Both the position numbers and the translations under genes were made by a program. Positions 1 to 64,000 of a stretch of DNA of 64,000 nt are shown piece by piece; within the stretch, counting starts at the first letter, position 1; each line of letters starts with the position of its first letter. The stretch is from Candidatus Thorarchaeota archaeon (GTDB lineage Archaea; Asgardarchaeota; Thorarchaeia; Thorarchaeales; Thorarchaeaceae). The notes under the pieces were generated by a model. The model made no database searches, was not told where the DNA came from, and worked only from the letters and a program-made list of their open reading frames with translations. The stretch spans positions 915-64,914 of the forward strand of contig JAUWOU010000002.1 of NCBI GenBank assembly GCA_030612005.1. Reading direction: 5' to 3'.

Positions 1-72
1 ACGATACCTTGGGATCTTGACGGAAATGGTTGGCTCAATGGCGCCGACTTCATCTGCTACTTTGTTATCCAC

Positions 73-1281
73 GTGGACGGACTTGGCATCTATGAAAACA
101 TTACAATTGAAACACCAGTGACTGTACTTCAACCTCTTGAGGTCAATCTGCAAGTCCCCTCTCTAACTTATAGTGATCAATCTACACTCAACCTTCAACT
201 GTATCCTCTATATGATTCCTCATTCACGGAGGGTCTAGACCTCACAATTACGCTCTATGTTTCAAATGACAACACTACTTGGGTGTCCATTGGTGAGTTC
301 ATCACTACTACTTCAGGCTGGCAAAGTATAGACTGGACCTGCACAGACTCAGGCATGCTCTTCTTCAAGGTCGAAGCAGTGAGTACTGAACTTTACACTG
401 AGAGTATCGGCTATGCGAACTCAGCGGCAATGAAGGAAATAACAGTATTGACAATAGAAGGTGTTGGAAACTTCATATATAGTGATCAAGGTGTACTTGT
501 AGCCCTGCTTTCAACTGATGATGGTGAACCCCTTTCTGACTACTCTGTATACCTAGAGATAATGGATGGGACATGGGTAAGCATAGGTTCAGGCCTTACA
601 AACGAGTCTGGTCATGTAAGTATCCTCTGGACACCCATGCTTTCAGCTGGTACTTATTCTATACAGATACGCATGTCACTTGCTGGTTCACAGTACTACC
701 TCACACCGGATAATGCAGTGGGAATAATTACAGTAGGTAAGGAATCCACTGTGGTTAGTATTGATTCTGCAACAGCAGCTCAAGGGTATGTACGTACAAG
801 AGTCACTGACGATGATGGTAATCCTATTGTCAGTATTCAAGTTCATTTCTATGTTGGTAGTAATCATGAATACCGAGGGTCTGGAATCACTGATAATGAT
901 GGATATACGCGTTTGAATATCACTTTGAACAATGATGAAACATTGGAAGCTGTAGTCAATGAGGATGACTTCTACTATGGTTCTATTGAACAGGTTACAG
1001 TTGCATTACCACTCGATCTTATGTTCATTATCTCTATATTGAGCGCTATCTGTCTCGTTGTAACTCCAATAGCTGTAGGTCGAAAAGTCATTCGTGGAAG
1101 AAGAGCATCAAGTCCACCATCTGTATCACCCGAGGTCAGTAAAGCATTGGAAGCGGAACGTGATAGTATTCCAGAAAGAGTTCGTGAGCATTCTGAAAAA
1201 CGGCTTGCTGAACTTGATGGTATAGGAATAGATAGCGGAGAAACCACCGAAACTCTATCAATTGATGATGACAGTACATGA
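73..1281 (+). CDS. Cell-surface protein with beta-sandwich (Ig/carboxypeptidase-regulatory-like) repeats and a C-terminal TM anchor followed by a charged cytoplasmic tail. The true start may lie upstream of the window.
   Basis: The protein is Thr/Ser/Val-rich with a repetitive beta-strand pattern (e.g. GTYSIQIRM, VRTRVTDDDGNPI). A hydrophobic helix (LMFIISILSAICLVVTPIAV) is followed by RKVIRGRR. No specific family was recognised. Confidence 0.45.
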   Translation: MDGLGIYENITIETPVTVLQPLEVNLQVPSLTYSDQSTLNLQLYPLYDSSFTEGLDLTITLYVSNDNTTWVSIGEFITTTSGWQSIDWTCTDSGMLFFKVEAVSTELYTESIGYANSAAMKEITVLTIEGVGNFIYSDQGVLVALLSTDDGEPLSDYSVYLEIMDGTWVSIGSGLTNESGHVSILWTPMLSAGTYSIQIRMSLAGSQYYLTPDNAVGIITVGKESTVVSIDSATAAQGYVRTRVTDDDGNPIVSIQVHFYVGSNHEYRGSGITDNDGYTRLNITLNNDETLEAVVNEDDFYYGSIEQVTVALPLDLMFIISILSAICLVVTPIAVGRKVIRGRRASSPPSVSPEVSKALEAERDSIPERVREHSEKRLAELDGIGIDSGETTETLSIDDDST

Positions 1282-1317
1282 GGGAGAAACATGTCGATTG
1301 ATAAACGGAGAGAATGA

Positions 1318-2445
1318 ATGATGTGGGACTCTTGGGATGTCACAACCTACACTGGCTTGAACCTTGATGAAGAAGAGGCTGATAGAATCTACATGATGAG
1401 TCCAGAAGAACTCCTCAGAGAGGCCAATGACCTTCAAGTTAGACCTCGAAAGAAACGAGTCGCTTCAATTGCATTTCTCCACTATGCACGACGGTGTATG
1501 GAGATTGAGAGATGGCACTATGTGGAAGACGCCCTCAAGACAGCAACCACACTAGATTCAAAGAACGGCGCAGCTTGGTTCCATCGAGGTATGGTCCTGA
1601 TGAGGGAACATGCATATCATAACGCTAGTCGAGCCTTCAAGAAGGTTTGCAAACTACAACCACAAGTTATTGATCACTGGGCTGAGGCCGGTGCTGCGTA
1701 TTATCATCTTAAGCAGTGGGATGACAGTAGGGAGGCTCTTGAGCAGGCTCTGGTGATCAAGCGTACTCCTCGTGTGCTACAATTCTTGGGACTGACTCTT
1801 TTCGAACTCGGACAGGAGAATGAGGGACTGACCTTGTTGCAAGAGGCATACACACTTGCTCCTGATGATAGAGGAATACTGTTCACACTGGGCATCATTC
1901 TCTTCCGACTTGATAAGACTCCGGAGGCTTTACCACTCCTTCAACAATCTGTAGATCAACCGAAGAAACAAAATAAGACAGAGAAACGAAGGGTTCGTGA
2001 TGCACTTGATATAGGAAGGAGTGATTTTGGGTCTTGGCTTGTTCTTGCGGATGTCTTTGAGCGTCTTGACCGGCGCTGGGAAACCATCATGATTTTTGAG
2101 ATGGCAACAAGGGTCATGCCCAAGAATGCTCAGGCGTGGTACGAGCTATCGCAAGTTCACACTGATTACGACCTTTACGAGGATGCAGTCCATCAAGCCT
2201 ATGAATTGGATAAAACAGATCCAGATATTCTCTGTGAACAGGGACAACTATTCTTTGATGCAGGGCTTAAGAAATATGCACTAGACATGTATCTAGAGGC
2301 AGTTGCTTGTGACCCAAAGCACGAGTTCGCTTTGGGACGAATTGATGAGATCGAGGAGGAATTCGAGGAACTTGAACGTTATGGACATGCCCCATATCTT
2401 GGAGAGTATGGTTACAATGCAGCGTATGATGACTACTATGACTAG
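1318..2445 (+). CDS. TPR-repeat protein
   Basis: Repeated 34-residue TPR-like units with the W/Y-x-G-x-A-Y pattern (AWFHRGMVLMREHAYHNASRAFKKV; HWAEAGAAYYHLKQWDDSREALEQAL; AWYELSQVHTDY). Confidence 0.6.
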   Translation: MMWDSWDVTTYTGLNLDEEEADRIYMMSPEELLREANDLQVRPRKKRVASIAFLHYARRCMEIERWHYVEDALKTATTLDSKNGAAWFHRGMVLMREHAYHNASRAFKKVCKLQPQVIDHWAEAGAAYYHLKQWDDSREALEQALVIKRTPRVLQFLGLTLFELGQENEGLTLLQEAYTLAPDDRGILFTLGIILFRLDKTPEALPLLQQSVDQPKKQNKTEKRRVRDALDIGRSDFGSWLVLADVFERLDRRWETIMIFEMATRVMPKNAQAWYELSQVHTDYDLYEDAVHQAYELDKTDPDILCEQGQLFFDAGLKKYALDMYLEAVACDPKHEFALGRIDEIEEEFEELERYGHAPYLGEYGYNAAYDDYYD

Positions 2446-2450
2446 GAGGA

Positions 2451-3389
2451 TTGGAGATTACAACATTCATAGACCTTGGAGCTGAAGACTATCTTCGTCT
2501 TATGAGAGATTCCTTGGACGAAGAAGTATTCAATAATCCAGATAATCAGGTCATCATCAATGATTTCGCCAACCAGAATCTTGTTCAGGCTGAGATTGAT
2601 TGTATGCTCAGGATCCAAGAGGACGAGAATGACAGTCTTGTGTGGGCGTTTTTTGGATTGTTCATGATGTTGCGTACAGATACATTTACAGCGGGACCTG
2701 CATTAGAGAAGGCAGTTGCTTCTGACCCTAAGAACATCTTTGCATTGAACCTCTTGGGAGACTTCCTGTGTAGAAACGGAGATTCTAAGAGAGGAGAGGG
2801 CTTCTACTGGCGCTCACTTCAATTGAAAAAGAAACAAGTCCATCCTTTCAAGATGCTCTACTATCAGTTCATGTTTCGAAAAGAGTATGAGAGAGCACTC
2901 AGGATGATGCAGGCAGTCCTTCTCATCGAACCAAATGATGGTAGAGCTTGGGCAAGTATTGAGTATACGATTCGAAAGATGGAATCCGATGCCTTTGCTG
3001 AAACAATCATGCTAACTCTGACCAAACATTTACCAAAACAGTATCGTGCTTGGTATATCTACGGTAGTCTTCTCCATAGGACTAAGAAGTACAATGAGGC
3101 TGAGAAAGTCGCACGTCAGTCGATTGAATTGAGAGATGACCATGCTGGATCTTGGTCACTGCTTGGAACTGTACTCACCGATCAAGGTAAGGTTGAGGAA
3201 GCAATCGAATGCTATCTCTGGGCTGTGAAGATCGAACCAATGAACATGGAGCTGTGGTTCCTCCTTAGTTTGCTCTTTCTCAAGAATGGAGATGAGAGTG
3301 AGTGGAAACGTGCATTAGATGTGGTTGTGTCTATAAATCCAGAAAAAGCAAGGGCATTACTGGAGAATCTTGAAGGGAAAGAGAAGTAG
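2451..3389 (+). CDS. TPR-repeat protein, adjacent paralog-like partner of the previous gene
   Basis: TPR-like helices (ALNLLGDFLCRNGDSKRGEGFYWRSLQL; AWYIYGSLLHRTKKYNEAEKVARQSIEL; SWSLLGTVLTDQGKVEEAIECYLWAVKIEP). Starts 6 nt after the previous stop. Confidence 0.6.
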   Translation: MEITTFIDLGAEDYLRLMRDSLDEEVFNNPDNQVIINDFANQNLVQAEIDCMLRIQEDENDSLVWAFFGLFMMLRTDTFTAGPALEKAVASDPKNIFALNLLGDFLCRNGDSKRGEGFYWRSLQLKKKQVHPFKMLYYQFMFRKEYERALRMMQAVLLIEPNDGRAWASIEYTIRKMESDAFAETIMLTLTKHLPKQYRAWYIYGSLLHRTKKYNEAEKVARQSIELRDDHAGSWSLLGTVLTDQGKVEEAIECYLWAVKIEPMNMELWFLLSLLFLKNGDESEWKRALDVVVSINPEKARALLENLEGKEK

Positions 3390-3522
3390 TATCTCAGTAC
3401 TATCGTCTTACACATCATATCCAAGAGAGTATGTACAGATGGGGATTGAAAAGGACGTATGAATCGAAATGAAGGAGAGATTTAAATCATAGAACCTGCT
3501 TGACAACAAAGAGGGAGATTTC

Positions 3523-4095
3523 TTGAGCATCTTTGATGACCGTCAGTCAATGATTGAGGTTTGGAAACAACTTCGTGAAGAGATGAGACAGCATGAGGAA
3601 GATACATTGAATGCAGCTGAACGTATCAATAATCTGAGCGTTGCTATTCTACCCGTGTATTTTGTTGGGTTGGGTCTTATATTCTCAATGCTAACAGGAA
3701 TGATACAAACGATGTTTTTGTTCAGTCTCGGATTCTTCCCTCTCATTCTTGTTGCTCTAGCAATCATGGGGAAAAGGTCCCTTCGGAGGAAATACCGCAC
3801 CAGGATATACCATTTTACACAAATACGGAAGGTTGAGATGATGTTAGGACTACATGAGTCAATTTCTGGTCGACTTGAAGGGCAACCATTCCATAAGGAC
3901 ATAACTTTGTTTTCTCCTCTATATATCCCAAAAATGGAATCGTCATGGGAATTCGCGGAGAAAGTTCTTTCTGGAGAGTTCGAGAGTGAGATTTTCCCTG
4001 AAATATCCGGAGGTTATTCGGTATTCATCGTCTTCGGATCAATTCTGACAATTGTAAATTTCATTATATGGGGAATTCTGTTTCTTTCCCTCTAG
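3523..4095 (+). CDS. Hypothetical membrane protein with 4 predicted TM helices
   Basis: Hydrophobic segments (AILPVYFVGLGLIFSMLTGMIQTMFLFSLGFFPLILVALAIM; FIVFGSILTIVNFIIWGILFLSL). No recognisable family. Confidence 0.4.
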   Translation: MSIFDDRQSMIEVWKQLREEMRQHEEDTLNAAERINNLSVAILPVYFVGLGLIFSMLTGMIQTMFLFSLGFFPLILVALAIMGKRSLRRKYRTRIYHFTQIRKVEMMLGLHESISGRLEGQPFHKDITLFSPLYIPKMESSWEFAEKVLSGEFESEIFPEISGGYSVFIVFGSILTIVNFIIWGILFLSL

Positions 4096-4304
4096 TCTAT
4101 TCCTATTGATGGATATTGAAAAGGACCTATTTTCCAATAATTATCAAAATAGTTAGCCATTGGGAAATTACAGAAATACCCCCGTACAGTACCACTAAAT
4201 GATAAATAGAGCATTTGAAACCCAAATATTGCAGAACTAATATTGGAGTTCATCAAGTCGTGAGTAAGAGCAGTCTATTACCAGAGAAAAGGTGAAAGTA
4301 ACAA

Positions 4305-4823
4305 ATGAATAACCGAAAACTATTGCTTGTAACAATCTTAGCAATCTTGGTAGTAATGCCAATAATGAATGTAGCAGCATATGAAGGATTACCAACAATT
4401 TTGTTGGATGCACCTGAAACTGTTTACGCAGGAGAAACTTTCACACTGGACATAGAACTAGGTTGTGATATTGGAATGTCTTCATACAAAGTTACCTACT
4501 ACTGGGATAGTGAGGAAATAGTTCTTGTTGATGATTTTCCTCTTGCAGGTGTAACGTGGTATTCTAAATCTATTGACTTGACACTGACTCCTCCTTGGTA
4601 TTATACTAACGACGATGGTGTATCATATTACGCTCCACGATTCTTTGTGACGTGCAATGACACAGAAGAAAGGATGGTAGGAGAAAACATTATGGTGAAA
4701 ATTCTAAAGCCCGTTGAGGATACTTCGTTCTTAGGACTTCTGGGAATATTGGGAATCGTAGCCGTTGGAGCGATTATTGTCACTGTTGTAATTCTAAAGA
4801 AAAGAATGAATGGGAATATCTAG
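4305..4823 (+). CDS. Secreted or surface protein with an N-terminal signal peptide and a C-terminal TM anchor ending in a KKR tail
   Basis: N-terminus MNNRKLLLVTILAILVVMPIMNVAAYE and C-terminus LLGILGIVAVGAIIVTVVILKKRMNGNI. An AT-rich promoter-like region lies upstream (4096-4304). Confidence 0.45.
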   Translation: MNNRKLLLVTILAILVVMPIMNVAAYEGLPTILLDAPETVYAGETFTLDIELGCDIGMSSYKVTYYWDSEEIVLVDDFPLAGVTWYSKSIDLTLTPPWYYTNDDGVSYYAPRFFVTCNDTEERMVGENIMVKILKPVEDTSFLGLLGILGIVAVGAIIVTVVILKKRMNGNI

Positions 4824-4831
4824 AATCCCCG

Positions 4832-5032
4832 TTAGGGGGTAAAGCGCATCTTCATCCACTCATCCAACTCCTGTAATGATCGAAAACTCACCTTCACACT
4901 GGACTCCTGACTGTGCTCATAGACCTCAACCCTTGCACCATTGCGCTCTTTCTCTGAAAGACTGTCCACAAGGACAAGAGCCTGACGTATCTCTTCCCAC
5001 CCAGTGAGGGTCTTTCCCATCCACTGACTCAA
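4832..5032 (-). CDS. Small hypothetical protein (66 aa), last ORF of the HEPN/KaiC-like operon
   Basis: ORF starts 25 bp downstream of the HEPN gene stop on the same strand. No family recognised; it could be spurious. Confidence 0.25.
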   Translation of the reverse strand: MSQWMGKTLTGWEEIRQALVLVDSLSEKERNGARVEVYEHSQESSVKVSFRSLQELDEWMKMRFTP

Positions 5033-5057
5033 CGTAGTATCTATAATGAAAGGCGTA

Positions 5058-6506
5058 TTAAGAGCAGTGTATGAATTCTTTGTAACGACCTACTGCTTTC
5101 TCTAAACGCTTCTTTGTTACCTTAAGATTTTCAATCTGCATAGATGATTTGCCTAGATCATTGAGCAAATTATTCTCGTCTTCAGGTGTTTTGCAGTCTG
5201 AATCCAATAACATCAGAATCGATAATCGTAGACTCTCTAATAATTTCGGGGATAGTTCAGATGCTTTATCTTCATCTACCTCATTGCCATGAACAAAATC
5301 ATTCCGAATTTTATACCCCTCATAGACATTACTAAAAACTTCAGATCGATTACACCCTAAACATTCCAATAAAATAGCAACTCTTGTTGAGAGCGTAAAA
5401 CGTAGCTCAGGAGACTCTCTTTGAAGAATGGTTTCCAACCCGATTATGGAAAATAATATGGATTCAAGAGTAGGCCGTTGTGATGCTTCATTAAGCATTT
5501 TAAGTGCTCTCGCTACTCTCATGAGATTTTTTTCCTTTTTCATTCTAGTAATATACTCAGGATAGGAGGAGTTTCTAACAAGATCGTAAACCTGTAGATG
5601 TTCTTCTTTGAAATATGAGTAATCATAGACACCAAGTTTCAAAAGAAATCGTTCAACAGGTAATCGATTGTCTATAGATGAACTATATAGTACATGATCT
5701 GTTTCAGCAAACCAAGAGGAATATTTCCACTTTCCTCCTACTGCTAGTCTTAGAATCTCTATCTCTTTCTCTATCATACTGACTATTTTCTGATAATTAT
5801 CATAGAACTTGAAATGATATCCACGAGGAATTCCACTAGCCATAAATTCCAACACAGATGAAACTGCAATTACTGTTGATTCTTTCACCTCAGAAGGAAT
5901 ATTCGGCTGAGTGTTTGGTACACGAGGTACTCTAAAAGTCTTGAAGTCACTAGCCACAGGTAGTCTAATCGTTACTCCGTCTATTGAATATCGAATCTTA
6001 CTGACAAGACCGTTCAAAAATACAATACAACGCCAGTCTGTCGGTACTTGCATAATTTCATCATACGCAGTTTGTATTATTTCTTGTTTCTTTTCTGGAT
6101 GATTTATGAGTCGTTCTAGATAGTGATATGCACCAATTGAGCCATCATCCAGAAAGACACTTCCAACAATCTCTTTCAGTTCTTGAAAGAGAGGCTTAAC
6201 TTCTGTCAGTATCATTAACCTTGCATTTCGACTCAATGATTGTATTTGTTCAGACTGCCCTGGTTTGTATTGTACCGAAACTCCAAATTCGCCACCAGGT
6301 GTGATTGTAGGATGGTAGACCAAATATAGTTCAGTCCTTTTTTCTTCATCAGGAATCGATTTTATCATTGAAACAACTGATTCTGCAAATTCTTCAAGCA
6401 CAGATTTTGCTTCTTTGGGTGAATGTCTGTCTGATTTCATTACATTTCCCTCCATAATCAGAATATTCATTTTTACACTAATCAATGTTGATGAAAACAC
6501 TACCAC
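5058..6506 (-). CDS. Large protein with a C-terminal HEPN-like domain (Rx4H motif). The true start is probably an internal Met near 6440 (MKSDRHSPKEAK).
   Basis: C-terminal region ...LSTRVAILLECLG...YEGYKIRNDFVHGNEV... carries the R-x4-H signature of HEPN RNase domains in an alpha-helical context. The motif is encoded at about 5281-5320. The N-terminal 350 aa have no recognisable family. Confidence 0.55.
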   Translation of the reverse strand: MVVFSSTLISVKMNILIMEGNVMKSDRHSPKEAKSVLEEFAESVVSMIKSIPDEEKRTELYLVYHPTITPGGEFGVSVQYKPGQSEQIQSLSRNARLMILTEVKPLFQELKEIVGSVFLDDGSIGAYHYLERLINHPEKKQEIIQTAYDEIMQVPTDWRCIVFLNGLVSKIRYSIDGVTIRLPVASDFKTFRVPRVPNTQPNIPSEVKESTVIAVSSVLEFMASGIPRGYHFKFYDNYQKIVSMIEKEIEILRLAVGGKWKYSSWFAETDHVLYSSSIDNRLPVERFLLKLGVYDYSYFKEEHLQVYDLVRNSSYPEYITRMKKEKNLMRVARALKMLNEASQRPTLESILFSIIGLETILQRESPELRFTLSTRVAILLECLGCNRSEVFSNVYEGYKIRNDFVHGNEVDEDKASELSPKLLESLRLSILMLLDSDCKTPEDENNLLNDLGKSSMQIENLKVTKKRLEKAVGRYKEFIHCS

Positions 6507-6575
6507 TCGATTTCAGATATTGAAGGTGGCGAACACACAATTAATCCCAACCCCTCCATAAAGCAACGATATCTC

Positions 6576-7307
6576 TCACACCTTGAGTCCAATACCCTTG
6601 ACTGTAATCTCGTAGGGAATCACATCCATCGAGTGCATGGTCTCTCGCATTTTGACAATACGAAGTTTCCTACTTACAGTCATATCCTTTTCATCATAAC
6701 CTAATCTGATTACTCCATGTGACGCATAGCGTTCTACTCCTACTCCTGCCTGATCTAACTCTGAAGTAAGAATAGTTGTTAGGGAGAGACGAGTAAGGAC
6801 TGCGGTTAGACTGAGAACACCATTTCTTCGCTCGGTTCCTTCCATTCCATCAAGAAGTGCTGAAACTGGATCAATCACTAAACGCTGTGCATTTATCTCT
6901 TCTTTAGCTTCGGTTATTAATCGGGTCACTTCTTCAATACTGAACTTGCCTATTGGTACAGCAAGCTCAAGATTGGGTTTTAGTCCAAGTCGACCAGAAA
7001 ATGCATCGATGATTTTGAGTTGTTTAAGATCCATTAATCGTTGAAGATTCCATCCAAAGGCAGAGGCCTCTCTCATCACATCAGTCGGACTCTCATCTAG
7101 ACATACAAGAATTGCTGGTTCAGGGTCTTTTGGATTCTCAAGAATTCCAGCAATGAGAAAGTGTAATGATAGTATTGTCTTACCTGTTCCTGGAAGTCCT
7201 TCAACAAGAGTTGTGCGTCCTCTTGGAAATCCCCCTAATAACATCTCATTCAATTCTTTGATTCCGGTGCTACATCTATCCGTCTGTTTCAATGGTTTCA
7301 CCTTCAT
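6576..7307 (-). CDS. KaiC-like / RadA-like single-domain RecA-superfamily ATPase
   Basis: N-terminus GIKELNEMLLGGFPRGRTTLVEGLPGTGKTILSLHFL carries Walker A GLPGTGKT. Walker B-like ILVCLDE. About 240 aa, typical of archaeal KaiC-like proteins. Confidence 0.8.
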   Translation of the reverse strand: MKVKPLKQTDRCSTGIKELNEMLLGGFPRGRTTLVEGLPGTGKTILSLHFLIAGILENPKDPEPAILVCLDESPTDVMREASAFGWNLQRLMDLKQLKIIDAFSGRLGLKPNLELAVPIGKFSIEEVTRLITEAKEEINAQRLVIDPVSALLDGMEGTERRNGVLSLTAVLTRLSLTTILTSELDQAGVGVERYASHGVIRLGYDEKDMTVSRKLRIVKMRETMHSMDVIPYEITVKGIGLKV

Positions 7308-7893
7308 TTGTTATAGTTGGGTGTTTGAGTAAGTGCCACTTATGACTGAACTTTCCATTGTCTGATTCTCTTGTAACGTCAATGTAGTTGGTGGCAATAT
7401 ACTTCAGAGTAGCAAGACCTCGGTCAGAATGTACTCCCTTTGCTACAAATGCCAAAAATCGAACCTTTGAGAAGTCCTTAGCAATAATACGTAAACATCG
7501 ACTGATCTCTTCATCTGTAACCCCTTGGGCTACCATATCAGAAGGAGACCACCACAACCACCATGATGCTTTGATTGACTCAGCTAGCTTTCCTAGGCGA
7601 TTAAGAACTCCTTTTGTATCTGCAGGATTCTCTAAAAAGTTTTCACTATCATAATCACTCACACGTTGGCGAAGTGAATCTCGCGCAGTGGGTTCATGCC
7701 TAGTGGCGTCAATGAGAGTTGTGTTTTCTATATCAGTGTCTATTGGTTTGGAGTGGATAATGGCTTGAGAATCTTCCCCGATATCATCACGTATTTGCTT
7801 TAGCACCACATACTCTGCTTCAATTGGAAAACTGATGATACTTAGGCCACTGGTTCCAAACCATTTGTTCAATGGGATTGTAGTAATCTTCAA
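7276..7893 (-). CDS. Hypothetical protein (205 aa), translationally coupled between the HTH regulator and the KaiC-like ATPase
   Basis: Overlaps the upstream gene by 4 nt (7890-7893) and the downstream gene by 32 nt. No family recognised. Confidence 0.5.
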   Translation of the reverse strand: MKITTIPLNKWFGTSGLSIISFPIEAEYVVLKQIRDDIGEDSQAIIHSKPIDTDIENTTLIDATRHEPTARDSLRQRVSDYDSENFLENPADTKGVLNRLGKLAESIKASWWLWWSPSDMVAQGVTDEEISRCLRIIAKDFSKVRFLAFVAKGVHSDRGLATLKYIATNYIDVTRESDNGKFSHKWHLLKHPTITNEGETIETDG

Positions 7894-8435
7894 CTCCTCC
7901 TTCCTGTTTCTGTAGAAATAGTCGATTCGGAATCATCTATTGATGAAGATTGGCTATACATAGGAATACCATGGACCTGATCAAGAAGATGGGCAGTGAC
8001 AGAATCCCTTGCCATGTTTTGTTTACGAGAAATGGTAGTCTTCAATGTGTCAATATCTGTTGTCATTGTGATACAGTTTACCTGTAGCTCGTTCTGAATT
8101 TGATACACATAGACTGTTAGAGGTACATGTCCAACACCAGTCTTGAGAAAATCTATGAGGCCCTTGATGGTTGATTCCAATTCAGTCTGAAACTGGTATA
8201 GATTCGAATCAATGAGCACTTGAACTAGATATGGTTTCCCGAATATTGAAGGAATAACCTCGGGGATATATCCCAACACAAGACCATCCTCTTCCAACTT
8301 CCTGGTACGATACAGGGCTGTAGATTTGGGGATGTCCAATGCACGACCTAATGCAGCTGGACTACTTTTCACGGAGTTTCGCAATGAGAGAAGTGTAGCT
8401 GTCCAATCACCAATTGTCTTCTTCTGTTGACCCAA
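7890..8435 (-). CDS. Lrp/AsnC-like winged-HTH transcriptional regulator, first gene of the operon
   Basis: SPAALGRALDIPKSTALYRTRKLEEDGLVLGYIPEV matches the AsnC-type HTH pattern (LA..vGlS.st...Rv.rLee.GvI.gY). It is followed by a YLVQVLID region resembling a RAM-like domain. Confidence 0.6.
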   Translation of the reverse strand: MGQQKKTIGDWTATLLSLRNSVKSSPAALGRALDIPKSTALYRTRKLEEDGLVLGYIPEVIPSIFGKPYLVQVLIDSNLYQFQTELESTIKGLIDFLKTGVGHVPLTVYVYQIQNELQVNCITMTTDIDTLKTTISRKQNMARDSVTAHLLDQVHGIPMYSQSSSIDDSESTISTETGRRS

Positions 8436-8450
8436 TTTGAACCCTCAATA

Positions 8451-8518
8451 TTGTCCATTGTTCAATTCCATATAAACTCAGTTGTCCATTGTTCAACTCG
8501 AATTGTCCATTGTTCCAA
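8451..8518. promoter_or_regulatory. Three direct repeats TTGTCCATTGTTCAA (8451-8465, 8482-8496, 8504-8518; the third is TTGTCCATTGTTCCA) bracketing a TATAAA element (8471-8476), in the divergent intergenic region between the HTH-regulator operon (-) and the membrane-protein gene at 8575 (+)
   Basis: The repeats are exact 15-mers read directly from the sequence. The TATA is about 36-41 bp upstream of the ATG at 8435. This is a likely operator for the adjacent Lrp-like regulator. Confidence 0.5.
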
Positions 8519-8574
8519 AATGCTTGGGTTAATGGTTAAGTAAACTATCGGCAAGTTCTTTCTTGTGATATAAA

Positions 8575-8889
8575 ATGTCGTTTGATATCGTAAACTTCCT
8601 GTTAGGCCCAGCAGAAATCCTAACACAGGGAATGGTGGGTCTCATCTTGGGACTCGGAATGAATGCTATGCAGATCTGGTTGATGTACGAGATTGTTGTT
8701 CTTGTCCCTCCACGGTCTAAGAATCTGATCGATGCTATGGACATGGAACTCAGTCAGACTCAATACTTCAGTGGGATGAAGTATCGAATATACTCTGCAT
8801 TGTTTCAGGTCTTTTTACCACTAGTGCTGATCTGTGTATGCTACCTATCATTCTGCCTGTTCACTGACGTTGTTACATCCCTGTTCTAG
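8575..8889 (+). CDS. Small membrane protein with 2 TM helices
   Basis: GMVGLILGLGMNAMQIWLMYEIVVLV and VFLPLVLICVCYLSFCLF. Size and topology resemble CedA1/CedA2-type small proteins, but similarity cannot be tested here. Confidence 0.4.
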   Translation: MSFDIVNFLLGPAEILTQGMVGLILGLGMNAMQIWLMYEIVVLVPPRSKNLIDAMDMELSQTQYFSGMKYRIYSALFQVFLPLVLICVCYLSFCLFTDVVTSLF

Positions 8890-8903
8890 AACATCTGAGG
8901 TGA

Positions 8904-9584
8904 ATGTTAAGAATGCGCTTACGCATTGCCCACCACTCCCCTCTTTTTTTGAGGGTTATGTTTGCAATATCAATGGTCCTTCTTGTTAGCAGTATCACAC
9001 TCTGTTCAGCTCAGGAAGTAAGTGACGATATTCCATGCATAATTCTAGCCAAACCAGGGGAATTGTATGAGTTGGAGTTGTATCAGCTTGGAAATGACAC
9101 TCAGCATACTATCATTATCAGCTTTAACTTTGAGAATGAAAGTGCACACAGGTTAGAAGTGCAAGTTCCATACAATGGTAATTATGACTCAGCATCCGAA
9201 ATATATTGCGTAAATGACGACTCAGGGCTACTATTGTGCACGATAAAGTATGTAGGGATTGAAACTGTACTTCTTGGGGAAGAGCGAGCCAAGCTTGAGG
9301 TAGACAGTTCAGACTACCAAGCACGCTTAGTTGGTGTGCATTTGTCCGAGTCTTCGTCTTCAAGAGATATAGCGATTCCAAAGTCCTTTGGGATCATTCT
9401 TGCTCTGTGCAGTCTATTGCCATTCTTCCTACTGGCCCCTGATGCAATAACAGACTTGCAGGCACAACTGGAAGTAGAAGCAGCATCGAAAGGAGTGTAT
9501 GGACGGATTCTTGCTCTGCTACTCCCACTTCTAACAATCGGTTTGACTTTTTGGCTTTTGGAGAGTTTGAAAATATTCGGGTGA
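8904..9584 (+). CDS. Secreted protein with a signal peptide and a C-terminal hydrophobic region
   Basis: N-terminus MLRMRLRIAHHSPLFLRVMFAISMVLLVSSITLCSAQE. C-terminus ILALCSLLPFFLLAP...ILALLLPLLTIGLTFWLL. Confidence 0.45.
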   Translation: MLRMRLRIAHHSPLFLRVMFAISMVLLVSSITLCSAQEVSDDIPCIILAKPGELYELELYQLGNDTQHTIIISFNFENESAHRLEVQVPYNGNYDSASEIYCVNDDSGLLLCTIKYVGIETVLLGEERAKLEVDSSDYQARLVGVHLSESSSSRDIAIPKSFGIILALCSLLPFFLLAPDAITDLQAQLEVEAASKGVYGRILALLLPLLTIGLTFWLLESLKIFG

Positions 9585-10414
9585 TGAACATGACAGCAAC
9601 TACACACAAGGGATTGAAACAACGTATAGCGCATTATTATGCGAAAAAAGACGCAGAAGCGGATAAAGGATCAGAAGCGGATAAAGAACGGAAAAGGGAA
9701 CTGAAGAGGAACTGGGATCAGTCAGGAGGTTCCTTGAAAGGTTGGATGAACAAATTCACTGGAGGTCTTGATCTTCCATTCAAATCTATAGCCATCTTTG
9801 CAGGTAGTTGGATGCTTTTGGAGATTGGTTGGCCTCTCTTGATAATATTTGGAGTGGCAACCGCTGGAAACGTGTGGAGTATTGCAACCGTAATTCCATG
9901 TCTATTCATTGCAGTATATGTCAATATCATGGTTAGTGGAATGAACATGATTCGCAGCATAATCACACAATTGGGGGATCGGCGGGACAATCTGGTGAAG
10001 GCATTATTTCGAGGATACTTTTGGAGCCTCTTGTCAATTGGGCTCATTCTGATAGTCCATGAATATTTCCATACCACTATGCCAATGCTGTTCTTTATAC
10101 CCATCTTTTATCTCATACCACTCCAAGTTCTTGGAACCACAGTCCCGTTTCCTCTATTACTTGGAATAAGTGGATTGTACATGGATCTCGCCGTTACAAT
10201 CATTGTGTATGCCATTGGGATAACTGGCAGTGCCATTGGTGGCATTGAGATTCTGCGTACCCTGCTGGACAATTCTCGACAACGTGGTACATATGGTGCG
10301 ATTTTCGGTGTGTTACTTCTAGCTGTGTTCCCAGTGGTGAACATCTACTTCTCACTGGTATTTCTAACGACTACTATGGATCTTTTTGGGAGGTGTGTGT
10401 CCTTTGGCGCTTGA
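9551..10414 (+). CDS. Polytopic membrane protein with about 6-7 TM helices
   Basis: Multiple hydrophobic helices throughout. Overlaps the upstream gene by 34 nt and the downstream ATPase gene by 29 nt, indicating translational coupling. Size and topology are comparable to CedA. Confidence 0.5.
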   Translation: MAFGEFENIRVMNMTATTHKGLKQRIAHYYAKKDAEADKGSEADKERKRELKRNWDQSGGSLKGWMNKFTGGLDLPFKSIAIFAGSWMLLEIGWPLLIIFGVATAGNVWSIATVIPCLFIAVYVNIMVSGMNMIRSIITQLGDRRDNLVKALFRGYFWSLLSIGLILIVHEYFHTTMPMLFFIPIFYLIPLQVLGTTVPFPLLLGISGLYMDLAVTIIVYAIGITGSAIGGIEILRTLLDNSRQRGTYGAIFGVLLLAVFPVVNIYFSLVFLTTTMDLFGRCVSFGA

Positions 10415-13187
10415 TCCGATTGCCCTGCTGAGCTTGATAGTTCCTCTCTTAGTCGTCTTTGGATTCAGTATATTGGCCATGACTATGATCCATCTTGGAT
10501 TATCCGCAAGTGGTAATCGTTTCGCTATGGAGATTACCTGCTTCTTGGGTATGGCAGTGTTCTATGGAACTGAGATAGTCCTAGGCATAACTTCGCTAGA
10601 ACTGACTCTATCGATGCTACTACTGATTACTCCGGTTATGGTTATCGAGGCTTTCAGGCCTTCAAACGAACGTAAGGGCAACAAGCCTCAACTAGTTAAG
10701 ATTGAAGGTGGAACAGACAGGCTTGCTAAAGAAGTCCTATGCTTCGCACATGGTGATGGATATGTAGGCCTTGCAGCAATCCGGATCAAAGGCATTCCGT
10801 TACAGAATGAACGACGGAACAATAAGCATGAGGAGAATGAGGATTTCAAATGGCTATACCCATTTTGGGAAGACAGCAAGAAATCCAATGGCGTATTCAC
10901 TCTGGAAGCAAAGTTTGAGAAGGGGCTTGCTGACCTCCGTTTCTTCACGATCAGTCACGACAAGGACTTCAAACAAGCAGTGGAAAAGACAGACAGATCA
11001 AGACAGATTGCAGAAACTTGGCTCACACGTATTGAGTACGACTATGAGGTTGTATCTTCTGATGAACTATGGAATGTATATCGTGAACTGGACTATGGCT
11101 CATTGCGCGCGACTTCTATGCCGGATGTGGTACAATCAGAGGATGATGGGTATCTTAGTGGACTCTCTATTGAACATCTACCAGATAGTCTATCGAGTAA
11201 CTGGGGCGAAGTGCTTCAGCAGTTCCTAAGAAGCCGTCTTTCTGGACATGCTCTTCTCTCCTTTTCCTCAGGACCTGTTCCCAAGTTGCATGAACGGGCA
11301 GGTGAGAGCAGAGAGGACTCAAAAGTACAAACGAGAACTCCTTTCCGTGTTGAAGACCACAAACTTCGAAAAACGTACAAACAGATGGCAGAGGTTGCAG
11401 CATGTGAGGAAACAGGCGCATTTCGGGTAGGGACAGCAGTCTTGCTCCGTGGTGGAACAGCTGAAGATGTTGAGTATGCTGTGAAGCAAACAGAAGCTGT
11501 TATTCAGGGAGTATGGGGCGGAGTGAAAACTACTAACCTATCAGGTGGTCGTTTACGACATAATTGGACCAAATTCCTACTGCGTAATTACATTGGCAAA
11601 TCTACTTCTGTAAGTGGCGCACGACTGACCGGATTATTACAGATCTACGAAGCCATGCCTGGTGTTCCAAATCATATAGTACCACCTGCTTTTGCGATTC
11701 CTATTCGTCATACTTCAATTGATTCGGTCACTTTCGGTCAAATCCTTGAAAGAGGTAAGACGACTGCTCAAGAGTATAGTATTCCCATTAATTCATTCTG
11801 TCTTCATACGGGAATTTATGGCAACCCTGGAAGCGGTAAGACCAATACAGGATTGGAACTCACCCATCAGGTTTACCAACATGGAATTCCATTTCTTGCT
11901 ATCGTTCCAGCCAAAACTGAGTGGAGAATGCTATCAGCATACATTCCAGAGCTACGGATCTTTACTGCTGGTGATGATTCTACTTCACCATTCCGATACA
12001 ATTTCTTCGATGTTCCACCGGGAGTTCCTATTCAGACACACATCAACAACATTACACTATGTTTCATAGCAAATTGGCCAACAGAGGGAATTCTCACTGA
12101 ACATATCACGAAGATATTCAGACGAACCTATACCAATGCAGGCTGGAACTTGCTCACGAACGAGCGAGGCAGTCCCATTCTACTGAATGACTTGTACTCC
12201 GCAATGGAAGAGGTCGCAAACGAACTAAGGTATGGGGCTCGCTTGAAACAAGACTTTGTGGGAGCCCTTACTGCAAGGTTTGAGTCCCTTTTGGATGATC
12301 CTGTATTGTCTGTCATGCTAAACACTAGACATGGGATAACAATACCCGAATTGTTGAGTAATCCGACAATTCTAGAGCTTCGTCATCTTCCTGATACTCA
12401 AAGAGCACTAATAACGAGCCTGATCATGGTGGCAGTGACGGAGTATCTTGAAGCTCAGGAGCCTTCTATCAATCAAGAGTTACGTCATTTACTAGTCTTG
12501 GAGGAAGCTCACCACGTTCTGAAACGTGTTGGGAATGGATACGGCATAAATGAGGGTCATTCATCCCAGCAGCAGGCAATCAACACCATCGTTCAACTCC
12601 TTCGTGAGGCACGCGGTCTCGGCTTGGGTGTGGTACTGATCGACCAGTTACCGGGAAGTCTGGCTGATGCTGCAGTAAAGCTTCCAGGTATCACGATGAT
12701 CCACTCACTCAAGGATGCACGAGAGAGACTTCTGGTGGGGGGTCAGGCAAACTTGAATGATGCGCAACTCCTGCACATAGGCTCTCTGAAATGTGGAGAA
12801 GTAGTCATCCATCAAGCCTTTGAAGGCCCAGCGGTACTTGCTCAAGTGTTTCAATTCCGTAGAAAACACGCAGCCGAACCTTGGACTGACAGACGAGTAG
12901 CAGACATGATGACGCCTTTCTTCATTGCAAACCCACATCTCCGAAGTCAGAACCTTCCCATGATACGACGGTGGGAAGCTGATCCCGTAGTACTTGACAA
13001 TCTCAAATTTCTGACAGTATCGCTAGATTTCAGAAAGGCATACATAGAATGTCTTGTCCAAGGGCAGGAATATGCAGACGCATACGTCTTGGGGTTAGTA
13101 CAGGAACTCGTTCCCAACTTCACAGAAGCCGCCCACTACTGCAATTGTCTAGTTGACCATCTTGGGGAGGTTGAGAGCAGTGGATGA
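10386..13187 (+). CDS. Membrane-anchored HerA/FtsK/VirB4-superfamily P-loop ATPase (CedB/TedB-like architecture)
   Basis: N-terminal ~90 aa contain 3-4 TM helices. Walker A GIYGNPGSGKTN is encoded at about 11825-11860. Walker B of HerA type (hhhhEEAH) is LLVLEEAHHVL, encoded at about 12490-12520. Confidence 0.7.
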   Translation: MGGVCPLALDPIALLSLIVPLLVVFGFSILAMTMIHLGLSASGNRFAMEITCFLGMAVFYGTEIVLGITSLELTLSMLLLITPVMVIEAFRPSNERKGNKPQLVKIEGGTDRLAKEVLCFAHGDGYVGLAAIRIKGIPLQNERRNNKHEENEDFKWLYPFWEDSKKSNGVFTLEAKFEKGLADLRFFTISHDKDFKQAVEKTDRSRQIAETWLTRIEYDYEVVSSDELWNVYRELDYGSLRATSMPDVVQSEDDGYLSGLSIEHLPDSLSSNWGEVLQQFLRSRLSGHALLSFSSGPVPKLHERAGESREDSKVQTRTPFRVEDHKLRKTYKQMAEVAACEETGAFRVGTAVLLRGGTAEDVEYAVKQTEAVIQGVWGGVKTTNLSGGRLRHNWTKFLLRNYIGKSTSVSGARLTGLLQIYEAMPGVPNHIVPPAFAIPIRHTSIDSVTFGQILERGKTTAQEYSIPINSFCLHTGIYGNPGSGKTNTGLELTHQVYQHGIPFLAIVPAKTEWRMLSAYIPELRIFTAGDDSTSPFRYNFFDVPPGVPIQTHINNITLCFIANWPTEGILTEHITKIFRRTYTNAGWNLLTNERGSPILLNDLYSAMEEVANELRYGARLKQDFVGALTARFESLLDDPVLSVMLNTRHGITIPELLSNPTILELRHLPDTQRALITSLIMVAVTEYLEAQEPSINQELRHLLVLEEAHHVLKRVGNGYGINEGHSSQQQAINTIVQLLREARGLGLGVVLIDQLPGSLADAAVKLPGITMIHSLKDARERLLVGGQANLNDAQLLHIGSLKCGEVVIHQAFEGPAVLAQVFQFRRKHAAEPWTDRRVADMMTPFFIANPHLRSQNLPMIRRWEADPVVLDNLKFLTVSLDFRKAYIECLVQGQEYADAYVLGLVQELVPNFTEAAHYCNCLVDHLGEVESSG

Positions 13188-15321
13188 AGGTTCTGACTTC
13201 GCCTCTTCTCCATTGGTTTCTTATTGGTCTGAAACACGGTTAGATATCATTCTTTGGAAGAATGAGAGTGAGTCATATCGCGGTTTCTTAAAGTACAGCA
13301 ATCCCACGGTTTCAGCGGAACTTGAGAATGGAACAACCGTCGTTCCTGATACGAAAGAAGACCTATGCGTAACTATTGAGTATGAAGTCATATTGAAAGA
13401 AACAGGGATAAGTGAACAAAGACCCCTGAAAAGACCAGTCAAGATACTCCTTAACCCAATTGTCACTCAACGTTACAGGTATTTTCCAAACCTTGATGGT
13501 AGAGGGGAATTTATCTTTCCGCCATCAACCAATAGATTCTACTCAAGACTTTTTGTTCTGGATCTTGAAAAATACTATGATGACGACGGTAGTATAGGTG
13601 CTCGTTGTTCCCTTCATCAGTGTCCAAATCAGAAGGATAGACTATGGCTCACAATATCAAACTCAGAAACCGGAGAGATCTACGAAGCCTTCCTCATCCA
13701 CCACTATGAAGGTAACATCTTTTTGATGCCCAATGATGCCCAGTTAGATTTTGCCCTTGCAAAGAGGTATGCAGATGGTGTTCGCAAATCGGACCTGTTC
13801 GATGTTGAAGGGCTCCTGAAAGGGCCACCGCCATCAATGGCCCAGCTAGCGATGTTGGTGCAGGATGTCAATGTACCGAACCTTATGATACATGATACCC
13901 TTGAGAGAACAATCTCACAACTAGTACCTCAGGTGTTTCCTGAAAACATAAGACAAAGCCTTTGCGTTTTCCTTGGCCTCCTTGCTCTTGATAAGATTGA
14001 ACAACGCAAGGACCCTGATGATCTTTCGGTCGAGTTCGCCCCTTGGAGAATGGTCAGTTCTCTCTACAATAGTCACTTACTTTACACTATTCTAAAAATC
14101 GAATCACCTTCATACGTTCGACTCATGCATCTAGCTGCACGAAGGGAGATGCAAGGAATCGGTAGAACTGTTAGGGAAGATATTGGTAAGAGTGAGTGGC
14201 TCATGTTCTGGCATCTACTTCACGATGGAGTGAAGAATTTCCGTGATGAGATACCTATTCTTCTGGATATCGTAGAAAGATCGAATCAGTTGGGTACGAT
14301 TACAGGCAAAATCATACCCTCCAAGTCTACGGGGCAACGTTCACGTAAGGCTTGGGTGACACGGTTAGTATGTAACTCTTCAGTTACTAGCCCCTCACTG
14401 ATTTGTACTCCCAATCTAAAGGCTCTTGGACTTGATCAGATTCTCTATCTGGGGTCCGCCTATTGCTGGCCTCACAGGCACATGTCATATATCACAAGTT
14501 TAGGAAGATGGCAGGTTAATAATCCACCACATCTACAACACATGATCCTCCCCTCGAAGGCTTCCGAACGAATCAGACGTCTGATTCCGTCAGTGTTGAA
14601 TGTTACTTGGAGTAGTAGGACTTTCAATCCTGACCTGTATACTAATCAGTGGAATGTGCGACCAGATGATATCTTGAGTTCCTTAGGTCGGACTAGACCA
14701 CTAACCACTCTGAGAAAGAAGTACTATACTCCTTCCCTCTGTGATGTTGATTATATTACTCCAACTGAAGCCTTGGTCATGGATATCATTACACGCTCAT
14801 TTCACATGATGTATTTCAAAGAACGACCATATTTGTTCGAGAAAATGTTCGGGATTGAGAAGCAACTTTTCATTCGTACTGCGCGTTCGTTGGCCAAGAG
14901 AGGGGTTCTGGAGCCACAATATATCCTAATCCCACTACTTCCTACACTGGCTACCATTGCCTGTGGAGAACCAAAGAATATCGTTTCTCTTGCTGATGCA
15001 TTTCTGTCGGGATCTCCTACATGCACAGCCTACATCTGTAACGAGGGAAACGATGCAGTCTTTCTCTCTCGAATACCACCCTCAGACCTAGGAGAACTTG
15101 CTAGGTCGCTCCCACAAGCAGGACAAGAACATGGGACTACCATTCGCTGTTTTAGACCTCACACCCTTAGAAGTTACAATCATTCGCTATACCAGAGATT
15201 ACTACGAGAGGATGGCACATGGGATGATGATGTGCGTGGATTCCTCTCTCAGGCACGAGGGAAGAGAGTTGAGATTGCAAATGTAATTGATAGCATGAAA
15301 ATTAAGAGTTGTATAACATGA
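13153..15321 (+). CDS. Large hypothetical protein (722 aa), translationally coupled to the ATPase
   Basis: Start overlaps the ATPase stop by 35 nt. No recognisable motifs by eye. Confidence 0.5.
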   Translation: MTILGRLRAVDEGSDFASSPLVSYWSETRLDIILWKNESESYRGFLKYSNPTVSAELENGTTVVPDTKEDLCVTIEYEVILKETGISEQRPLKRPVKILLNPIVTQRYRYFPNLDGRGEFIFPPSTNRFYSRLFVLDLEKYYDDDGSIGARCSLHQCPNQKDRLWLTISNSETGEIYEAFLIHHYEGNIFLMPNDAQLDFALAKRYADGVRKSDLFDVEGLLKGPPPSMAQLAMLVQDVNVPNLMIHDTLERTISQLVPQVFPENIRQSLCVFLGLLALDKIEQRKDPDDLSVEFAPWRMVSSLYNSHLLYTILKIESPSYVRLMHLAARREMQGIGRTVREDIGKSEWLMFWHLLHDGVKNFRDEIPILLDIVERSNQLGTITGKIIPSKSTGQRSRKAWVTRLVCNSSVTSPSLICTPNLKALGLDQILYLGSAYCWPHRHMSYITSLGRWQVNNPPHLQHMILPSKASERIRRLIPSVLNVTWSSRTFNPDLYTNQWNVRPDDILSSLGRTRPLTTLRKKYYTPSLCDVDYITPTEALVMDIITRSFHMMYFKERPYLFEKMFGIEKQLFIRTARSLAKRGVLEPQYILIPLLPTLATIACGEPKNIVSLADAFLSGSPTCTAYICNEGNDAVFLSRIPPSDLGELARSLPQAGQEHGTTIRCFRPHTLRSYNHSLYQRLLREDGTWDDDVRGFLSQARGKRVEIANVIDSMKIKSCIT

Positions 15322-16733
15322 GAGATATCGAAGAACTTTCAGATGATGAATCTCACATTGAAGATAGAGGAACAAAGGTCAAAGACTTCGAGAATCGTTC
15401 TCTGACTACTGAGGAACGTGATAAGATCATTCGCGAGTACAATGCTGAACATTCCATACATCGAATAATTCCTGATGCGGTCGATACACTAGACCAATCT
15501 GATAGGATTGTAACCGATTCAGAAAATCTTAATGATACTGATGAAGATACCGACTCTAGTTCTGAAAAAAAGAAGATAGATTCTGAAGAGGTTTGCAGAT
15601 TGTACATTGAGGATGGGCTGAGTCTAAAAGAAGTAGGAAAAATTTTCGGCTTCAAAACTGGTGCACCAATAAAACGAATATTAGAGGCTGAGGGGCTAGA
15701 ATTGCGATCAGCTGGAGCTCAAAAAACTGATATTAACTCTGAAGAGGTTTGCAGACTATATCTTGAGGAAGAACTGAGTCTGGATAAGATAGGAGAACAT
15801 TTTGGTCTTAAATCCCGTAGCCCTGTCAAACGAATCCTAGAAACTGCGGGAGTGGAAATACGCCCAGTCGGTTTTCAGAAGATAGATATTGACCATGATG
15901 AGGTCTATAGATTGTACTTTGAGGAGCGCAAGGATCTCAAAGAGATTGCTGACCACTTCGATTGCAAATCCACAGACCCCATCCATCGTATTTTTGATGA
16001 GCAGGGTTGGAAGACAAGGTATCAGGAAACCTATGAGAAGGATTTCGAACCTGAAGAGGTCTTTAGATTATACAATGAAGATGGATTGTCTTTGAGAAAG
16101 ATTGGGGAACATTTTGGGGTTTCAATTGGTCCTATCCGTAGAATCTTCGAAGAACATAACATGGAGTATGGTCAGGAGATTCAGATTGATCCAGAAGTTA
16201 TCCATAAGCTGTACTTTGATGAAGGATTGTCAAAAGAAGAAGTATGTGAGCGTCTTGGTGTTTCAAAGAGACCAATTAATCGTATAATTGAAGAGCAAGA
16301 TCTATTGAGGAACAGGAGTGGGTTGATTGACATTGATGATTTTTCTAGATTATACTATGTAGAAGAATTGACAATGACAGAAATATCCAAACATTTTGAA
16401 GTTTCACAAAATACTCTCAAGCGATTCCTCAAAAAGCACAAGTTGGAAGAAAGAACTACTAGAACTGTAAGAGAGATACGCGATGAGATGTTTGGTAAAG
16501 ATTGTGTATCCTGTCGAAGACCAAAAGAGGTTATTCATAAAAAGGATGGAGAGCCGCATGAGCGTTATAGAACTTGGACTAAGAAGGCATTACGAACAGT
16601 GAATCCAAACGAATGGGTGGCATTATGTGAACCCTGTCACAGGTTAACCCATTCTCTTATGAAATCATTTAGTTGTGAATGGGATGACATTGAAAAAATA
16701 CTAACAGAACTCGCAAAAGAATGGTTATCCTAG
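15309..16733 (+). CDS. Protein with six tandem HTH repeats (sigma-70 region-4-like) and a C-terminal HNH endonuclease motif
   Basis: Repeats of about 50 aa such as EEVCRLYIEDGLSLKEVGKIFGFKTGAPIKRILEAEGLELR. C-terminal CVSCRRPKEVIHKKDGEPHERYRTWTKKALRTVNPNEWVALCEPCHRLTH has HNH-like C-x2-C...H...N...C-x2-C-H spacing. Overlaps the upstream gene by 13 nt. Confidence 0.65.
   Translation: MYNMRDIEELSDDESHIEDRGTKVKDFENRSLTTEERDKIIREYNAEHSIHRIIPDAVDTLDQSDRIVTDSENLNDTDEDTDSSSEKKKIDSEEVCRLYIEDGLSLKEVGKIFGFKTGAPIKRILEAEGLELRSAGAQKTDINSEEVCRLYLEEELSLDKIGEHFGLKSRSPVKRILETAGVEIRPVGFQKIDIDHDEVYRLYFEERKDLKEIADHFDCKSTDPIHRIFDEQGWKTRYQETYEKDFEPEEVFRLYNEDGLSLRKIGEHFGVSIGPIRRIFEEHNMEYGQEIQIDPEVIHKLYFDEGLSKEEVCERLGVSKRPINRIIEEQDLLRNRSGLIDIDDFSRLYYVEELTMTEISKHFEVSQNTLKRFLKKHKLEERTTRTVREIRDEMFGKDCVSCRRPKEVIHKKDGEPHERYRTWTKKALRTVNPNEWVALCEPCHRLTHSLMKSFSCEWDDIEKILTELAKEWLS
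15585..16440 (+). repeat. In-frame tandem repeat array of about 150-156 bp units within the CDS, encoding the HTH repeats
   Basis: GAAGAGGTTTGCAGAYTRTA recurs at 15585 and 15741 at nucleotide level. The protein repeats are more diverged further 3'. Confidence 0.6.
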
Positions 16734-16766
16734 CTGTCGTGTCGAAACGGTTTTAAGCACGCTCCT

Positions 16767-17447
16767 GTGGTTCGAACAAGTTACTCGATGTATATAGGAG
16801 ATACCATCTTGGCCACAACAATTGATGATGAAGAAATCGACCTACTCATAGAGATGGATCGCTACCTCGCAGCCGGCTGCCACATCGGCACCCAAGTCAA
16901 AACGCAGGATATGGAGCCCTTTGTATACAGACAACGCCCAATCGGCCTATACGTTCTTGATGTTCGTAAGACTGATGAGAGGGTAAGAGTAGCTGGAAAG
17001 TTCTTGGCTCGATTTGATCCTTCCAAGATTGTAGTGGTATCTGGTCGTGTCTATGGTAAAAGACCAGTTGAAACCTTTTCCTACTATATTGGAGCCAGTG
17101 CTTTTACAGAGAGATTTGTTCCTGGTACCCTAACCAATCCTAATATTGCAGGACCACGAACGTACATTGAACCAGATGTAGTGGTACTTACTGACCCCCG
17201 TACGGACCAGCAGGCGCTTAATGAGGCTGCAAGAATCGGAGTACCAGTAGTTGCATTATGTGATACTGATAACGTAACAACAAATATCGATCTTGTTATT
17301 CCTACGAACAACCGTGGTCGGAAATCACTTGCACTAGTATACTATCTTCTAACTACTCAGGTCTTGAAAGAGAGGGGCGATATGCCTGAAGATGGTGAGC
17401 CCGTATACACGCCAGATGACTTTGAACCACAAGTACAGAGGTTCTGA
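16767..17447 (+). CDS. rps2: 30S ribosomal protein S2 (uS2)
   Basis: [40 protein letters not shown] and [32 protein letters not shown] match conserved uS2 blocks. Confidence 0.85.
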
Positions 17448-17451
17448 TAGT

Positions 17452-17865
17452 TCATCCTTCAATTAGAGTAACGACGCCATTATCGGCGTCAACCTCTATC
17501 TTTTGTCCATTCTGAATTTTTCCAATATCAATCTGATCTACTGCAGGTATCTCTGAAATAATACAACCCACAGCAACAACCGGGTCCATTATTTTATTGA
17601 CAATTGCAAGAGGAGCTTTTTCTGCTTTCTTCAACGCATACAAAACATATGACCCTACTGTAGAACCTTTTCCGCTGGGAAAAACAAGGACTTTTCCTGA
17701 TACAGACTTTCCCTCTAGATGATGTCCCTTTTCTACTATCTCACCAGTTTCAGGATCACAACCACCGTAGAATGATATGTCATCTCCAGTAACTAGAGCT
17801 TCACCAGTTACTTTTCCCTTGAAGATTTTCCTTCCTTGCATTATGATATTGCCTCCTTGATACAC
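17452..17865 (-). CDS. AcnX-type small subunit (DUF126 family), candidate phosphomevalonate dehydratase small subunit
   Basis: About 137 aa with GEALVTGDDISFYGGCDPETGEI. Overlaps the large-subunit gene by 25 nt. Sits in an operon with MVK and a UbiD-like gene. Confidence 0.65.
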   Translation of the reverse strand: MYQGGNIIMQGRKIFKGKVTGEALVTGDDISFYGGCDPETGEIVEKGHHLEGKSVSGKVLVFPSGKGSTVGSYVLYALKKAEKAPLAIVNKIMDPVVAVGCIISEIPAVDQIDIGKIQNGQKIEVDADNGVVTLIEG

Positions 17866-19037
17866 TGTTCGATTGTCCGTATCTCTGTCTTGAATTTGTT
17901 CTTTCCACGCGCATAGAAACAGGCTTTTGCTGAGTCAGTCATTAATCCGGTAAATTTACCTTTCAAAGGTGCCACCGCACAGCATGCGTCCGCGACCAGA
18001 AAGGCACCTGCATTCTCAATTATATCATAGTATCCCATCTTGATTGCTAGATCTTTGGTAGGCTTTGCTGTTGTAATCCAAACAGTTTTTCCATCTGCAA
18101 CTTTCTTTCCATCAAGCATTACCGCTATTTCTGCAATCTCCTTTATACTAGCATGTGGACAACCTACGCTGATGAAATCAATTTTAACCTCTTCATCATC
18201 GAGATCTACCCGAGCTGCGTGTAGGTCATCTTGAGTCACAACTTCAGTCTTATCAGGGATAGGGGTCTTGTTAGGTGTAATTCCCTCCATATGGAAGATT
18301 GCCACACCGCCATAAGTAGCAACTGATGCACAGAATGATTTGAGCTCTTCAGTGCTTGCTTTCTCCACTCCCGTGATGTATGGAATGGTCTTACCAGTTC
18401 TTGTACCAATGACATGTCCAAGAAGTCCAAAATCATCGGTATCCTTCAACTCTGCTTGGACATCATACTTGACCTGAGCTACCCTGTTTTCATCAAGGTG
18501 AAAGCCATACTCTGCAGTTTTTCCGGTAAGTGCGGTTGCCAACGCGCTAGGGCCACCTTCTCTGTTTGTTAATGCACCAATCACAGAGTTTGCAAAACAT
18601 ACAGCAGATGATTCAGCCCACGCAATGTGCTCTCCATAGTGTGGTAAATTACCAATGAGATATGGCGTACAAGTACAGGTTGTAATCACTCCCATTCTCT
18701 CAAAAGCATCAACCACACGCTCTTGGTTCACTGCAAAATCTTCACTTATACCATGTTTCTTCCATTCTAGCATATCCATTCCAGCAGGATTGAGGGTGGT
18801 TAGAACTCGAACCCGTCCATCTTCTGCTATCTCCGAGAGATACTCTAGACCTGCCTCTCCCAGATTGTGATACGAAACACCTGCTATCTGTACGCTAGCC
18901 ACTGGAATCAGTCTTTTTGCACCATAAATCTCACCTAAGGTAGTGATGATTTCCATGGCTTTCTGAGTTGCTTTTCCATGCTTACCTTCAAGCATTTCTT
19001 TCTCTTCTGGGGTTAGAATGAGTCCCATTTCACTCAC
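17841..19037 (-). CDS. AcnX-type large subunit (DUF521 family), candidate phosphomevalonate dehydratase large subunit
   Basis: N-terminus MLEGKHGKATQKAMEIITTLGEIYGAKRLIPVASVQIAG and cysteine-containing blocks, about 400 aa. Gene context is MVK/UbiD-like. Confidence 0.7.
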   Translation of the reverse strand: MSEMGLILTPEEKEMLEGKHGKATQKAMEIITTLGEIYGAKRLIPVASVQIAGVSYHNLGEAGLEYLSEIAEDGRVRVLTTLNPAGMDMLEWKKHGISEDFAVNQERVVDAFERMGVITTCTCTPYLIGNLPHYGEHIAWAESSAVCFANSVIGALTNREGGPSALATALTGKTAEYGFHLDENRVAQVKYDVQAELKDTDDFGLLGHVIGTRTGKTIPYITGVEKASTEELKSFCASVATYGGVAIFHMEGITPNKTPIPDKTEVVTQDDLHAARVDLDDEEVKIDFISVGCPHASIKEIAEIAVMLDGKKVADGKTVWITTAKPTKDLAIKMGYYDIIENAGAFLVADACCAVAPLKGKFTGLMTDSAKACFYARGKNKFKTEIRTIEQCIKEAIS

Positions 19038-20337
19038 CTAGATACTTTTTCAAATCGACTTCTGGGAACTTTGCTTTGTCAAAACTCTTACCCTTGGTAT
19101 CCAATGTTTTAGTGCAATCAAAACCACACTTGGTAGTCATTTTTGTACCAGGTTCCGCACTGGGATCTAACGAGCTACCTGGTTCTTGGTCCTTGATTAA
19201 GAGATCAACATCGGCCTGAAATCGAGTGGCCATTGCCCATTCTCTCTCTTCATCAGAGTAGATGTCGATATCGTCATCATATACCCAGATGTGTTTAGCA
19301 CTTTTATGACCTGAAAAAGCTCCTTCAAGGGCTTGGATTCCATCATCATCATTCTTTTTCTTGATTTTTATTGCTACATGAAGCCAACTGGCTCCACCAG
19401 GAGTAATGTTGACATCTAAGACTTCAATGCCTCTTTCCTTGATTTTCCTGAAAACAGTTGGTTCTCTTGGCATCCCCATCAGAATTTTGTGCTCATCCCT
19501 TCCTGGTAAGAGACCCTGCCATATTGCAGTCTTTCTGTGGGTAATCTTCTTCACTTCGAAGATTGGTTCTTGACGAATCACATCAACGGTTTCCGTTAAG
19601 TCAATGAATGGTCCTTCATCGTGCTTATCCCCCAGAATAATTCTTCCTTCAAGAACAAATTCAGAATCTGCTGGAATCATCAGATCAACAGTCTTAGCTC
19701 GTGTAACAGAAATTTTTCGAAGCGCATTTGCTATCTCTAATTCATTTATCCCAGTTTCTACCGATGTTGCCGCAGCAATCAATACTTCTGGAGTGTTTCC
19801 AATACAGAAAGCAACATCAACTTCTCCATTTCGTTCCAAGAATTTATGGAAATCTCTCCCTTTGACAACTCTTACTACCATTTTGTTTTTGCTTATCTGC
19901 ATGGCTCTGTGAAAATCAAGATTTTGACCAAATTCAGGATCTGCTGCTACTACAACTCCGGATGAGATATAGGGTCCTCCATCGACCTTGTTATGTATTA
20001 GAATTGGCAACTTGTCAAGATCTACTTGGTTTTCAATCACTTCTTGACATGGGACTTTGTCAGTCTGATCTGGTTCACTTCGTTTTTCTATTGCTCTTGT
20101 AAGAGTTGGAATTATCTCTTCTGTGGTTATCCCAAAATAGTCCGCAATCTGCCTCTTATTGCAGAACAAGTTACCTGTAACTCGAAATTCACTTTCCTTA
20201 ACATTCTCAAAAAATACAGGCTGTGGTTCGAGGCTCTTCAATACACCAGCAATCTCAAGACTCTTTGAGATTCTTTCAGTGATAGTAGTAATCTTTCCAT
20301 TCTGTTGTAAATCTTTGATATATTCCTCAAGTATCAT
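19030..20337 (-). CDS. UbiD-family decarboxylase, candidate trans-anhydromevalonate-5-phosphate decarboxylase
   Basis: N-terminal PVFFENVKESEFRVTGNLF matches the UbiD family block (LFENVKGSDFPVVGNLF). Overlaps the AcnX gene by 8 nt and lies immediately downstream of mvk. Confidence 0.7.
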   Translation of the reverse strand: MILEEYIKDLQQNGKITTITERISKSLEIAGVLKSLEPQPVFFENVKESEFRVTGNLFCNKRQIADYFGITTEEIIPTLTRAIEKRSEPDQTDKVPCQEVIENQVDLDKLPILIHNKVDGGPYISSGVVVAADPEFGQNLDFHRAMQISKNKMVVRVVKGRDFHKFLERNGEVDVAFCIGNTPEVLIAAATSVETGINELEIANALRKISVTRAKTVDLMIPADSEFVLEGRIILGDKHDEGPFIDLTETVDVIRQEPIFEVKKITHRKTAIWQGLLPGRDEHKILMGMPREPTVFRKIKERGIEVLDVNITPGGASWLHVAIKIKKKNDDDGIQALEGAFSGHKSAKHIWVYDDDIDIYSDEEREWAMATRFQADVDLLIKDQEPGSSLDPSAEPGTKMTTKCGFDCTKTLDTKGKSFDKAKFPEVDLKKYLGE

Positions 20338-20346
20338 GAAACCACC

Positions 20347-21300
20347 TCAAAGTCCGAATGATGTTAACCATACACCAGCAGCTCTTGCTTTTTCAAGAGC
20401 TTCTGCTATTTGTTTGGCTGTAGCCTCATTAGGTGCAAGAGCAATCATATTCCCCCCGCGGCCGGTTCCTGTCATTTTCGCACCTATTGCACCATTCTCA
20501 CGTGCCACTATTACCAAATTATCTAATTCTTCACATGAAACAGTTAATTCTTGAAGCAACTCGTGATTCTTATTCATTAATTTGCCAACTTTTGGTAAGT
20601 CGAATTGAATCAGTGCATCTTTTCCCTCGTGAACAACTTGGTTGTATTTTTCAGAGATTGAATCAAACCATTTTGGGTCGGCTTCTTTTCTTATTTTCAC
20701 AGCTCCCACAACCACCGTAGTACTTGCAGTAATACCAGTTGAGGCAATTACAAGGTGTACAGCTTTTTTGAGTTTCAATCTCTCGAATTTTGGAGGTCCA
20801 CCACTTAAATCCCGTTCAAACCAGACTAATCCTCCATATGTTGATACAGTATTATCTAGTCCAGAAGGAGTTCCATGATACCCTTTCTCTCCTTCATAGG
20901 CGGCTTCATTGACTTGTTCATCATTAAGCCCAAGTTTGAACTCATCATTCAGAGATCTTACAATTGCCACACAACTGGCTGCACTTGCCCCTATTCCTGA
21001 GGCACAGACAAGGTCCCCCTCAAGATCAATCTGAAATCCCATTCTTGTTGTATCGATATTGAGATGTTTCAGTATATTCTCCAGTGAGGTTTTCTGCTCT
21101 TCATACTTTTTCTCTTTGTAACCTGGCATTGCAGGTCGATTGTCAACCAGAGTATGTCCAAAGGAGCGTACCCGTGTTAATTTTGCAGTTGTTACAGATG
21201 ATATTCCTGCTGCTATAGCTGGAAATCCATAGACTACAAAGTGTTCTCCAAACAGAATAGCTTTACCTTTGCCTGAACCGGTCCCCATGATTTCTCTCAC
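20347..21300 (-). CDS. mvk: Mevalonate kinase (GHMP kinase family)
   Basis: GKAILFGEHFVVYG matches the MVK N-terminal motif. GHMP ATP motif ASGIGASAAS is present. Confidence 0.8.
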   Translation of the reverse strand: MREIMGTGSGKGKAILFGEHFVVYGFPAIAAGISSVTTAKLTRVRSFGHTLVDNRPAMPGYKEKKYEEQKTSLENILKHLNIDTTRMGFQIDLEGDLVCASGIGASAASCVAIVRSLNDEFKLGLNDEQVNEAAYEGEKGYHGTPSGLDNTVSTYGGLVWFERDLSGGPPKFERLKLKKAVHLVIASTGITASTTVVVGAVKIRKEADPKWFDSISEKYNQVVHEGKDALIQFDLPKVGKLMNKNHELLQELTVSCEELDNLVIVARENGAIGAKMTGTGRGGNMIALAPNEATAKQIAEALEKARAAGVWLTSFGL

Positions 21301-21429
21301 TCACCATCTTGGCTTGTGAAAGCGCTGTAGATAATCGGTACTTTTGAACTCTTCCGTCAACATTAATGCAATTCTTTGTGAACACAAGATTATTGTTGGA
21401 TTCGGATAAGAAATGAACCTCTGGAGTAC

Positions 21430-22401
21430 TTGTCTGTGAAAATACTTGATTTGTTCTGTGGTGCTGGTGGATTCTTTCATGGATTCTCCGCTCTTTCAGA
21501 TGACACTCATCTTGCTATTGATATAGATAAACCCGCAATTGAAACTTACAGACTCAACCATCCTAATGCCACAATATTACAGACGGATATCAATAGTCTC
21601 CACTCTTTACAAATAGAAGAAGAACTGGGTGGCACTCCTGACATTATCATTGCTTCTCCACCTTGTGAAGAATTCAGTAAAGCAAATCCTGAAAGTCGAA
21701 GGTCTGCAGCAGATAGGATTTACGGCGAAGGAACTGCAAAATTATTACTAGATACAATTCGGATAATAGGGGACTTTGCTCCAAAAGCATTCGTCATCGA
21801 GAATGTTGCAGCACTTCTTCTAAGTGGAGGAAAGGAAATCATCAAGCGGGAGTTTGAACGTGTTGGTTTTGACAGTGTCGAGTTTAATCTGATTAGGGCA
21901 CATCAACATGGAAATCCGTCAAAACGATTACGAGTCTTCATCAGTAATATCCGAATGAAACCACCACGAAAATACCCACCTACAGTTATGGAAACAATAG
22001 GAGATCTTCCATCACTTGATATCAACGCGATTTTCAATCCCGGAGAGATGTTTCCTAATCATGAAATCTATCACTTGGCTGATGATAAGATGAAGTCCGT
22101 GCGAAAGACCCGTTGGGGTCAAGGGGCCAAACATTACCGTGTATCAAAGAAACGGAGTCTTCCTAACTGGGTTCGCTTATTCCCCGATCGACTTGCCACT
22201 TCAATTAACGGTCTCTCACGTTATGTACATCCGTATGAACATAGGCTGTTATCGGTAAGAGAACATGCAAGACTTATGAGCTATCCTGATTCGTTTGTTT
22301 TCGTTGGATCAAAAGACAGCCAATACAATCAAGTGGGTGAGAGTGTTCCTCCACTAGTATCCAATCTAATTGCACAGGAGGTTCGTGCACATATTGAATG
22401 A
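21430..22401 (+). CDS. DNA (cytosine-5)-methyltransferase
   Basis: Motif I ILDLFCGAGGF, motif IV SPPCEEFS (PC), motif VI FVIENVAALL (ENV). Confidence 0.8.
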   Translation: MSVKILDLFCGAGGFFHGFSALSDDTHLAIDIDKPAIETYRLNHPNATILQTDINSLHSLQIEEELGGTPDIIIASPPCEEFSKANPESRRSAADRIYGEGTAKLLLDTIRIIGDFAPKAFVIENVAALLLSGGKEIIKREFERVGFDSVEFNLIRAHQHGNPSKRLRVFISNIRMKPPRKYPPTVMETIGDLPSLDINAIFNPGEMFPNHEIYHLADDKMKSVRKTRWGQGAKHYRVSKKRSLPNWVRLFPDRLATSINGLSRYVHPYEHRLLSVREHARLMSYPDSFVFVGSKDSQYNQVGESVPPLVSNLIAQEVRAHIE

Positions 22402-22870
22402 ATCCCTAAAAAACGTCTATGTGGTTCTCCACAATGTTCACTCTGCATCAAAAACGATTGAAACTGCCCAGGTTGTTTATGGACTTGGCTTTCCAAATTT
22501 TGTTGTATCAAAAGCTGAAGGGTCATCAGCACAGTCTGGTGTTCCTGATGCAAATCGTCTTGCGATTAGGATGAAGCATAACTTCATGGTTCTACCAGAT
22601 TTGAAAGATGTTCTAGAGGTCCTTAAAATTGACTACTCTTTGTTAGTTACTTCTCCTAAGCTTGTAAAAGAACATGTAGATCTAAATCAATTATCTGAAC
22701 GATGTCAGTCTGGAGATAGAATTGCCATTATTCTCTCAGGAAGTAACAGCTCTTTCTCTAGGAAAGAAATGGATTTGGGTGATTGTCGAAGTCTCGAAGC
22801 TCATGTAGATATTGGTCCTGCAGGTTCTGCTGCAATCATTATCTATTCATTATCAACGAAGAAGGAGTAA
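22370..22870 (+). CDS. Hypothetical protein (166 aa) overlapping the methyltransferase stop by 32 nt. Possible Rossmann/SPOUT-like fold.
   Basis: Alternating hydrophobic beta-strand/Gly pattern (VVLHNVHS, AIILSGSNS, IGPAGSAAIIIY). No firm family assignment. Confidence 0.35.
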   Translation: MHRRFVHILNESLKNVYVVLHNVHSASKTIETAQVVYGLGFPNFVVSKAEGSSAQSGVPDANRLAIRMKHNFMVLPDLKDVLEVLKIDYSLLVTSPKLVKEHVDLNQLSERCQSGDRIAIILSGSNSSFSRKEMDLGDCRSLEAHVDIGPAGSAAIIIYSLSTKKE

Positions 22871-22947
22871 TGGTGTGCCGGACGAGATTTGAACTCGCGA
22901 TCCCTTGGATCCGAACCAAGAATCATACCAATCTAGACCACCGACCC
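22871..22947 (-). tRNA. tRNA-Pro (anticodon CGG) with encoded CCA. One acceptor-stem mismatch (G2.A71).
   Basis: Reverse-complement sequence: GGGTCGG TG GTCT AGATTGGTA TGAT T CTTGG TTCGGAT CCAAG GGATC GCGAG TTCAAAT CTCGT CCGGCAC A CCA. U8, A14, G18G19, U33, A37 and the T-loop TTCAAAT are present. Confidence 0.75.
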
Positions 22948-22957
22948 AATCATTAAG

Positions 22958-23848
22958 TCACTCGCGCTCTAGTTTGGATTTAATCATTTCGTTAAAACGT
23001 TCTCTCATCCATCCAATTGTGCCAAGGTATAATCCATCAGTACTGTAAATTTCTGATTCAAGTATGTCGACACACGAGTTTTCAAAGAGCGGACCTTGAA
23101 ACTCTGAACTAGGTGAATTCACTGCAATTCCCGAAATAAGCTGATTGAAGCTAGGTAGAGTAGTAAGTGTAGCACTATCATCATCTGGAATCTCTAACAT
23201 TCCAAGATGCTGCCGAATACAATTCTTGCTCAGCTTAGAGTTTATCACTACTGGGACAGAGCCCGCATACCTCCTTCTATCACGGCCAATTTCTGGTTTT
23301 GATACAGTTCGAAATCTACTGACTGATGGATGACTATGACCTGCAATGAATCGTGATGCATCAAGTAGTTCTGGAGCTGGCCAAGAATGACCATGCATGA
23401 GACCTATCCTATCTTCATCCATTCCTATCACAATTCCATGAACATCAGCTAGCTCGACATTACGTGGAAGTAAGGATTCTAGATTTCCATCGTGATTTCC
23501 TGGTATAATCATGGTTTCCACAATTTCTGCAAGAGTCTCCATAAATTCAGGGATAATATCCCAATTATATGGAATATCGGTCAAAATACTATGTTTAACA
23601 TCCCCGATAATATACAATGAAGATAGATTGTACTTTTTAACAAGTGATTTGATTCGCTCAATGATATTAGTATCCTGTAATGGAAAATGAATACCTCTCT
23701 CTTCTGAGATCTCTTCCTCTATACCCAGATGAAGATCTGAAATTATCAGCACTGATAGACTATCACTATGAATAATCAAGCCCCTGTCTTCAAACACTAT
23801 CTCCATCGCTAAATTCTGTTCGAAGGTACAACATTTTAACTTCGTCAT
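22958..23848 (-). CDS. Calcineurin-like metallophosphoesterase (Mre11/SbcD-like fold)
   Basis: LIISDLHLGIEEE (D-x-H), GDVKHS and PGNHDG metallophosphatase motifs. Confidence 0.65.
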   Translation of the reverse strand: MTKLKCCTFEQNLAMEIVFEDRGLIIHSDSLSVLIISDLHLGIEEEISEERGIHFPLQDTNIIERIKSLVKKYNLSSLYIIGDVKHSILTDIPYNWDIIPEFMETLAEIVETMIIPGNHDGNLESLLPRNVELADVHGIVIGMDEDRIGLMHGHSWPAPELLDASRFIAGHSHPSVSRFRTVSKPEIGRDRRRYAGSVPVVINSKLSKNCIRQHLGMLEIPDDDSATLTTLPSFNQLISGIAVNSPSSEFQGPLFENSCVDILESEIYSTDGLYLGTIGWMRERFNEMIKSKLERE

Positions 23849-23860
23849 GCTAGAGATTGC

Positions 23861-24256
23861 ATGAGGAATATGGCCCTTTCACTAATAGAGGAGAAGAAAC
23901 TCTCAAGAGAGAATCTCACTCAGAACGATATTGACTACTTCCGTAACAAGTATGGAAAGAAGTTCATTAGAGCTCTTCGCGTTGTTGAAGAGAATAAAGT
24001 GGAAAAGTACCTGTTTGAACCCAGTGGCACTATAACATGGATTGTGAAAGGACGTGCTCGTCAATATTTGGTGATTCCCAAGGTCTACTGTACTTGTCGG
24101 AGTTTCTACCAAGAAGTTGTAATCTCTCGGGAAAGCAACATGTGTTATCATTTACTCGCTCAACAGATTGCCGAACTCCGTGACCAATACGAACTCGTAG
24201 ATTCTACTGATACCAAGAGAAGAAAGCTGTATGTGGACTGGCGTAGGACTGATTGA
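23861..24256 (+). CDS. Small protein with a SWIM-type zinc-finger motif
   Basis: YCTCRSFYQEVVISRESNMCYHLLA matches C-x-C-x(n)-C-x-H. Confidence 0.4.
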   Translation: MRNMALSLIEEKKLSRENLTQNDIDYFRNKYGKKFIRALRVVEENKVEKYLFEPSGTITWIVKGRARQYLVIPKVYCTCRSFYQEVVISRESNMCYHLLAQQIAELRDQYELVDSTDTKRRKLYVDWRRTD

Positions 24257-25431
24257 TTATTAATCCAACATTGAATCTGAAGATAACTTTAAAACACGGT
24301 CCCAAGTTTGGCACGCTGATTGCGCAAAGAGGTCGGATACGTCCCATGAATCAGTTCAAAAAGATTCCCAGAGTACTTGCAACAATATTGGCTTTGATGC
24401 TTCTTCTATCAAGTTTCCAAGCTACAGTTCCAGCTCAAGCTGATTTTGACCCAGTTGTAGTGCTATTTGATGCAAGCCACTCACCACAATTTGATGCTGC
24501 TGATGCAGACTTGGGTTTAAAATTGATGTTTGACATGGTAAACATATCCACCCGTTATATCGTACGTGTGCATGAGGAAGGTCCACTTGATGAGGAAGTC
24601 CTCAATGATGTTGATATTCTGATAATTGCGGGTTCAGACAGTTCTAGTCCATTTAGTAATGAAGAGTATGCAGGAATTGCAGAAATGCTTGCCAATGGAA
24701 GTTCACTATTTCTTCTAGGTGACCCTACAATCTCTGAAGATTCTACTTATTGGCCAGAAGGTCCGATGGAAGATATTGGTGACAATAATGCTTTGAACAT
24801 AATTCTTGATGGAATCAATATGACCGGACCTCGTTTCAGCATCAATGAAACTGAAACAAATTATTGGTCTGATACAATGTTCGACTATGATTACTCAATC
24901 AATGGAAGCACTCCTTGGGTCATTCAACTGGACTCAACTACATGGGATACTACTCACCCAATTTTCAGAAACATCAACGAACTTCTGACAATGACATCCA
25001 CTTTGAAACCAATTGAGCTAGCCAGTGGAATTGGTAATAGTTATGAAAGCTCTTTTGCTCAATATCGAAAGGATGTCAATTCTTGGGCTAATTATTCCAT
25101 GCCTAACACGACTCTCTTCTCTTTGAACCCCCTTTCTTATTCTGCAATGAATGGAACTTTTCCATCATGGCTCTCCGCATTTGAGTATGGTGCAAGTAGA
25201 GTCACTATTGCTGGATCTACAATAATGTTCACTGGAAGACCCATTGATTTGCCAGACACAGAACTCCAGTGGTTCTATGTTGCTGACAATGCAAAATTAT
25301 TCATGAACATCCTAGATTGGCTATCAGTAGATTTTGTTACTGCTCCAAGCGCTATTGATTCAATGCTAATTATCTCTGGTGTAATTTTGATAATTGGTAT
25401 AGCATTCTATCTTTTGAAGAAGCTTAGGTAA
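24253..25431 (+). CDS. Secreted or surface protein with a signal peptide and a C-terminal TM anchor with a KKLR tail
   Basis: N-terminus RVLATILALMLLLSSFQATVPAQA. C-terminus SMLIISGVILIIGIAFYLLKKLR. Confidence 0.45.
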   Translation: MIINPTLNLKITLKHGPKFGTLIAQRGRIRPMNQFKKIPRVLATILALMLLLSSFQATVPAQADFDPVVVLFDASHSPQFDAADADLGLKLMFDMVNISTRYIVRVHEEGPLDEEVLNDVDILIIAGSDSSSPFSNEEYAGIAEMLANGSSLFLLGDPTISEDSTYWPEGPMEDIGDNNALNIILDGINMTGPRFSINETETNYWSDTMFDYDYSINGSTPWVIQLDSTTWDTTHPIFRNINELLTMTSTLKPIELASGIGNSYESSFAQYRKDVNSWANYSMPNTTLFSLNPLSYSAMNGTFPSWLSAFEYGASRVTIAGSTIMFTGRPIDLPDTELQWFYVADNAKLFMNILDWLSVDFVTAPSAIDSMLIISGVILIIGIAFYLLKKLR

Positions 25432-26047
25432 AGGCCCACTGAGGTTTCTCTAAGCCTTCATCATCAAGTATTTCATCAATCAGGTCCTTTAATTCCCTCA
25501 TACCCTGTTTCTTCACAGCAGCCGATAATATGATTGTGGGCTCTCTATCACTTACAGCTTCTCTAAGCTGAAATTTGAGAAAGTCTAATTCATCATCGAT
25601 ATGTCGTTTCTTTACCTTGTCCATCTTGTTTGCTAGCACTATTACACGCGGGGAAATTTCACATAGAAAGGAATAGAACTCTACATCAACTGGTACCTCT
25701 CCACGAGATGACCATCGGTCGAAAAGTATTCTAAATAATGAAATATCAACAATGAACACTGATAACAGGATTCTGCTACTCCAACTTTCCAAACTTTCGA
25801 TAATATGGTTCTTTGTTTCTTCAATAGTTGTCTTACTCTGTCCTGACATAAAACCAAACCCTGGAATATCTACTATAGTTACAGGGTCTAAATCGATCAT
25901 CTGTTCCCATCGAGTACTTCCTGGTCTTTTACCCACTCTTACTTTCTTTCCTGTGAGCACACGAATAGTACTACTCTTCCCTACATTGCTTCTTCCTGCA
26001 AAGACAATCAAGGGCTTGTTATTACCAGTAGGGTCTTGTTCTTTCAT
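25424..26047 (-). CDS. engB: GTP-binding protein EngB (YihA/YsxC family)
   Basis: G1 motif AGRSNVGKSS, DIPGFG (G3) and NKMDK (G4). Confidence 0.8.
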   Translation of the reverse strand: MKEQDPTGNNKPLIVFAGRSNVGKSSTIRVLTGKKVRVGKRPGSTRWEQMIDLDPVTIVDIPGFGFMSGQSKTTIEETKNHIIESLESWSSRILLSVFIVDISLFRILFDRWSSRGEVPVDVEFYSFLCEISPRVIVLANKMDKVKKRHIDDELDFLKFQLREAVSDREPTIILSAAVKKQGMRELKDLIDEILDDEGLEKPQWAFT

Positions 26048-28865
26048 ATTGAAGCTCTCCCTTTGCTATTGCTCGTAGGATTTCAAGTCTTTCCTTTAAA
26101 CTTGGGCTTAGAATACGCGATGCTGTTGTTGCACCAATACCACGTCCAGCTAGTACCAAAAGGGCTGTTTTCCCATATCTTGAAACTAGTTCTGCTGTTA
26201 GTGACGCTGATTTGTATTTCTTTTCTTCCTCTTTCGTCAACAACACTTTTCCCCTAAGTCGTTTGTCAAGAAGTTTTGTGAAGTCTTTGTCTGAGAGTTG
26301 TACGACTGCAATCATTTTCGATTCACAGATTGGACAAGTGACGACTTCGTCTAATGTTTTAATAGTTCTCACAGAGTTCCAATGGTTCTCAGCCATACAT
26401 ATCAGTCTGAATTTCTTTGAAAGAAGTCGTTCTTCCATCATTCGTAACACTTCATCTTCTTCTGTAATCTCACCCATCACTTCAAAACGGGTCTTCTCTT
26501 CAATTATTAGGCGCGCTAAGGGTGATGGTGGTCCTATTGTCTTAGTTTCGTGAATCTCAAGACTTCCATTAGAATACCTATCAAAGACTTTCATAGCTCG
26601 CTTCTCATCCATTTTTTCATCAAGGACCTCTCGCATTGCTTCTTCAAATACAGGAGTTCCCTCAAAGGATTTGATGAGGTATCTAACGGGAATCTGCTTT
26701 GACTTTGCATCCTTTCGTATAATATCCATTCTTCGAGCAACATGAACAAATCTAGATGCGAAGTTCTGTGTCTGCTTGACAGCTAATTTCAGAATATGTG
26801 ACGCTTGTTCACCAGAATAATCTCTAAGGACATCAAGTAAATGATTTGACTCCAAGTTATCACTGGCTGTAAAGAGAATACGATAGGGATCCCTTTCAAC
26901 AGCCACTTCGATACCAAGACGTGTTGTCAAAAGAGAAGCTATCACAATCCCTAATGTTTCATTTGCTCTAGTTCCCAATGGAGAATGAAGAACAATCCCT
27001 GAACCAAACGTTTCCAAGATATACAAATCTGGTGATGGAAGTTCTCCCAAGACATCCCTACTCCGTGTAAGAGTGTCAACAAGATGATTTTTAGCTTCTC
27101 CAGTTATTCCATAGTTCGCCAGCCAAGAATCAATTCTTCTGGTATCTTTTTTGAGAATTGTGTTCCACATTATTGCAACATCTGAAGCCACCTCATATGG
27201 CACTGGAATCATCTCTCCTATCCAGCGCGGTGCATCGGTATTCGTACCTGTTGCGGGTGCACACATCACTTCCCCACTCTCATCATCGACATTGATCACA
27301 TTCCATGGTCTTCCTCTTATTACAAATACTGTGCCTGGTGCGACATTGGCGGCTACATAATCCTCATCGAGGACACCAATTGACGTACGTGTTGTAATAT
27401 CTACTGCACTGACCTGTCGTGTGTCAGGAATCGTGCTTAGACGTTCATAGTAGAACATGCGTGATTTTGAACCTCTAGACACCTGTGAACCATGTAGTTC
27501 TAGAAGATATCTTCCTTCCATAAATTGTAGAAGTGTATCAAGTTCCGCAGCTGTTACCTCTGAAAATGGATATGCTGAAGTCACCAATTCCAACAATGAT
27601 TCTTTCTCTATTGTATCCCAATCGAGAAGCACTCCAGTTATCTGATGACAAAGAACATCCCAAGCTTTCTTTGGTATTCTAGCATTCTCCACCTTGTTCA
27701 GCCTTGCACGTCTTATGATAATTCCAGATTCTGAAATATCATCCAAGTTTATAGTCGAAATCACAATTCCTTTCGATATACGCCCAACACTATGACCAGA
27801 CCTCCCAACTCTTTGGACTAATCTAGAAACCTCTCTGGGAGATGAATATTGAATTACAAGGTCCGCCTGTCCAATATCTATACCTAATTCCAAACTCGAT
27901 GTTGCAATAATTGCTTTTGAAACTCCAGACTTTAAATTATCTTCAGCAGTAAGACGTGCACTTTTGGATAGCGAACCATGATGTACATCAAACGTGTATG
28001 GTGGACTCAAAGCCCTCATTTTTGCGCCAAGGACTTCTGCAAATGAACGTGTATTAGTAAAGACAAGAGTAGATTGATGTTTTTCAATCAAATCCACAAT
28101 CGTTTCAAGCCTTGCCACAGAATGAGGTGGGTATGATAATTTCTTGACTAATTTCTTATGCTGATCATTTGGCGAAGGCATCTCTACTCTAAGATCTACT
28201 TTACGATTGTCATAGCCTGCCCATACAGTCTTGATATTCCTCTTTCCGCCTAGAAGTCGTGCTACTTCTTTTGGATTTCCTACAGTTGCAGATAGTCCTA
28301 CTCGCATTATCCCTGAACCTATTAAATGTTCAAGACGTTCAAGTCCCAGACTAAGTTGAGTCCCTCTCTTACTACCTGCTAGATTATGTACTTCATCTAC
28401 AACTACCGCAAAGACAGTCCTGAGGTGATATCTTAGTCGTTTTCCTGGTAGGATTGCTTGAAGAGTTTCAGGAGTAGTAATCAATAAGTTTGGAGGGTAA
28501 ATAGCCTGTTTTCTTCTAGCATATTGAGTTGTATCACCGTGACGGACATCAGCAGTTAGACCAAGGTGTTCACAGAGTTCTACGATTCTTTTGAACACAT
28601 CACGATTTAATGCCTTCAAGGGAGTGATATAGAGGATATAGAATCCAAACAATTCCTTCTGCTTACTCATCTGTTGTAATTTATTCAATAATGGTAGAAG
28701 TGCAGCTTCAGTTTTACCACTCCCTGTTGGGGCGAGAAGGAGTGAATTATGCGTTCCCTCAAGCAGTAATGGGATTGCTTTCTCCTGAATAGGTGTAGGT
28801 TTTACAATACCTTTTGACTTGAGAAATTGGACTATCTCTTTACTCAGGGGAGTCCGTGCACTCAT
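26022..28865 (-). CDS. lhr: Lhr-like ATP-dependent DEAD/DEAH-box helicase. The ORF extends to 28898, but the start is probably Met12 at 28865, overlapping the upstream stop as TGATG.
   Basis: PTPIQEKAIP...APTGSGKTEAALLP (Walker A), VVVDEVHNL (DEVH), helicase C-terminal motifs, and a C-terminal C4 zinc ribbon (CPICESKM...). About 950 aa. Confidence 0.8.
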   Translation of the reverse strand: MSARTPLSKEIVQFLKSKGIVKPTPIQEKAIPLLLEGTHNSLLLAPTGSGKTEAALLPLLNKLQQMSKQKELFGFYILYITPLKALNRDVFKRIVELCEHLGLTADVRHGDTTQYARRKQAIYPPNLLITTPETLQAILPGKRLRYHLRTVFAVVVDEVHNLAGSKRGTQLSLGLERLEHLIGSGIMRVGLSATVGNPKEVARLLGGKRNIKTVWAGYDNRKVDLRVEMPSPNDQHKKLVKKLSYPPHSVARLETIVDLIEKHQSTLVFTNTRSFAEVLGAKMRALSPPYTFDVHHGSLSKSARLTAEDNLKSGVSKAIIATSSLELGIDIGQADLVIQYSSPREVSRLVQRVGRSGHSVGRISKGIVISTINLDDISESGIIIRRARLNKVENARIPKKAWDVLCHQITGVLLDWDTIEKESLLELVTSAYPFSEVTAAELDTLLQFMEGRYLLELHGSQVSRGSKSRMFYYERLSTIPDTRQVSAVDITTRTSIGVLDEDYVAANVAPGTVFVIRGRPWNVINVDDESGEVMCAPATGTNTDAPRWIGEMIPVPYEVASDVAIMWNTILKKDTRRIDSWLANYGITGEAKNHLVDTLTRSRDVLGELPSPDLYILETFGSGIVLHSPLGTRANETLGIVIASLLTTRLGIEVAVERDPYRILFTASDNLESNHLLDVLRDYSGEQASHILKLAVKQTQNFASRFVHVARRMDIIRKDAKSKQIPVRYLIKSFEGTPVFEEAMREVLDEKMDEKRAMKVFDRYSNGSLEIHETKTIGPPSPLARLIIEEKTRFEVMGEITEEDEVLRMMEERLLSKKFRLICMAENHWNSVRTIKTLDEVVTCPICESKMIAVVQLSDKDFTKLLDKRLRGKVLLTKEEEKKYKSASLTAELVSRYGKTALLVLAGRGIGATTASRILSPSLKERLEILRAIAKGELQYERTRPYW

Positions 28866-29092
28866 CAGTTGCTCTTCCTTCTCTCTAGGTGACGACATTC
28901 ATTGATTAAGATACGGATGTCGGTCCTGAGAGTCACCTCTGCGTCTTCAATCTTCTTCTCTAAAATTTCAATTATAGCATCAAATGATAGAACTTCAGAT
29001 TCCAAATCATCAACTATCGTCTTTACAGTTTCTAAATTAGAAATGTGGGATGCAATATTATCAAAAGCAGCTCGTATATCTGAACTTGTCAT
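28865..29092 (-). CDS. Small coiled-coil protein coupled to the lhr-like gene. The reading frame stays open upstream to an ATG at 29230, which would add a TM helix (MQTLETFTSILFIMLAAMGIIAL...).
   Basis: Charged heptad-like sequence. Its stop overlaps the lhr start. I found no in-frame stop between 29092 and 29230. Confidence 0.35.
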   Translation of the reverse strand: MTSSDIRAAFDNIASHISNLETVKTIVDDLESEVLSFDAIIEILEKKIEDAEVTLRTDIRILINECRHLERRKSN

Positions 29093-29295
29093 TGGGAACG
29101 ACTTCCCGCCAGACTAATCCTCTTCCTCTTCACCATATACCATGTATCCCATTGTGAGTAGGAGAGCAATAATACCCATTGCAGCTAGCATGATGAATAG
29201 GATTGAAGTGAAAGTTTCGAGAGTCTGCATTGGAATCTTGTGTCTGCGGATTTAGTCCGCTTATAATCATTGCTGAATATTAACAGCTGTACTGG

Positions 29296-29547
29296 TTATG
29301 CTTCAACACTTCGTTGTTCATAGAACTTGTCTATGAATGATCCATAGATATCCACAGGCTCAGTCAAAGGATTTACATCATCAATTGTCATTTCTATAGT
29401 GCATGAACCACACTTTACAGTCGCCATTCCATTGTCCCTATAAATTTGGATCTTGATGGCAGTATTTCCACAATCCGGACATGGATATACGTCTGGAATG
29501 CGTTTCTGTGGTCGCCGACGTACTTTTTGTCTTCGTCTTCTTCCCAT
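29296..29547 (-). CDS. Elf1-like transcription elongation factor (zinc-ribbon)
   Basis: Basic N-terminus MGRRRRQKVRRRPQKR, C-x2-C...C-x2-C zinc ribbon, and LTEPVDIYGSFIDKFYE. These match the Elf1 family pattern (LTEPVDIYSDWIDACE). Confidence 0.7.
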   Translation of the reverse strand: MGRRRRQKVRRRPQKRIPDVYPCPDCGNTAIKIQIYRDNGMATVKCGSCTIEMTIDDVNPLTEPVDIYGSFIDKFYEQRSVEA

Positions 29548-29646
29548 GATGCTTCACCTATACCTATTTCACACCTAACAGAACATAAGCCCCGAAAGAA
29601 ATGAGCAAGTCCTGCGGCTCAGGTGTTAATTTAAGCATTTGGTTAA

Positions 29647-29940
29647 GTGACAGAATCACTCCATTACGAAGCTTTCTTATTGTCGGATGTGTCGCCTCGA
29701 TTAGCGATGTCCGACCTCTCAAAAAACTCTCAGTGTGTACTCAAGGTTCTTGAAACTGCAGACTCCCTAACAACAACCGAGATCCTTGAGATTGCCCGTA
29801 AAAAGAAGTATGCCGACATATGCACAGACTGTGCTGGTGGCGATGCTTTCGTAGCTGCTGCCAACCAACTCGTTGAGATGGGTCTTGTCACTAAGAAGTT
29901 TGGCAAGGGAGGCTATCGGTGGCATTTGGTAAAAGGTTGA
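29647..29940 (+). CDS. Small hypothetical protein, possible winged-helix
   Basis: 97 aa. VLKVLETADSLTTTEILEIARKK resembles a wHTH helix. Weak evidence. Confidence 0.3.
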   Translation: MTESLHYEAFLLSDVSPRLAMSDLSKNSQCVLKVLETADSLTTTEILEIARKKKYADICTDCAGGDAFVAAANQLVEMGLVTKKFGKGGYRWHLVKG

Positions 29941-31187
29941 TTTACATGGTTGACTGGACTAAAATCAGGAAAGACTTCCCAGCCCTTGAACGTAGAATTA
30001 ACGGTCATCCAGTAGTGTATCTGGATAGTGCATGCATGGCACTCAAGCCTAGACAGGTCATCGATGCTATGAATGAATACTATGAGATGTATCCCGCTTG
30101 TGCTGGAAGGAGTATCCATAGATTTGGTGAGGAGGCTTCTAACGCATATTCTGCAGCTCGAGGTAAATTTGCCAAGTTCTTGAATGCTGCCCAAGAAGAA
30201 GAATGCATCTGGACTAGAAATGCTACAGAATCTCTCAATATTGTTGCAAGCTCAGTTAAACTGCCAAAAGGTTCCAAAATCATCACAACGTCTCTTGAGC
30301 ATCATAGTGGTTCTCTTCCATTCGTTGAGAGAGCAAAAAGAGACGGTCTAGAGATTGAGATAGTCAAAGCTCAGATGGATGGAACTTTTGATATCGAAGA
30401 CTGGAAGAGTGCAATTGACAACAATACAAGTCTAGTATCTGTTGTTCATTCTTCTAATGTCACAGGCACAATATCTTCAATGAAAGATATCGTTGAGATT
30501 GCACATGATCGAGGAGCTATAGTGATGTGTGATGACGCTCAGTATGCCCCTCATCACCCACTTGATGTTCAAGAAATGGATGTAGATTTTTCATGTATTT
30601 CAGTCCATAAAATGTGTGGACCCACTGGAATGGGCGTACTCTATGGAAAGATGGAACATCTCGAATCAATGAACATGGCTCTATATGGTGGGGACACGGT
30701 TAGTGATGTTAAATTTGAGAATGGACAGATACTTCCTGAATATCTTCCGCCTCCTGAGAAATTTGAGGCGGGTCTGCAGAATTATGCTGGTGCAATAGGT
30801 GCAGGAGCTGCAGCTGAATATCTTCAAGCAATTGGAATGCATGAGATTGAGAAACATGAACGTTCTCTCCTCAAAGTTGCGCTGAAAAGACTGCTTGATA
30901 TGGAACATGTACACATCCTTGGAACAGATAACATCAACATCAAAACTGGTCTAGTAACTTTTAGTGTTGATACTGTCCCTTCAGCACATGATGTGGCAAC
31001 ATTCCTCAATGATGAATTCAATGTTATGGTTCGCAGCGGTGCTCATTGCGTACATCCATTTCATCATCAGTTGGGTATTCCAGTAGAAAGAGGAACTGCC
31101 CGTGCAAGTTTCTATCTGTACAACAATATGGAAGATGTCAAAACATTTCTTGATGGTCTAGAAACACTTCTTGAAGCAAGTAGTTAG
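29919..31187 (+). CDS. Cysteine desulfurase (class V aminotransferase, SufS/CsdA-like)
   Basis: HHSGSLPF, VVHSSNVTG, the PLP-lysine region SVHKMCGPTGMGVLYG, and C-terminal RSGAHCVHPF (catalytic Cys). Confidence 0.85.
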   Translation: MAFGKRLIYMVDWTKIRKDFPALERRINGHPVVYLDSACMALKPRQVIDAMNEYYEMYPACAGRSIHRFGEEASNAYSAARGKFAKFLNAAQEEECIWTRNATESLNIVASSVKLPKGSKIITTSLEHHSGSLPFVERAKRDGLEIEIVKAQMDGTFDIEDWKSAIDNNTSLVSVVHSSNVTGTISSMKDIVEIAHDRGAIVMCDDAQYAPHHPLDVQEMDVDFSCISVHKMCGPTGMGVLYGKMEHLESMNMALYGGDTVSDVKFENGQILPEYLPPPEKFEAGLQNYAGAIGAGAAAEYLQAIGMHEIEKHERSLLKVALKRLLDMEHVHILGTDNINIKTGLVTFSVDTVPSAHDVATFLNDEFNVMVRSGAHCVHPFHHQLGIPVERGTARASFYLYNNMEDVKTFLDGLETLLEASS

Positions 31188-31192
31188 GTTTC

Positions 31193-33202
31193 TTATTTAA
31201 ACCTACTAGGAAGATGCCGTTCAAAAAGTCCCCACTTGATGGCTTTATTCACACTTCTCATCTTCCTTTTATGATCCGGAGGTGCAATCTTGACCCAAAT
31301 AGCCGCATCTCTGTTCCTGCTAGTAGTACATGACCAAAGTAGTGATATTTTTCCAGTTTCAGGATACAAAACCACTCTATCCCAGCGTCTTGTAATACTG
31401 ATAGCGAAATGCTCGACAATCTTCTTTTCACTTTCAAGGAGTCTACTTTTATTCTCCTTTATCATCTTGTGAAATCGTTGAGCTTCAGTTGCAATCTCTG
31501 AATCAGAATCCATCATCAATTTATCTAATTCTCCTTTTGTTATCACGATTTGTTTAGTTGGTTCTTCTTTGATAGAATAAGGATTCTTGAAATCTGTCGT
31601 TTTTCTTTTACCATGTTCAATGATAAATTGTTGTTCAGAATTCCCAATCCGCGATTCCAAACCGTATTTTTCCATTTTCCCACTATACAAGGTAACGGCA
31701 CGACTCCATTTAAACCTCCAACCACCTCCTTTGAACGAGAAGCTCCCATCTTCTGCAATCAACTGGCTTAGGTACTCTTGTTTGACTCTATTAGTTCCAT
31801 CTTTGATTACCTTGGGGAGGTCTGAATTGAGGATGCTTTTGTCACCAATAGGCATTCCCCATACCGCTAACATTCGACCGAATACAGCAGGTAATCCAAT
31901 AACATGGCCATCTTTTCTTTTAGATTCCCAATATTGAATTTCACCAAGCTGGCTAATTATTTCCTTGAATCTTCTAAGACGGACTTGGTCTTTCTCGTAA
32001 TAATGAGCCGACATTTTTGGTCTAAGATGTCCATCACTCATCATCGCACCAATTAATTGAGCTCTGATTATCTCTATATCTAATGGAAACTCTGGGTTCT
32101 CAATATTGCCTCTCCCACGTTTTGCACCAAAGCCCGAAATGTGTTTGATAGATTGAACATCTTGAATGTCCTTTCCGACCACATCTAGAATAAATCCAAG
32201 TGTTTCTCCTGTTAGATAATTACTTGATTTTCTGAGTTCATTTCTATCAGATCCTTGAGTGACGTTTCTAGTTTCTTCCGCAAATTGATTCAGTAATCTT
32301 CCAAAATCTCGACGACTAATACCTCCAAGATGAAGAAGAGCATTTTCAACAATTCTATTCTTTGCTTCAGAAGATTCGAAATGAAAATGATCGACAGCGT
32401 GTATATCTGTCCAACTATTAATACCTGGCACGCATCTATGGACATAAAGTGTATCATTTACTATTCCAATTCTCAGGCTATTAGTATCTAATTTGTTTTT
32501 GACCTCTCCCTGATTTCGCGTAATGTAATCAGATACACCCCTATACCATTGTGTTCCAAGAGTGGAGTATGGTCTCAAATTCGTATAATAGAATCGGATA
32601 TTTTGTGGCACTTGTTCGTCTAAACCAATTATCATTGATGCTACTTGTTGAAAATCCAATAGTTCGAATCTGAATTTCTTGAATGAATGATATACAAGAG
32701 AACAATCTATACAATGTTCTTGTGCCTCACATGGCACTTCCCGTTCACAATCAATCCTATCAGCCTCAAGTTTCTCAAGTATCCTTAGACCAAAAGGCCT
32801 TACTTCTCTGTAAGACCAATCATTAAACGATGAGTCAGGAATCCCATAATGTACCGCTAACTCCTTTCTTTGTACTCCCTCTGGAATTTTCCCCGTCTTC
32901 TTATCATCCTTCATTCTGAAATATCCAGCAATCTCTCGCAATTCCTTCTTTGCATCCATCCTTTCCATGAAAGAAGGATTTCTTTGTAAAACCTCTTGGA
33001 ATTCATCATAGGTTTCAATTCTCGAATTGAGGTTTCTCTCTCGTGCATTAATTTTTCCTATATTCTCTCCTTCCAGTGAAGGCTTAATCTTAGATAATTT
33101 GTCGTGATATTCTCTGATTATTTCATCTCTTTCTTCAGGAGTTAATCGTCTACCCTTTTTCTCTGAATCTTCGGATAAATCGTATTCTCGAGTTTCTCTC
33201 AA
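31193..33202 (-). CDS. Free-standing LAGLIDADG-type homing-endonuclease-like protein with two LAGLIDADG-like motifs and a long N-terminal extension
   Basis: AQLIGAMMSDGHL and YLSQLIAEDGSF resemble paired LAGLIDADG motifs. No intein splice-junction context. The N-terminal 55 aa are paralogous to the N-terminus of the 15309..16733 protein. Confidence 0.55.
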   Translation of the reverse strand: MRETREYDLSEDSEKKGRRLTPEERDEIIREYHDKLSKIKPSLEGENIGKINARERNLNSRIETYDEFQEVLQRNPSFMERMDAKKELREIAGYFRMKDDKKTGKIPEGVQRKELAVHYGIPDSSFNDWSYREVRPFGLRILEKLEADRIDCEREVPCEAQEHCIDCSLVYHSFKKFRFELLDFQQVASMIIGLDEQVPQNIRFYYTNLRPYSTLGTQWYRGVSDYITRNQGEVKNKLDTNSLRIGIVNDTLYVHRCVPGINSWTDIHAVDHFHFESSEAKNRIVENALLHLGGISRRDFGRLLNQFAEETRNVTQGSDRNELRKSSNYLTGETLGFILDVVGKDIQDVQSIKHISGFGAKRGRGNIENPEFPLDIEIIRAQLIGAMMSDGHLRPKMSAHYYEKDQVRLRRFKEIISQLGEIQYWESKRKDGHVIGLPAVFGRMLAVWGMPIGDKSILNSDLPKVIKDGTNRVKQEYLSQLIAEDGSFSFKGGGWRFKWSRAVTLYSGKMEKYGLESRIGNSEQQFIIEHGKRKTTDFKNPYSIKEEPTKQIVITKGELDKLMMDSDSEIATEAQRFHKMIKENKSRLLESEKKIVEHFAISITRRWDRVVLYPETGKISLLWSCTTSRNRDAAIWVKIAPPDHKRKMRSVNKAIKWGLFERHLPSRFK

Positions 33203-33342
33203 TTCTTTTCCTTCCCAAGGATATCAAGTCACATTTGGAACTCTTGTGTATCGGTCATCAAATCATCATTATATTCTTACTATATATTCACCTTGATAAT
33301 CCACACGTAATTTTCTATTCGATTGAAAAATATCTTGGAATA

Positions 33343-33480
33343 GTTATTCCATTTCACTATCAGATGGGAATTGATCCAAAGAAAGGCACAGCCCGTGCAA
33401 GTTTCTATCTCTATAATAACATGGATGATGTCAAAGCATTTCTTGATGGTCTAGAAACACTCATTGAAGCAAGTGCCTGA
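33343..33480 (+). pseudogene. Displaced, diverged copy of the 3' end of the cysteine desulfurase gene (last ~40 codons)
   Basis: ...PFHYQMGIDPKKGTARASFYLYNNMDDVKAFLDGLETLIEASA versus the sufS C-terminus PFHHQLGIPVERGTARASFYLYNNMEDVKTFLDGLETLLEASS. Estimated at about 85-90% nucleotide identity over about 100 bp (hand alignment). Upstream of 33343 the ORF has no sufS similarity. Confidence 0.7.
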
Positions 33481-33533
33481 AGTAACTAAAGTCTGCTCCT
33501 TTCTTTAGGTGCAGGCTCTATTTTGTTCTCGAT

Positions 33534-35717
33534 TTAGTTTGTTTCCTTCTGAATTACTTCTTTTAGACGTTTAATCTCTTGAAGAGGATCTGCAAACTCA
33601 AAACCATTTGAAGATATTTCGATAGAATCTCCAAACTTCTTGATTCGTCCATACATTGCAATGTATCTACCGCGTATCTTGTCAGAGGTTGCTTGAATAG
33701 GTTCGTCCTCTTTGCCTGATTTGGCAATCAGTTTTTGAGCCTCCTCAGCGGTCATTCCTAGAAGTTTTTCACCAACAATACCGAACAAAGTTGCTCTTAT
33801 CGAACCTGAACCATCATCGATTGTAATCTTGTAGAGCATTCGTGGTTCTGGTTTTTCCACTTTTCCACATGATTTACAACTATACCCGTCATCAACAGCC
33901 TCAAGTTTTTTGTTGCATGTTGGGCACGCTTCGTAGAATACCCGATTCTGTCCCATGTCAACTATTATTCCGCAGACTTCGACGTTCTTACCTTCACTAG
34001 CTTCATCAATTTCACCAATAAGAACCCTTGACGCCTTAGTTGCTACAGTTTCAAAGGCAACATCTGATAGATCTAGTTGCTTAAGATCAGAATCCTCTGG
34101 ATTCAGTAAAATCTCTCCCTTACGACCTACTTGATACTCTAATCCCCCTCTATATCCTTCTTTCACATAACCGTGGAGAATCCTAATCACGTCGCCCTCT
34201 TGAACATCAGCTACTTTTTCTACATCTTCACCCCAGAAGGTTACTCTGATTTTGCTTGTCTGGTCCGCAATTACTACATTTCTTAACTGACCTTCAGCTC
34301 CATCTTTTCTTGTGAAAGTCTTAACATCGTAAGCAGTTACTACCTTACCTTCTATATCAACATCTCTCATTTCAACGGAAAGATCTGAAATGCTTATTTT
34401 TCCAAGGGGTTCAGAGCTACCTCCAGTTCCTGATGCTGAAGATGCATTTTCAGTAATCTTTGACAAATCAAGCTGTTTCAGTTTTGACCCCTTTGGGTTC
34501 AATTCAACCTTTGAACTCCTTCCAAATTGATACTCAACTCCACCTCTGAAACCTTCTTTCACATAACCATGGAGGATTCTGATTATATCGCCTTCCTTTG
34601 CTTTTGCAATGTGTTCATTATCTTCACCCCAGAAGGTCACTCTGATATTGCTTGTCTTGTCTGCGATGACAATATTTTGTACCTGTCCTTCACCACCATC
34701 CTTTCGTGTGAAGGTATTCACATCATAGATTGTTGCAATCTTACCTTCGATATCTACATCATTCATTCCGGTTTCCAAATCTACAATATCCTTCATTCCA
34801 AGTGGTTCTGAACTGCTTGAGTATTTTGGAGTTGATTCTGCAGTGTCGATTTTGTCCTTAAGTCCCCTTTCAATAACTGTTGATTTACCTACATGAATTT
34901 CTATGTCATCCCCATCACGATTTGGACGAGTATATGCATGATTTACTCCAATGACTTCTCCAGGTTCGATTCCTTCGACTTCGTCTGCTTTATCGTCCCA
35001 AAAAACAAGGCGTGAGCTTCCAGAATTGTCTGCGACAACCATTGCGAGTACTTTTCCTTCACTACCATCCTTTTTGTTGAATGTTGAAACTCTGAACACT
35101 CTTTGTATCTCTACCTTGAGAGAAACATCATAGGTGTTTTCCTGAAGATCGCTTATTTTCATTTCATCTTTAGATGTAGCACTGAAATCAACACCAAGTT
35201 CTTCAATCTCATCATTTTCAAGTGGTTTGATTGTACCCCTCTGACCTAGATTAAGTTCAATCGTATTACCGAGTCCTGGTTTAACATATGCTCCTCGTAC
35301 CTGAATGATACTTCCAACCGATATGTGATCTTCGGATACTGCCTTGGTCATTTCATCCCAAAGTGCAACTCTGATACTACCAGTTTCATCTGAGATGAAG
35401 ATACTAGCTACCTTTCCTTCCCCACCATCTTTTCGTGCGAAAGTTCGTACTGTACCTATTCTATCGACCCTACCCACAAGTCCTGCAACATTCTTGGTTG
35501 ATTCAGTAATATCTTCTATTCTCTGGCGCGCACTTGGTGACATTTTATGCAAATCTACACCTAGTTCTCTTGCCACAATCATGGCTGCTGATTCATCATT
35601 GATGACTTCCGGACCTAGTTCATTACGTTTATCCTGAATCATTGTAAGGATATCATTTCGTTCGTGGTCCGATTTATGCTTTAGAATTAATTCAATTGTT
35701 TCTTCAAGAGTGAGCAT
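33534..35717 (-). CDS. rpa: Replication protein A (RPA) with multiple OB folds and a C4 zinc ribbon
   Basis: Three near-identical OB-fold units (…RKDGGEGKV…IRV.FWG…) plus CPTCNKKLEAVDDGYSCKSCGK. Confidence 0.8.
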   Translation of the reverse strand: MLTLEETIELILKHKSDHERNDILTMIQDKRNELGPEVINDESAAMIVARELGVDLHKMSPSARQRIEDITESTKNVAGLVGRVDRIGTVRTFARKDGGEGKVASIFISDETGSIRVALWDEMTKAVSEDHISVGSIIQVRGAYVKPGLGNTIELNLGQRGTIKPLENDEIEELGVDFSATSKDEMKISDLQENTYDVSLKVEIQRVFRVSTFNKKDGSEGKVLAMVVADNSGSSRLVFWDDKADEVEGIEPGEVIGVNHAYTRPNRDGDDIEIHVGKSTVIERGLKDKIDTAESTPKYSSSSEPLGMKDIVDLETGMNDVDIEGKIATIYDVNTFTRKDGGEGQVQNIVIADKTSNIRVTFWGEDNEHIAKAKEGDIIRILHGYVKEGFRGGVEYQFGRSSKVELNPKGSKLKQLDLSKITENASSASGTGGSSEPLGKISISDLSVEMRDVDIEGKVVTAYDVKTFTRKDGAEGQLRNVVIADQTSKIRVTFWGEDVEKVADVQEGDVIRILHGYVKEGYRGGLEYQVGRKGEILLNPEDSDLKQLDLSDVAFETVATKASRVLIGEIDEASEGKNVEVCGIIVDMGQNRVFYEACPTCNKKLEAVDDGYSCKSCGKVEKPEPRMLYKITIDDGSGSIRATLFGIVGEKLLGMTAEEAQKLIAKSGKEDEPIQATSDKIRGRYIAMYGRIKKFGDSIEISSNGFEFADPLQEIKRLKEVIQKETN

Positions 35718-35879
35718 CTATGCCACCTTCCTCCAAGTATTTGAGAGAGTCTAGTCAATTAGTGAATCTTTACTGGAGGCTTTAAAGTAATCTGCTCAAT
35801 AATGACGAGCTTGGGGATTTTTCCACTAACTGAAGCGAAACACAGAATACGGGATATGCTAGCATCAACATGACTTATT

Positions 35880-38800
35880 GTGACAGAATCGGAACATGAA
35901 CTACCTCCACACAGTATTGCATACAGTCTATATTTCGAATCACTAAACGAAGAAATTGGTAGAATCTACGCTGTTGCAGAACTAGCACGTATGAAGGGTT
36001 ATGATCCAACCACAAGAGTAGAGATTCCACCTGCACATGATGTTGCTGCAAGAGTTGAAGCTACCCTAGAAGGTCCAAAAGGTGTTGCAAAGCGTATCCG
36101 AGAGTTACAAAAAACAATGTCAAGAGAGCAAGTAGCTTTTGCAGTAGCAAAAGAAATTGCAGAAGGTACTCTAGGAGGTATAACTGATATTGAGAAAGCA
36201 GCTGAGAAGGCTGTACGAGTAGCACTAGCAATTCTAACTGAAAGTATTACAGCTGCACCCCTTGAAGGAATTGCGAGGGTCCGAATTAGAGGATCAGATG
36301 AGAATCGCTATCTTGCTCTCTACTTAGCCGGTCCAATCCGTGCTGCTGGTGGGACAGAGGCTGCAATGACGGTCTTGGTGGCTGATTACGTTCGTCAGGT
36401 ACTCGAATTACCAGCTTTCAAGTCCACAGAGGAAGAAACAGAGCGCGCATTAGAAGAAGTAGAACTCTATGCACGTAATGTGCATCTTCAATATCCTGTA
36501 CATCCTGAACTTGTCAAGTTCGCCGCAGCTAGATTGCCAATAATGCTTACCGGCGATCCAACTGAGGAGTTCGAGGTGTCAGGAAGTCGAGACCTCAATC
36601 GAATAGAAACCAATCGTGTTCGAGGAGGTGCGGTTCTTGTTCTCAATGATGGAGTAGTAGGAAGAGCTGCGAAGCTTGCTAAAATTGTAAATGAAGCAAA
36701 CATCAAAGGTTGGGACTGGCTAGATGAAGTAGCTTCAAAAATGTCTAAAGATTCAACCCAGGAAGAAGACTCTGCAGATAAGAAACTTGAACCAAAAGAT
36801 GACTATCTGGCAGATGTAATTGGAGGAAGACCTGTATTCTCACATCCTCAACGTCTGGGTGGTTTCAGGCTTAGGTATGGTCGTTCAAGAAACACAGGTC
36901 TTGCAGGTGTGGGAGTACATCCAGCAACTATGTACATTCTTGAAGAATTCTTGGCTACTGGAACTCACATTCGTACTGAACGTCCTGGGAAAGGGTCAAT
37001 AGTTGCACCGGTTGATACTATTGAAGGTCCAATTGTTCTTATGAAAGATGGTTCAGTTGTACGATTTGTAGGATTGGATGATGCTCGTGGTTTCGAAGGG
37101 AAGATTGAGCAGATACTATTTGTTGGTGATATTCTTGTTGCATTGGGGGAGTTTATTGAGAATAACCATCCTTTGGTCCCCTCAGGATATTGTGAGGAAT
37201 GGTGGTCACATGATTTAGAACATGCAATTTCAAAATTATCCGCTACACAACTCACTAGTAGATTAAAAGGGTCTGACCTGACCCCTCAAACCTTCAATGC
37301 GATAATAGAATCTCCTCTAACTATTATTCCAACCCCTGCTCAAGCAGTTCATCTCTCGAAAAAATTGAATATCCCCCTCCATCCATACTATCTCTACAGA
37401 TGGGCTGCACTATCAATAGACGAAGTTCGGAATCTGCGGGAATGGATACTAACCAAACATAGAATCAGTAAGAAAGATGATGGACATATTGTACTTCCAT
37501 TTGTTAGAAAGTACAAAACTATGTTAGAAAATATGGGAATCCCTCACAAATTTTCGGAAAATCGTAAGAAACTAATTCTGACAGATGATCCAATAACGAT
37601 TCTAGTTCAGCTAGGTCCTGATACAAAATCACCCAAAGGAAAAAACACACTTGAGATGTTGAATTCAGTATCAGATGTTACCCTTCGAGATAAGGTTGGT
37701 TTTGCAATCGGCGCCAGGATGGGTCGTCCTGAGAAAGCACAAGAGCGTAGAATGAAACCTCCTGTGCAATCATTATTTCCTGTAGGCCGGTCGAAGGGGT
37801 CTGAAAGAAGAATTGATGAGGTTGCCAAGAGTGTCCAATATGTTTCTACACTTGACTCGTTTGATGAGAACAATGATATCGATACAAAGATACCTGAAGT
37901 TTCTGGAGTTAAATTAGAGCTTGTGGCTCGTAAATGCCCAAAATGTGAGTTAAAAACTTTCGAATCAAGGTGTCCTAAGTGTCGTACTCACACAGAAATC
38001 GAACTTTGGTGTGGAGAAGAAGGCTGTGGACGTGCAATTGATCCTGTTAAAGGGATGTGTCCAGTCAACCATAATCCCAATATGATCCGAAAGACACGAA
38101 TGGTTCCTGTTGATTTGAAAGCCCTTCTTGAACGAGTGAAAGAAGAGGTAGGGGAATTTGAAACACATGGTGTTCGTGGAGTTCTTGGGTTAACAAGCGA
38201 ATACAAAATTCCAGAATATCTTGGTAAAGGAATTCTCAGAGCAAAGCATGATGTATACTGTTATCGAGATGGTACTGCGCGTTTTGATGCAACAGATGCT
38301 CCACTTACCCATTTTACTCCAAAGGAAATTGGAGTACCAGTCAGTAGGCTTAGAGAGCTTGGATATTTAATAGATTATGATGGGGCTCCATTGGTATCCG
38401 AAGATCAAGTTGTAGAACTCAAAGTTCAGGATGTTGTCATTCCTGAGAATTGTGCCGATTACCTCCTCAGAGTTGGTAGATTTGTTGATGATTGTTTAGA
38501 GAAGATGTACAATCTTCCTAGGTACTACAACTTCAATTCTCAAGAGGATGTCATAGGTCAGCTTGTCATTGGTCTTGCTCCCCACACCTCTGCAGGTATA
38601 ATCGGAAGATTGGTTGGTTTCACCAATGCAAGTGTATGTTACGCTCATCCGTATTGGCACGCAGCCAAACGACGTAACTGCGATGGGGACGAAGACGCAC
38701 TCATTCTGGTTCTTGATGCACTGTTGAATTTCTCAAAAAGTTATCTTCCTGCAGGTCGAGGAGGTCTAATGGATGCTCCTCTTGTTCTCTCAGTTATTCT

Positions 38801-39422
38801 TAATCCGACCGAAGTAGATGATGAAAGTCACAATATGGAGGTCTGTAGACGATATCCTGCTCAATTCTATGAGATGGTATCAGAAGCAAGACATCCAAGA
38901 GATGTAGAGAGTCTTGTTGATATCATATCATCTCGCCTGAACACTCTTGTACAATACGAAGGATTTGGTTTTACGCACAATACAACATCTTTTGATATTG
39001 GACCTAAGAATTCTAGATACAAAATTTTGGATACTATGAATGACAAACTTGAGGCTCAGTTGCGTCTTGCCACTTTAATTAGAGCTGTAGATTCACAGGA
39101 TGTCGCTCAGCGTGTTCTCTCAACCCATTTCTTCCGTGATATACGTGGGAATTTACGAGCATATTCTACACAAAAGATTCGATGTCTTAAGTGCAATCGT
39201 ACATACCGAAGGGTACCTATCTCAGGTAAATGTGTGTGTGGTGAATCGAAACTATCCCTTACAGTGAGGCAGAAGAATATCTCAAAATACCTTCAGGTTA
39301 CCGAGAAAATCATACTCGATCACGGTCTTGATCAGTATATGCAAGAACGATTGAAACTGATTACTGCGTCACTAGATTCTTTGTTTGTATCTGAACAGAC
39401 ATCTCTCACAGACTTTTTTTGA
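35880..39422 (+). CDS. DNA polymerase II (PolD) large subunit DP2
   Basis: N-terminus YFESLNEEIGRIYAVAELARMKGYDPTTRVE. Internal zinc-binding clusters (CPKCELKTFESRCPKCR; CLKCNRTYRRVPISGKC). 1180 aa with no intein. Confidence 0.9.
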   Translation: MTESEHELPPHSIAYSLYFESLNEEIGRIYAVAELARMKGYDPTTRVEIPPAHDVAARVEATLEGPKGVAKRIRELQKTMSREQVAFAVAKEIAEGTLGGITDIEKAAEKAVRVALAILTESITAAPLEGIARVRIRGSDENRYLALYLAGPIRAAGGTEAAMTVLVADYVRQVLELPAFKSTEEETERALEEVELYARNVHLQYPVHPELVKFAAARLPIMLTGDPTEEFEVSGSRDLNRIETNRVRGGAVLVLNDGVVGRAAKLAKIVNEANIKGWDWLDEVASKMSKDSTQEEDSADKKLEPKDDYLADVIGGRPVFSHPQRLGGFRLRYGRSRNTGLAGVGVHPATMYILEEFLATGTHIRTERPGKGSIVAPVDTIEGPIVLMKDGSVVRFVGLDDARGFEGKIEQILFVGDILVALGEFIENNHPLVPSGYCEEWWSHDLEHAISKLSATQLTSRLKGSDLTPQTFNAIIESPLTIIPTPAQAVHLSKKLNIPLHPYYLYRWAALSIDEVRNLREWILTKHRISKKDDGHIVLPFVRKYKTMLENMGIPHKFSENRKKLILTDDPITILVQLGPDTKSPKGKNTLEMLNSVSDVTLRDKVGFAIGARMGRPEKAQERRMKPPVQSLFPVGRSKGSERRIDEVAKSVQYVSTLDSFDENNDIDTKIPEVSGVKLELVARKCPKCELKTFESRCPKCRTHTEIELWCGEEGCGRAIDPVKGMCPVNHNPNMIRKTRMVPVDLKALLERVKEEVGEFETHGVRGVLGLTSEYKIPEYLGKGILRAKHDVYCYRDGTARFDATDAPLTHFTPKEIGVPVSRLRELGYLIDYDGAPLVSEDQVVELKVQDVVIPENCADYLLRVGRFVDDCLEKMYNLPRYYNFNSQEDVIGQLVIGLAPHTSAGIIGRLVGFTNASVCYAHPYWHAAKRRNCDGDEDALILVLDALLNFSKSYLPAGRGGLMDAPLVLSVILNPTEVDDESHNMEVCRRYPAQFYEMVSEARHPRDVESLVDIISSRLNTLVQYEGFGFTHNTTSFDIGPKNSRYKILDTMNDKLEAQLRLATLIRAVDSQDVAQRVLSTHFFRDIRGNLRAYSTQKIRCLKCNRTYRRVPISGKCVCGESKLSLTVRQKNISKYLQVTEKIILDHGLDQYMQERLKLITASLDSLFVSEQTSLTDFF

Positions 39423-39434
39423 AAACTAATCTGT

Positions 39435-40283
39435 TTAAACATCAAGTGCAAGTTTCAGCAGATTTCGATCTTCAATCATACCAATTAGATTGCCAGCTGC
39501 AGAAAGGACTGGAGCTTGATCAATATCTTCCTTTCGAATAGTTTTTACACATTCCGAGATTGTTGTAAGTTCACTCAAATTGATTATATTCTTCGTCATC
39601 GCTTCTGAAACTGGAATATTTGGTAGTTTGAGAATCTTTTTTGTAACAACAAGGAAGTCCTTTGATGTCCAACCCCAATCAACTGAACTATCTTGACCAC
39701 TGAAAGTTGTTGATATATTATCTTCAACAGTCACCTCGGAAAGACGAATATAATCACTGACTGTAATCATTCCTGACACGCCTCCACCTTCATTGATTAG
39801 AACAAGCGCATTCTTCCCAGCCATGTCCATTACCATATAGGTCAAAGGTAGCGGAGTCTGTTCCCAAACCGCTGTTATCTCTCTCGTGACCAAATCAATA
39901 ATCTCTTTCGAACCAATTTTGTCATTATCTTCCAATGTGGCTCCTAATATGTCTGGAATTGAAATCAAACCGACAAGATTACCTTTCTCAACAACAGGGA
40001 GCCTTCTGTAATTCTTCTCAAGCATGAGTTTAGTAGCTGTCTTGAGTTCAGTTCTAGGAGTAACAGTATCTGGGTCTCTATTCATCAACATTCCAAGTTG
40101 ATTTTCATCTGCTTTTCTTAGAAGATCTGTCCTAGTTACAATACCAACCAAGGTCTTTGAACCTTTTTTCACAACTGGAACACCATTGACTTGTTTCTCT
40201 GCCATAATTTGAAGGACATCTTCTCTGGTTCCAGGCACTGAAACGTAAATCACGTCCGATTGCATACAGTCTTTGACCATCAT
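39435..40283 (-). CDS. CBS-domain protein (two CBS pairs)
   Basis: Repeated CBS-like units (DVIYVSVPGTREDVLQIMAEKQVNGVPVV; LVGLISIPDIL). Confidence 0.65.
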   Translation of the reverse strand: MMVKDCMQSDVIYVSVPGTREDVLQIMAEKQVNGVPVVKKGSKTLVGIVTRTDLLRKADENQLGMLMNRDPDTVTPRTELKTATKLMLEKNYRRLPVVEKGNLVGLISIPDILGATLEDNDKIGSKEIIDLVTREITAVWEQTPLPLTYMVMDMAGKNALVLINEGGGVSGMITVSDYIRLSEVTVEDNISTTFSGQDSSVDWGWTSKDFLVVTKKILKLPNIPVSEAMTKNIINLSELTTISECVKTIRKEDIDQAPVLSAAGNLIGMIEDRNLLKLALDV

Positions 40284-40497
40284 TGTCAGAATTACTCCGG
40301 TTCGATAATAACTCGAAAGTATTTACAGTTCACTCACACAGAGTTACAGTCTATTCAGTGAAACTGCATCTACCGACTTTACTCGTTACATACCTTTTAT
40401 GTTTAGCGTTCATTCTAAATTGGAAAAATTTGAACTTCTGTCCTTTTTCCCTTTAGGGAATGAAACTGGAGTCTTTAACATGAATTGATGATTATAT

Positions 40498-41073
40498 TCA
40501 CCATGGGTTTTTCTTGAGCCCAAGAAGATACACTATTGCATTACTAATCCAATGGATGCCAAGTGTTGTTAGAACTAGAATAACAATGAAGATGGACCCT
40601 GGTTGAATTAATGGATACGCAAAAATCAACGCCATGATTATGAACCCAAGCTGGTCCATAAAGGGAGAGGGGTTCCCACTCTTTACATTGACTCGCCTTT
40701 TTATGAACGATCCAACAATGTCGCCAGTGAGAGCTCCGACAGCCATCAAAACTGCAACTGGAACTTGCATATAGAGAACCAATTCCATTGCGGGTGTTAC
40801 AGTGACGAACTGTGCTAGTATAGGATGTAAATATGGAGCTGCAAACATCTGCCCAATACCAATTAAGACTCCAAAGATAATACCGACAATGAAACCTCGA
40901 ATCGTTTTTCCATCACCGAGTATTCTACGACCATCACTAAAGAATCGCCCTCCATCAATTGCGCTTCCCCCACCACCTAGGACGGGAGTTGCATTTGCAA
41001 TCCACGCTGGAAGTCCAAACCATATAGCCAATTCTAATAGGGCAAGTTCTTCATACATCAGATGAGGCTCCAT
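40498..41073 (-). CDS. carS: CDP-archaeol synthase-like membrane protein (CarS/DUF46 family)
   Basis: About 190 aa with 5 TM helices and PVLGGGGSAIDGGRFFSDGRRILGDGKTIRGF (the family's conserved GKT-containing loop). Confidence 0.55.
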   Translation of the reverse strand: MEPHLMYEELALLELAIWFGLPAWIANATPVLGGGGSAIDGGRFFSDGRRILGDGKTIRGFIVGIIFGVLIGIGQMFAAPYLHPILAQFVTVTPAMELVLYMQVPVAVLMAVGALTGDIVGSFIKRRVNVKSGNPSPFMDQLGFIIMALIFAYPLIQPGSIFIVILVLTTLGIHWISNAIVYLLGLKKNPW

Positions 41074-41096
41074 ATCTGCGATTTACCAAGTCAATT

Positions 41097-41786
41097 TCAC
41101 TCTTTCTCATTGGTACGTTCAACTGAGAAGCCAGATTCTGTAAGGAAAAGTCGCCCCTCTGATATATCACCTTCAGGTACAAGTCTTCTCAATAATCGTT
41201 CTCCTGAGGATTTTCCTATCATCATCTTAATTACATAATCAGACCAATAATCTAAGATATTTTTAGCAACCGGCTCAACGTCATCTAATCCCTTTAATCT
41301 AGATGTGACCTGATTCAATACAATTACTGCAATATCGTTATGTCTAGCTAATCCCTTTAAAACACCAGCCTGTCGATTGAGTTCACGATGATTAGCATAG
41401 TTTGTTTTCTTGTCCTCGAGCGCCAATCTGTAATGCTTTGTAAGAGTATCAATAACAACTAATCGTGTGTTCTTACGGATGTACAGATTCAAGTCGTCAA
41501 TTAGTACACCCTGCTCACTAAATCCCTTAGGTACGAAGATCTTGACTAGAGTTTCAATGTCACTGAATGACTTTCCTGTCATCAGCTCTAGCCGTTCAAC
41601 AGGGGATGTTGTTTCTGAATTAATGTAGATGGTGCCCCATCCTTGCCTATACATTGCCCTTACAAATTGTAATCCAAAAGTAGTCTTTCCTGCAGCTGCT
41701 TCACCATAAACATGGGTGAAGATCCCAGTATTCAGACCACCATTCATTATTCGATCCAGAAGGGAAACGCCTGACGGAAGAATCAA
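41097..41786 (-). CDS. radB: RadB-like recombinase paralog
   Basis: GVSLLDRIMNGGLNTGIFTHVYGEAAAGKTTFGLQF carries the Walker A motif. About 229 aa, typical of RadB. Confidence 0.75.
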   Translation of the reverse strand: MILPSGVSLLDRIMNGGLNTGIFTHVYGEAAAGKTTFGLQFVRAMYRQGWGTIYINSETTSPVERLELMTGKSFSDIETLVKIFVPKGFSEQGVLIDDLNLYIRKNTRLVVIDTLTKHYRLALEDKKTNYANHRELNRQAGVLKGLARHNDIAVIVLNQVTSRLKGLDDVEPVAKNILDYWSDYVIKMMIGKSSGERLLRRLVPEGDISEGRLFLTESGFSVERTNEKE

Positions 41787-41849
41787 AAATGCCTCACTAT
41801 TTACTTATAATAACCGCTCAGTGATAAGCATATCTGGAGGACTCTATTC

Positions 41850-42608
41850 ATGCCAAGATGGGAAGCTGCAATTGCCACCGAGAACCCGAAAATACTCTAT
41901 CATGTGGTACAGCTCCTAAAAAAGCTCGAAATAAAATTCGTCATTTGCTCTCCATCAGATCACCGATGTGACCACGCTCATATTGTAATAACCGGTCCTG
42001 ATGACAATTTTGAGCAACATGAGCGAAAGATAGAGGTTACTGAGGATTTCGATACTGCTTTTGTTAGAATAGAGTTGATGTCCAAACTACACGATTTACA
42101 TGCCCCATCCAAGGCAGTAGTTGGAATAGATCCTGGGATGACTTTCGGAGTAGCCTTGGTCATTGATGGGATTCCTGTTTATAGTAACTCTCTTTCATCA
42201 CCTGAATCTGTAATGATTTTAACCCAACAACTAGTAAACCATTCAAAGACTCTATTTCCCGAATGCCAGACGGTTGTTCGCATTGGAACTGGTTCCAATC
42301 TTTATGCCACTTTATTATTGAGGTCTACTAAGAATATTAGAACGACACTACCGATTGAGCTAGTAAATGAGCATAATACTACAATTACTGGTGGAGCAAG
42401 ATCAGACGAGTCTGCAGCTATACTAATTGCAGGAAGAAGTGGACGGTTTGTAGTGGACTCTGATATGAACCTTGAACCTAAAGAAGGATATGTCCGTTCA
42501 CTGAAACAGTTTGTGACTAAACTAACGAGAGGGAAGAAATCCATCACATCGAAAGAAGCACGTGCAATACTAATTGGAGATTCCGCGCTTGAGGATTTGA
42601 TTGCATAG
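41850..42608 (+). CDS. Conserved hypothetical protein with a RuvC/YqgF-like (RNase H-fold) motif in its C-terminal half
   Basis: VVGIDPGMTFGVALVIDGIPV resembles the first beta-strand/catalytic-Asp block of RuvC/YqgF-like nucleases. Weak evidence. Confidence 0.35.
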   Translation: MPRWEAAIATENPKILYHVVQLLKKLEIKFVICSPSDHRCDHAHIVITGPDDNFEQHERKIEVTEDFDTAFVRIELMSKLHDLHAPSKAVVGIDPGMTFGVALVIDGIPVYSNSLSSPESVMILTQQLVNHSKTLFPECQTVVRIGTGSNLYATLLLRSTKNIRTTLPIELVNEHNTTITGGARSDESAAILIAGRSGRFVVDSDMNLEPKEGYVRSLKQFVTKLTRGKKSITSKEARAILIGDSALEDLIA

Positions 42609-42609
42609 G

Positions 42610-44589
42610 TTAGGTCATGAAAAAACTCTCAACTTGATGTGCCACATCTTCCGGATTATCAGAAACTACTTGCATCACTTCCTTTAGCCATGAAGGGATG
42701 AATCGTGACAGGTATTTAGTTGCAAACCTCTGATCGAGCATCACAATTGCCCCTCTATCGTCCAACCTTCGTACCGGTCTTCCTGCAGATTGAATTGCCC
42801 GTGTCATGGCAGGTAGTACGTATGCATAATCTCTACCTTTTTGATTGAAGGCTGAATCATAGTACGTAATGAGTGCCTCCATTCTGGGAGTAGGTCTGGC
42901 ATAGGGAACTCCAACGACAACAACGCTCTCCATTGTGGAGCCTGGAAAGTCACCACCCTCCGAATTACGACCTCCCTGTACACCTAACAGTACTGCTCCT
43001 CCCTTCTCACCTTGTCTCTTATAATCCTCAATCATCTTGTCATTATCTGTGCCTTTCATTCCTGGACGTTCAATGAACAGTTTTCTCTTCAATCGCTTTT
43101 CAAGACCTGCTTCAATAAGCGATCTACCAATCGAGTAACTTGAAGTAAAAATACCAGTATTTCCTGGGGTTGCATTAGCAACAGCAAGACAATGGTCAAC
43201 CATCCTCCCAAAAGTATTGCCATTCCTATTTTGGAAAGATGTATCCAATCCACTCACAATTAATCCAAGTCTATTTCTAATTGCAAATGGGCTCTGGAAT
43301 GTGACTTGTGTAGATTCAGAACCAAATCCGAGCATCTCCGCATAGGCATCAAGTGGTGATAATGTTCCAGATATTGCTACAGAACTATGGACCATATTCA
43401 GAACGGGGCTTGTAACAGAGGTTGGATCTAATGCAACCAGGTCAAGAGATACTCTCTTTGTACTTCCTCTGGTAATTGATGATGATAAGATAAAGGAATA
43501 ATCCTCTCTATCAACACATCTTAGCCAGGATAACAAGAACTCTGCTACTCTATGAATTGCAGAGCGTGGAAACTTTCCTGCTTTGAGAAGTCCTTTCTTA
43601 ATCTTCGCTCCATGATCTTGCATATGATGTAGGATCCGTTCACCTGAATCAAGACCAGCTGATTTGACAGACATATCCACTATATCACGTGGATTCACTA
43701 TTTTCTCATTATTTTCCTTCAAATCAGAGGACAACTCTAATAGCATCTTTGTAAGCGCTCGACAGAACTCATGTGATGTCCCATCCTTGTATGGACCATC
43801 TTTTGCTTCTCTGGTGGCCTGCCTGACAATTCTAAGTGTTAACGAATCACTTGCCGAGTCCAAGGCAGTTGCTGGAACATTGTGTGCCTCATCCTGAACA
43901 AGCACAATCTTTGATAAGGGTGTTCCAAGATCTGGCACAAAAACTTCGAGAATCCATGGGTCGAAAACATACAGGTAGGAGAGCGCTACTACATCCACCA
44001 CTTTTGCTAAACGTTTTGCCATCTCATATGGACACATAGATTTGCTTTCTGCAAGATTCACAATTTCTGGTGCTGTCAAAACTCTCTTAGGGGCATCTTC
44101 CAAAAGATCCTCAGGGTCTCCAGCTTTCTTGAGCTTTTCATAGTACGAGCACCTACCAGTGGCCTTCAGTTGTCCACAAACTTCACTTATCGGTGCAACA
44201 AAGTCTGCATTCTCAATAACAAATGGATTCACACACATATGCCTTCTACCACGGAATGAAACCCCTGAAACATCCTGACGCTTAGATATTTCAACCAACT
44301 CTTCAACAACACGATCAAGTTGTCTATGTGTTCTTGCACAGTAGAGTATTTTCCCATTGTTCTCTTTGACCCAAGGAAGAATTCCGCTCAATGTCACACA
44401 CGTCTTTCCAAATCCATTTGGCGCTTCTGAGCAGATATTCACTCCAGTTCTAACAGCCTCCTCTATTGCAAACATCATCTCATTCTGACCTTTACGCGGC
44501 TCAGGATATGGAAAGAACTCTTTGTAGCTGTTAGAATCAATAGTCATGGGAATTCCAATGATGAGTCCCTCTATGACCTTGATAACCAT
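42610..44589 (-). CDS. xpd: XPD/Rad3-family 5'-3' DNA helicase with a FeS domain
   Basis: FPYPEPRKGQNEMM...APNGFGKT (Walker A), four cysteines of the FeS domain (CVNPF...C...C..C), VLVQDEAHNV (DEAH), and C-terminal helicase motifs. Confidence 0.8.
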   Translation of the reverse strand: MVIKVIEGLIIGIPMTIDSNSYKEFFPYPEPRKGQNEMMFAIEEAVRTGVNICSEAPNGFGKTCVTLSGILPWVKENNGKILYCARTHRQLDRVVEELVEISKRQDVSGVSFRGRRHMCVNPFVIENADFVAPISEVCGQLKATGRCSYYEKLKKAGDPEDLLEDAPKRVLTAPEIVNLAESKSMCPYEMAKRLAKVVDVVALSYLYVFDPWILEVFVPDLGTPLSKIVLVQDEAHNVPATALDSASDSLTLRIVRQATREAKDGPYKDGTSHEFCRALTKMLLELSSDLKENNEKIVNPRDIVDMSVKSAGLDSGERILHHMQDHGAKIKKGLLKAGKFPRSAIHRVAEFLLSWLRCVDREDYSFILSSSITRGSTKRVSLDLVALDPTSVTSPVLNMVHSSVAISGTLSPLDAYAEMLGFGSESTQVTFQSPFAIRNRLGLIVSGLDTSFQNRNGNTFGRMVDHCLAVANATPGNTGIFTSSYSIGRSLIEAGLEKRLKRKLFIERPGMKGTDNDKMIEDYKRQGEKGGAVLLGVQGGRNSEGGDFPGSTMESVVVVGVPYARPTPRMEALITYYDSAFNQKGRDYAYVLPAMTRAIQSAGRPVRRLDDRGAIVMLDQRFATKYLSRFIPSWLKEVMQVVSDNPEDVAHQVESFFMT

Positions 44590-44658
44590 GTTGTTTTCTG
44601 GCGCGAAATAAACTGTCCATGAATTGTCGGTACTGATTTATTCAAGTATATAGTCATC

Positions 44659-45018
44659 TTGTCTGTGGTCTTTATGACAATTGATGACATCTCTGAATTA
44701 ACCTCGGAAACATCCATTGGAACGGTCAAAATTCGCATTCTGAACCTTGAGAATGGTCTGTTACTGTTATTTTCAGATAAGGAACAATACCGTCTAGGTA
44801 TTTCTGCTGTTGCAATTCCTCCAGGTCAAGGTCGTTCAGAACCCACCTCGACTGCAGCATTTACCGTGGGTTTGGATATCACACTTGTTCGAACAATGGC
44901 AGAAAGAGTTGCATCTTGGACTAATAACACATGTATGGTGGTGTCAGGAGTTACACAACTAAATCGTGATGTCATGATGGAGCTTCTATCAGCTCTCAGA
45001 GACCACCTTGTGACGTGA
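44659..45018 (+). CDS. Hypothetical protein
   Basis: 119 aa with no family recognised. Confidence 0.3.
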   Translation: MSVVFMTIDDISELTSETSIGTVKIRILNLENGLLLLFSDKEQYRLGISAVAIPPGQGRSEPTSTAAFTVGLDITLVRTMAERVASWTNNTCMVVSGVTQLNRDVMMELLSALRDHLVT

Positions 45019-45211
45019 TGAATTCGATTACTTCTCTTATCCATCTACCAGTATCTTCAATATCACTAATTTTGTCTAGATATTCTTCCCATGAAAGACC
45101 AGCTGCAGTTTCCCATTTTTCATGCATCTCTTTCAGATTGGTAGATGCGGTTTGGTGATAGGGACAGAACTCATCTTGCTTATCTCTACCACAAATTGGG
45201 CAGTTATTCAC
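44996..45211 (-). CDS. Small zinc-ribbon protein, translationally coupled (4-nt overlap) downstream of the topoisomerase gene
   Basis: Zinc-ribbon-like CPICGRDKQDEFCPYH. Confidence 0.4.
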   Translation of the reverse strand: MNNCPICGRDKQDEFCPYHQTASTNLKEMHEKWETAAGLSWEEYLDKISDIEDTGRWIREVIEFITSQGGL

Positions 45212-47322
45212 GATTCATTGCCCTCCTCATCTTTCTTCGATTGCCTAGCTCGCCTCTTATCAAGTGCTTTGAGGTCTTCCTGTCTTCCGGGACATTCAGT
45301 CCAATTGATGCAGGTTTCCCATGTCCGCCTACCTGAAAATATCTTTATCATACGATGATCACAGTGAGGACACATTGTTTCAAGTGGCGCTAATCTTCCT
45401 TTTTGAGGGAGGGGAAATGTCTGATTACATACCCCATCTTTATAGTTTGAACAACCGACAAACCGTTTTCCGGTCTTTGGAGATTGCACAACTCTAAGAA
45501 CTCCATCGTCACATTTTGGACACGGTCCAAGTTCCTCGGTGTCCTTCCAATATCTCTGGAGTCCTTTGACAAGGTCCTCTCCTATTTGGTCCTCTCTATC
45601 CTTGAATTCTTCTAAAATTGAAAGCAAACTATTTTTGATTTTGACGAGTACGTTATCTCGATCTGTTTTTCCTTGCTGGATGTCTTCCATCTCTTTCTCC
45701 AATTGTCTTGTCATTTCTGGAGAGAGCATAGCTGGCATGTATTGGTCTAATGTTTCGTAAAGCGCATATCCAAGAGTTGATAGCTCAAAACTATCTCCTA
45801 TAGTATAACCTCTTGATCTTACAGAATCAACAATTCTTGACCTCGTCGATTTAGTTCCAAGATTCTCCCGTTCAAGTAATTTTAGAAGACTTGCAGGATT
45901 GAACCGAGCCGGTGGAAGAGTGTGTTTCTCTTCAGAATCCACTGATGTAAGTGGAATTGAATCACCCTCCTCAATATCTGGAAGTGCTTTCTCCTTTGTT
46001 TTGAAGTATGGTCCATAGTACTCAGTCCAACCTTGTTTCAGGATCTGAAGACCTCTTGTGTAGAGTCGATGACTTTCACAAACAATATCCGCTCTTAGAT
46101 GGTCTTTAACCAAAGGTTCTCCAAAAACGGAGAAGAATCTCCTCACAATCAAATCATACAGTTTCTTCTCACTTGGAGTTAGTCGCTTTGTTGGTTTTTC
46201 ACCTGTGGGATGTATTGCAGGATGCGCAGGGTCTGTCTTCTTACCTTGAACTGGACTGAGAGGTCCTTTCAGTATGATTTTTGCCATTGATGCATAATTC
46301 TTCATGGCACTTAGTCCAGTGAGGATTCCTTTGATATCCAGGGTATCAGGCAGTTGTTCACTACTTGTTCTAGGGTATGAGATTGCTGAATTGAGATAGA
46401 GTGACTGTGCAAGAGCCAAGGTACGACTCGGTTTGAAGCCCAAGTGTCTGTAGGCTTCAGATTGAAGAGAACTGAGATTGAAGGATGGATGTGGTTGTTG
46501 AGTGACAGTACGCCTGTTTATCTTGTCAACAATTGCAGTTTGTCCAGAAATGGTTTCTACTATTGCTTTTGCTTCTGATACTGTAGAGATTCGTTTCTTG
46601 AAGTATTCTAGTTCTAATTCTTCATTATTATGATGTGCAACTATCTGAATCATCCAATATGGCAATGGTACAAAGAGATTGATCTCTTTCTCACGCTGAG
46701 CAACATACGAAAGAGCGGGGCCTTGAACTCGTCCAGTAGAAACTATTTTGAACCAACCTGCAGCTTTCTTTATTGAAAGAGTGAGTGCTCTTGTCATATT
46801 GATTCCATACAACCAATCAACTTCGTGACGAACCTGACCTGATTCTATCAATGGAAAATCAAGATCTATCATATTCTCAAAAGCATGTTCTAGTTCCTTT
46901 TCAGTTAAAGCAGAGAACCTCATCCTTGCGGCTTGACTGGGTTCAGTTTTGCAAGCGTACAATAAGGTAAGGTATCCAATCAAACTACCCTCGATATCAT
47001 AATCCGTAGCAACAACAAACCTATCGATATCCTTTGAAAGTTTCTTAATCAGAGAAATTATGGGTTTGATATTAGTTGCTTTCTTGTCAACCTCATATTT
47101 TGGAACCCATTTATTTTCAAGACGAGGATATGTCCAACCTTTCTCTGTTTGTTTGAGTTCGAAGAGATGTCCTAATGCATAAACCACTACAAGTTCATCA
47201 TTTCCTCTTGTACATTCAAAGTAGCTTGTCTTTCCTTTCTTAATCTCTTTTGGAGAGTTGGAATCATCAAGAGCTTCGGCAATTTTCTTTGCAGCAGTTG
47301 GTTTTTCAGTGACGAGCATCAA
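45208..47322 (-). CDS. Type IA DNA topoisomerase (Topo III-like) with C-terminal zinc ribbons
   Basis: TOPRIM N-terminus LVTEKPTAAKKIAEAL with ELVVVYALGHLFEL. Active-site region near SYPRTSS. C-terminal CPKCDDG...C and CPHCDHRM zinc fingers. Confidence 0.85.
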   Translation of the reverse strand: MMLVTEKPTAAKKIAEALDDSNSPKEIKKGKTSYFECTRGNDELVVVYALGHLFELKQTEKGWTYPRLENKWVPKYEVDKKATNIKPIISLIKKLSKDIDRFVVATDYDIEGSLIGYLTLLYACKTEPSQAARMRFSALTEKELEHAFENMIDLDFPLIESGQVRHEVDWLYGINMTRALTLSIKKAAGWFKIVSTGRVQGPALSYVAQREKEINLFVPLPYWMIQIVAHHNNEELELEYFKKRISTVSEAKAIVETISGQTAIVDKINRRTVTQQPHPSFNLSSLQSEAYRHLGFKPSRTLALAQSLYLNSAISYPRTSSEQLPDTLDIKGILTGLSAMKNYASMAKIILKGPLSPVQGKKTDPAHPAIHPTGEKPTKRLTPSEKKLYDLIVRRFFSVFGEPLVKDHLRADIVCESHRLYTRGLQILKQGWTEYYGPYFKTKEKALPDIEEGDSIPLTSVDSEEKHTLPPARFNPASLLKLLERENLGTKSTRSRIVDSVRSRGYTIGDSFELSTLGYALYETLDQYMPAMLSPEMTRQLEKEMEDIQQGKTDRDNVLVKIKNSLLSILEEFKDREDQIGEDLVKGLQRYWKDTEELGPCPKCDDGVLRVVQSPKTGKRFVGCSNYKDGVCNQTFPLPQKGRLAPLETMCPHCDHRMIKIFSGRRTWETCINWTECPGRQEDLKALDKRRARQSKKDEEGNES

Positions 47323-47479
47323 TCGGGGCAGATTAATTCGCCTCTCTTACAGTTTGATAATCCATCGTTGGTTTTCCCTCTTAAATACGCGTTCTGAGTT
47401 ATTAATGTGATAGTACAATGTTGCATTTCTCGATACTCTTAAAAGCAGACTCAATTTCGAAACCGCTCGAGGTAACACT

Positions 47480-47902
47480 ATGCAACCCTGGTGGCCGAGG
47501 TTTATTGTAAAACCCAGAGTTCGACTTACGAGGCCGAGGTTTGGTATGCCAACCCGCCCTCCAGACACAGTTCTCTTTGGAATTATCTTCATAGCAGTTA
47601 TATTTGTCCTCGGTGGCAACATCTACACCCTAGTAAGAACTCCGCCTGCTATTGCAGGAGGAGCAGGTGGAACTCCTATCCTCATCTCCCCGGGCATAGA
47701 TTCTCAACTTGGTATGGAAGGAGTTGTTGCATCAGTTATCATCTTGATTGGTACAATGGGTCTTGGTTTAGTATACTATGGATCCAAGTATGTCTTTCAA
47801 CCTGGATATGCAACCAGATTGATGATCCTTGGAGTGATTCTTGCAAGTGTAGCATTTCTAATCTTCAGCTACCTCTGGGGAATCAAGACTGGAATGTTTT
47901 AG
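47480..47902 (+). CDS. Hypothetical membrane protein with 3-4 TM helices. The start is probably an internal Met (MPTRPPDTVLF).
   Basis: Hydrophobic helices with Gly-rich loops. Confidence 0.4.
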   Translation: MQPWWPRFIVKPRVRLTRPRFGMPTRPPDTVLFGIIFIAVIFVLGGNIYTLVRTPPAIAGGAGGTPILISPGIDSQLGMEGVVASVIILIGTMGLGLVYYGSKYVFQPGYATRLMILGVILASVAFLIFSYLWGIKTGMF

Positions 47903-47904
47903 AA

Positions 47905-48645
47905 TCATTCTTCTTCATCGTTTCTCAGTACACTTTGTAAAATAGTGCAAGGTATGTTTACTCTTTCAAAGAGAGTGGTAATGAGTTCATGCGCAATCTC
48001 TAGCTTGAGTACTTTCCTTTGAGGTGCGGTAAAGTGAGTTTCATGCGTTGGCTTGGACCACTTTCCCACTACTTTTCCAAAATCCATCCCTGCAAGAATG
48101 ACTCTCCTTGGTGAGTAATTAGTAACAACATAACAGGCTCTATCACCGTCTGTAAAACCTCCCCAAAGAAAAGCTCTCTCCGTTGGCTCTACCTGAGTAC
48201 TCCCAAGAACAGATCCAAGGCTTGGTACCATCTCTCTAATCTTGTCCATGTTATCCCCATGTCCATGAACAATAGCCAAAGCTCCATTCTGTATGGTTTG
48301 TTTGATATGGTTGTAATCTCCATCTAGGTCTGTAACAATGATGTCACACAGACAATTCTGTTCTAGTAGAAGTGATACTGCACCATCTGCAGCAACAAAG
48401 ACCAGGTCTTGGTAGTCACTTCTCTCTTTCAGTGTCTGTATATGCTGTTCAAGTGATGGACCAGCTCCACAAATTACAACTGTTCTGTTTCTTATCCTCT
48501 GTTCCAAGAGTTGTAATAATGGATCTGGATTGATATTTTTCAATAATTCTGTAAGCAACTGGGTAGCGCGGTTATCCATTATTGCATCTAGGTTTAGTCT
48601 TCTTACGATATCTTGGTAAATTGGTTGCCAATCTATCCAATCCAT
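47905..48645 (-). CDS. mptE: MptE-like 6-hydroxymethyl-7,8-dihydropterin pyrophosphokinase (archaeal HPPK, DUF115)
   Basis: VVICGAGPSLEQHI...VAADGAVSLLLE matches the family pattern. It is adjacent to dihydropteroate synthase. Confidence 0.65.
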   Translation of the reverse strand: MDWIDWQPIYQDIVRRLNLDAIMDNRATQLLTELLKNINPDPLLQLLEQRIRNRTVVICGAGPSLEQHIQTLKERSDYQDLVFVAADGAVSLLLEQNCLCDIIVTDLDGDYNHIKQTIQNGALAIVHGHGDNMDKIREMVPSLGSVLGSTQVEPTERAFLWGGFTDGDRACYVVTNYSPRRVILAGMDFGKVVGKWSKPTHETHFTAPQRKVLKLEIAHELITTLFERVNIPCTILQSVLRNDEEE

Positions 48646-48651
48646 CTTGTA

Positions 48652-49485
48652 TCACTCATCCTGAAGAACAGCTTCAACTATACGAACTGCCATTTTCGTT
48701 TCTTTGATATCGTGTGTACGTATCACTTTGGCACCATTATAGACTGCAATAGCTGTGGCTGCTAGGGATCCATTGAGTCTTTCTGCAGGGTCTTTCTGTT
48801 TTAGTAGACTGCCTATGAAGGCTTTTCTGGACACTCCAACTAACAAAGGTTGATTGAAACGAGTGAACTGTTGCAAGCTTCCTAATATCTCGAAATCTAC
48901 TTCAGCTGGTTTTCCAAATCCTATTCCAGGATCCAAGAGTATTTTTTCTTGTCCTATTCCTGATTTGATTGCTATTGTATAACTGGCTTCTAGTGAACTT
49001 ATGGCTGAATAAATACTCTCACAGGGAGTTCCGCAGTTTGCCATAATCACTATAGGGACATCTCTAGAACTTACGAGATTCGCCATCTTTGGATCAGCAC
49101 GTAATCCCGAGATATCATTGACCATTGCTACCCCCATATCAAGAGCCACCTCTGCCACCTTAGATGAAACAGTGTCAATTGATATCGGTAGATTAGTCGA
49201 ATTTGTGATATCTCCGAGTACCTTCGTGAGACGCTTCAGTTCCTCTCGCTCTGAAATCTCAGATGTACCATAGACATTCTTTGGGGCAGTTGATGCTGCA
49301 CCAACATCAATGATATCGGCGCCATCTTTCTCCATTTTGTCAATGATTTGTCGAATTTTCGATTTATCCGTAGCAACGGTTCCTTTGTAGAATGATTCAG
49401 GTGATAGATTGAAGATACCCATAAGACGAACCGGATAACCATCTCCAATACGAAGTCCATCTACGTCAACTTTGTACTTTACCAA
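48652..49485 (-). CDS. folP: Dihydropteroate synthase
   Basis: MGIFNLSPESFYKG, GADIIDVGAASTAP and MVNDISG match pterin-binding blocks. Confidence 0.8.
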   Translation of the reverse strand: MVKYKVDVDGLRIGDGYPVRLMGIFNLSPESFYKGTVATDKSKIRQIIDKMEKDGADIIDVGAASTAPKNVYGTSEISEREELKRLTKVLGDITNSTNLPISIDTVSSKVAEVALDMGVAMVNDISGLRADPKMANLVSSRDVPIVIMANCGTPCESIYSAISSLEASYTIAIKSGIGQEKILLDPGIGFGKPAEVDFEILGSLQQFTRFNQPLLVGVSRKAFIGSLLKQKDPAERLNGSLAATAIAVYNGAKVIRTHDIKETKMAVRIVEAVLQDE

Positions 49486-49570
49486 GGAGTATGCCTCAAT
49501 AGTAGACTAAATGGAAGGACATAAAATGTAGTCGATTTAGCGTCGCATCAAGTCAAGACGGTGATTTTCG

Positions 49571-49735
49571 ATGAATGACAGGCTTGAAAGAACTCAGCTC
49601 TATGATTGGCATAAAGAACATGGTGACGTTATCCCGTTTGCTGGTTGGGAGATGCCAGTACGGTATACAACCATCAGAGAAGAGCACATGGCTGTCAGGG
49701 ATAGTTGTGGTGCTTTCGACGTCAGTCATTTCATT
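49571..49735 (+). pseudogene. Fragment homologous to the first ~54 codons of aminomethyltransferase GcvT; similarity is lost thereafter
   Basis: [54 protein letters not shown] versus the intact gcvT at 58082 ([49 protein letters not shown]). The rest of the 92-aa ORF is unrelated. Confidence 0.65.
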
Positions 49736-50679
49736 TTTGCTTCTCTGAGCATTGTACGTATCGATCCGCTACGAAGTGCTATTGAATGTTCTAACCACAA
49801 TTTTTCTGATATCTCTCCCGAAGAAAAACCACAACTACTTAATTCATGAACAAGTTTTCGTGTACCATCGGGTCTTTTCTTATTATGTCCTGTTAGAGAC
49901 AACATGGCAACAATTTGTGATAATTGGTGTTGCCGACCAGTCGCATACCTGAACATTGGAAATTCATGCATTTTTTTAATTGAGTCCTTTTTAAGAACTT
50001 CAACTCTTATTTTAGAATTTACAGGTTCAATTCCCATACATCTAAGTAAACTCTCAAGGAAATTTGTATTAACCTTGGAGGTTATTCCCACCTTTTGACT
50101 TTTGAATGAAGCATGACCATCACCATCACAGACACCCTGTAAGAACGCAACCTGCCAACTATGAGGTATTGAATGAATCCAATTTGCTTCTATCGGTGTT
50201 TCGTTTTCGATGGTTTCATGATAGAAAACCCAGTTCTCTTTCTTTCGCCACTTACACTCTATTACAGCACGAATCTGGATTTGGGGATGTTTTTCCAAAC
50301 CTAACTTCTCGCTTTTTGATGCAAGAAGATCTATCGTGCGATATACTGGCTCCTTCTGTCCTTCCCACTCTTTTCGAATTTCTTCTACCCAACTTGACTC
50401 TTCTTTTGGAATTTGTAAATCCCAATATGTTCCATGAATACTTGAAAACCACCCTCTCTTCTGGAACTGTAAATACGCCTGAAGCTCCAGTTCTAGCCCT
50501 CTTTCTCTTAGCTCTTTGAGGACGTTTTCAGTATGTTCGCGATTATCAGCGGTAGTGGAGTTCTCTTTTGACACAAATATCTCCCCATTTAACTGAGGTA
50601 TTACTGATTGTATTAACTTATGTCTAATTGTGTCTAGCCAACTATGGTCTTCTCTTTTCGTACGTATGATTCTTTGCAT
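49726..50679 (-). CDS. Hypothetical nuclease-like protein with one LAGLIDADG-like motif and a possible PD-(D/E)xK-like block
   Basis: [13 protein letters not shown] is LAGLIDADG-like. TIDLL...IRAVIECKW has PD-(D/E)xK-like D...ExK spacing. Both are motif-level only. Confidence 0.4.
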
Positions 50680-50997
50680 TACTCATGTTAGTTTGAAGGG
50701 CTTTGCACAGTTCTCTCGTTGAAGGAGCTGGATGAGTGGTTGACCTTCACCACAGCTGAAGGTTGGATTGGAGAAACCTACTTCGCAGATGCTATCATTC
50801 TGAATCCCCATGGTTGATAACCACTTTCAATGAGTGCAATTCAGATTCTGGATTCGCACTCTTTTTTCTTTTCAACGTCTTAGTATCAGTAAGCACCACA
50901 ATCTCTATCTTTCACCTACTGAAATATGAACATGAGGTATTCGTAATTTGAGGACATTCATTATTTTGCAAAAAACACCAGAATACGAAATACCCGT

Positions 50998-51192
50998 TCA
51001 GCTTTTTCTTGACATGAGTATAACTGATAGTATTATGAGTATGAATCCCCCTATAAAGAGGAAATATGGTAGAATACGTGACCAAATGCTAATTGTCACG
51101 AAATCGATTAGCGGGCCGCTGAAACCTGCCATTATGACTAGTATGACTCCGAGAATGAACAAGCTGATTGTCGGAATAGAAACGCGCCCCAT
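50998..51192 (-). CDS. Small membrane protein (64 aa, 2 TM). The alternative + strand ORF 50948..51205 is the less likely reading.
   Basis: Two clean hydrophobic helices with an RKS tail. Confidence 0.3.
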   Translation of the reverse strand: MGRVSIPTISLFILGVILVIMAGFSGPLIDFVTISIWSRILPYFLFIGGFILIILSVILMSRKS

Positions 51193-51282
51193 TTTAATTA
51201 CCTAGACATGGTACGAGCTCCCAGTCTATTAAACAAAACGGATGCCGATGCGAATCTTGACCAACTATGACTGTGAGGACAA

Positions 51283-51320
51283 AAAAAGGGTGAGTCCAAA
51301 AAAAACACTCACCCCTTTCA
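51283..51320 (-). terminator. Hairpin plus oligo-T intrinsic-terminator-like element just downstream of the protease-like gene
   Basis: Minus strand reads GGGTGAGT-GTTTTTTTTG-GACTCACCC followed by TTTTTTTGTCC. This is an 8-bp perfect stem and a T7 run. Confidence 0.45.
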
Positions 51321-51337
51321 AACACTAATAACTCCTT

Positions 51338-52981
51338 TCACAACGTCCTTCTCTGCAAAAAGTGGTAGAAGCAATACCATCCTTCACCGGCTGAGGTAGA
51401 CATTATACACTCGGGAGTGTCACAATAGTCTTCCGGCCCCCAAAAGGGAACGGAGATGTAGATGTGATGACCATATTCATGCCATATCACATAATTCATG
51501 TGACAGTGGTCGGCGTTGATTGCGATGCCATAGTTATAAATCCTGATACCATAGATATGCAAAGCATAGAGGTAACCTGCATAATCCGGATCTAAGCTCT
51601 CAACATAGATCACATACTCCCACTTTGCTTGTCCGATATGATCAAAGTAGTCTAGGTAATACGAGTAGTGTTCAGAAAGTGTAGTCTCCGAGTCTACTGG
51701 TAAGTCTTGTGATGTGGTGTAGGTCACATAATGATAGGAATGTGTTTTATAGTAAGCATTCATTGAAGTAATCTGAGATGCTAATGTCGTGATTGGAGTG
51801 TTTAGCATATAGTCAACCTCAAGGTTCCAACCAACGTGAGTCACGCATAACTGTTTAATTCTCTTTGCATAATCAATGTCAGGCATATACCTAAATACAA
51901 GTTTCAGTTTTCGATGAACATTATCCGTGTGCTCTCCAAGATACACCTGATATGATCCAGGACAGCTAATCCAACCTTTGAAGCTATATGTACCACCAGA
52001 ATTTTCAAAATAGACATATACTGACCGCCTTGTCGTGTCTGCAACATTCTCTGTTTGGATATTTAGTAACGTGTACTCACCTGCTAGAACATCGAACTCC
52101 ATTACACAATGTGTTTGTCCGGTTCTAGGAGTCAGCTCATTCATGGGATAGGGAAAACCATTGCTATCCATTGGTGGAGTCTGCTGATCACCGTTGGGCC
52201 CAGTTCCGTTTCCAACCCATCCATAAAGGAGTTTCCAACCTTGGTCAACATATCCACAATAGTTAATCGATATCTCTACTCTATGTCTGGTCAAGCTATT
52301 ATCTATCTTTGAAGCAGGAACGTATACTGAAGTCTTGAAGCCAAGCGAGGTTATAACACTCTGTTGTACAAAATTGTTGTCGAACCAGAAAGTCAAAAAT
52401 CTACTATAGGAATCCTGATCACGTACTATCCAAGCCCAAATATATAGATTGTCAGTAATCGGCGTATCAATCTCAATATCAAATGATAGGGTAGAATAAC
52501 TCTTCTTGGGCCACCATCTACCTTCCATAACTGGTGCTGTTGGCAAAGCTGGAAAATCATCACGAGTCGAGAGCAAAGGTTGCCATGGCCATCCTGAATC
52601 ATCTAGACTCTTAGTAGAAGCATCGCTTACCGATAATTCATCGCCTGGGTATATCTGGGGTGCACAATCAGTGCCATTAGAATCATCAGATATCTGACTT
52701 GGTGTTGTGTAGACATGTGATTCGGGCTCTGAGTACAAATCATCCATAGACTTGTATTCGATTAGCGCTGCCTGTTCTTGGGTCAATGGATTGTCCCAGT
52801 GTGTATTCAGAAACAATGCAGCATTGGGATCTAGGTCGGGTGAGTCCGATGCTGTTTTCACAGTTGGTTGTTGTAGGATTACTCCTCTATCAATAAGTCC
52901 TAATGGTGACAGCCCTATCACTGTAGTAGACGTAGTGAAGGACAGAATCACGATAAGGACAATAACCTTTTTTCTTATCAT
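51338..52981 (-). CDS. Secreted protein with an N-terminal signal/TM segment and a C-terminal HEXXH zinc-metalloprotease-like motif
   Basis: N-terminus MIRKKVIVLIVILSFTTSTTVIG. C-terminal VIWHEYGHHIY (H-E-x-x-H). Confidence 0.45.
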   Translation of the reverse strand: MIRKKVIVLIVILSFTTSTTVIGLSPLGLIDRGVILQQPTVKTASDSPDLDPNAALFLNTHWDNPLTQEQAALIEYKSMDDLYSEPESHVYTTPSQISDDSNGTDCAPQIYPGDELSVSDASTKSLDDSGWPWQPLLSTRDDFPALPTAPVMEGRWWPKKSYSTLSFDIEIDTPITDNLYIWAWIVRDQDSYSRFLTFWFDNNFVQQSVITSLGFKTSVYVPASKIDNSLTRHRVEISINYCGYVDQGWKLLYGWVGNGTGPNGDQQTPPMDSNGFPYPMNELTPRTGQTHCVMEFDVLAGEYTLLNIQTENVADTTRRSVYVYFENSGGTYSFKGWISCPGSYQVYLGEHTDNVHRKLKLVFRYMPDIDYAKRIKQLCVTHVGWNLEVDYMLNTPITTLASQITSMNAYYKTHSYHYVTYTTSQDLPVDSETTLSEHYSYYLDYFDHIGQAKWEYVIYVESLDPDYAGYLYALHIYGIRIYNYGIAINADHCHMNYVIWHEYGHHIYISVPFWGPEDYCDTPECIMSTSAGEGWYCFYHFLQRRTL

Positions 52982-53136
52982 ATCTTTCTCCTGAGAGATT
53001 AATTCCTATGATGACTATAAGTGCAAGTCATCAAAATTCTGAAACTCCCTCCCCTTATGTTGCAATACTTTGATATAACTCCTTTGAAGAGCGGCAGCTC
53101 AAGAGCTAGTATTATAACTGAAGTTCAAATGAGTTT

Positions 53137-53589
53137 GTGAGGGGTCATCATTTGAAAGATATCCAGATTCTAGAAGACTTGAAAGGGAAGACCCTTGCAA
53201 TATACTTCTTTCTTCTTGGACAGACTGAACCAATTTCGGGGAGGGAAATCCAGAGGAGAATGGGAATCTCAAGTCCGAGTCTAGCGCTATACCATCTGAA
53301 AAAGCTTGAAGAGCTCGAATTGGTCGGGATGAGCCAGACTGGGGGATTTCAGGTCACAAGATACATTAGAGTCGGGATCCTGCGATTCTTCATTGGAATG
53401 GGTAGGTTTTATCTCCCTCGTTATGTGTTCTACTCTCTCTTTGCCATATCATATCTTGTCGGAGCGTTGTGGGCTTTTGGATGGAATCTAACGCCTCATT
53501 TCATATTGTTTATTCTTTATATATCGTTTTCAATATTCATTTTCTCGTATGAAGCCGTGAGTGTTTGGAGGAGCAGGCCGAGTATATAG
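53137..53589 (+). CDS. Membrane-associated winged-HTH regulator (N-terminal wHTH plus 2-3 TM helices)
   Basis: GREIQRRMGISSPSLALYHLKKLEELELV is wHTH-like. Followed by hydrophobic helices. Confidence 0.45.
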   Translation: MRGHHLKDIQILEDLKGKTLAIYFFLLGQTEPISGREIQRRMGISSPSLALYHLKKLEELELVGMSQTGGFQVTRYIRVGILRFFIGMGRFYLPRYVFYSLFAISYLVGALWAFGWNLTPHFILFILYISFSIFIFSYEAVSVWRSRPSI

Positions 53590-53708
53590 CTTCACCCTGG
53601 CTTGAGTGTTCTAGCTCTAAGATTAGCTCGCCATAATGTATGGAAGCTCTAATGATAGGATTAAGTACAAACATGTCTATTGTTTAATCTGGATATCAGT
53701 TGTGAGAA

Positions 53709-54899
53709 GTGAGAACATTGCATAAAAGAGAATTTTCAGCTACCCTTGTACTGATTATTGTGACTTCAATGATTTGTGGATTCACTGTTCCCTTGTTAGT
53801 GAATTCGGCAACAAGGACGAATTCTGCAGTCATTCCAGAACCTGGAGTTGAAATCCCTAACACTGTTTTCGCCTCACTATCAACAGACGAAATCGATTCA
53901 GCTATTATCATTGGAAACTGGTCAGAATCAGGATTAACCGGGAGATACCACCTAGACCTTCCAAACCCGTCGATTACTGAGGAAGAGGGGAAGATCATTG
54001 CTCTCACATTCGTCGATGATGATTTGAGAGCCTTTCTGGATGAAGATCCAGAGAATCCAAAAACAAACCGTATGAATGAGTGGAGATATGTCTTTTTCAA
54101 TGGAACAAGACTTGAAAACGGAATATATGACTACGAAGCATACGTATGCATAACTCTGAACTCGATGACTGGGAGAGTCATCGGATGTTATGAGGTGCTC
54201 TCAAAGGAGTTTCTTGCCTTATTATATTCCGGAAGAAGCTACTGTCCACTGAAAAATGAAACTGAAGCACAATACATGGGGCGCGACTACCTCTTAGAAC
54301 ACAACTATACACTGCCCTACAACACTTATCTACTGGATACTAGGATAGAGATGTTTCACTACGAATCCGCTCCTGGTGAACCAGAGAATGTGACACGACC
54401 TATGTACATCATTGAGCTTGGGATTGCTAGAAACAGAGTTCTTCCAGGCCGTATGCACCAAGGCCTCTTAATCCAAATTGACGGAGTAACAGGTCGTGTG
54501 TTTCGCTTCGAGTACCGTGCGCTTCAACTTCCTGAAGTTTCTCTAGCCAACCTCGTTTCCATTTCGACTGCGAGGACAGTTGCCCACGAGTACGTTCTGA
54601 ATGACAACAAAGAACGAGCCGTTTATTTGCGGCTCGTTCACAGTTTCTGGGTTCAGTTGGATTATGAACTAGCATGGGCTTTTGCGTATGAATTGAATCT
54701 GTCATCCGGAGTGTCTGTGGAGGAATTCTATGTAAATGCCAGAAGTGGAACAAGCTTCTATCCAGAACCCCTGTTTAGTGGAGGAATCTCCTTGGGTTCT
54801 AATCCGTTTATAGGAATCGTTCTAGTACTATTTGCTTCCACGATTGTCGGAGTTACAGGATACTCCGTCACAATGAAGAAAATCAGAAGAGGATCATAG
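53709..54899 (+). CDS. Secreted or surface protein with a signal peptide and a C-terminal TM anchor with a KKIRRGS tail
   Basis: N-terminus SATLVLIIVTSMICGFTVPLLVNSA. C-terminus IGIVLVLFASTIVGVTGYSVTMKKIRRGS. Confidence 0.45.
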   Translation: MRTLHKREFSATLVLIIVTSMICGFTVPLLVNSATRTNSAVIPEPGVEIPNTVFASLSTDEIDSAIIIGNWSESGLTGRYHLDLPNPSITEEEGKIIALTFVDDDLRAFLDEDPENPKTNRMNEWRYVFFNGTRLENGIYDYEAYVCITLNSMTGRVIGCYEVLSKEFLALLYSGRSYCPLKNETEAQYMGRDYLLEHNYTLPYNTYLLDTRIEMFHYESAPGEPENVTRPMYIIELGIARNRVLPGRMHQGLLIQIDGVTGRVFRFEYRALQLPEVSLANLVSISTARTVAHEYVLNDNKERAVYLRLVHSFWVQLDYELAWAFAYELNLSSGVSVEEFYVNARSGTSFYPEPLFSGGISLGSNPFIGIVLVLFASTIVGVTGYSVTMKKIRRGS

Positions 54900-55205
54900 A
54901 TAGAACTCATCTTAGTACCTATGAGTGGGCTGTTAAGAAGTGCCAAGGGTTCAAGAAAGAAGGCGTCAAATCAGTGGATAAGATGTTTGGTTGGCAGATT
55001 ATGACCATTGTCTTTTCTATCACTTTGGGCCTATATGGAGGTTCAATCCCTAGCGACTTCTCTAGCCAGCTTCTTGTAGGTTTGGGTGTCCCCGCCATCA
55101 CAATTAGTGCTGTGATTCCTACACTTCGAAAAGAGGGAAAGGCTTGGTTGAGAAACAGGACAATTGTACACAACTTTTGCAATGGGTTTCTATTATTATC
55201 TATTC

Positions 55206-55946
55206 TTACATATTATCAAGAAAGAATGACAATGGTAGTGTCGTAGCCATCATTTTCCTGCTTGGTCTATTTTCCTGTTCTTTTCTGAGAGGATACTGTG
55301 GGTGCTTGATCAGGTTGTAAATGAGCCTCTCCTTAGTTTCTTCCACGTAGACATGGACCTGCGCTGAGTGTTTGAGACCCTGTCCTGCTGCTGGATTGTA
55401 CCTATACCTTTGCGAAGAACTCCCAGTGATGATGGTCACGATGTTGTGCTTCAGAGTGAAGGTCATCAGTCGATGAGCCATGTGGGTCAGGTGTTGCTTT
55501 CCCTCTGCCTTCACTCCCTCTCCATAATAGATGTCGGCGAGACCTGGAAGGAGCAAGAGCCTAGCAGGAACGCGCTCGAAGAAGGAGTCCAACTGGTTCA
55601 TCACAACATCATAGGTCTGGCTGGAATTGAAAGCCCTTGTTACGAAGATGTTGTCCATGACCGTTTCAGGTTCAAGTCCGTGCTCGAAGGACCAGTGAGT
55701 GAGAGTTTCGATTCTGAGCATGTTCTCTGAGTCGATGAGGATGGAAGGGATATTCATGCCACCCTTCTCTGGTGGGAGTTGGGCGTGGACTGCGACTCGG
55801 TGAAGGCATTCGCGGATGGTGCGTGACCCATAGAGCAGGTAGGTAAGCCCCATCTCCAGCCCACCACCAAGTAGGGAATCCAGTGGTTTGATACCTGTCT
55901 GGAGGACCTCGCGCTTGGTTAGTTTGTCTGCGGTTTGGAAGGACAT
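55206..55946 (-). CDS. RadA/KaiC-like RecA-fold protein with a degenerate P-loop. The ORF extends to 56045, but the likely start is MSFQTADKL at 55946.
   Basis: TGIKPLDSLLGGGLEMGLTYLLYGSRTIRECL has the RecA-family N-terminal layout, but Walker A G-x4-GK[TS] is replaced by YGSRTIRE. Confidence 0.5.
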   Translation of the reverse strand: MSFQTADKLTKREVLQTGIKPLDSLLGGGLEMGLTYLLYGSRTIRECLHRVAVHAQLPPEKGGMNIPSILIDSENMLRIETLTHWSFEHGLEPETVMDNIFVTRAFNSSQTYDVVMNQLDSFFERVPARLLLLPGLADIYYGEGVKAEGKQHLTHMAHRLMTFTLKHNIVTIITGSSSQRYRYNPAAGQGLKHSAQVHVYVEETKERLIYNLIKHPQYPLRKEQENRPSRKMMATTLPLSFFLDNM

Positions 55947-56081
55947 CTCACTCGGAAGTGGTATGGTGGTCGAGGACCTATAAACGACTATAGAAAGTAT
56001 TTCTATCATTGATATCGAAATACATAACTGGGTATATTCGAACAATCCAATGTAATTCGTTATGCTGTAGGATGGGTTTCA

Positions 56082-57617
56082 GTGATAGAAGATGGAGAAA
56101 TAGCAATATTCTGGGATATTGAAAATTGTCCTCCTCCAAGCAAAATGAGAGGAATTGCTGTAGAGAAACAGCTTCGGAAAGCACTTCGACAGTATGGCAG
56201 AATCTATCAGGTCAATGCTTATGCTGAGATGACTAAAATTCCTGAAAAACTTCGCATGGAACTTCAGAGGTCTGGTGTCCATTTGATTGACACACCTCAT
56301 GTCAAGGAGAAAGAAGTCGCTGACTTTATGATAATTACTGATATGTACGTGTTTGCCCATAAGAATGAGCCTCCACAACGGGTAGCCCTCATCTCTGGTG
56401 ATTCTGGTTATGCCTATAGTCTCGCAAAATTAAGACAACTCGACTATGAAGTGGTTCTCATAGTACCACCGTCTGGAGTTTCTTCCATCCTTCGTGAGCA
56501 GGCTGATATCATTCTTGAATGGAATGAGATAATGGATATTCAGGAAGCTGTGCTTGAGGACACAGAATTGAGATATGAGCCGTTACTCAAGGTTATCGAA
56601 GATCTTAACGAAATGGGTGTTGATGAGCCGACGTTATCTGAGATAGAACAACTTCTCTCAACTAAATATCCAACATGGAGTAAAACATCAGGTTATGAAA
56701 CAATATCAGAGTACATCGAGAGTGCTGAGTCTAGCGGTCTGGTAGTGAAATATTCCAAGGACACAATATCGCGCCTACGAATAACGGAAGATGAGAGTGA
56801 AGACATCGATTATACTACATCGGATTCAAACAGATTCAAACCGCTCAGAACAGCTCTTGCACAACTTGGAGACAAGGATAATCATGAACCTGAACTGGCT
56901 ATCATTGGAGTGATTCTCCGAACTCTAATGACAGATCCCCTTGAGAAGTTGGGAGTTTCCCGATTGAAGGACTATGTTATGGAGGCAGAAGAAGCAGGAA
57001 TTGTGAATGTTCGTCAAGACGGACTTCAGTACTATGTAACCCTAAAGGCTGAAGGTCCTGAAGATAAACTCACCTTCGAAGAGAAAGAGACACTTGATCT
57101 CTTCGAGCTTGCTTTGGACTCTCTAAAGGAGGAATTGATTATGCCAACTCCTAGAACTATCGTTGGTCGTATGAGTGCACTTCGGCCACAATGGAGTCTA
57201 GCTCGCTCAACCTACACTGATGAATCCCACTTGCTGTCTGAGGCTCAGAAAAATCGAAGTATCATTACAAAAGCAGTAGGTTCGTCATTGGTGATATTCC
57301 CAAGCACAGGTGAATTTGATTACATAGACGTTACGGATTCTACCAATCCATATACTCCTAATCAATGGATTGCATTCTATGATTACTTGCTCGCGAACAA
57401 AGACAAATGGGTAAAGGGACGCTATGCATATGCATGGAGAATCAGAAATTCTGAAATTGAGGAACTGAAGGATTTGAAATTGGGACATCTTATCCATATG
57501 GTCCAGATTGCTATCAATGAAGCATCACTTGGGAAGAGAATGGGTAGTTGGGATTCTTTCACGCCTGTGGAAAATAACGTCCTAATTATGAGAAAACACT
57601 ATCTCTCGAAAAAGTAG
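56082..57617 (+). CDS. NYN-domain (LabA/Limkain-b1-type PIN-like nuclease) protein with 2-3 C-terminal OST-HTH/LOTUS-like repeats
   Basis: N-terminus IAIFWDIENCPP...VHLIDTPHVKEKEVADFMIITDMY...VALISGDSGYAYSLAKLRQLDYEVVLI matches conserved NYN acidic blocks. C-terminal ~70-aa winged-helix-like repeats (LSEIEQLLSTKYPTWSKTSGYETISEYIESAESSGLVVK; ELAIIGVILRTLMTDPLEKLGVSRLKDYVMEAEEAGIVNVR). Confidence 0.6.
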   Translation: MIEDGEIAIFWDIENCPPPSKMRGIAVEKQLRKALRQYGRIYQVNAYAEMTKIPEKLRMELQRSGVHLIDTPHVKEKEVADFMIITDMYVFAHKNEPPQRVALISGDSGYAYSLAKLRQLDYEVVLIVPPSGVSSILREQADIILEWNEIMDIQEAVLEDTELRYEPLLKVIEDLNEMGVDEPTLSEIEQLLSTKYPTWSKTSGYETISEYIESAESSGLVVKYSKDTISRLRITEDESEDIDYTTSDSNRFKPLRTALAQLGDKDNHEPELAIIGVILRTLMTDPLEKLGVSRLKDYVMEAEEAGIVNVRQDGLQYYVTLKAEGPEDKLTFEEKETLDLFELALDSLKEELIMPTPRTIVGRMSALRPQWSLARSTYTDESHLLSEAQKNRSIITKAVGSSLVIFPSTGEFDYIDVTDSTNPYTPNQWIAFYDYLLANKDKWVKGRYAYAWRIRNSEIEELKDLKLGHLIHMVQIAINEASLGKRMGSWDSFTPVENNVLIMRKHYLSKK

Positions 57618-58081
57618 AGTACAGATGTAAGTTCATCAACACTACTCATCCAATCACTTCCTCAACCTTCCTCCCATGCAATTTCCTGCATGACTTGGAT
57701 ATACACCTCAAGATGTGGCAATCTGCATTCAGCATAACTCCCCTCGAAACTTCACGTAGAATAGTGTATGCCACGTTATTTACACCAATCACTCAGAATT
57801 GACAGAAATATTCAAGTTCTCAGTGTCATCTGTGTACCAAGTTCACCAATACTTTGAGCATTACATACCTAGATATCTATATTTAATCACAGTGTTCGTA
57901 TAATTCTCCGAGTGTGGAGCAAAAGGGTAACAAGTTTGGTTGTACATCAGACTTCGTGATGCTCAATATCACACAATATGGTCCCATACATCCACTATCT
58001 ATTTCTATGATTATTAGCGAAGGTTTTTTTGGATGTATTTTCCCCAATCGAATGGATTGAAGAGCACTCAATTCTTCAGGT

Positions 58082-59242
58082 TTGGTGAATAGCGTTTTGA
58101 CTGATACACTCAATAGAACTCAGCTTTACGAATGGCACAAAGAACATGGCGACATCGTTTCCTTTGCTGGTTGGGCAATGCCTGTTAGATTCTCAAACAT
58201 TCGAGAGGAACATATGGCTGTCAGAGAGGCTGTTGGAATCTTCGATGTGTCAAACATGTTGAGAATGTGGATTGAGGGGCCAGATTCTATTGATTTTCTC
58301 CAAACAGTAACTACCAACAACGTACGCAAATTGAAGATCAATGGTGGTCAATATTCCACCTGCCTGAACGAGAATGGTGGAACCTTTGATGACCTCATGT
58401 TGTATCGAATTGGAGAAGAGGAGTTCATCTGGGTTACCAACGCAGCCAATGGGGCCAAAATCTGGGCTCATCTCGAAGAACAAGCAAAGAAGTTCGACGT
58501 GAAAGTGACTGATAAAACAAAAGAGATAGCTATGATTGCAGTACAAGGTCCTAATGCACTAGCGCTTCTGGGTAAGATGTCAGAGAAAGATATGGATGAA
58601 TTTGGCAGATTCACGTGCAATCCTTTGACTATTGCTGGATACGACACTTTCCTGTGCAGAACTGGGTATACTGGTGAAGCAGGCGCAGAAGTATTAGTAT
58701 TGAACTGCTCTTTCTCTGAGGAGGGAAAGGAGAGAGCAACCGGATTCTGGAAAGAAATACTCGCCCAAGGTGCTGAGTTTGATATCAAGCCCTGCGGGTT
58801 AGGAGCAAGAGACTCAACACGCCTAGAAGCTGGGTTTGTTCTCTATGGACACGAGCTTGACGAAGAAACATCACCAATCGAAGCTCGGATACCATATGCG
58901 GTCAAGTTCAAAGTAGAACCTCACTATATTGGCTACGACACAGTACGGAGTCATAAGAAAGAAGGTGTTAAGAAGACTCGAATTGGATTTGTTATGATTG
59001 ATCGAGGGATTCCAAGGGAAAAATATCCAATTCTCCTTAATGGCTCAGAAATCGGCATGACAACCAGTGGTGGTATCTCACCCATATCAAACAAGGGCAT
59101 TGGAATGGGCTATGTTCCCCCCGATACAGTCGATGTTGGTGATATCATTGAAATCGACATCAAAGGTCGCCATCGAAGAGCAGAAGTTACGAAGTGGCCC
59201 TTCTATGATCTTGAAAAGTATGGTGAAACAAGGACTGCATAA
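58082..59242 (+). CDS. gcvT: Glycine cleavage system T protein (aminomethyltransferase)
   Basis: [45 protein letters not shown] at the N-terminus. Full length 386 aa. Followed by gcvH. Confidence 0.85.
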   Translation: MVNSVLTDTLNRTQLYEWHKEHGDIVSFAGWAMPVRFSNIREEHMAVREAVGIFDVSNMLRMWIEGPDSIDFLQTVTTNNVRKLKINGGQYSTCLNENGGTFDDLMLYRIGEEEFIWVTNAANGAKIWAHLEEQAKKFDVKVTDKTKEIAMIAVQGPNALALLGKMSEKDMDEFGRFTCNPLTIAGYDTFLCRTGYTGEAGAEVLVLNCSFSEEGKERATGFWKEILAQGAEFDIKPCGLGARDSTRLEAGFVLYGHELDEETSPIEARIPYAVKFKVEPHYIGYDTVRSHKKEGVKKTRIGFVMIDRGIPREKYPILLNGSEIGMTTSGGISPISNKGIGMGYVPPDTVDVGDIIEIDIKGRHRRAEVTKWPFYDLEKYGETRTA

Positions 59243-59285
59243 TATATCCAAACTGATTTAAACCGAATCTTGCAATCCGAAATCA

Positions 59286-59693
59286 TTGGTGGACAATATG
59301 GGCGACACCGAAATTAAAGATGAATTAAAATATAGTGCTGAACACGAGTGGATCAAAGTCGAAGGTGATATTGCAATCATTGGGATAACTGATCATGCTC
59401 AGAATGCACTGCACGAGATTACTTTTGTTGAAATCTCTGAGGTAGGCACAGTACTCAAAGCGAATGATGAATGCGGACTTGTTGAGTCCATGAAAGCCTC
59501 ATCAGATCTCTTCACACCAATTGGTGGCGAGATTGTAGAAGTGAATACTGAGCTTGAAGATGCTCCAGAAAAAATCAACGAAGATTGCTATGGGGAAGGG
59601 TGGTTGTTCAAGATTAAACCTTCAAATCTTGAAGCAGACCTTGCAGCCCTAATGGATGCGAACGCATACAAGGCATTAATCGAATCCGAATAA
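59286..59693 (+). CDS. gcvH: Glycine cleavage system H protein
   Basis: KYSAEHEWIKVEGDIAIIGITDHAQNAL and the lipoyl-lysine region VESMKASSDLFTPIGGEIVEVN. Confidence 0.85.
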   Translation: MVDNMGDTEIKDELKYSAEHEWIKVEGDIAIIGITDHAQNALHEITFVEISEVGTVLKANDECGLVESMKASSDLFTPIGGEIVEVNTELEDAPEKINEDCYGEGWLFKIKPSNLEADLAALMDANAYKALIESE

Positions 59694-59712
59694 AATAACA
59701 AGTGCATGACTT

Positions 59713-59745
59713 ATGGTGGGGCTGAGATAAGCTCCACCCTAATCA
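59713..59745 (+). terminator. Hairpin followed by a T-rich tract downstream of gcvH
   Basis: GGTGGGGCT-GAGATA-AGCTCCACC (stem with a 1-nt bulge) followed by CTAATCATCATTTCTTTTTCTG. Confidence 0.35.
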
Positions 59746-59867
59746 TCATTTCTTTTTCTGACTGGTTTCCAAAATTATAGTACAACTCCGATTCAAACAG
59801 TAACCTTTTTAGCGCATCACAAAATCGCTCCGCCTAGTTCGGAAAGAACGCGGAGAGAGCACTCCAT

Positions 59868-62594
59868 ATGTCAGTAGGTAAGTTCAGAAGGTCTAGTGTA
59901 CGATTCCTAAAACAGGTATTTCACCGACCTAAATCAAAGATTTCACGTGGCTCAATTATGGTGATGGTGACACTTCTCATCATCTTTATTTCTGCTCTTT
60001 TGTTGCGTCTAGAACCCCTACTAGACTCTCAGCCAGTAGTACGTGCATTTGACCCTTGGTTTCAACTAAGAGTTACTGATTATATTACAGAAAATGGATA
60101 TGCTGCATTCTTCAGTTGGTATGATGATTCAACATGGGTTCCATTTGGTCGTGATATGACCAAGACAAGTTATGTTGGAGTACCTTTCACAAGTGCCTTC
60201 TTCTATTTCATACTGAATGGTTTTAGTATCAGTGTAGATGTGATCACCGTATCCCTTATCCTTCCAGCTTTCATGGGAGCTCTTACTGCAGTGGTCGCTT
60301 TCTTCCTTGGTAGAGAACTCTATAACAACACTGTTGGACTATTCACTGGAATATTCACAGCATTCATTCCCGCTTTTCTACAGAGAACAATAGCAGGATT
60401 CTATGACAATGAGTGTATTGGTGTATTTGCCATTGTCCTTACAACATTTCTATTCATGAGAGGTCTAAAACGTGGTTCTATATCCGCTTCTGTGGGTGCA
60501 GGTCTTGCTCTAGGCTATCTTCAGATGTCTTGGGGTGCTTCAGAATTTATGCTAGGTCTTCTTGCATTATACGCTTTCACAATGTTAGTAATTGGACGCT
60601 ATAGCAAGAAACTACTTTCTTCATACTTAATTACAATCTCGTTAGGTATCTTTCTCGGAGCCCTTATTCCGCGAAATGGTTTCGCCAATCTGACAGATTT
60701 CACAATCCTTGCACCAATTGGAGTTGCTGGACTTCTTGCTATGTATGAGATTTGGCTCAGAATTGGAGGTTATCGTGAAACCACTGCCAATGTATTGGCG
60801 CCTCACATGAAACCCATTCTTTTCGGATTAATTACTCCTGTTATTGGTGTAGTTTCATATCTTATCTATGTAGGAAGTAATACGCTCACAATCATTCCCT
60901 ATAACTCCACTCCGATTCTAAAAATCGGTATGAAATTCCTTTCAGTAATCAATCCATTCTTGCGGTTAGATCAACGGATTCTAGCATCAGTTGCAGAACA
61001 CTTGCCAAGTCCATGGGGTGCCTTCTATAACACACTTTTAGTCTTGATATTCTTCTTCCCGCTTGGTTTGTACTTCTTATTCAAGAGAGGTCGTGATGAG
61101 GATTGGTTAATTTTACTCTATGGAGTGACATCAGTCTACTTCGCTGGAAGTATGATTCGCTTAAGTCTGATACTTGCACCTGGTGTAGCTATCTTAGCTG
61201 CAGTTGCAACATACAACATTCTATCACCTTATGCAAAGGTTGTCACACAGCAATCAGTCTTTGAGAGACGAAGATTCAGGATGAGTTCCTCACTCACCTC
61301 GGAACATGCACTTACTGCATTTGCGTTTATTGCACTACTACTGTCAGTTAACGTGATTCTAGGTGTGAATTATGTTTCCACGCAAGTAGGTAATCCTGAA
61401 TTTGCACAAGCTCCACTCTCAGAGGGAGCTCAAGCCACCGATTGGCAGGTTGCTATGACCTATATTAGGAATGTCTTACCTTCTGGGTCAATAATTGCTA
61501 GTTGGTGGGACTATGGTTATTGGATAAATGGTGCTTCTGACGCGAAAACTATAGTGGATAATGCGACGTTTAACAGTACGCAAATAGGACTCATGGGGTA
61601 TGCATTAATGGCCCTTAACCTAACTGAGTCACTAAAGACTTTCAAACTCTGGGACACAACCCATGTTCTTGTATATTGGGGACATAGGTACTCAGGATTT
61701 GGTGGTGACGATGGTAAGTGGCCATGGATGGTACGAATTGCAGAGGACAGATTTGGTACATCGCTGATTGATGATGCTACATACCTTGGTGACAATGATC
61801 AAACACTTGATAAATTCTTCAGCTCAACTCTCTACAAGCTCCTATCCTACGGTGAGCCTAGAAATCAAGAAGAAGCAGGACTTCTTAATCTACCCCAAAC
61901 CAGAGTGGCTGTGGATGAATTTTTCTGGCAAGATACTGAATGGGTTAGCCATATGCCAGTAGACCTTCATGGTGCATTCAAGGACCCATATGTCAGCTCT
62001 GCATACGGGACAGTCAAAATCTATGAAATTGATTACACAATGTATGACCAGTACATGAACCGTACAAATGCAGATCATATTCCATCTTTGACCGCTGAAA
62101 ACTTAGATGCATCTCTTGACGGAGTACTAACAAGTGCTGAGAGTTCTCTTCAAAGCTATGATGTAGCATTTGGTGGAGGATACAATGCTCGAGTCTACTC
62201 TCAAGCAAACTCAACTCACATGTACTATGGAATCCAAATGGACAACTACACCCTTGGTGAAGATGCCTTTGGTATTCAGTTCTCCCCAGAGAACGCAGTC
62301 CTTGATTCTGACCTCAGAATTGTGAACTATAATGGTCAACCATTTGATGGTAACATTCACTATGATGGAACTTGGACCGAAGACTCTACTGGTACAAACT
62401 CCACCGAATTTGCTAGTGGTGATAATGTAATAGAATTCATAATTCCATTGCAATCTGGAGACCTTCAAGATCTTGGAATGTTTCCAGGAATGAACTACCA
62501 GCTAAAATTCCTCTGGTGGAACAACATAGACCATGGTGAACCATCCTTTGCTAGTGATTGGAATACTTTCTGGGTTCCAATTCAGCTCTACTAA
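59868..62594 (+). CDS. aglB: Archaeal oligosaccharyltransferase AglB (STT3 family)
   Basis: About 13 N-terminal TM helices. The diagnostic WWDYGYWI motif is in IASWWDYGYWINGASDAKTIVDNATFN. Large C-terminal soluble domain. Confidence 0.9.
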   Translation: MSVGKFRRSSVRFLKQVFHRPKSKISRGSIMVMVTLLIIFISALLLRLEPLLDSQPVVRAFDPWFQLRVTDYITENGYAAFFSWYDDSTWVPFGRDMTKTSYVGVPFTSAFFYFILNGFSISVDVITVSLILPAFMGALTAVVAFFLGRELYNNTVGLFTGIFTAFIPAFLQRTIAGFYDNECIGVFAIVLTTFLFMRGLKRGSISASVGAGLALGYLQMSWGASEFMLGLLALYAFTMLVIGRYSKKLLSSYLITISLGIFLGALIPRNGFANLTDFTILAPIGVAGLLAMYEIWLRIGGYRETTANVLAPHMKPILFGLITPVIGVVSYLIYVGSNTLTIIPYNSTPILKIGMKFLSVINPFLRLDQRILASVAEHLPSPWGAFYNTLLVLIFFFPLGLYFLFKRGRDEDWLILLYGVTSVYFAGSMIRLSLILAPGVAILAAVATYNILSPYAKVVTQQSVFERRRFRMSSSLTSEHALTAFAFIALLLSVNVILGVNYVSTQVGNPEFAQAPLSEGAQATDWQVAMTYIRNVLPSGSIIASWWDYGYWINGASDAKTIVDNATFNSTQIGLMGYALMALNLTESLKTFKLWDTTHVLVYWGHRYSGFGGDDGKWPWMVRIAEDRFGTSLIDDATYLGDNDQTLDKFFSSTLYKLLSYGEPRNQEEAGLLNLPQTRVAVDEFFWQDTEWVSHMPVDLHGAFKDPYVSSAYGTVKIYEIDYTMYDQYMNRTNADHIPSLTAENLDASLDGVLTSAESSLQSYDVAFGGGYNARVYSQANSTHMYYGIQMDNYTLGEDAFGIQFSPENAVLDSDLRIVNYNGQPFDGNIHYDGTWTEDSTGTNSTEFASGDNVIEFIIPLQSGDLQDLGMFPGMNYQLKFLWWNNIDHGEPSFASDWNTFWVPIQLY

Positions 62595-62655
62595 TAATAT
62601 AACCAATGGCAACTGGGCTTTAGTATCAGTTGCCAAAATTCTTCTTTTTAAAAAA

Positions 62656-62832
62656 TTAACTGGTTTCTTGTTGTTCTATCTTACGTTTTGCTTTTCTTCT
62701 ATAGTCACCATATTTGTCTTGAGGACTATATTTTGGAGGTTTAGGATCTGATACAGCACCTCCACACTTTGGACAAGTTTTTTGACTCAGAGTGTATTTA
62801 TTGCACTTGGTGCATTTATAGAGATGAGGCAT
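62656..62832 (-). CDS. nop10: H/ACA ribonucleoprotein component Nop10 (58 aa). It is below the 60-aa cut-off of the supplied ORF track.
   Basis: Hand translation gives MPHLYKCTKCNKYTLSQKTCPKCGGAVSDPKPPKYSPQDKYGDYRRKAKRKIEQQETS. It has the C-x2-C...C-x2-C zinc ribbon and the P-KYSP-DKYG-YRR block typical of Nop10. It lies immediately downstream of aIF2alpha, the conserved archaeal arrangement. Confidence 0.8.
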   Translation of the reverse strand: MPHLYKCTKCNKYTLSQKTCPKCGGAVSDPKPPKYSPQDKYGDYRRKAKRKIEQQETS

Positions 62833-62849
62833 ATATGGTCCCCAACCCC

Positions 62850-63644
62850 TTACTTTCTCACAAAATTAATTGTTCCAGAGCCTTTCTCTATCTGTTTTGA
62901 AATTAAATCATAAACATCTGAGAGAATGTCTTCAGCTTCTTTGTAATCTGGACTGACAATTCTAAGTTTGTATCTGGGTGAACCTAGAGTGTATATTTCA
63001 GTTGTAGACTTTTCATGACTCTTTCCTTTTGCTAGTCCCTCGGTCAGAGCTTTCTTGATTACTTCAATTCCATTTGTACCAGGAACAAGTATTGTCATTT
63101 CACCGTCAATCTCAACAGAAGGTATCTCGATTCGCTGTTTTGCTAAGTCTGCAATCTGTTTCTTCAATTTCTTAGTTGCTTGGACTTCTTCAAAGACTTC
63201 TACATCACCATCTGCAGCTTTCTCTAGTCCTGTATATATCTCTCCAAAGACATCCTCAATTGACCAACCAATCTTCTCATAGACTTGTTCGAGAGTCATA
63301 TCGTTCTCTTTGGCTACCAATTCTAAGAGTTTCTCTGCTTTCTGAGCCCGTTTCCACTCGTTATTCTTGACTCTTTTGGACTCACTAGAAACACGTCTAA
63401 GAGAGCAATCAATATGCATCTTATCTTCGTCTACTTTGAGAACTTTTACAACAACACGCTGATTCTCATGAATATGATTACGAATATTCCTGACCCACGT
63501 ACTACTGATCTCTGAGATATGAATGAATCCCTCTTTATTCCCATATTCGGGTAAGTGAACGTAGGCACCATAAGGGGCTACCTTGCTTGCAACAGCTATA
63601 GCATAATTATCTGGATTTGGCCAATCAGCACGTTTCTGGACCAT
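62850..63644 (-). CDS. eif2a: Translation initiation factor 2 alpha subunit (aIF2alpha)
   Basis: N-terminal S1 domain GAYVHLPEYGNKEGFIHISEISSTWVRNIRNHIHENQRVVVKVLKVD. About 264 aa. Confidence 0.85.
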   Translation of the reverse strand: MVQKRADWPNPDNYAIAVASKVAPYGAYVHLPEYGNKEGFIHISEISSTWVRNIRNHIHENQRVVVKVLKVDEDKMHIDCSLRRVSSESKRVKNNEWKRAQKAEKLLELVAKENDMTLEQVYEKIGWSIEDVFGEIYTGLEKAADGDVEVFEEVQATKKLKKQIADLAKQRIEIPSVEIDGEMTILVPGTNGIEVIKKALTEGLAKGKSHEKSTTEIYTLGSPRYKLRIVSPDYKEAEDILSDVYDLISKQIEKGSGTINFVRK

Positions 63645-63658
63645 GGGTAAATTTCTCC

Positions 63659-63868
63659 TTACGGAAGGACCTCAACTTCTCGCGCAATTGGCTCGAGTTT
63701 AGCCTTTCCTCCGCTTGGCTTAGCAAGTATCTTATCGCACTTAAGGCATTTTACCTCTGTAGTTGCGTTTCCAAAAATAATCTGCTCATTCTCACAATCA
63801 AGGCATTTTACCTTTAGAAATCGTGAGTTTGGTTGTCGAACAATATCGCCTTTTGGCATAATAATCAC
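63659..63868 (-). CDS. rps27e: 30S ribosomal protein S27e
   Basis: C4 zinc finger VKCLDCENEQIIFGNATTEVKCLKCDKILAKPSGGKAKL, 69 aa. Confidence 0.85.
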   Translation of the reverse strand: MIIMPKGDIVRQPNSRFLKVKCLDCENEQIIFGNATTEVKCLKCDKILAKPSGGKAKLEPIAREVEVLP

Positions 63869-63872
63869 CCTA

Positions 63873-64000
63873 TACTTTCTGAACCTCGACCTTCTTCAAA
63901 CGCATACTCTTGGACTGGATAATGTGGTCGCATTCCTTACACTTGAGTTTGAGCACGGTCTTTTTAGTTGTCTTAGCAAAACGTTTCTGGATTGGTTTTG
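63873..64000 (-). CDS. rpl44e: 50S ribosomal protein L44e (eL42), C-terminal part. The gene continues beyond the window end.
   Basis: Hand translation of the minus strand gives ...KPIQKRFAKTTKKTVLKLKCKECDHIIQSKSMRLKKVEVQKV*. This matches the eL42 C-terminus ([20 protein letters not shown]...). The stop is at 63870-63872. Confidence 0.7.

Follow-up and report, generated by a model that had tools for sequence, protein, structure and literature searches.

A free-standing LAGLIDADG homing endonuclease as the probable agent of an integrase-free island in gcvT of a Thorarchaeota genome

The displaced 5' end of gcvT and the empty alleles

The window analyzed here, 64,000 nucleotides of contig JAUWOU010000002.1 from a Candidatus Thorarchaeota archaeon, encodes an intact gcvT (ORF 58082-59242, forward strand) followed by gcvH (59286-59693). 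The initial annotation described this pair and, far upstream of it, a fragment resembling the GcvT N terminus, and both are borne out. The fragment ORF (49571-49849, forward strand) matches residues 6-60 of the intact GcvT (36 of 55 amino acids, 65%; E = 1e-28) as well as the Pfam GCV_T model (E = 1.3e-12). Its gcvT part comprises 53 codons (49571..49729); past 49729, the frame reads through the antisense sequence of a homing endonuclease gene (HEG) to 49849. At the DNA level, the two copies (49572-49722 and 58098-58248) are 71% identical at a spacing of 8,526 bp and share no exact core longer than 13 nt.

To the left lies folP (48652..49485, reverse strand), for which a Pterin_bind domain is recorded in locus L001. 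The fragment is still preceded by the native 85-bp folP-gcvT intergenic region (49486..49570), which equals the spacer of the conspecific allele L052, is 96% identical to those of L003 and L004, and presumably holds the divergent promoters of both genes. Two conspecific loci, L051 and L052, both of whose flanks share 97.1 to 97.8% nucleotide identity with the window (substitutions, 2.15%), consist of folP, the 85-bp spacer, and gcvT, with no island. Their flanks align to the window up to 49729 and again from 58115, with a 141-nt overlap. The L052 gcvT is the fragment of the window (158 of 159 nt identical) joined to its intact gene from codon 59 (about nt 165) onward, and the native 3' part of the latter (58256..59242) matches L052 at 57 to 60 of the 60 nt in each block. 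The inserted island is thus 8,526 bp long (49730..58255), exactly the repeat spacing, with the junction ...GTC AGT CAT^ATG.... Joining the fragment to the 3' portion of the intact gene yields the empty allele, so the fragment represents the original gcvT start, now displaced, rather than a second paralog. The empty arrangement is also found in ∼30 further Thorarchaeota species, and the gene order topoI-OST3-mptE-folP|gcvT is kept in ∼30 species of this group, which answers the question of whether gcvT directly adjoins folP elsewhere. These empty sites support the initial proposal that an element entered gcvT at its 5' end and brought a substitute for that end.

The replacement 5' end, also 53 codons (58097..58255, forward strand), is foreign in origin. 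It starts with a TTG codon at 58097, homologous to the native ATG, and closes on GTG TCA AAC, so that a His residue becomes Asn. At the nucleotide level, it is only 68 to 70% identical to every sampled allele as well as to the native fragment, with synonymous sites saturated, and no sampled donor comes close to it. The fragment, for comparison, encodes a sequence with 87% amino acid identity to the L003 GcvT N terminus (dN/dS, 0.17). Replication slippage or illegitimate recombination does yield partial gene duplicates, and the fragment could in principle be a local duplication made without any mobile element, what is left of a second gcvT paralog, or an assembly artifact. Such an origin is scarcely credible: the fragment follows the native intergenic region in its native position, the relatives have a single gcvT, and the arrangement recurs in independent assemblies, such as L001, and in other lineages.

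A truncated endonuclease gene and the cargo

Abutting the fragment on the opposite strand is ORF317 (49726-50679), whose stop codon lies inside the Ser-His codons of the fragment. Its nuclease-like character, suggested earlier, holds for one half only. The C-terminal half of ∼160 amino acids (49726..50207) corresponds to the last LAGLIDADG domain of a Thorarchaeota HEG family of 600 to 840 amino acids, with tblastn identities of 60% (L041), 42% (L007), and 39% (L043) to full-length members. It retains the second LAGLIDADG domain and the C-terminal HTH, having lost the N-terminal HTH array as well as the first motif; the window contains no other HEG pieces. On its own, the motif of ORF317 scores 16.8 to 18.1 bits, under the Pfam cut-off of 22.5, whereas full-length homologs with two motifs, 42 to 60% identical to its C-terminal half, pass that cut-off (33 bits on LAGLIDADG_3 for the L007 HEG). 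LAGLIDADG_3 matches were found in 43 of 64 family members, and the motif aspartates D452 and D568 are invariant. Intact members include P0005, named “LAGLIDADG family homing endonuclease” at NCBI, P0006, and the L043 protein. No LAGLIDADG structure came up when the PDB was searched by sequence, and the two structure models (pLDDT, 37 and 42) were too poor to confirm the fold.

The N-terminal half (50200..50679) derives from an unrelated gene resembling that of P0003, along with ∼80 nt of its upstream region. It falls in an uncharacterized protein family (P0002-P0004), with 86 to 87% identity to the N-terminal half of P0003, the C-terminal half of which is different, and a blastn identity of 85.9% to L002. 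The PD-(D/E)xK-like block previously noted in this ORF was confirmed by no domain library. Within the tested junction segment (sense strand), nt 1-63 match the P0003 gene (89%) and nt 56-119 match the L041 HEG (83%), with an 8-nt overlap, the microhomology AAAACGAA, at 50200..50207 (reverse strand). ORF317 is a truncated chimera rather than an intact nuclease.

The remaining cargo, 7.4 kb in all, is pieced together from ordinary Thorarchaeota genes. A ∼140-nt segment (50775..50912) is of local chromosomal origin, being 94.7% identical to L004 positions 19485-19615; in L004, that stretch lies ∼5 kb downstream of AglB, beside a tRNA-like sequence. Next come a 64-residue hydrophobic ORF (50998..51192, reverse strand) and a 547-residue ORF with an N-terminal hydrophobic segment and an HEYGHH motif (51338..52981, reverse strand), both without family matches. 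They are followed by a pair (53137..54899, forward strand) consisting of a 150-residue winged-HTH/TM protein with weak HTH matches in Pfam and a 396-residue ORF with hydrophobic segments at both termini and no family match. A homologous pair adjoins glyA in L009, with 75% and 55% amino acid identity, respectively. The RadA/Rad51-like paralog (55206..56045, reverse strand; Pfam Rad51, 7.8e-19; NCBIfam RadA far under the cut-off) has no canonical Walker A motif that could be seen by eye in its translation. The last cargo gene encodes a protein with NYN (1.1e-21) and LOTUS-associated OHA (1.2e-7) domains (56082..57617, forward strand), the homologs of which occur in unrelated gene contexts elsewhere in Thorarchaeota. 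The assignments of the Rad51/RadA-like, NYN-OHA, and winged-HTH proteins made at the outset are thus retained. As to the suggested check of the composition from 49.7 to 58.1 kb, the cargo is not compositionally foreign. At least part of the cargo arrived by secondary rearrangement.

Between the last cargo gene and gcvT lies an element-borne noncoding tract (57618..58096) that is similar to no fetched locus and is presumed to serve as the replacement promoter. In line with its description as a 464-bp noncoding tract, positions 57618-58081 contain no listed ORF longer than 76 amino acids and match neither Rfam nor tRNA models.

Domain-library searches of the island ORFs likewise agreed with the first reading, detecting no integrase-type, recombinase, or transposase domain. 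With the LAGLIDADG ORF as the likely gene for mobility, the absence of an integrase is to be expected.

Recurrence of the endonuclease gene at one gcvT site

Relatives of this HEG, intact or decayed, are present at the gcvT locus in five other lineages (L041, L043, L007, L006, and L045). Cargo content is unlike between these lineages, and the HEG is the sole gene common to all six loci. The four displaced fragments (window, L041, L007, and L043) end between ACN^ and CAT AT^, within ∼8 nt of each other, and the L043 fragment matches the native N terminus of its own clade. Two architectures are seen, one with the HEG convergent with the fragment (window, L041, and L043) and another with the HEG directly upstream of gcvT (L007, L006, and L045); no one simple model predicts both. 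The L045 “cargo” shows synteny with a cluster that the window carries ∼35 kb away, so some of these “islands” may be larger rearrangements at the break site.

Targeting of a gene end and carrying a replacement for it are common among integrative elements, and the decay of the HEG in the window means that another mobility gene could equally have decayed. The island could therefore have been inserted by a conventional site-specific recombinase or transposase, since lost, with the LAGLIDADG gene as a passenger. This is very improbable. Recombinase and transposase domains are missing from the scanned L043 and L045 ORFs as well as from the window island, and YdjM is the only Pfam match of the two L007 cargo ORFs. 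Moreover, gcvT copies that are 71% identical and lack a core longer than 13 nt are unlike att sites, the one gene that all six loci share is the HEG, and an ∼8-nt scatter of breakpoints fits processed breaks, not a fixed crossover point.

In another view, the HEG serves to integrate a larger mobile element whose core is a gene cluster for HerA/DUF87 and KaiC-like ATPases, and the window island is a decayed relic in which chromosomal genes have taken the place of that core. Indeed, a 1034-residue DUF87 ORF and an 876-residue ORF precede the HEG on the same strand in L043, the ten genes upstream of the HEG in L045 form a KaiC...DUF87...699-residue cluster, and a DUF87 remnant lies 5' of a HEG family member at another site in L042. 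The homologous DUF87 cluster of the window (6576-15321) has another ORF at its end (15309-16733), nuclease-like (HNH-like) and with an HTH array. However, the cluster genes are absent from the window and L007 islands, the L045 data do not include the left end of the island and the fragment, and the varying position of the cluster could reflect rearrangement of an ordinary stretch of chromosome. Searches of the window cargo against PHROG and PADLOC returned only a weak PHROG “DNA repair protein” match (E = 7.3e-5) for the RadA-like ORF. On balance, this larger element appears unlikely.

Conversion tracts are also present at the site. The ∼300 nt from the site onward (about 58260-58550), an older tract of the L006/L007 type, are 84 to 87% identical to L006 but only 62 to 71% identical to the close relatives L004 and L005, even though the topoisomerase I of L006 shares only 63% amino acid identity with that of the window. 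The window has this tract in common with L003 (90 to 96% nucleotide identity). To the right of the junction, 5 substitutions relative to L052 fall within the first 57 nt, and in the empty allele L051, a 13-nt stretch at the site contains 7 synonymous changes. The gcvT 5' ends of L027 and L003 are mosaic. Asn replaces His in three of the five HEG-linked gcvT copies (window, L043, and L007); the L006 and L045 copies keep His and have other changes just upstream.

The polymorphism might reflect loss rather than recent gain, the island arrangement being ancestral and the empty L051, L052, and L003 alleles having arisen by deletion or by HEG-free replacement. Such a history is possible, if doubtful. 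It would suit the decayed state of the HEG in the window, the nearly identical fragment|HEG junction in the more distant relative L041, the resemblance of L027 and L003 to scars of past elements, and the first 90 nt of L003, which are 98% identical to L004 and suggest a recent allele replacement. However, L052 is purely of the fragment type to the last nucleotide before the junction, and a deletion between repeats of 71% identity would have to cross over within a few nucleotides; nor is the divergence of the fragment (1 of 159 nt) above the genome average of 2.15%. This question concerns timing only and leaves the nature of the element unchanged.

Proposed mechanism and related systems

The preferred reading, to which we assign a probability of about 0.78, is that a free-standing LAGLIDADG homing endonuclease generated, and probably spread, this integrase-free insertion into gcvT; the lack of an integrase, att core, or tRNA at the island supports it. 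In the ancestral state, folP and gcvT were divergent neighbors separated by 85 bp. The endonuclease is predicted to recognize ∼20 bp of gcvT around codons 56 to 60 (TTC GAC GTC AGT CAT ATG CTA AGA), a target derived from the breakpoints, and to cleave there; an example of a naive gcvT site is TTCGACGTCAGTCATATGCTAAGAATG. The double-strand break would then be repaired off a donor already bearing the element, with the left broken end pairing with the displaced fragment of the donor and the right end with its gcvT body. What is copied in between would include the HEG, the adjoining cargo as a hitchhiker, the new promoter tract, and divergent gcvT codons 1 to 58. The gene would stay intact because the element supplies its replacement 5' end, and the native 5' end and promoter would be left stranded beside folP. 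We propose that the changed site of the element-borne copy (GTG TCA AAC, with Asn in place of His) protects it from being cut again, so that such site changes may confer immunity. In the window, the HEG has decayed, as a microhomology-mediated rearrangement exchanged the N-terminal ∼520 residues of the HEG for the start of an unrelated gene. With a single LAGLIDADG domain, the window copy cannot explain current mobility, and the island is probably no longer self-mobile; its polymorphism at only ∼2% divergence needs mobilization in trans, ordinary homologous exchange between strains, or loss in relatives.

This element design is known from fungal mitochondria, and we found no description of it for archaeal chromosomes. 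The closest known systems, and a precedent for the preferred reading, are the mobile ORF elements (mORFs) of Allomyces macrogynus atp6 and of Glomus atp6, atp9, cox2, and nad3 (PMC3630166, citing Paquin et al. 1994). They similarly combine a free-standing LAGLIDADG (or, in mORFs, GIY-YIG) endonuclease ORF within a protein gene with a foreign, divergent gene terminus through which the gene remains intact. The native terminus is left nearby as a fragment that hardly differs from its counterpart in the closest relative lacking the element. In contrast to mORFs, the gcvT host is an archaeal chromosome and not an organelle, the nuclease has a long N-terminal HTH array and lies on the opposite strand with no in-frame fusion, and 2 to 7 kb or more of unrelated cargo separates it from the replacement end. 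Since the 5' end is replaced, and not the 3' end as in mORFs, a promoter must be supplied as well.

Intronless homing by free-standing phage endonucleases, such as the T4 Seg and Mob proteins and mobE (PMC2790892), likewise involves a HEG that is not part of an intron or intein, an allele without the HEG that is cleaved and then repaired from the HEG-bearing genome (as proposed for gcvT), co-conversion of flanking markers, and the potential of a defunct neighbor to be mobilized in trans. However, the phage HEGs are intergenic, cut a nearby gene, duplicate no gene end, belong to other families (GIY-YIG and HNH), and rely on coinfection rather than cellular gene exchange. In archaea, a homing-endonuclease-like gene of HeimM2 from Heimdallarchaeum (PMC8813620) and free-standing LAGLIDADG genes in Haloferax glycosylation islands (PMC5867893) are found in islands of ∼8 kb or more. 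According to the accessible portions of these reports, their authors proposed a role for the endonuclease in site-specific integration or in island transfer by gene conversion. In those portions, gene content is the only basis given for that role, the targets are either an rRNA-tRNA spacer or unknown rather than a protein-coding gene, and no gene-end duplication, exact empty-allele junction, recurrent breakpoint, or conversion tract is mentioned.

Elements integrating into tRNA genes, the model behind the first reading, depend on an integrase and rebuild the end of the target gene. They likewise carry a replacement gene end and leave the displaced part at the other boundary, but the gcvT island has neither an integrase nor an identical att core, and its duplicated segment spans 159 nt at 68 to 71% identity.

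The suggested parallel with the sufS locus of the same genome also holds and supports the preferred reading. This compact second case (29919..33480) has an internal repeat with 76% identity over 46 amino acids. It comprises a foreign 3' end on the intact sufS (31055-31187), the displaced native 3' fragment (33348-33480), and, between them, ORF669 (31193-33202, reverse strand), which carries two LAGLIDADG-like motifs. At 2.3 kb and with the 3' end replaced, it is close to the mORFs in anatomy. It is likewise polymorphic among close relatives: the conspecific loci L056 and L058 lack ORF669, and their SufS C terminus is that of the displaced fragment.

Insertion of an 8.5-kb island into the 5' end of gcvT

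The ORF at nt 49571-49849, described in the initial annotation as resembling the N terminus of GcvT, matches the Pfam GCV_T domain, and its first 55 residues are 65% identical to residues 6-60 of the product of the intact downstream gcvT (E=1e-28). At the DNA level, the repeated segments at nt 49572-49722 and 58098-58248 are 71% identical and lie 8,526 bp apart. The same arrangement is present in an independent metagenome assembly (L001 among the related loci fetched for comparison). Scanning reference genomes with gcvT gave 36 loci of the Thorarchaeota type (of which one is titled Promethearchaeota and a few are labeled "uncultured archaeon"). In about 30 Thorarchaeota species, the gene order is topoI-OST3-mptE-folP, followed after a spacer of ~85 to 115 bp by gcvT-gcvH-AglB, so that gcvT is the immediate neighbor of folP. 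The same adjacency is seen in L051 and L052 (GCA_004196255.1), two loci from the same species as the window, with which both flanks are 97.1 to 97.8% identical (240 substitutions in 11,150 nt for L052).

In L052, gcvT begins with the sequence of the window fragment (identical in 158 of 159 nt) and continues, from about nt 165, as the body of the window's intact gene (57 to 60 of 60 nt per block); the 85-bp spacer that precedes the window fragment is the native one. The fragment is therefore the original 5' end of gcvT in its original place. An insertion into the 5' end of gcvT that brought along a replacement 5' end had been proposed from the sequence of the window itself; the empty alleles in L051 and L052 bear this out and place the island at nt 49730-58255 (8,526 bp, with the junction taken from the comparison with L052) and the insertion point at ...GAC GTC AGT CAT ^ ATG CTA AGA.... 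The replacement 5' end (nt 58097-58255, the first 53 aligned codons of the intact gene), which arrived with the island, is 68% identical in nucleotides to the native fragment and at most 70% identical to any of the sampled alleles, with synonymous sites saturated against every one of them. The resulting hybrid ORF encodes full GCV_T and GCV_T_C domains (Pfam). An exact-sequence look-up of the window GcvT found no match.

Like the initial inspection, searches of all island ORFs against Pfam, NCBIfam, PHROGs, and PADLOC revealed no tyrosine or serine recombinase domain. Precise direct repeats, which might have been expected at the two gcvT-like boundaries, were not found there, the sole repeat being the 151-nt gcvT segment (71% identity, longest identical run 13 nt). 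With neither a recombinase gene nor an identical att core at the island boundaries, an integrase-mediated element is very unlikely. No deviation in base composition was seen either: the GC content of the island is 0.420, versus 0.414 for the rest of the window, and its tetranucleotide distance ranks 11th among 56 equal-size chunks, a native-like composition. The ORF list, domain libraries, and Rfam and tRNA scans left the description of the cargo ORFs and of the 464-bp non-coding tract before gcvT unchanged; the Rfam and tRNA scans gave no match within the island.

ORF317 and the family of large LAGLIDADG proteins

ORF317 (317 aa, nt 49726-50679, opposite strand) terminates within the last codons of the fragment. 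Judging from sequence comparisons, it is a chimera of two unrelated parts. Over residues ~38-160, ORF317 shares 87% identity with the N-terminal half of an unrelated 318-aa protein (library entry P0003), whose C-terminal half differs, whereas residues ~160-317 match the C termini of long ORFs found at the gcvT loci L041 (60% identity), L007 (42%), and L043 (39%); an 8-nt microhomology (nt 50200-50207) marks the point where the two parts join. The earlier recognition of a LAGLIDADG-like ORF thus holds for its C-terminal part, which keeps the second motif and has homing endonuclease genes (HEGs) as homologs, but the first motif and everything N-terminal to it have been replaced. The PD-(D/E)xK-like block noted in the initial annotation, which would have made the N-terminal half a nuclease of that type, found support in no library. 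ORF317 scores 16.8 to 18.1 bits against the Pfam LAGLIDADG profile (cut-off, 22.5) and lacks the pair of motifs that is typical of monomeric LAGLIDADG endonucleases and is present in its full-length relatives. As only the second LAGLIDADG domain is retained, activity of the window copy is very unlikely.

The long HEG ORFs (600 to 840 aa) have a common layout, with an N-terminal array of helix-turn-helix (HTH) modules, two LAGLIDADG motifs, such as LLGVALSDGKF and AFLQGVADGDGHASL, and a C-terminal HTH. The L007 protein is named LAGLIDADG family homing endonuclease by NCBI; it scores 33 bits against Pfam LAGLIDADG_3 (cut-off, 22.5) and also reaches the Hom_end cut-off, and the L006 relative scores 27.4 bits (cut-off, 22.5). 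With the HEG alignment as query, a word-indexed search of proteins gave two hits; the family became visible by exhaustive profile search, which recovered at least 334 representatives of clusters defined at 50% identity (258 at E≤1e-10). Among 64 aligned members, 43 match LAGLIDADG_3 (E≤0.001), and all 64 have the motif aspartates D452 and D568. AlphaFold models of ORF317 and of a full-length member (P0005) have mean pLDDT values of 37.4 and 41.7, too low for a reading of the alpha-beta-beta-alpha-beta-beta-alpha fold typical of LAGLIDADG endonucleases. The PDB matches included no LAGLIDADG structure, and sequence and profile searches with the family gave HTH matches alone.

At least a dozen representatives (P0091, P0134, P0142, P0143, P0152-P0154, P0156, P0157, P0159, P0162, and P0170) are just 146 to 186 aa long and span the last ~150 to 175 residues of the HEG profile, similarly to the window and L006 remnants. 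They may reflect recurrent decay, truncation at contig ends, or a functional stand-alone domain. An intact paralog is found in the window's own species between MazG and Sec61beta/L44e (L051, nt 7522-9129; L053, nt 2925-4586), a position that would fall just past the right end of the window. In L003 (nt 16414-18234), L005, L008, L023, and L036, the paralog lies ~2 kb downstream of the AglB gene. This copy of the HEG is either fixed or domesticated.

Recurrence at gcvT and probable traces of homing

Relatives of the HEG are found at the gcvT locus in five lineages besides the window, in two architectures. In the first (window, L041, and L043), the gcvT fragment lies on the plus strand and the HEG after it on the minus strand; the window and L043 then continue with cargo and the intact gcvT. 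The L043 cargo (~7 kb) is different, and the L041 contig stops inside the HEG. In the second (L007, L006, and L045), the HEG is on the same strand as gcvT and ends 50 to 84 bp upstream of the intact gene; L007 additionally has a gcvT fragment 4.4 kb upstream, beside folP. The fetched contigs of L041, L006, and L045 contain a single copy of the gcvT 5' end. An HEG carried by an intein or intron is rejected for these loci, as the HEG never lies inside the gcvT reading frame, no Rfam intron was detected, and the gene is restored by duplication, not splicing.

Each of the four displaced fragments is of the native type (that of L043 is 86 to 88% identical in nucleotides to the N terminus of its own clade), and their ends, ...AGT CAT in the window, ...AGT CAT AT in L041, ...GAT ACT in L007, and ...GAC ACT in L043, are spread over about 8 nt. 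Such clustering of breakpoints suggests site-specific cleavage of the element-free gcvT; ends of this kind would be expected from a site-specific double-strand break with slight end processing, not from a recombinase crossover.

The alleles at the site also differ in ways suggestive of past homing. L051 and L052 are distinguished by seven synonymous changes in 13 nt (GTT TCC CAC ATG TTG versus GTC AGT CAT ATG CTA), including a switch of serine codon, AGT to TCC, that is unreachable through single synonymous steps; just downstream of the site, L051 is the same as the island-borne copy. In the region of codons 50-64, the naive L052 allele reads TTCGACGTCAGTCATATGCTAAGAATG, the recoded L051 allele GTTTCCCACATGTTG, and the island-borne allele GATGTGTCAAACATGTTG. 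The L051 recoding has the look of a site made uncuttable by conversion or by selection; if so, host and element have come into conflict here over a homing site in nature. In the HEG-linked intact gcvT genes of the window, L043, and L007, Asn (AAC) replaces a conserved His; L006 and L045 keep the His, with other changes shortly before it. Mosaic gcvT 5' ends are seen in L027 and L003, both without an HEG; over its first 90 nt, L003 shares 98% identity with L004. These ends look like scars of element loss or allele replacement.

A tract of ~300 nt (nt 58260-58550, gcvT nt ~165-450) begins exactly at the insertion site. Within it, the window is 84 to 87% identical to L006, a distant locus with a topoisomerase I only 63% identical to that of the window in amino acids, and only 62 to 71% identical to its close relatives L004 and L005; farther downstream, this pattern is inverted. 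The tract is common to L003 (90 to 96% nucleotide identity) and L052 (at the same per-block match as the rest of the gene body). It looks like an older co-conversion footprint, moved between distant lineages in an earlier homing event. A short tract goes with the present insertion: the first 57 nt to the right of the junction contain five differences between the window and L052, against a 2% background.

Homing is the simplest model for the island. The enzyme would cut a naive gcvT site, the broken ends would pair with the donor, the left one with its fragment and the right one with its gcvT body, and all DNA between the two paired arms would be copied in. The fragment would thus serve as the left homology arm, and the replacement 5' end with its promoter tract would render the insertion harmless. 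Given that the window HEG appears defunct, the present polymorphism would need a trans-acting enzyme, ordinary homologous exchange between strains, or loss in relatives. Mobilization in trans has a precedent in T4 mobE and I-TevIII (PMC2790892).

The sufS element, island cargo, and the DUF87-KaiC cluster

The parallel with sufS drawn in the initial annotation proved real. The element at nt 29919-33480 comprises an intact sufS (nt 29919-31187) with a foreign 3' end, ORF669 on the opposite strand (nt 31193-33202), and a displaced native sufS 3' fragment of 46 codons (nt 33348-33480). L056 (97.0 to 98.5% nucleotide identity to the window) and L058 (94 to 99%) are without ORF669, and the C termini of their SufS proteins are identical in amino acids to the displaced fragment; the working C terminus in the window is foreign. 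ORF669 shows two LAGLIDADG-like motifs by eye, has no LAGLIDADG match in Pfam, and gives a weak N-terminal match to the gcvT-type HEG profile in hhalign (E=0.0013, probability 18%) and a tblastn match to the HEG N terminus (E=4e-4). Its assignment as a nuclease therefore derives from the two motifs, the tblastn match, and its position, and it is only weakly linked to the gcvT-type family.

The fungal mitochondrial mORF elements have a native terminus 91 to 100% similar to the closest relative, a divergent inserted terminus, and a LAGLIDADG or GIY-YIG ORF between them (PMC3630166). The gcvT and sufS elements are similar: the displaced terminus is native in both (as in L052 and, in amino acids, in L056 and L058), the inserted terminus is divergent, with the hybrid gene intact at gcvT, and a predicted endonuclease ORF separates the two terminus copies, both at gcvT (window, L043, and L007) and, as ORF669, at sufS. 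Replacement of a gene end by a free-standing endonuclease, known from fungal mitochondria, would thus extend to a cellular chromosome. For archaea, two reports suggested that free-standing HEGs have a role in the integration of islands (PMC8813620, PMC5867893). Full-text literature searches on LAGLIDADG in Thorarchaeota and on homing endonucleases in Asgard found no description of such a system.

Asgard archaea are the archaeal lineage related to eukaryotes. The gcvT island indicates that multi-kilobase DNA can enter an Asgard chromosome at a precise site in an essential-pathway gene without an integrase, a transposase, or a tRNA target. Homing would explain mosaic housekeeping genes with foreign 5' or 3' ends and with conversion tracts common to distant lineages; phylogenies built from a single such gene, and the binning of strains, can be misled by them. 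The gcvT site also provides a testable target sequence for the large-LAGLIDADG family, whose members could be new rare-cutting nucleases.

The island interior is a patchwork. A segment of 140 nt (nt 50775-50912) is 95% identical to DNA within nt 19485-19770 of L004, ~5 kb downstream of AglB, and the HTH150-ORF396 gene pair adjoins glyA in L009. In L004, the copy of this segment is followed by a candidate intron-containing tRNA gene, recognized by appearance. The cargo is not one conserved traveling block, given that homologs of the NYN gene have unrelated neighbors elsewhere and that the cargo differs in L007, L043, and L045. PHROGs and PADLOC gave no phage or defense match in it beyond a weak match of the RadA-like ORF to a PHROG annotated "DNA repair protein" (E=7.3e-5). 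The patchwork cargo and the chimeric ORF317 therefore indicate that illegitimate recombination has remodeled the island interior; insertions are tolerated in the space that separates a dead fragment from a dying HEG.

Ten genes upstream of the L045 HEG (L045 nt 500-10014) are syntenic, at 26 to 48% amino acid identity, with a cluster at nt 6576-15321 of the window, which runs from a KaiC-like ATPase through a DUF87/HerA-like ATPase (933 aa) to a 722-aa gene; DUF87 genes are also found upstream of the HEG in L043 (nt 2658-8386) and L042. The window cluster ends in ORF474 (nt 15309-16733, plus strand), followed by rpsB. ORF474 encodes about seven tandem HTH repeats similar to sigma-70 region 4 and a C-terminal Cys/His motif resembling those of HNH nucleases, and its N-terminal motif SLTTEERDKIIREYN resembles the N terminus of ORF669, RLTPEERDEIIREYH. 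The cluster may be mobile, with a nuclease that can be exchanged, or it may be a block of the chromosome that was rearranged where breaks occurred.

Taken as a class, these elements might be integrase-free "homing islands" of Thorarchaeota, with a large HTH-array LAGLIDADG endonuclease as the integration module, the stranded fragment as the left arm, several kilobases of arbitrary cargo, and, in some lineages, a HerA/DUF87-KaiC cluster with an exchangeable terminal nuclease (LAGLIDADG or HNH-like). This reading is tentative, with a probability of roughly one in four. If it is true, housekeeping genes (gcvT, sufS, and the Sec61beta/L44e neighborhood) would offer portable landing pads through which genes flow from one Asgard lineage to another.

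Two further ORFs of the window deserve mention. The 137-aa ORF at nt 17452-17865 gave no match in an exact-sequence look-up. The RPA-like gene (nt 33534-35717, minus strand) contains internal OB-fold repeats (self-matches within nt 34066-35496) and is called at 727 aa in the window versus 502 aa in L056 (nt 6592-8100), with an indel near nt 35096-35340 of the window.
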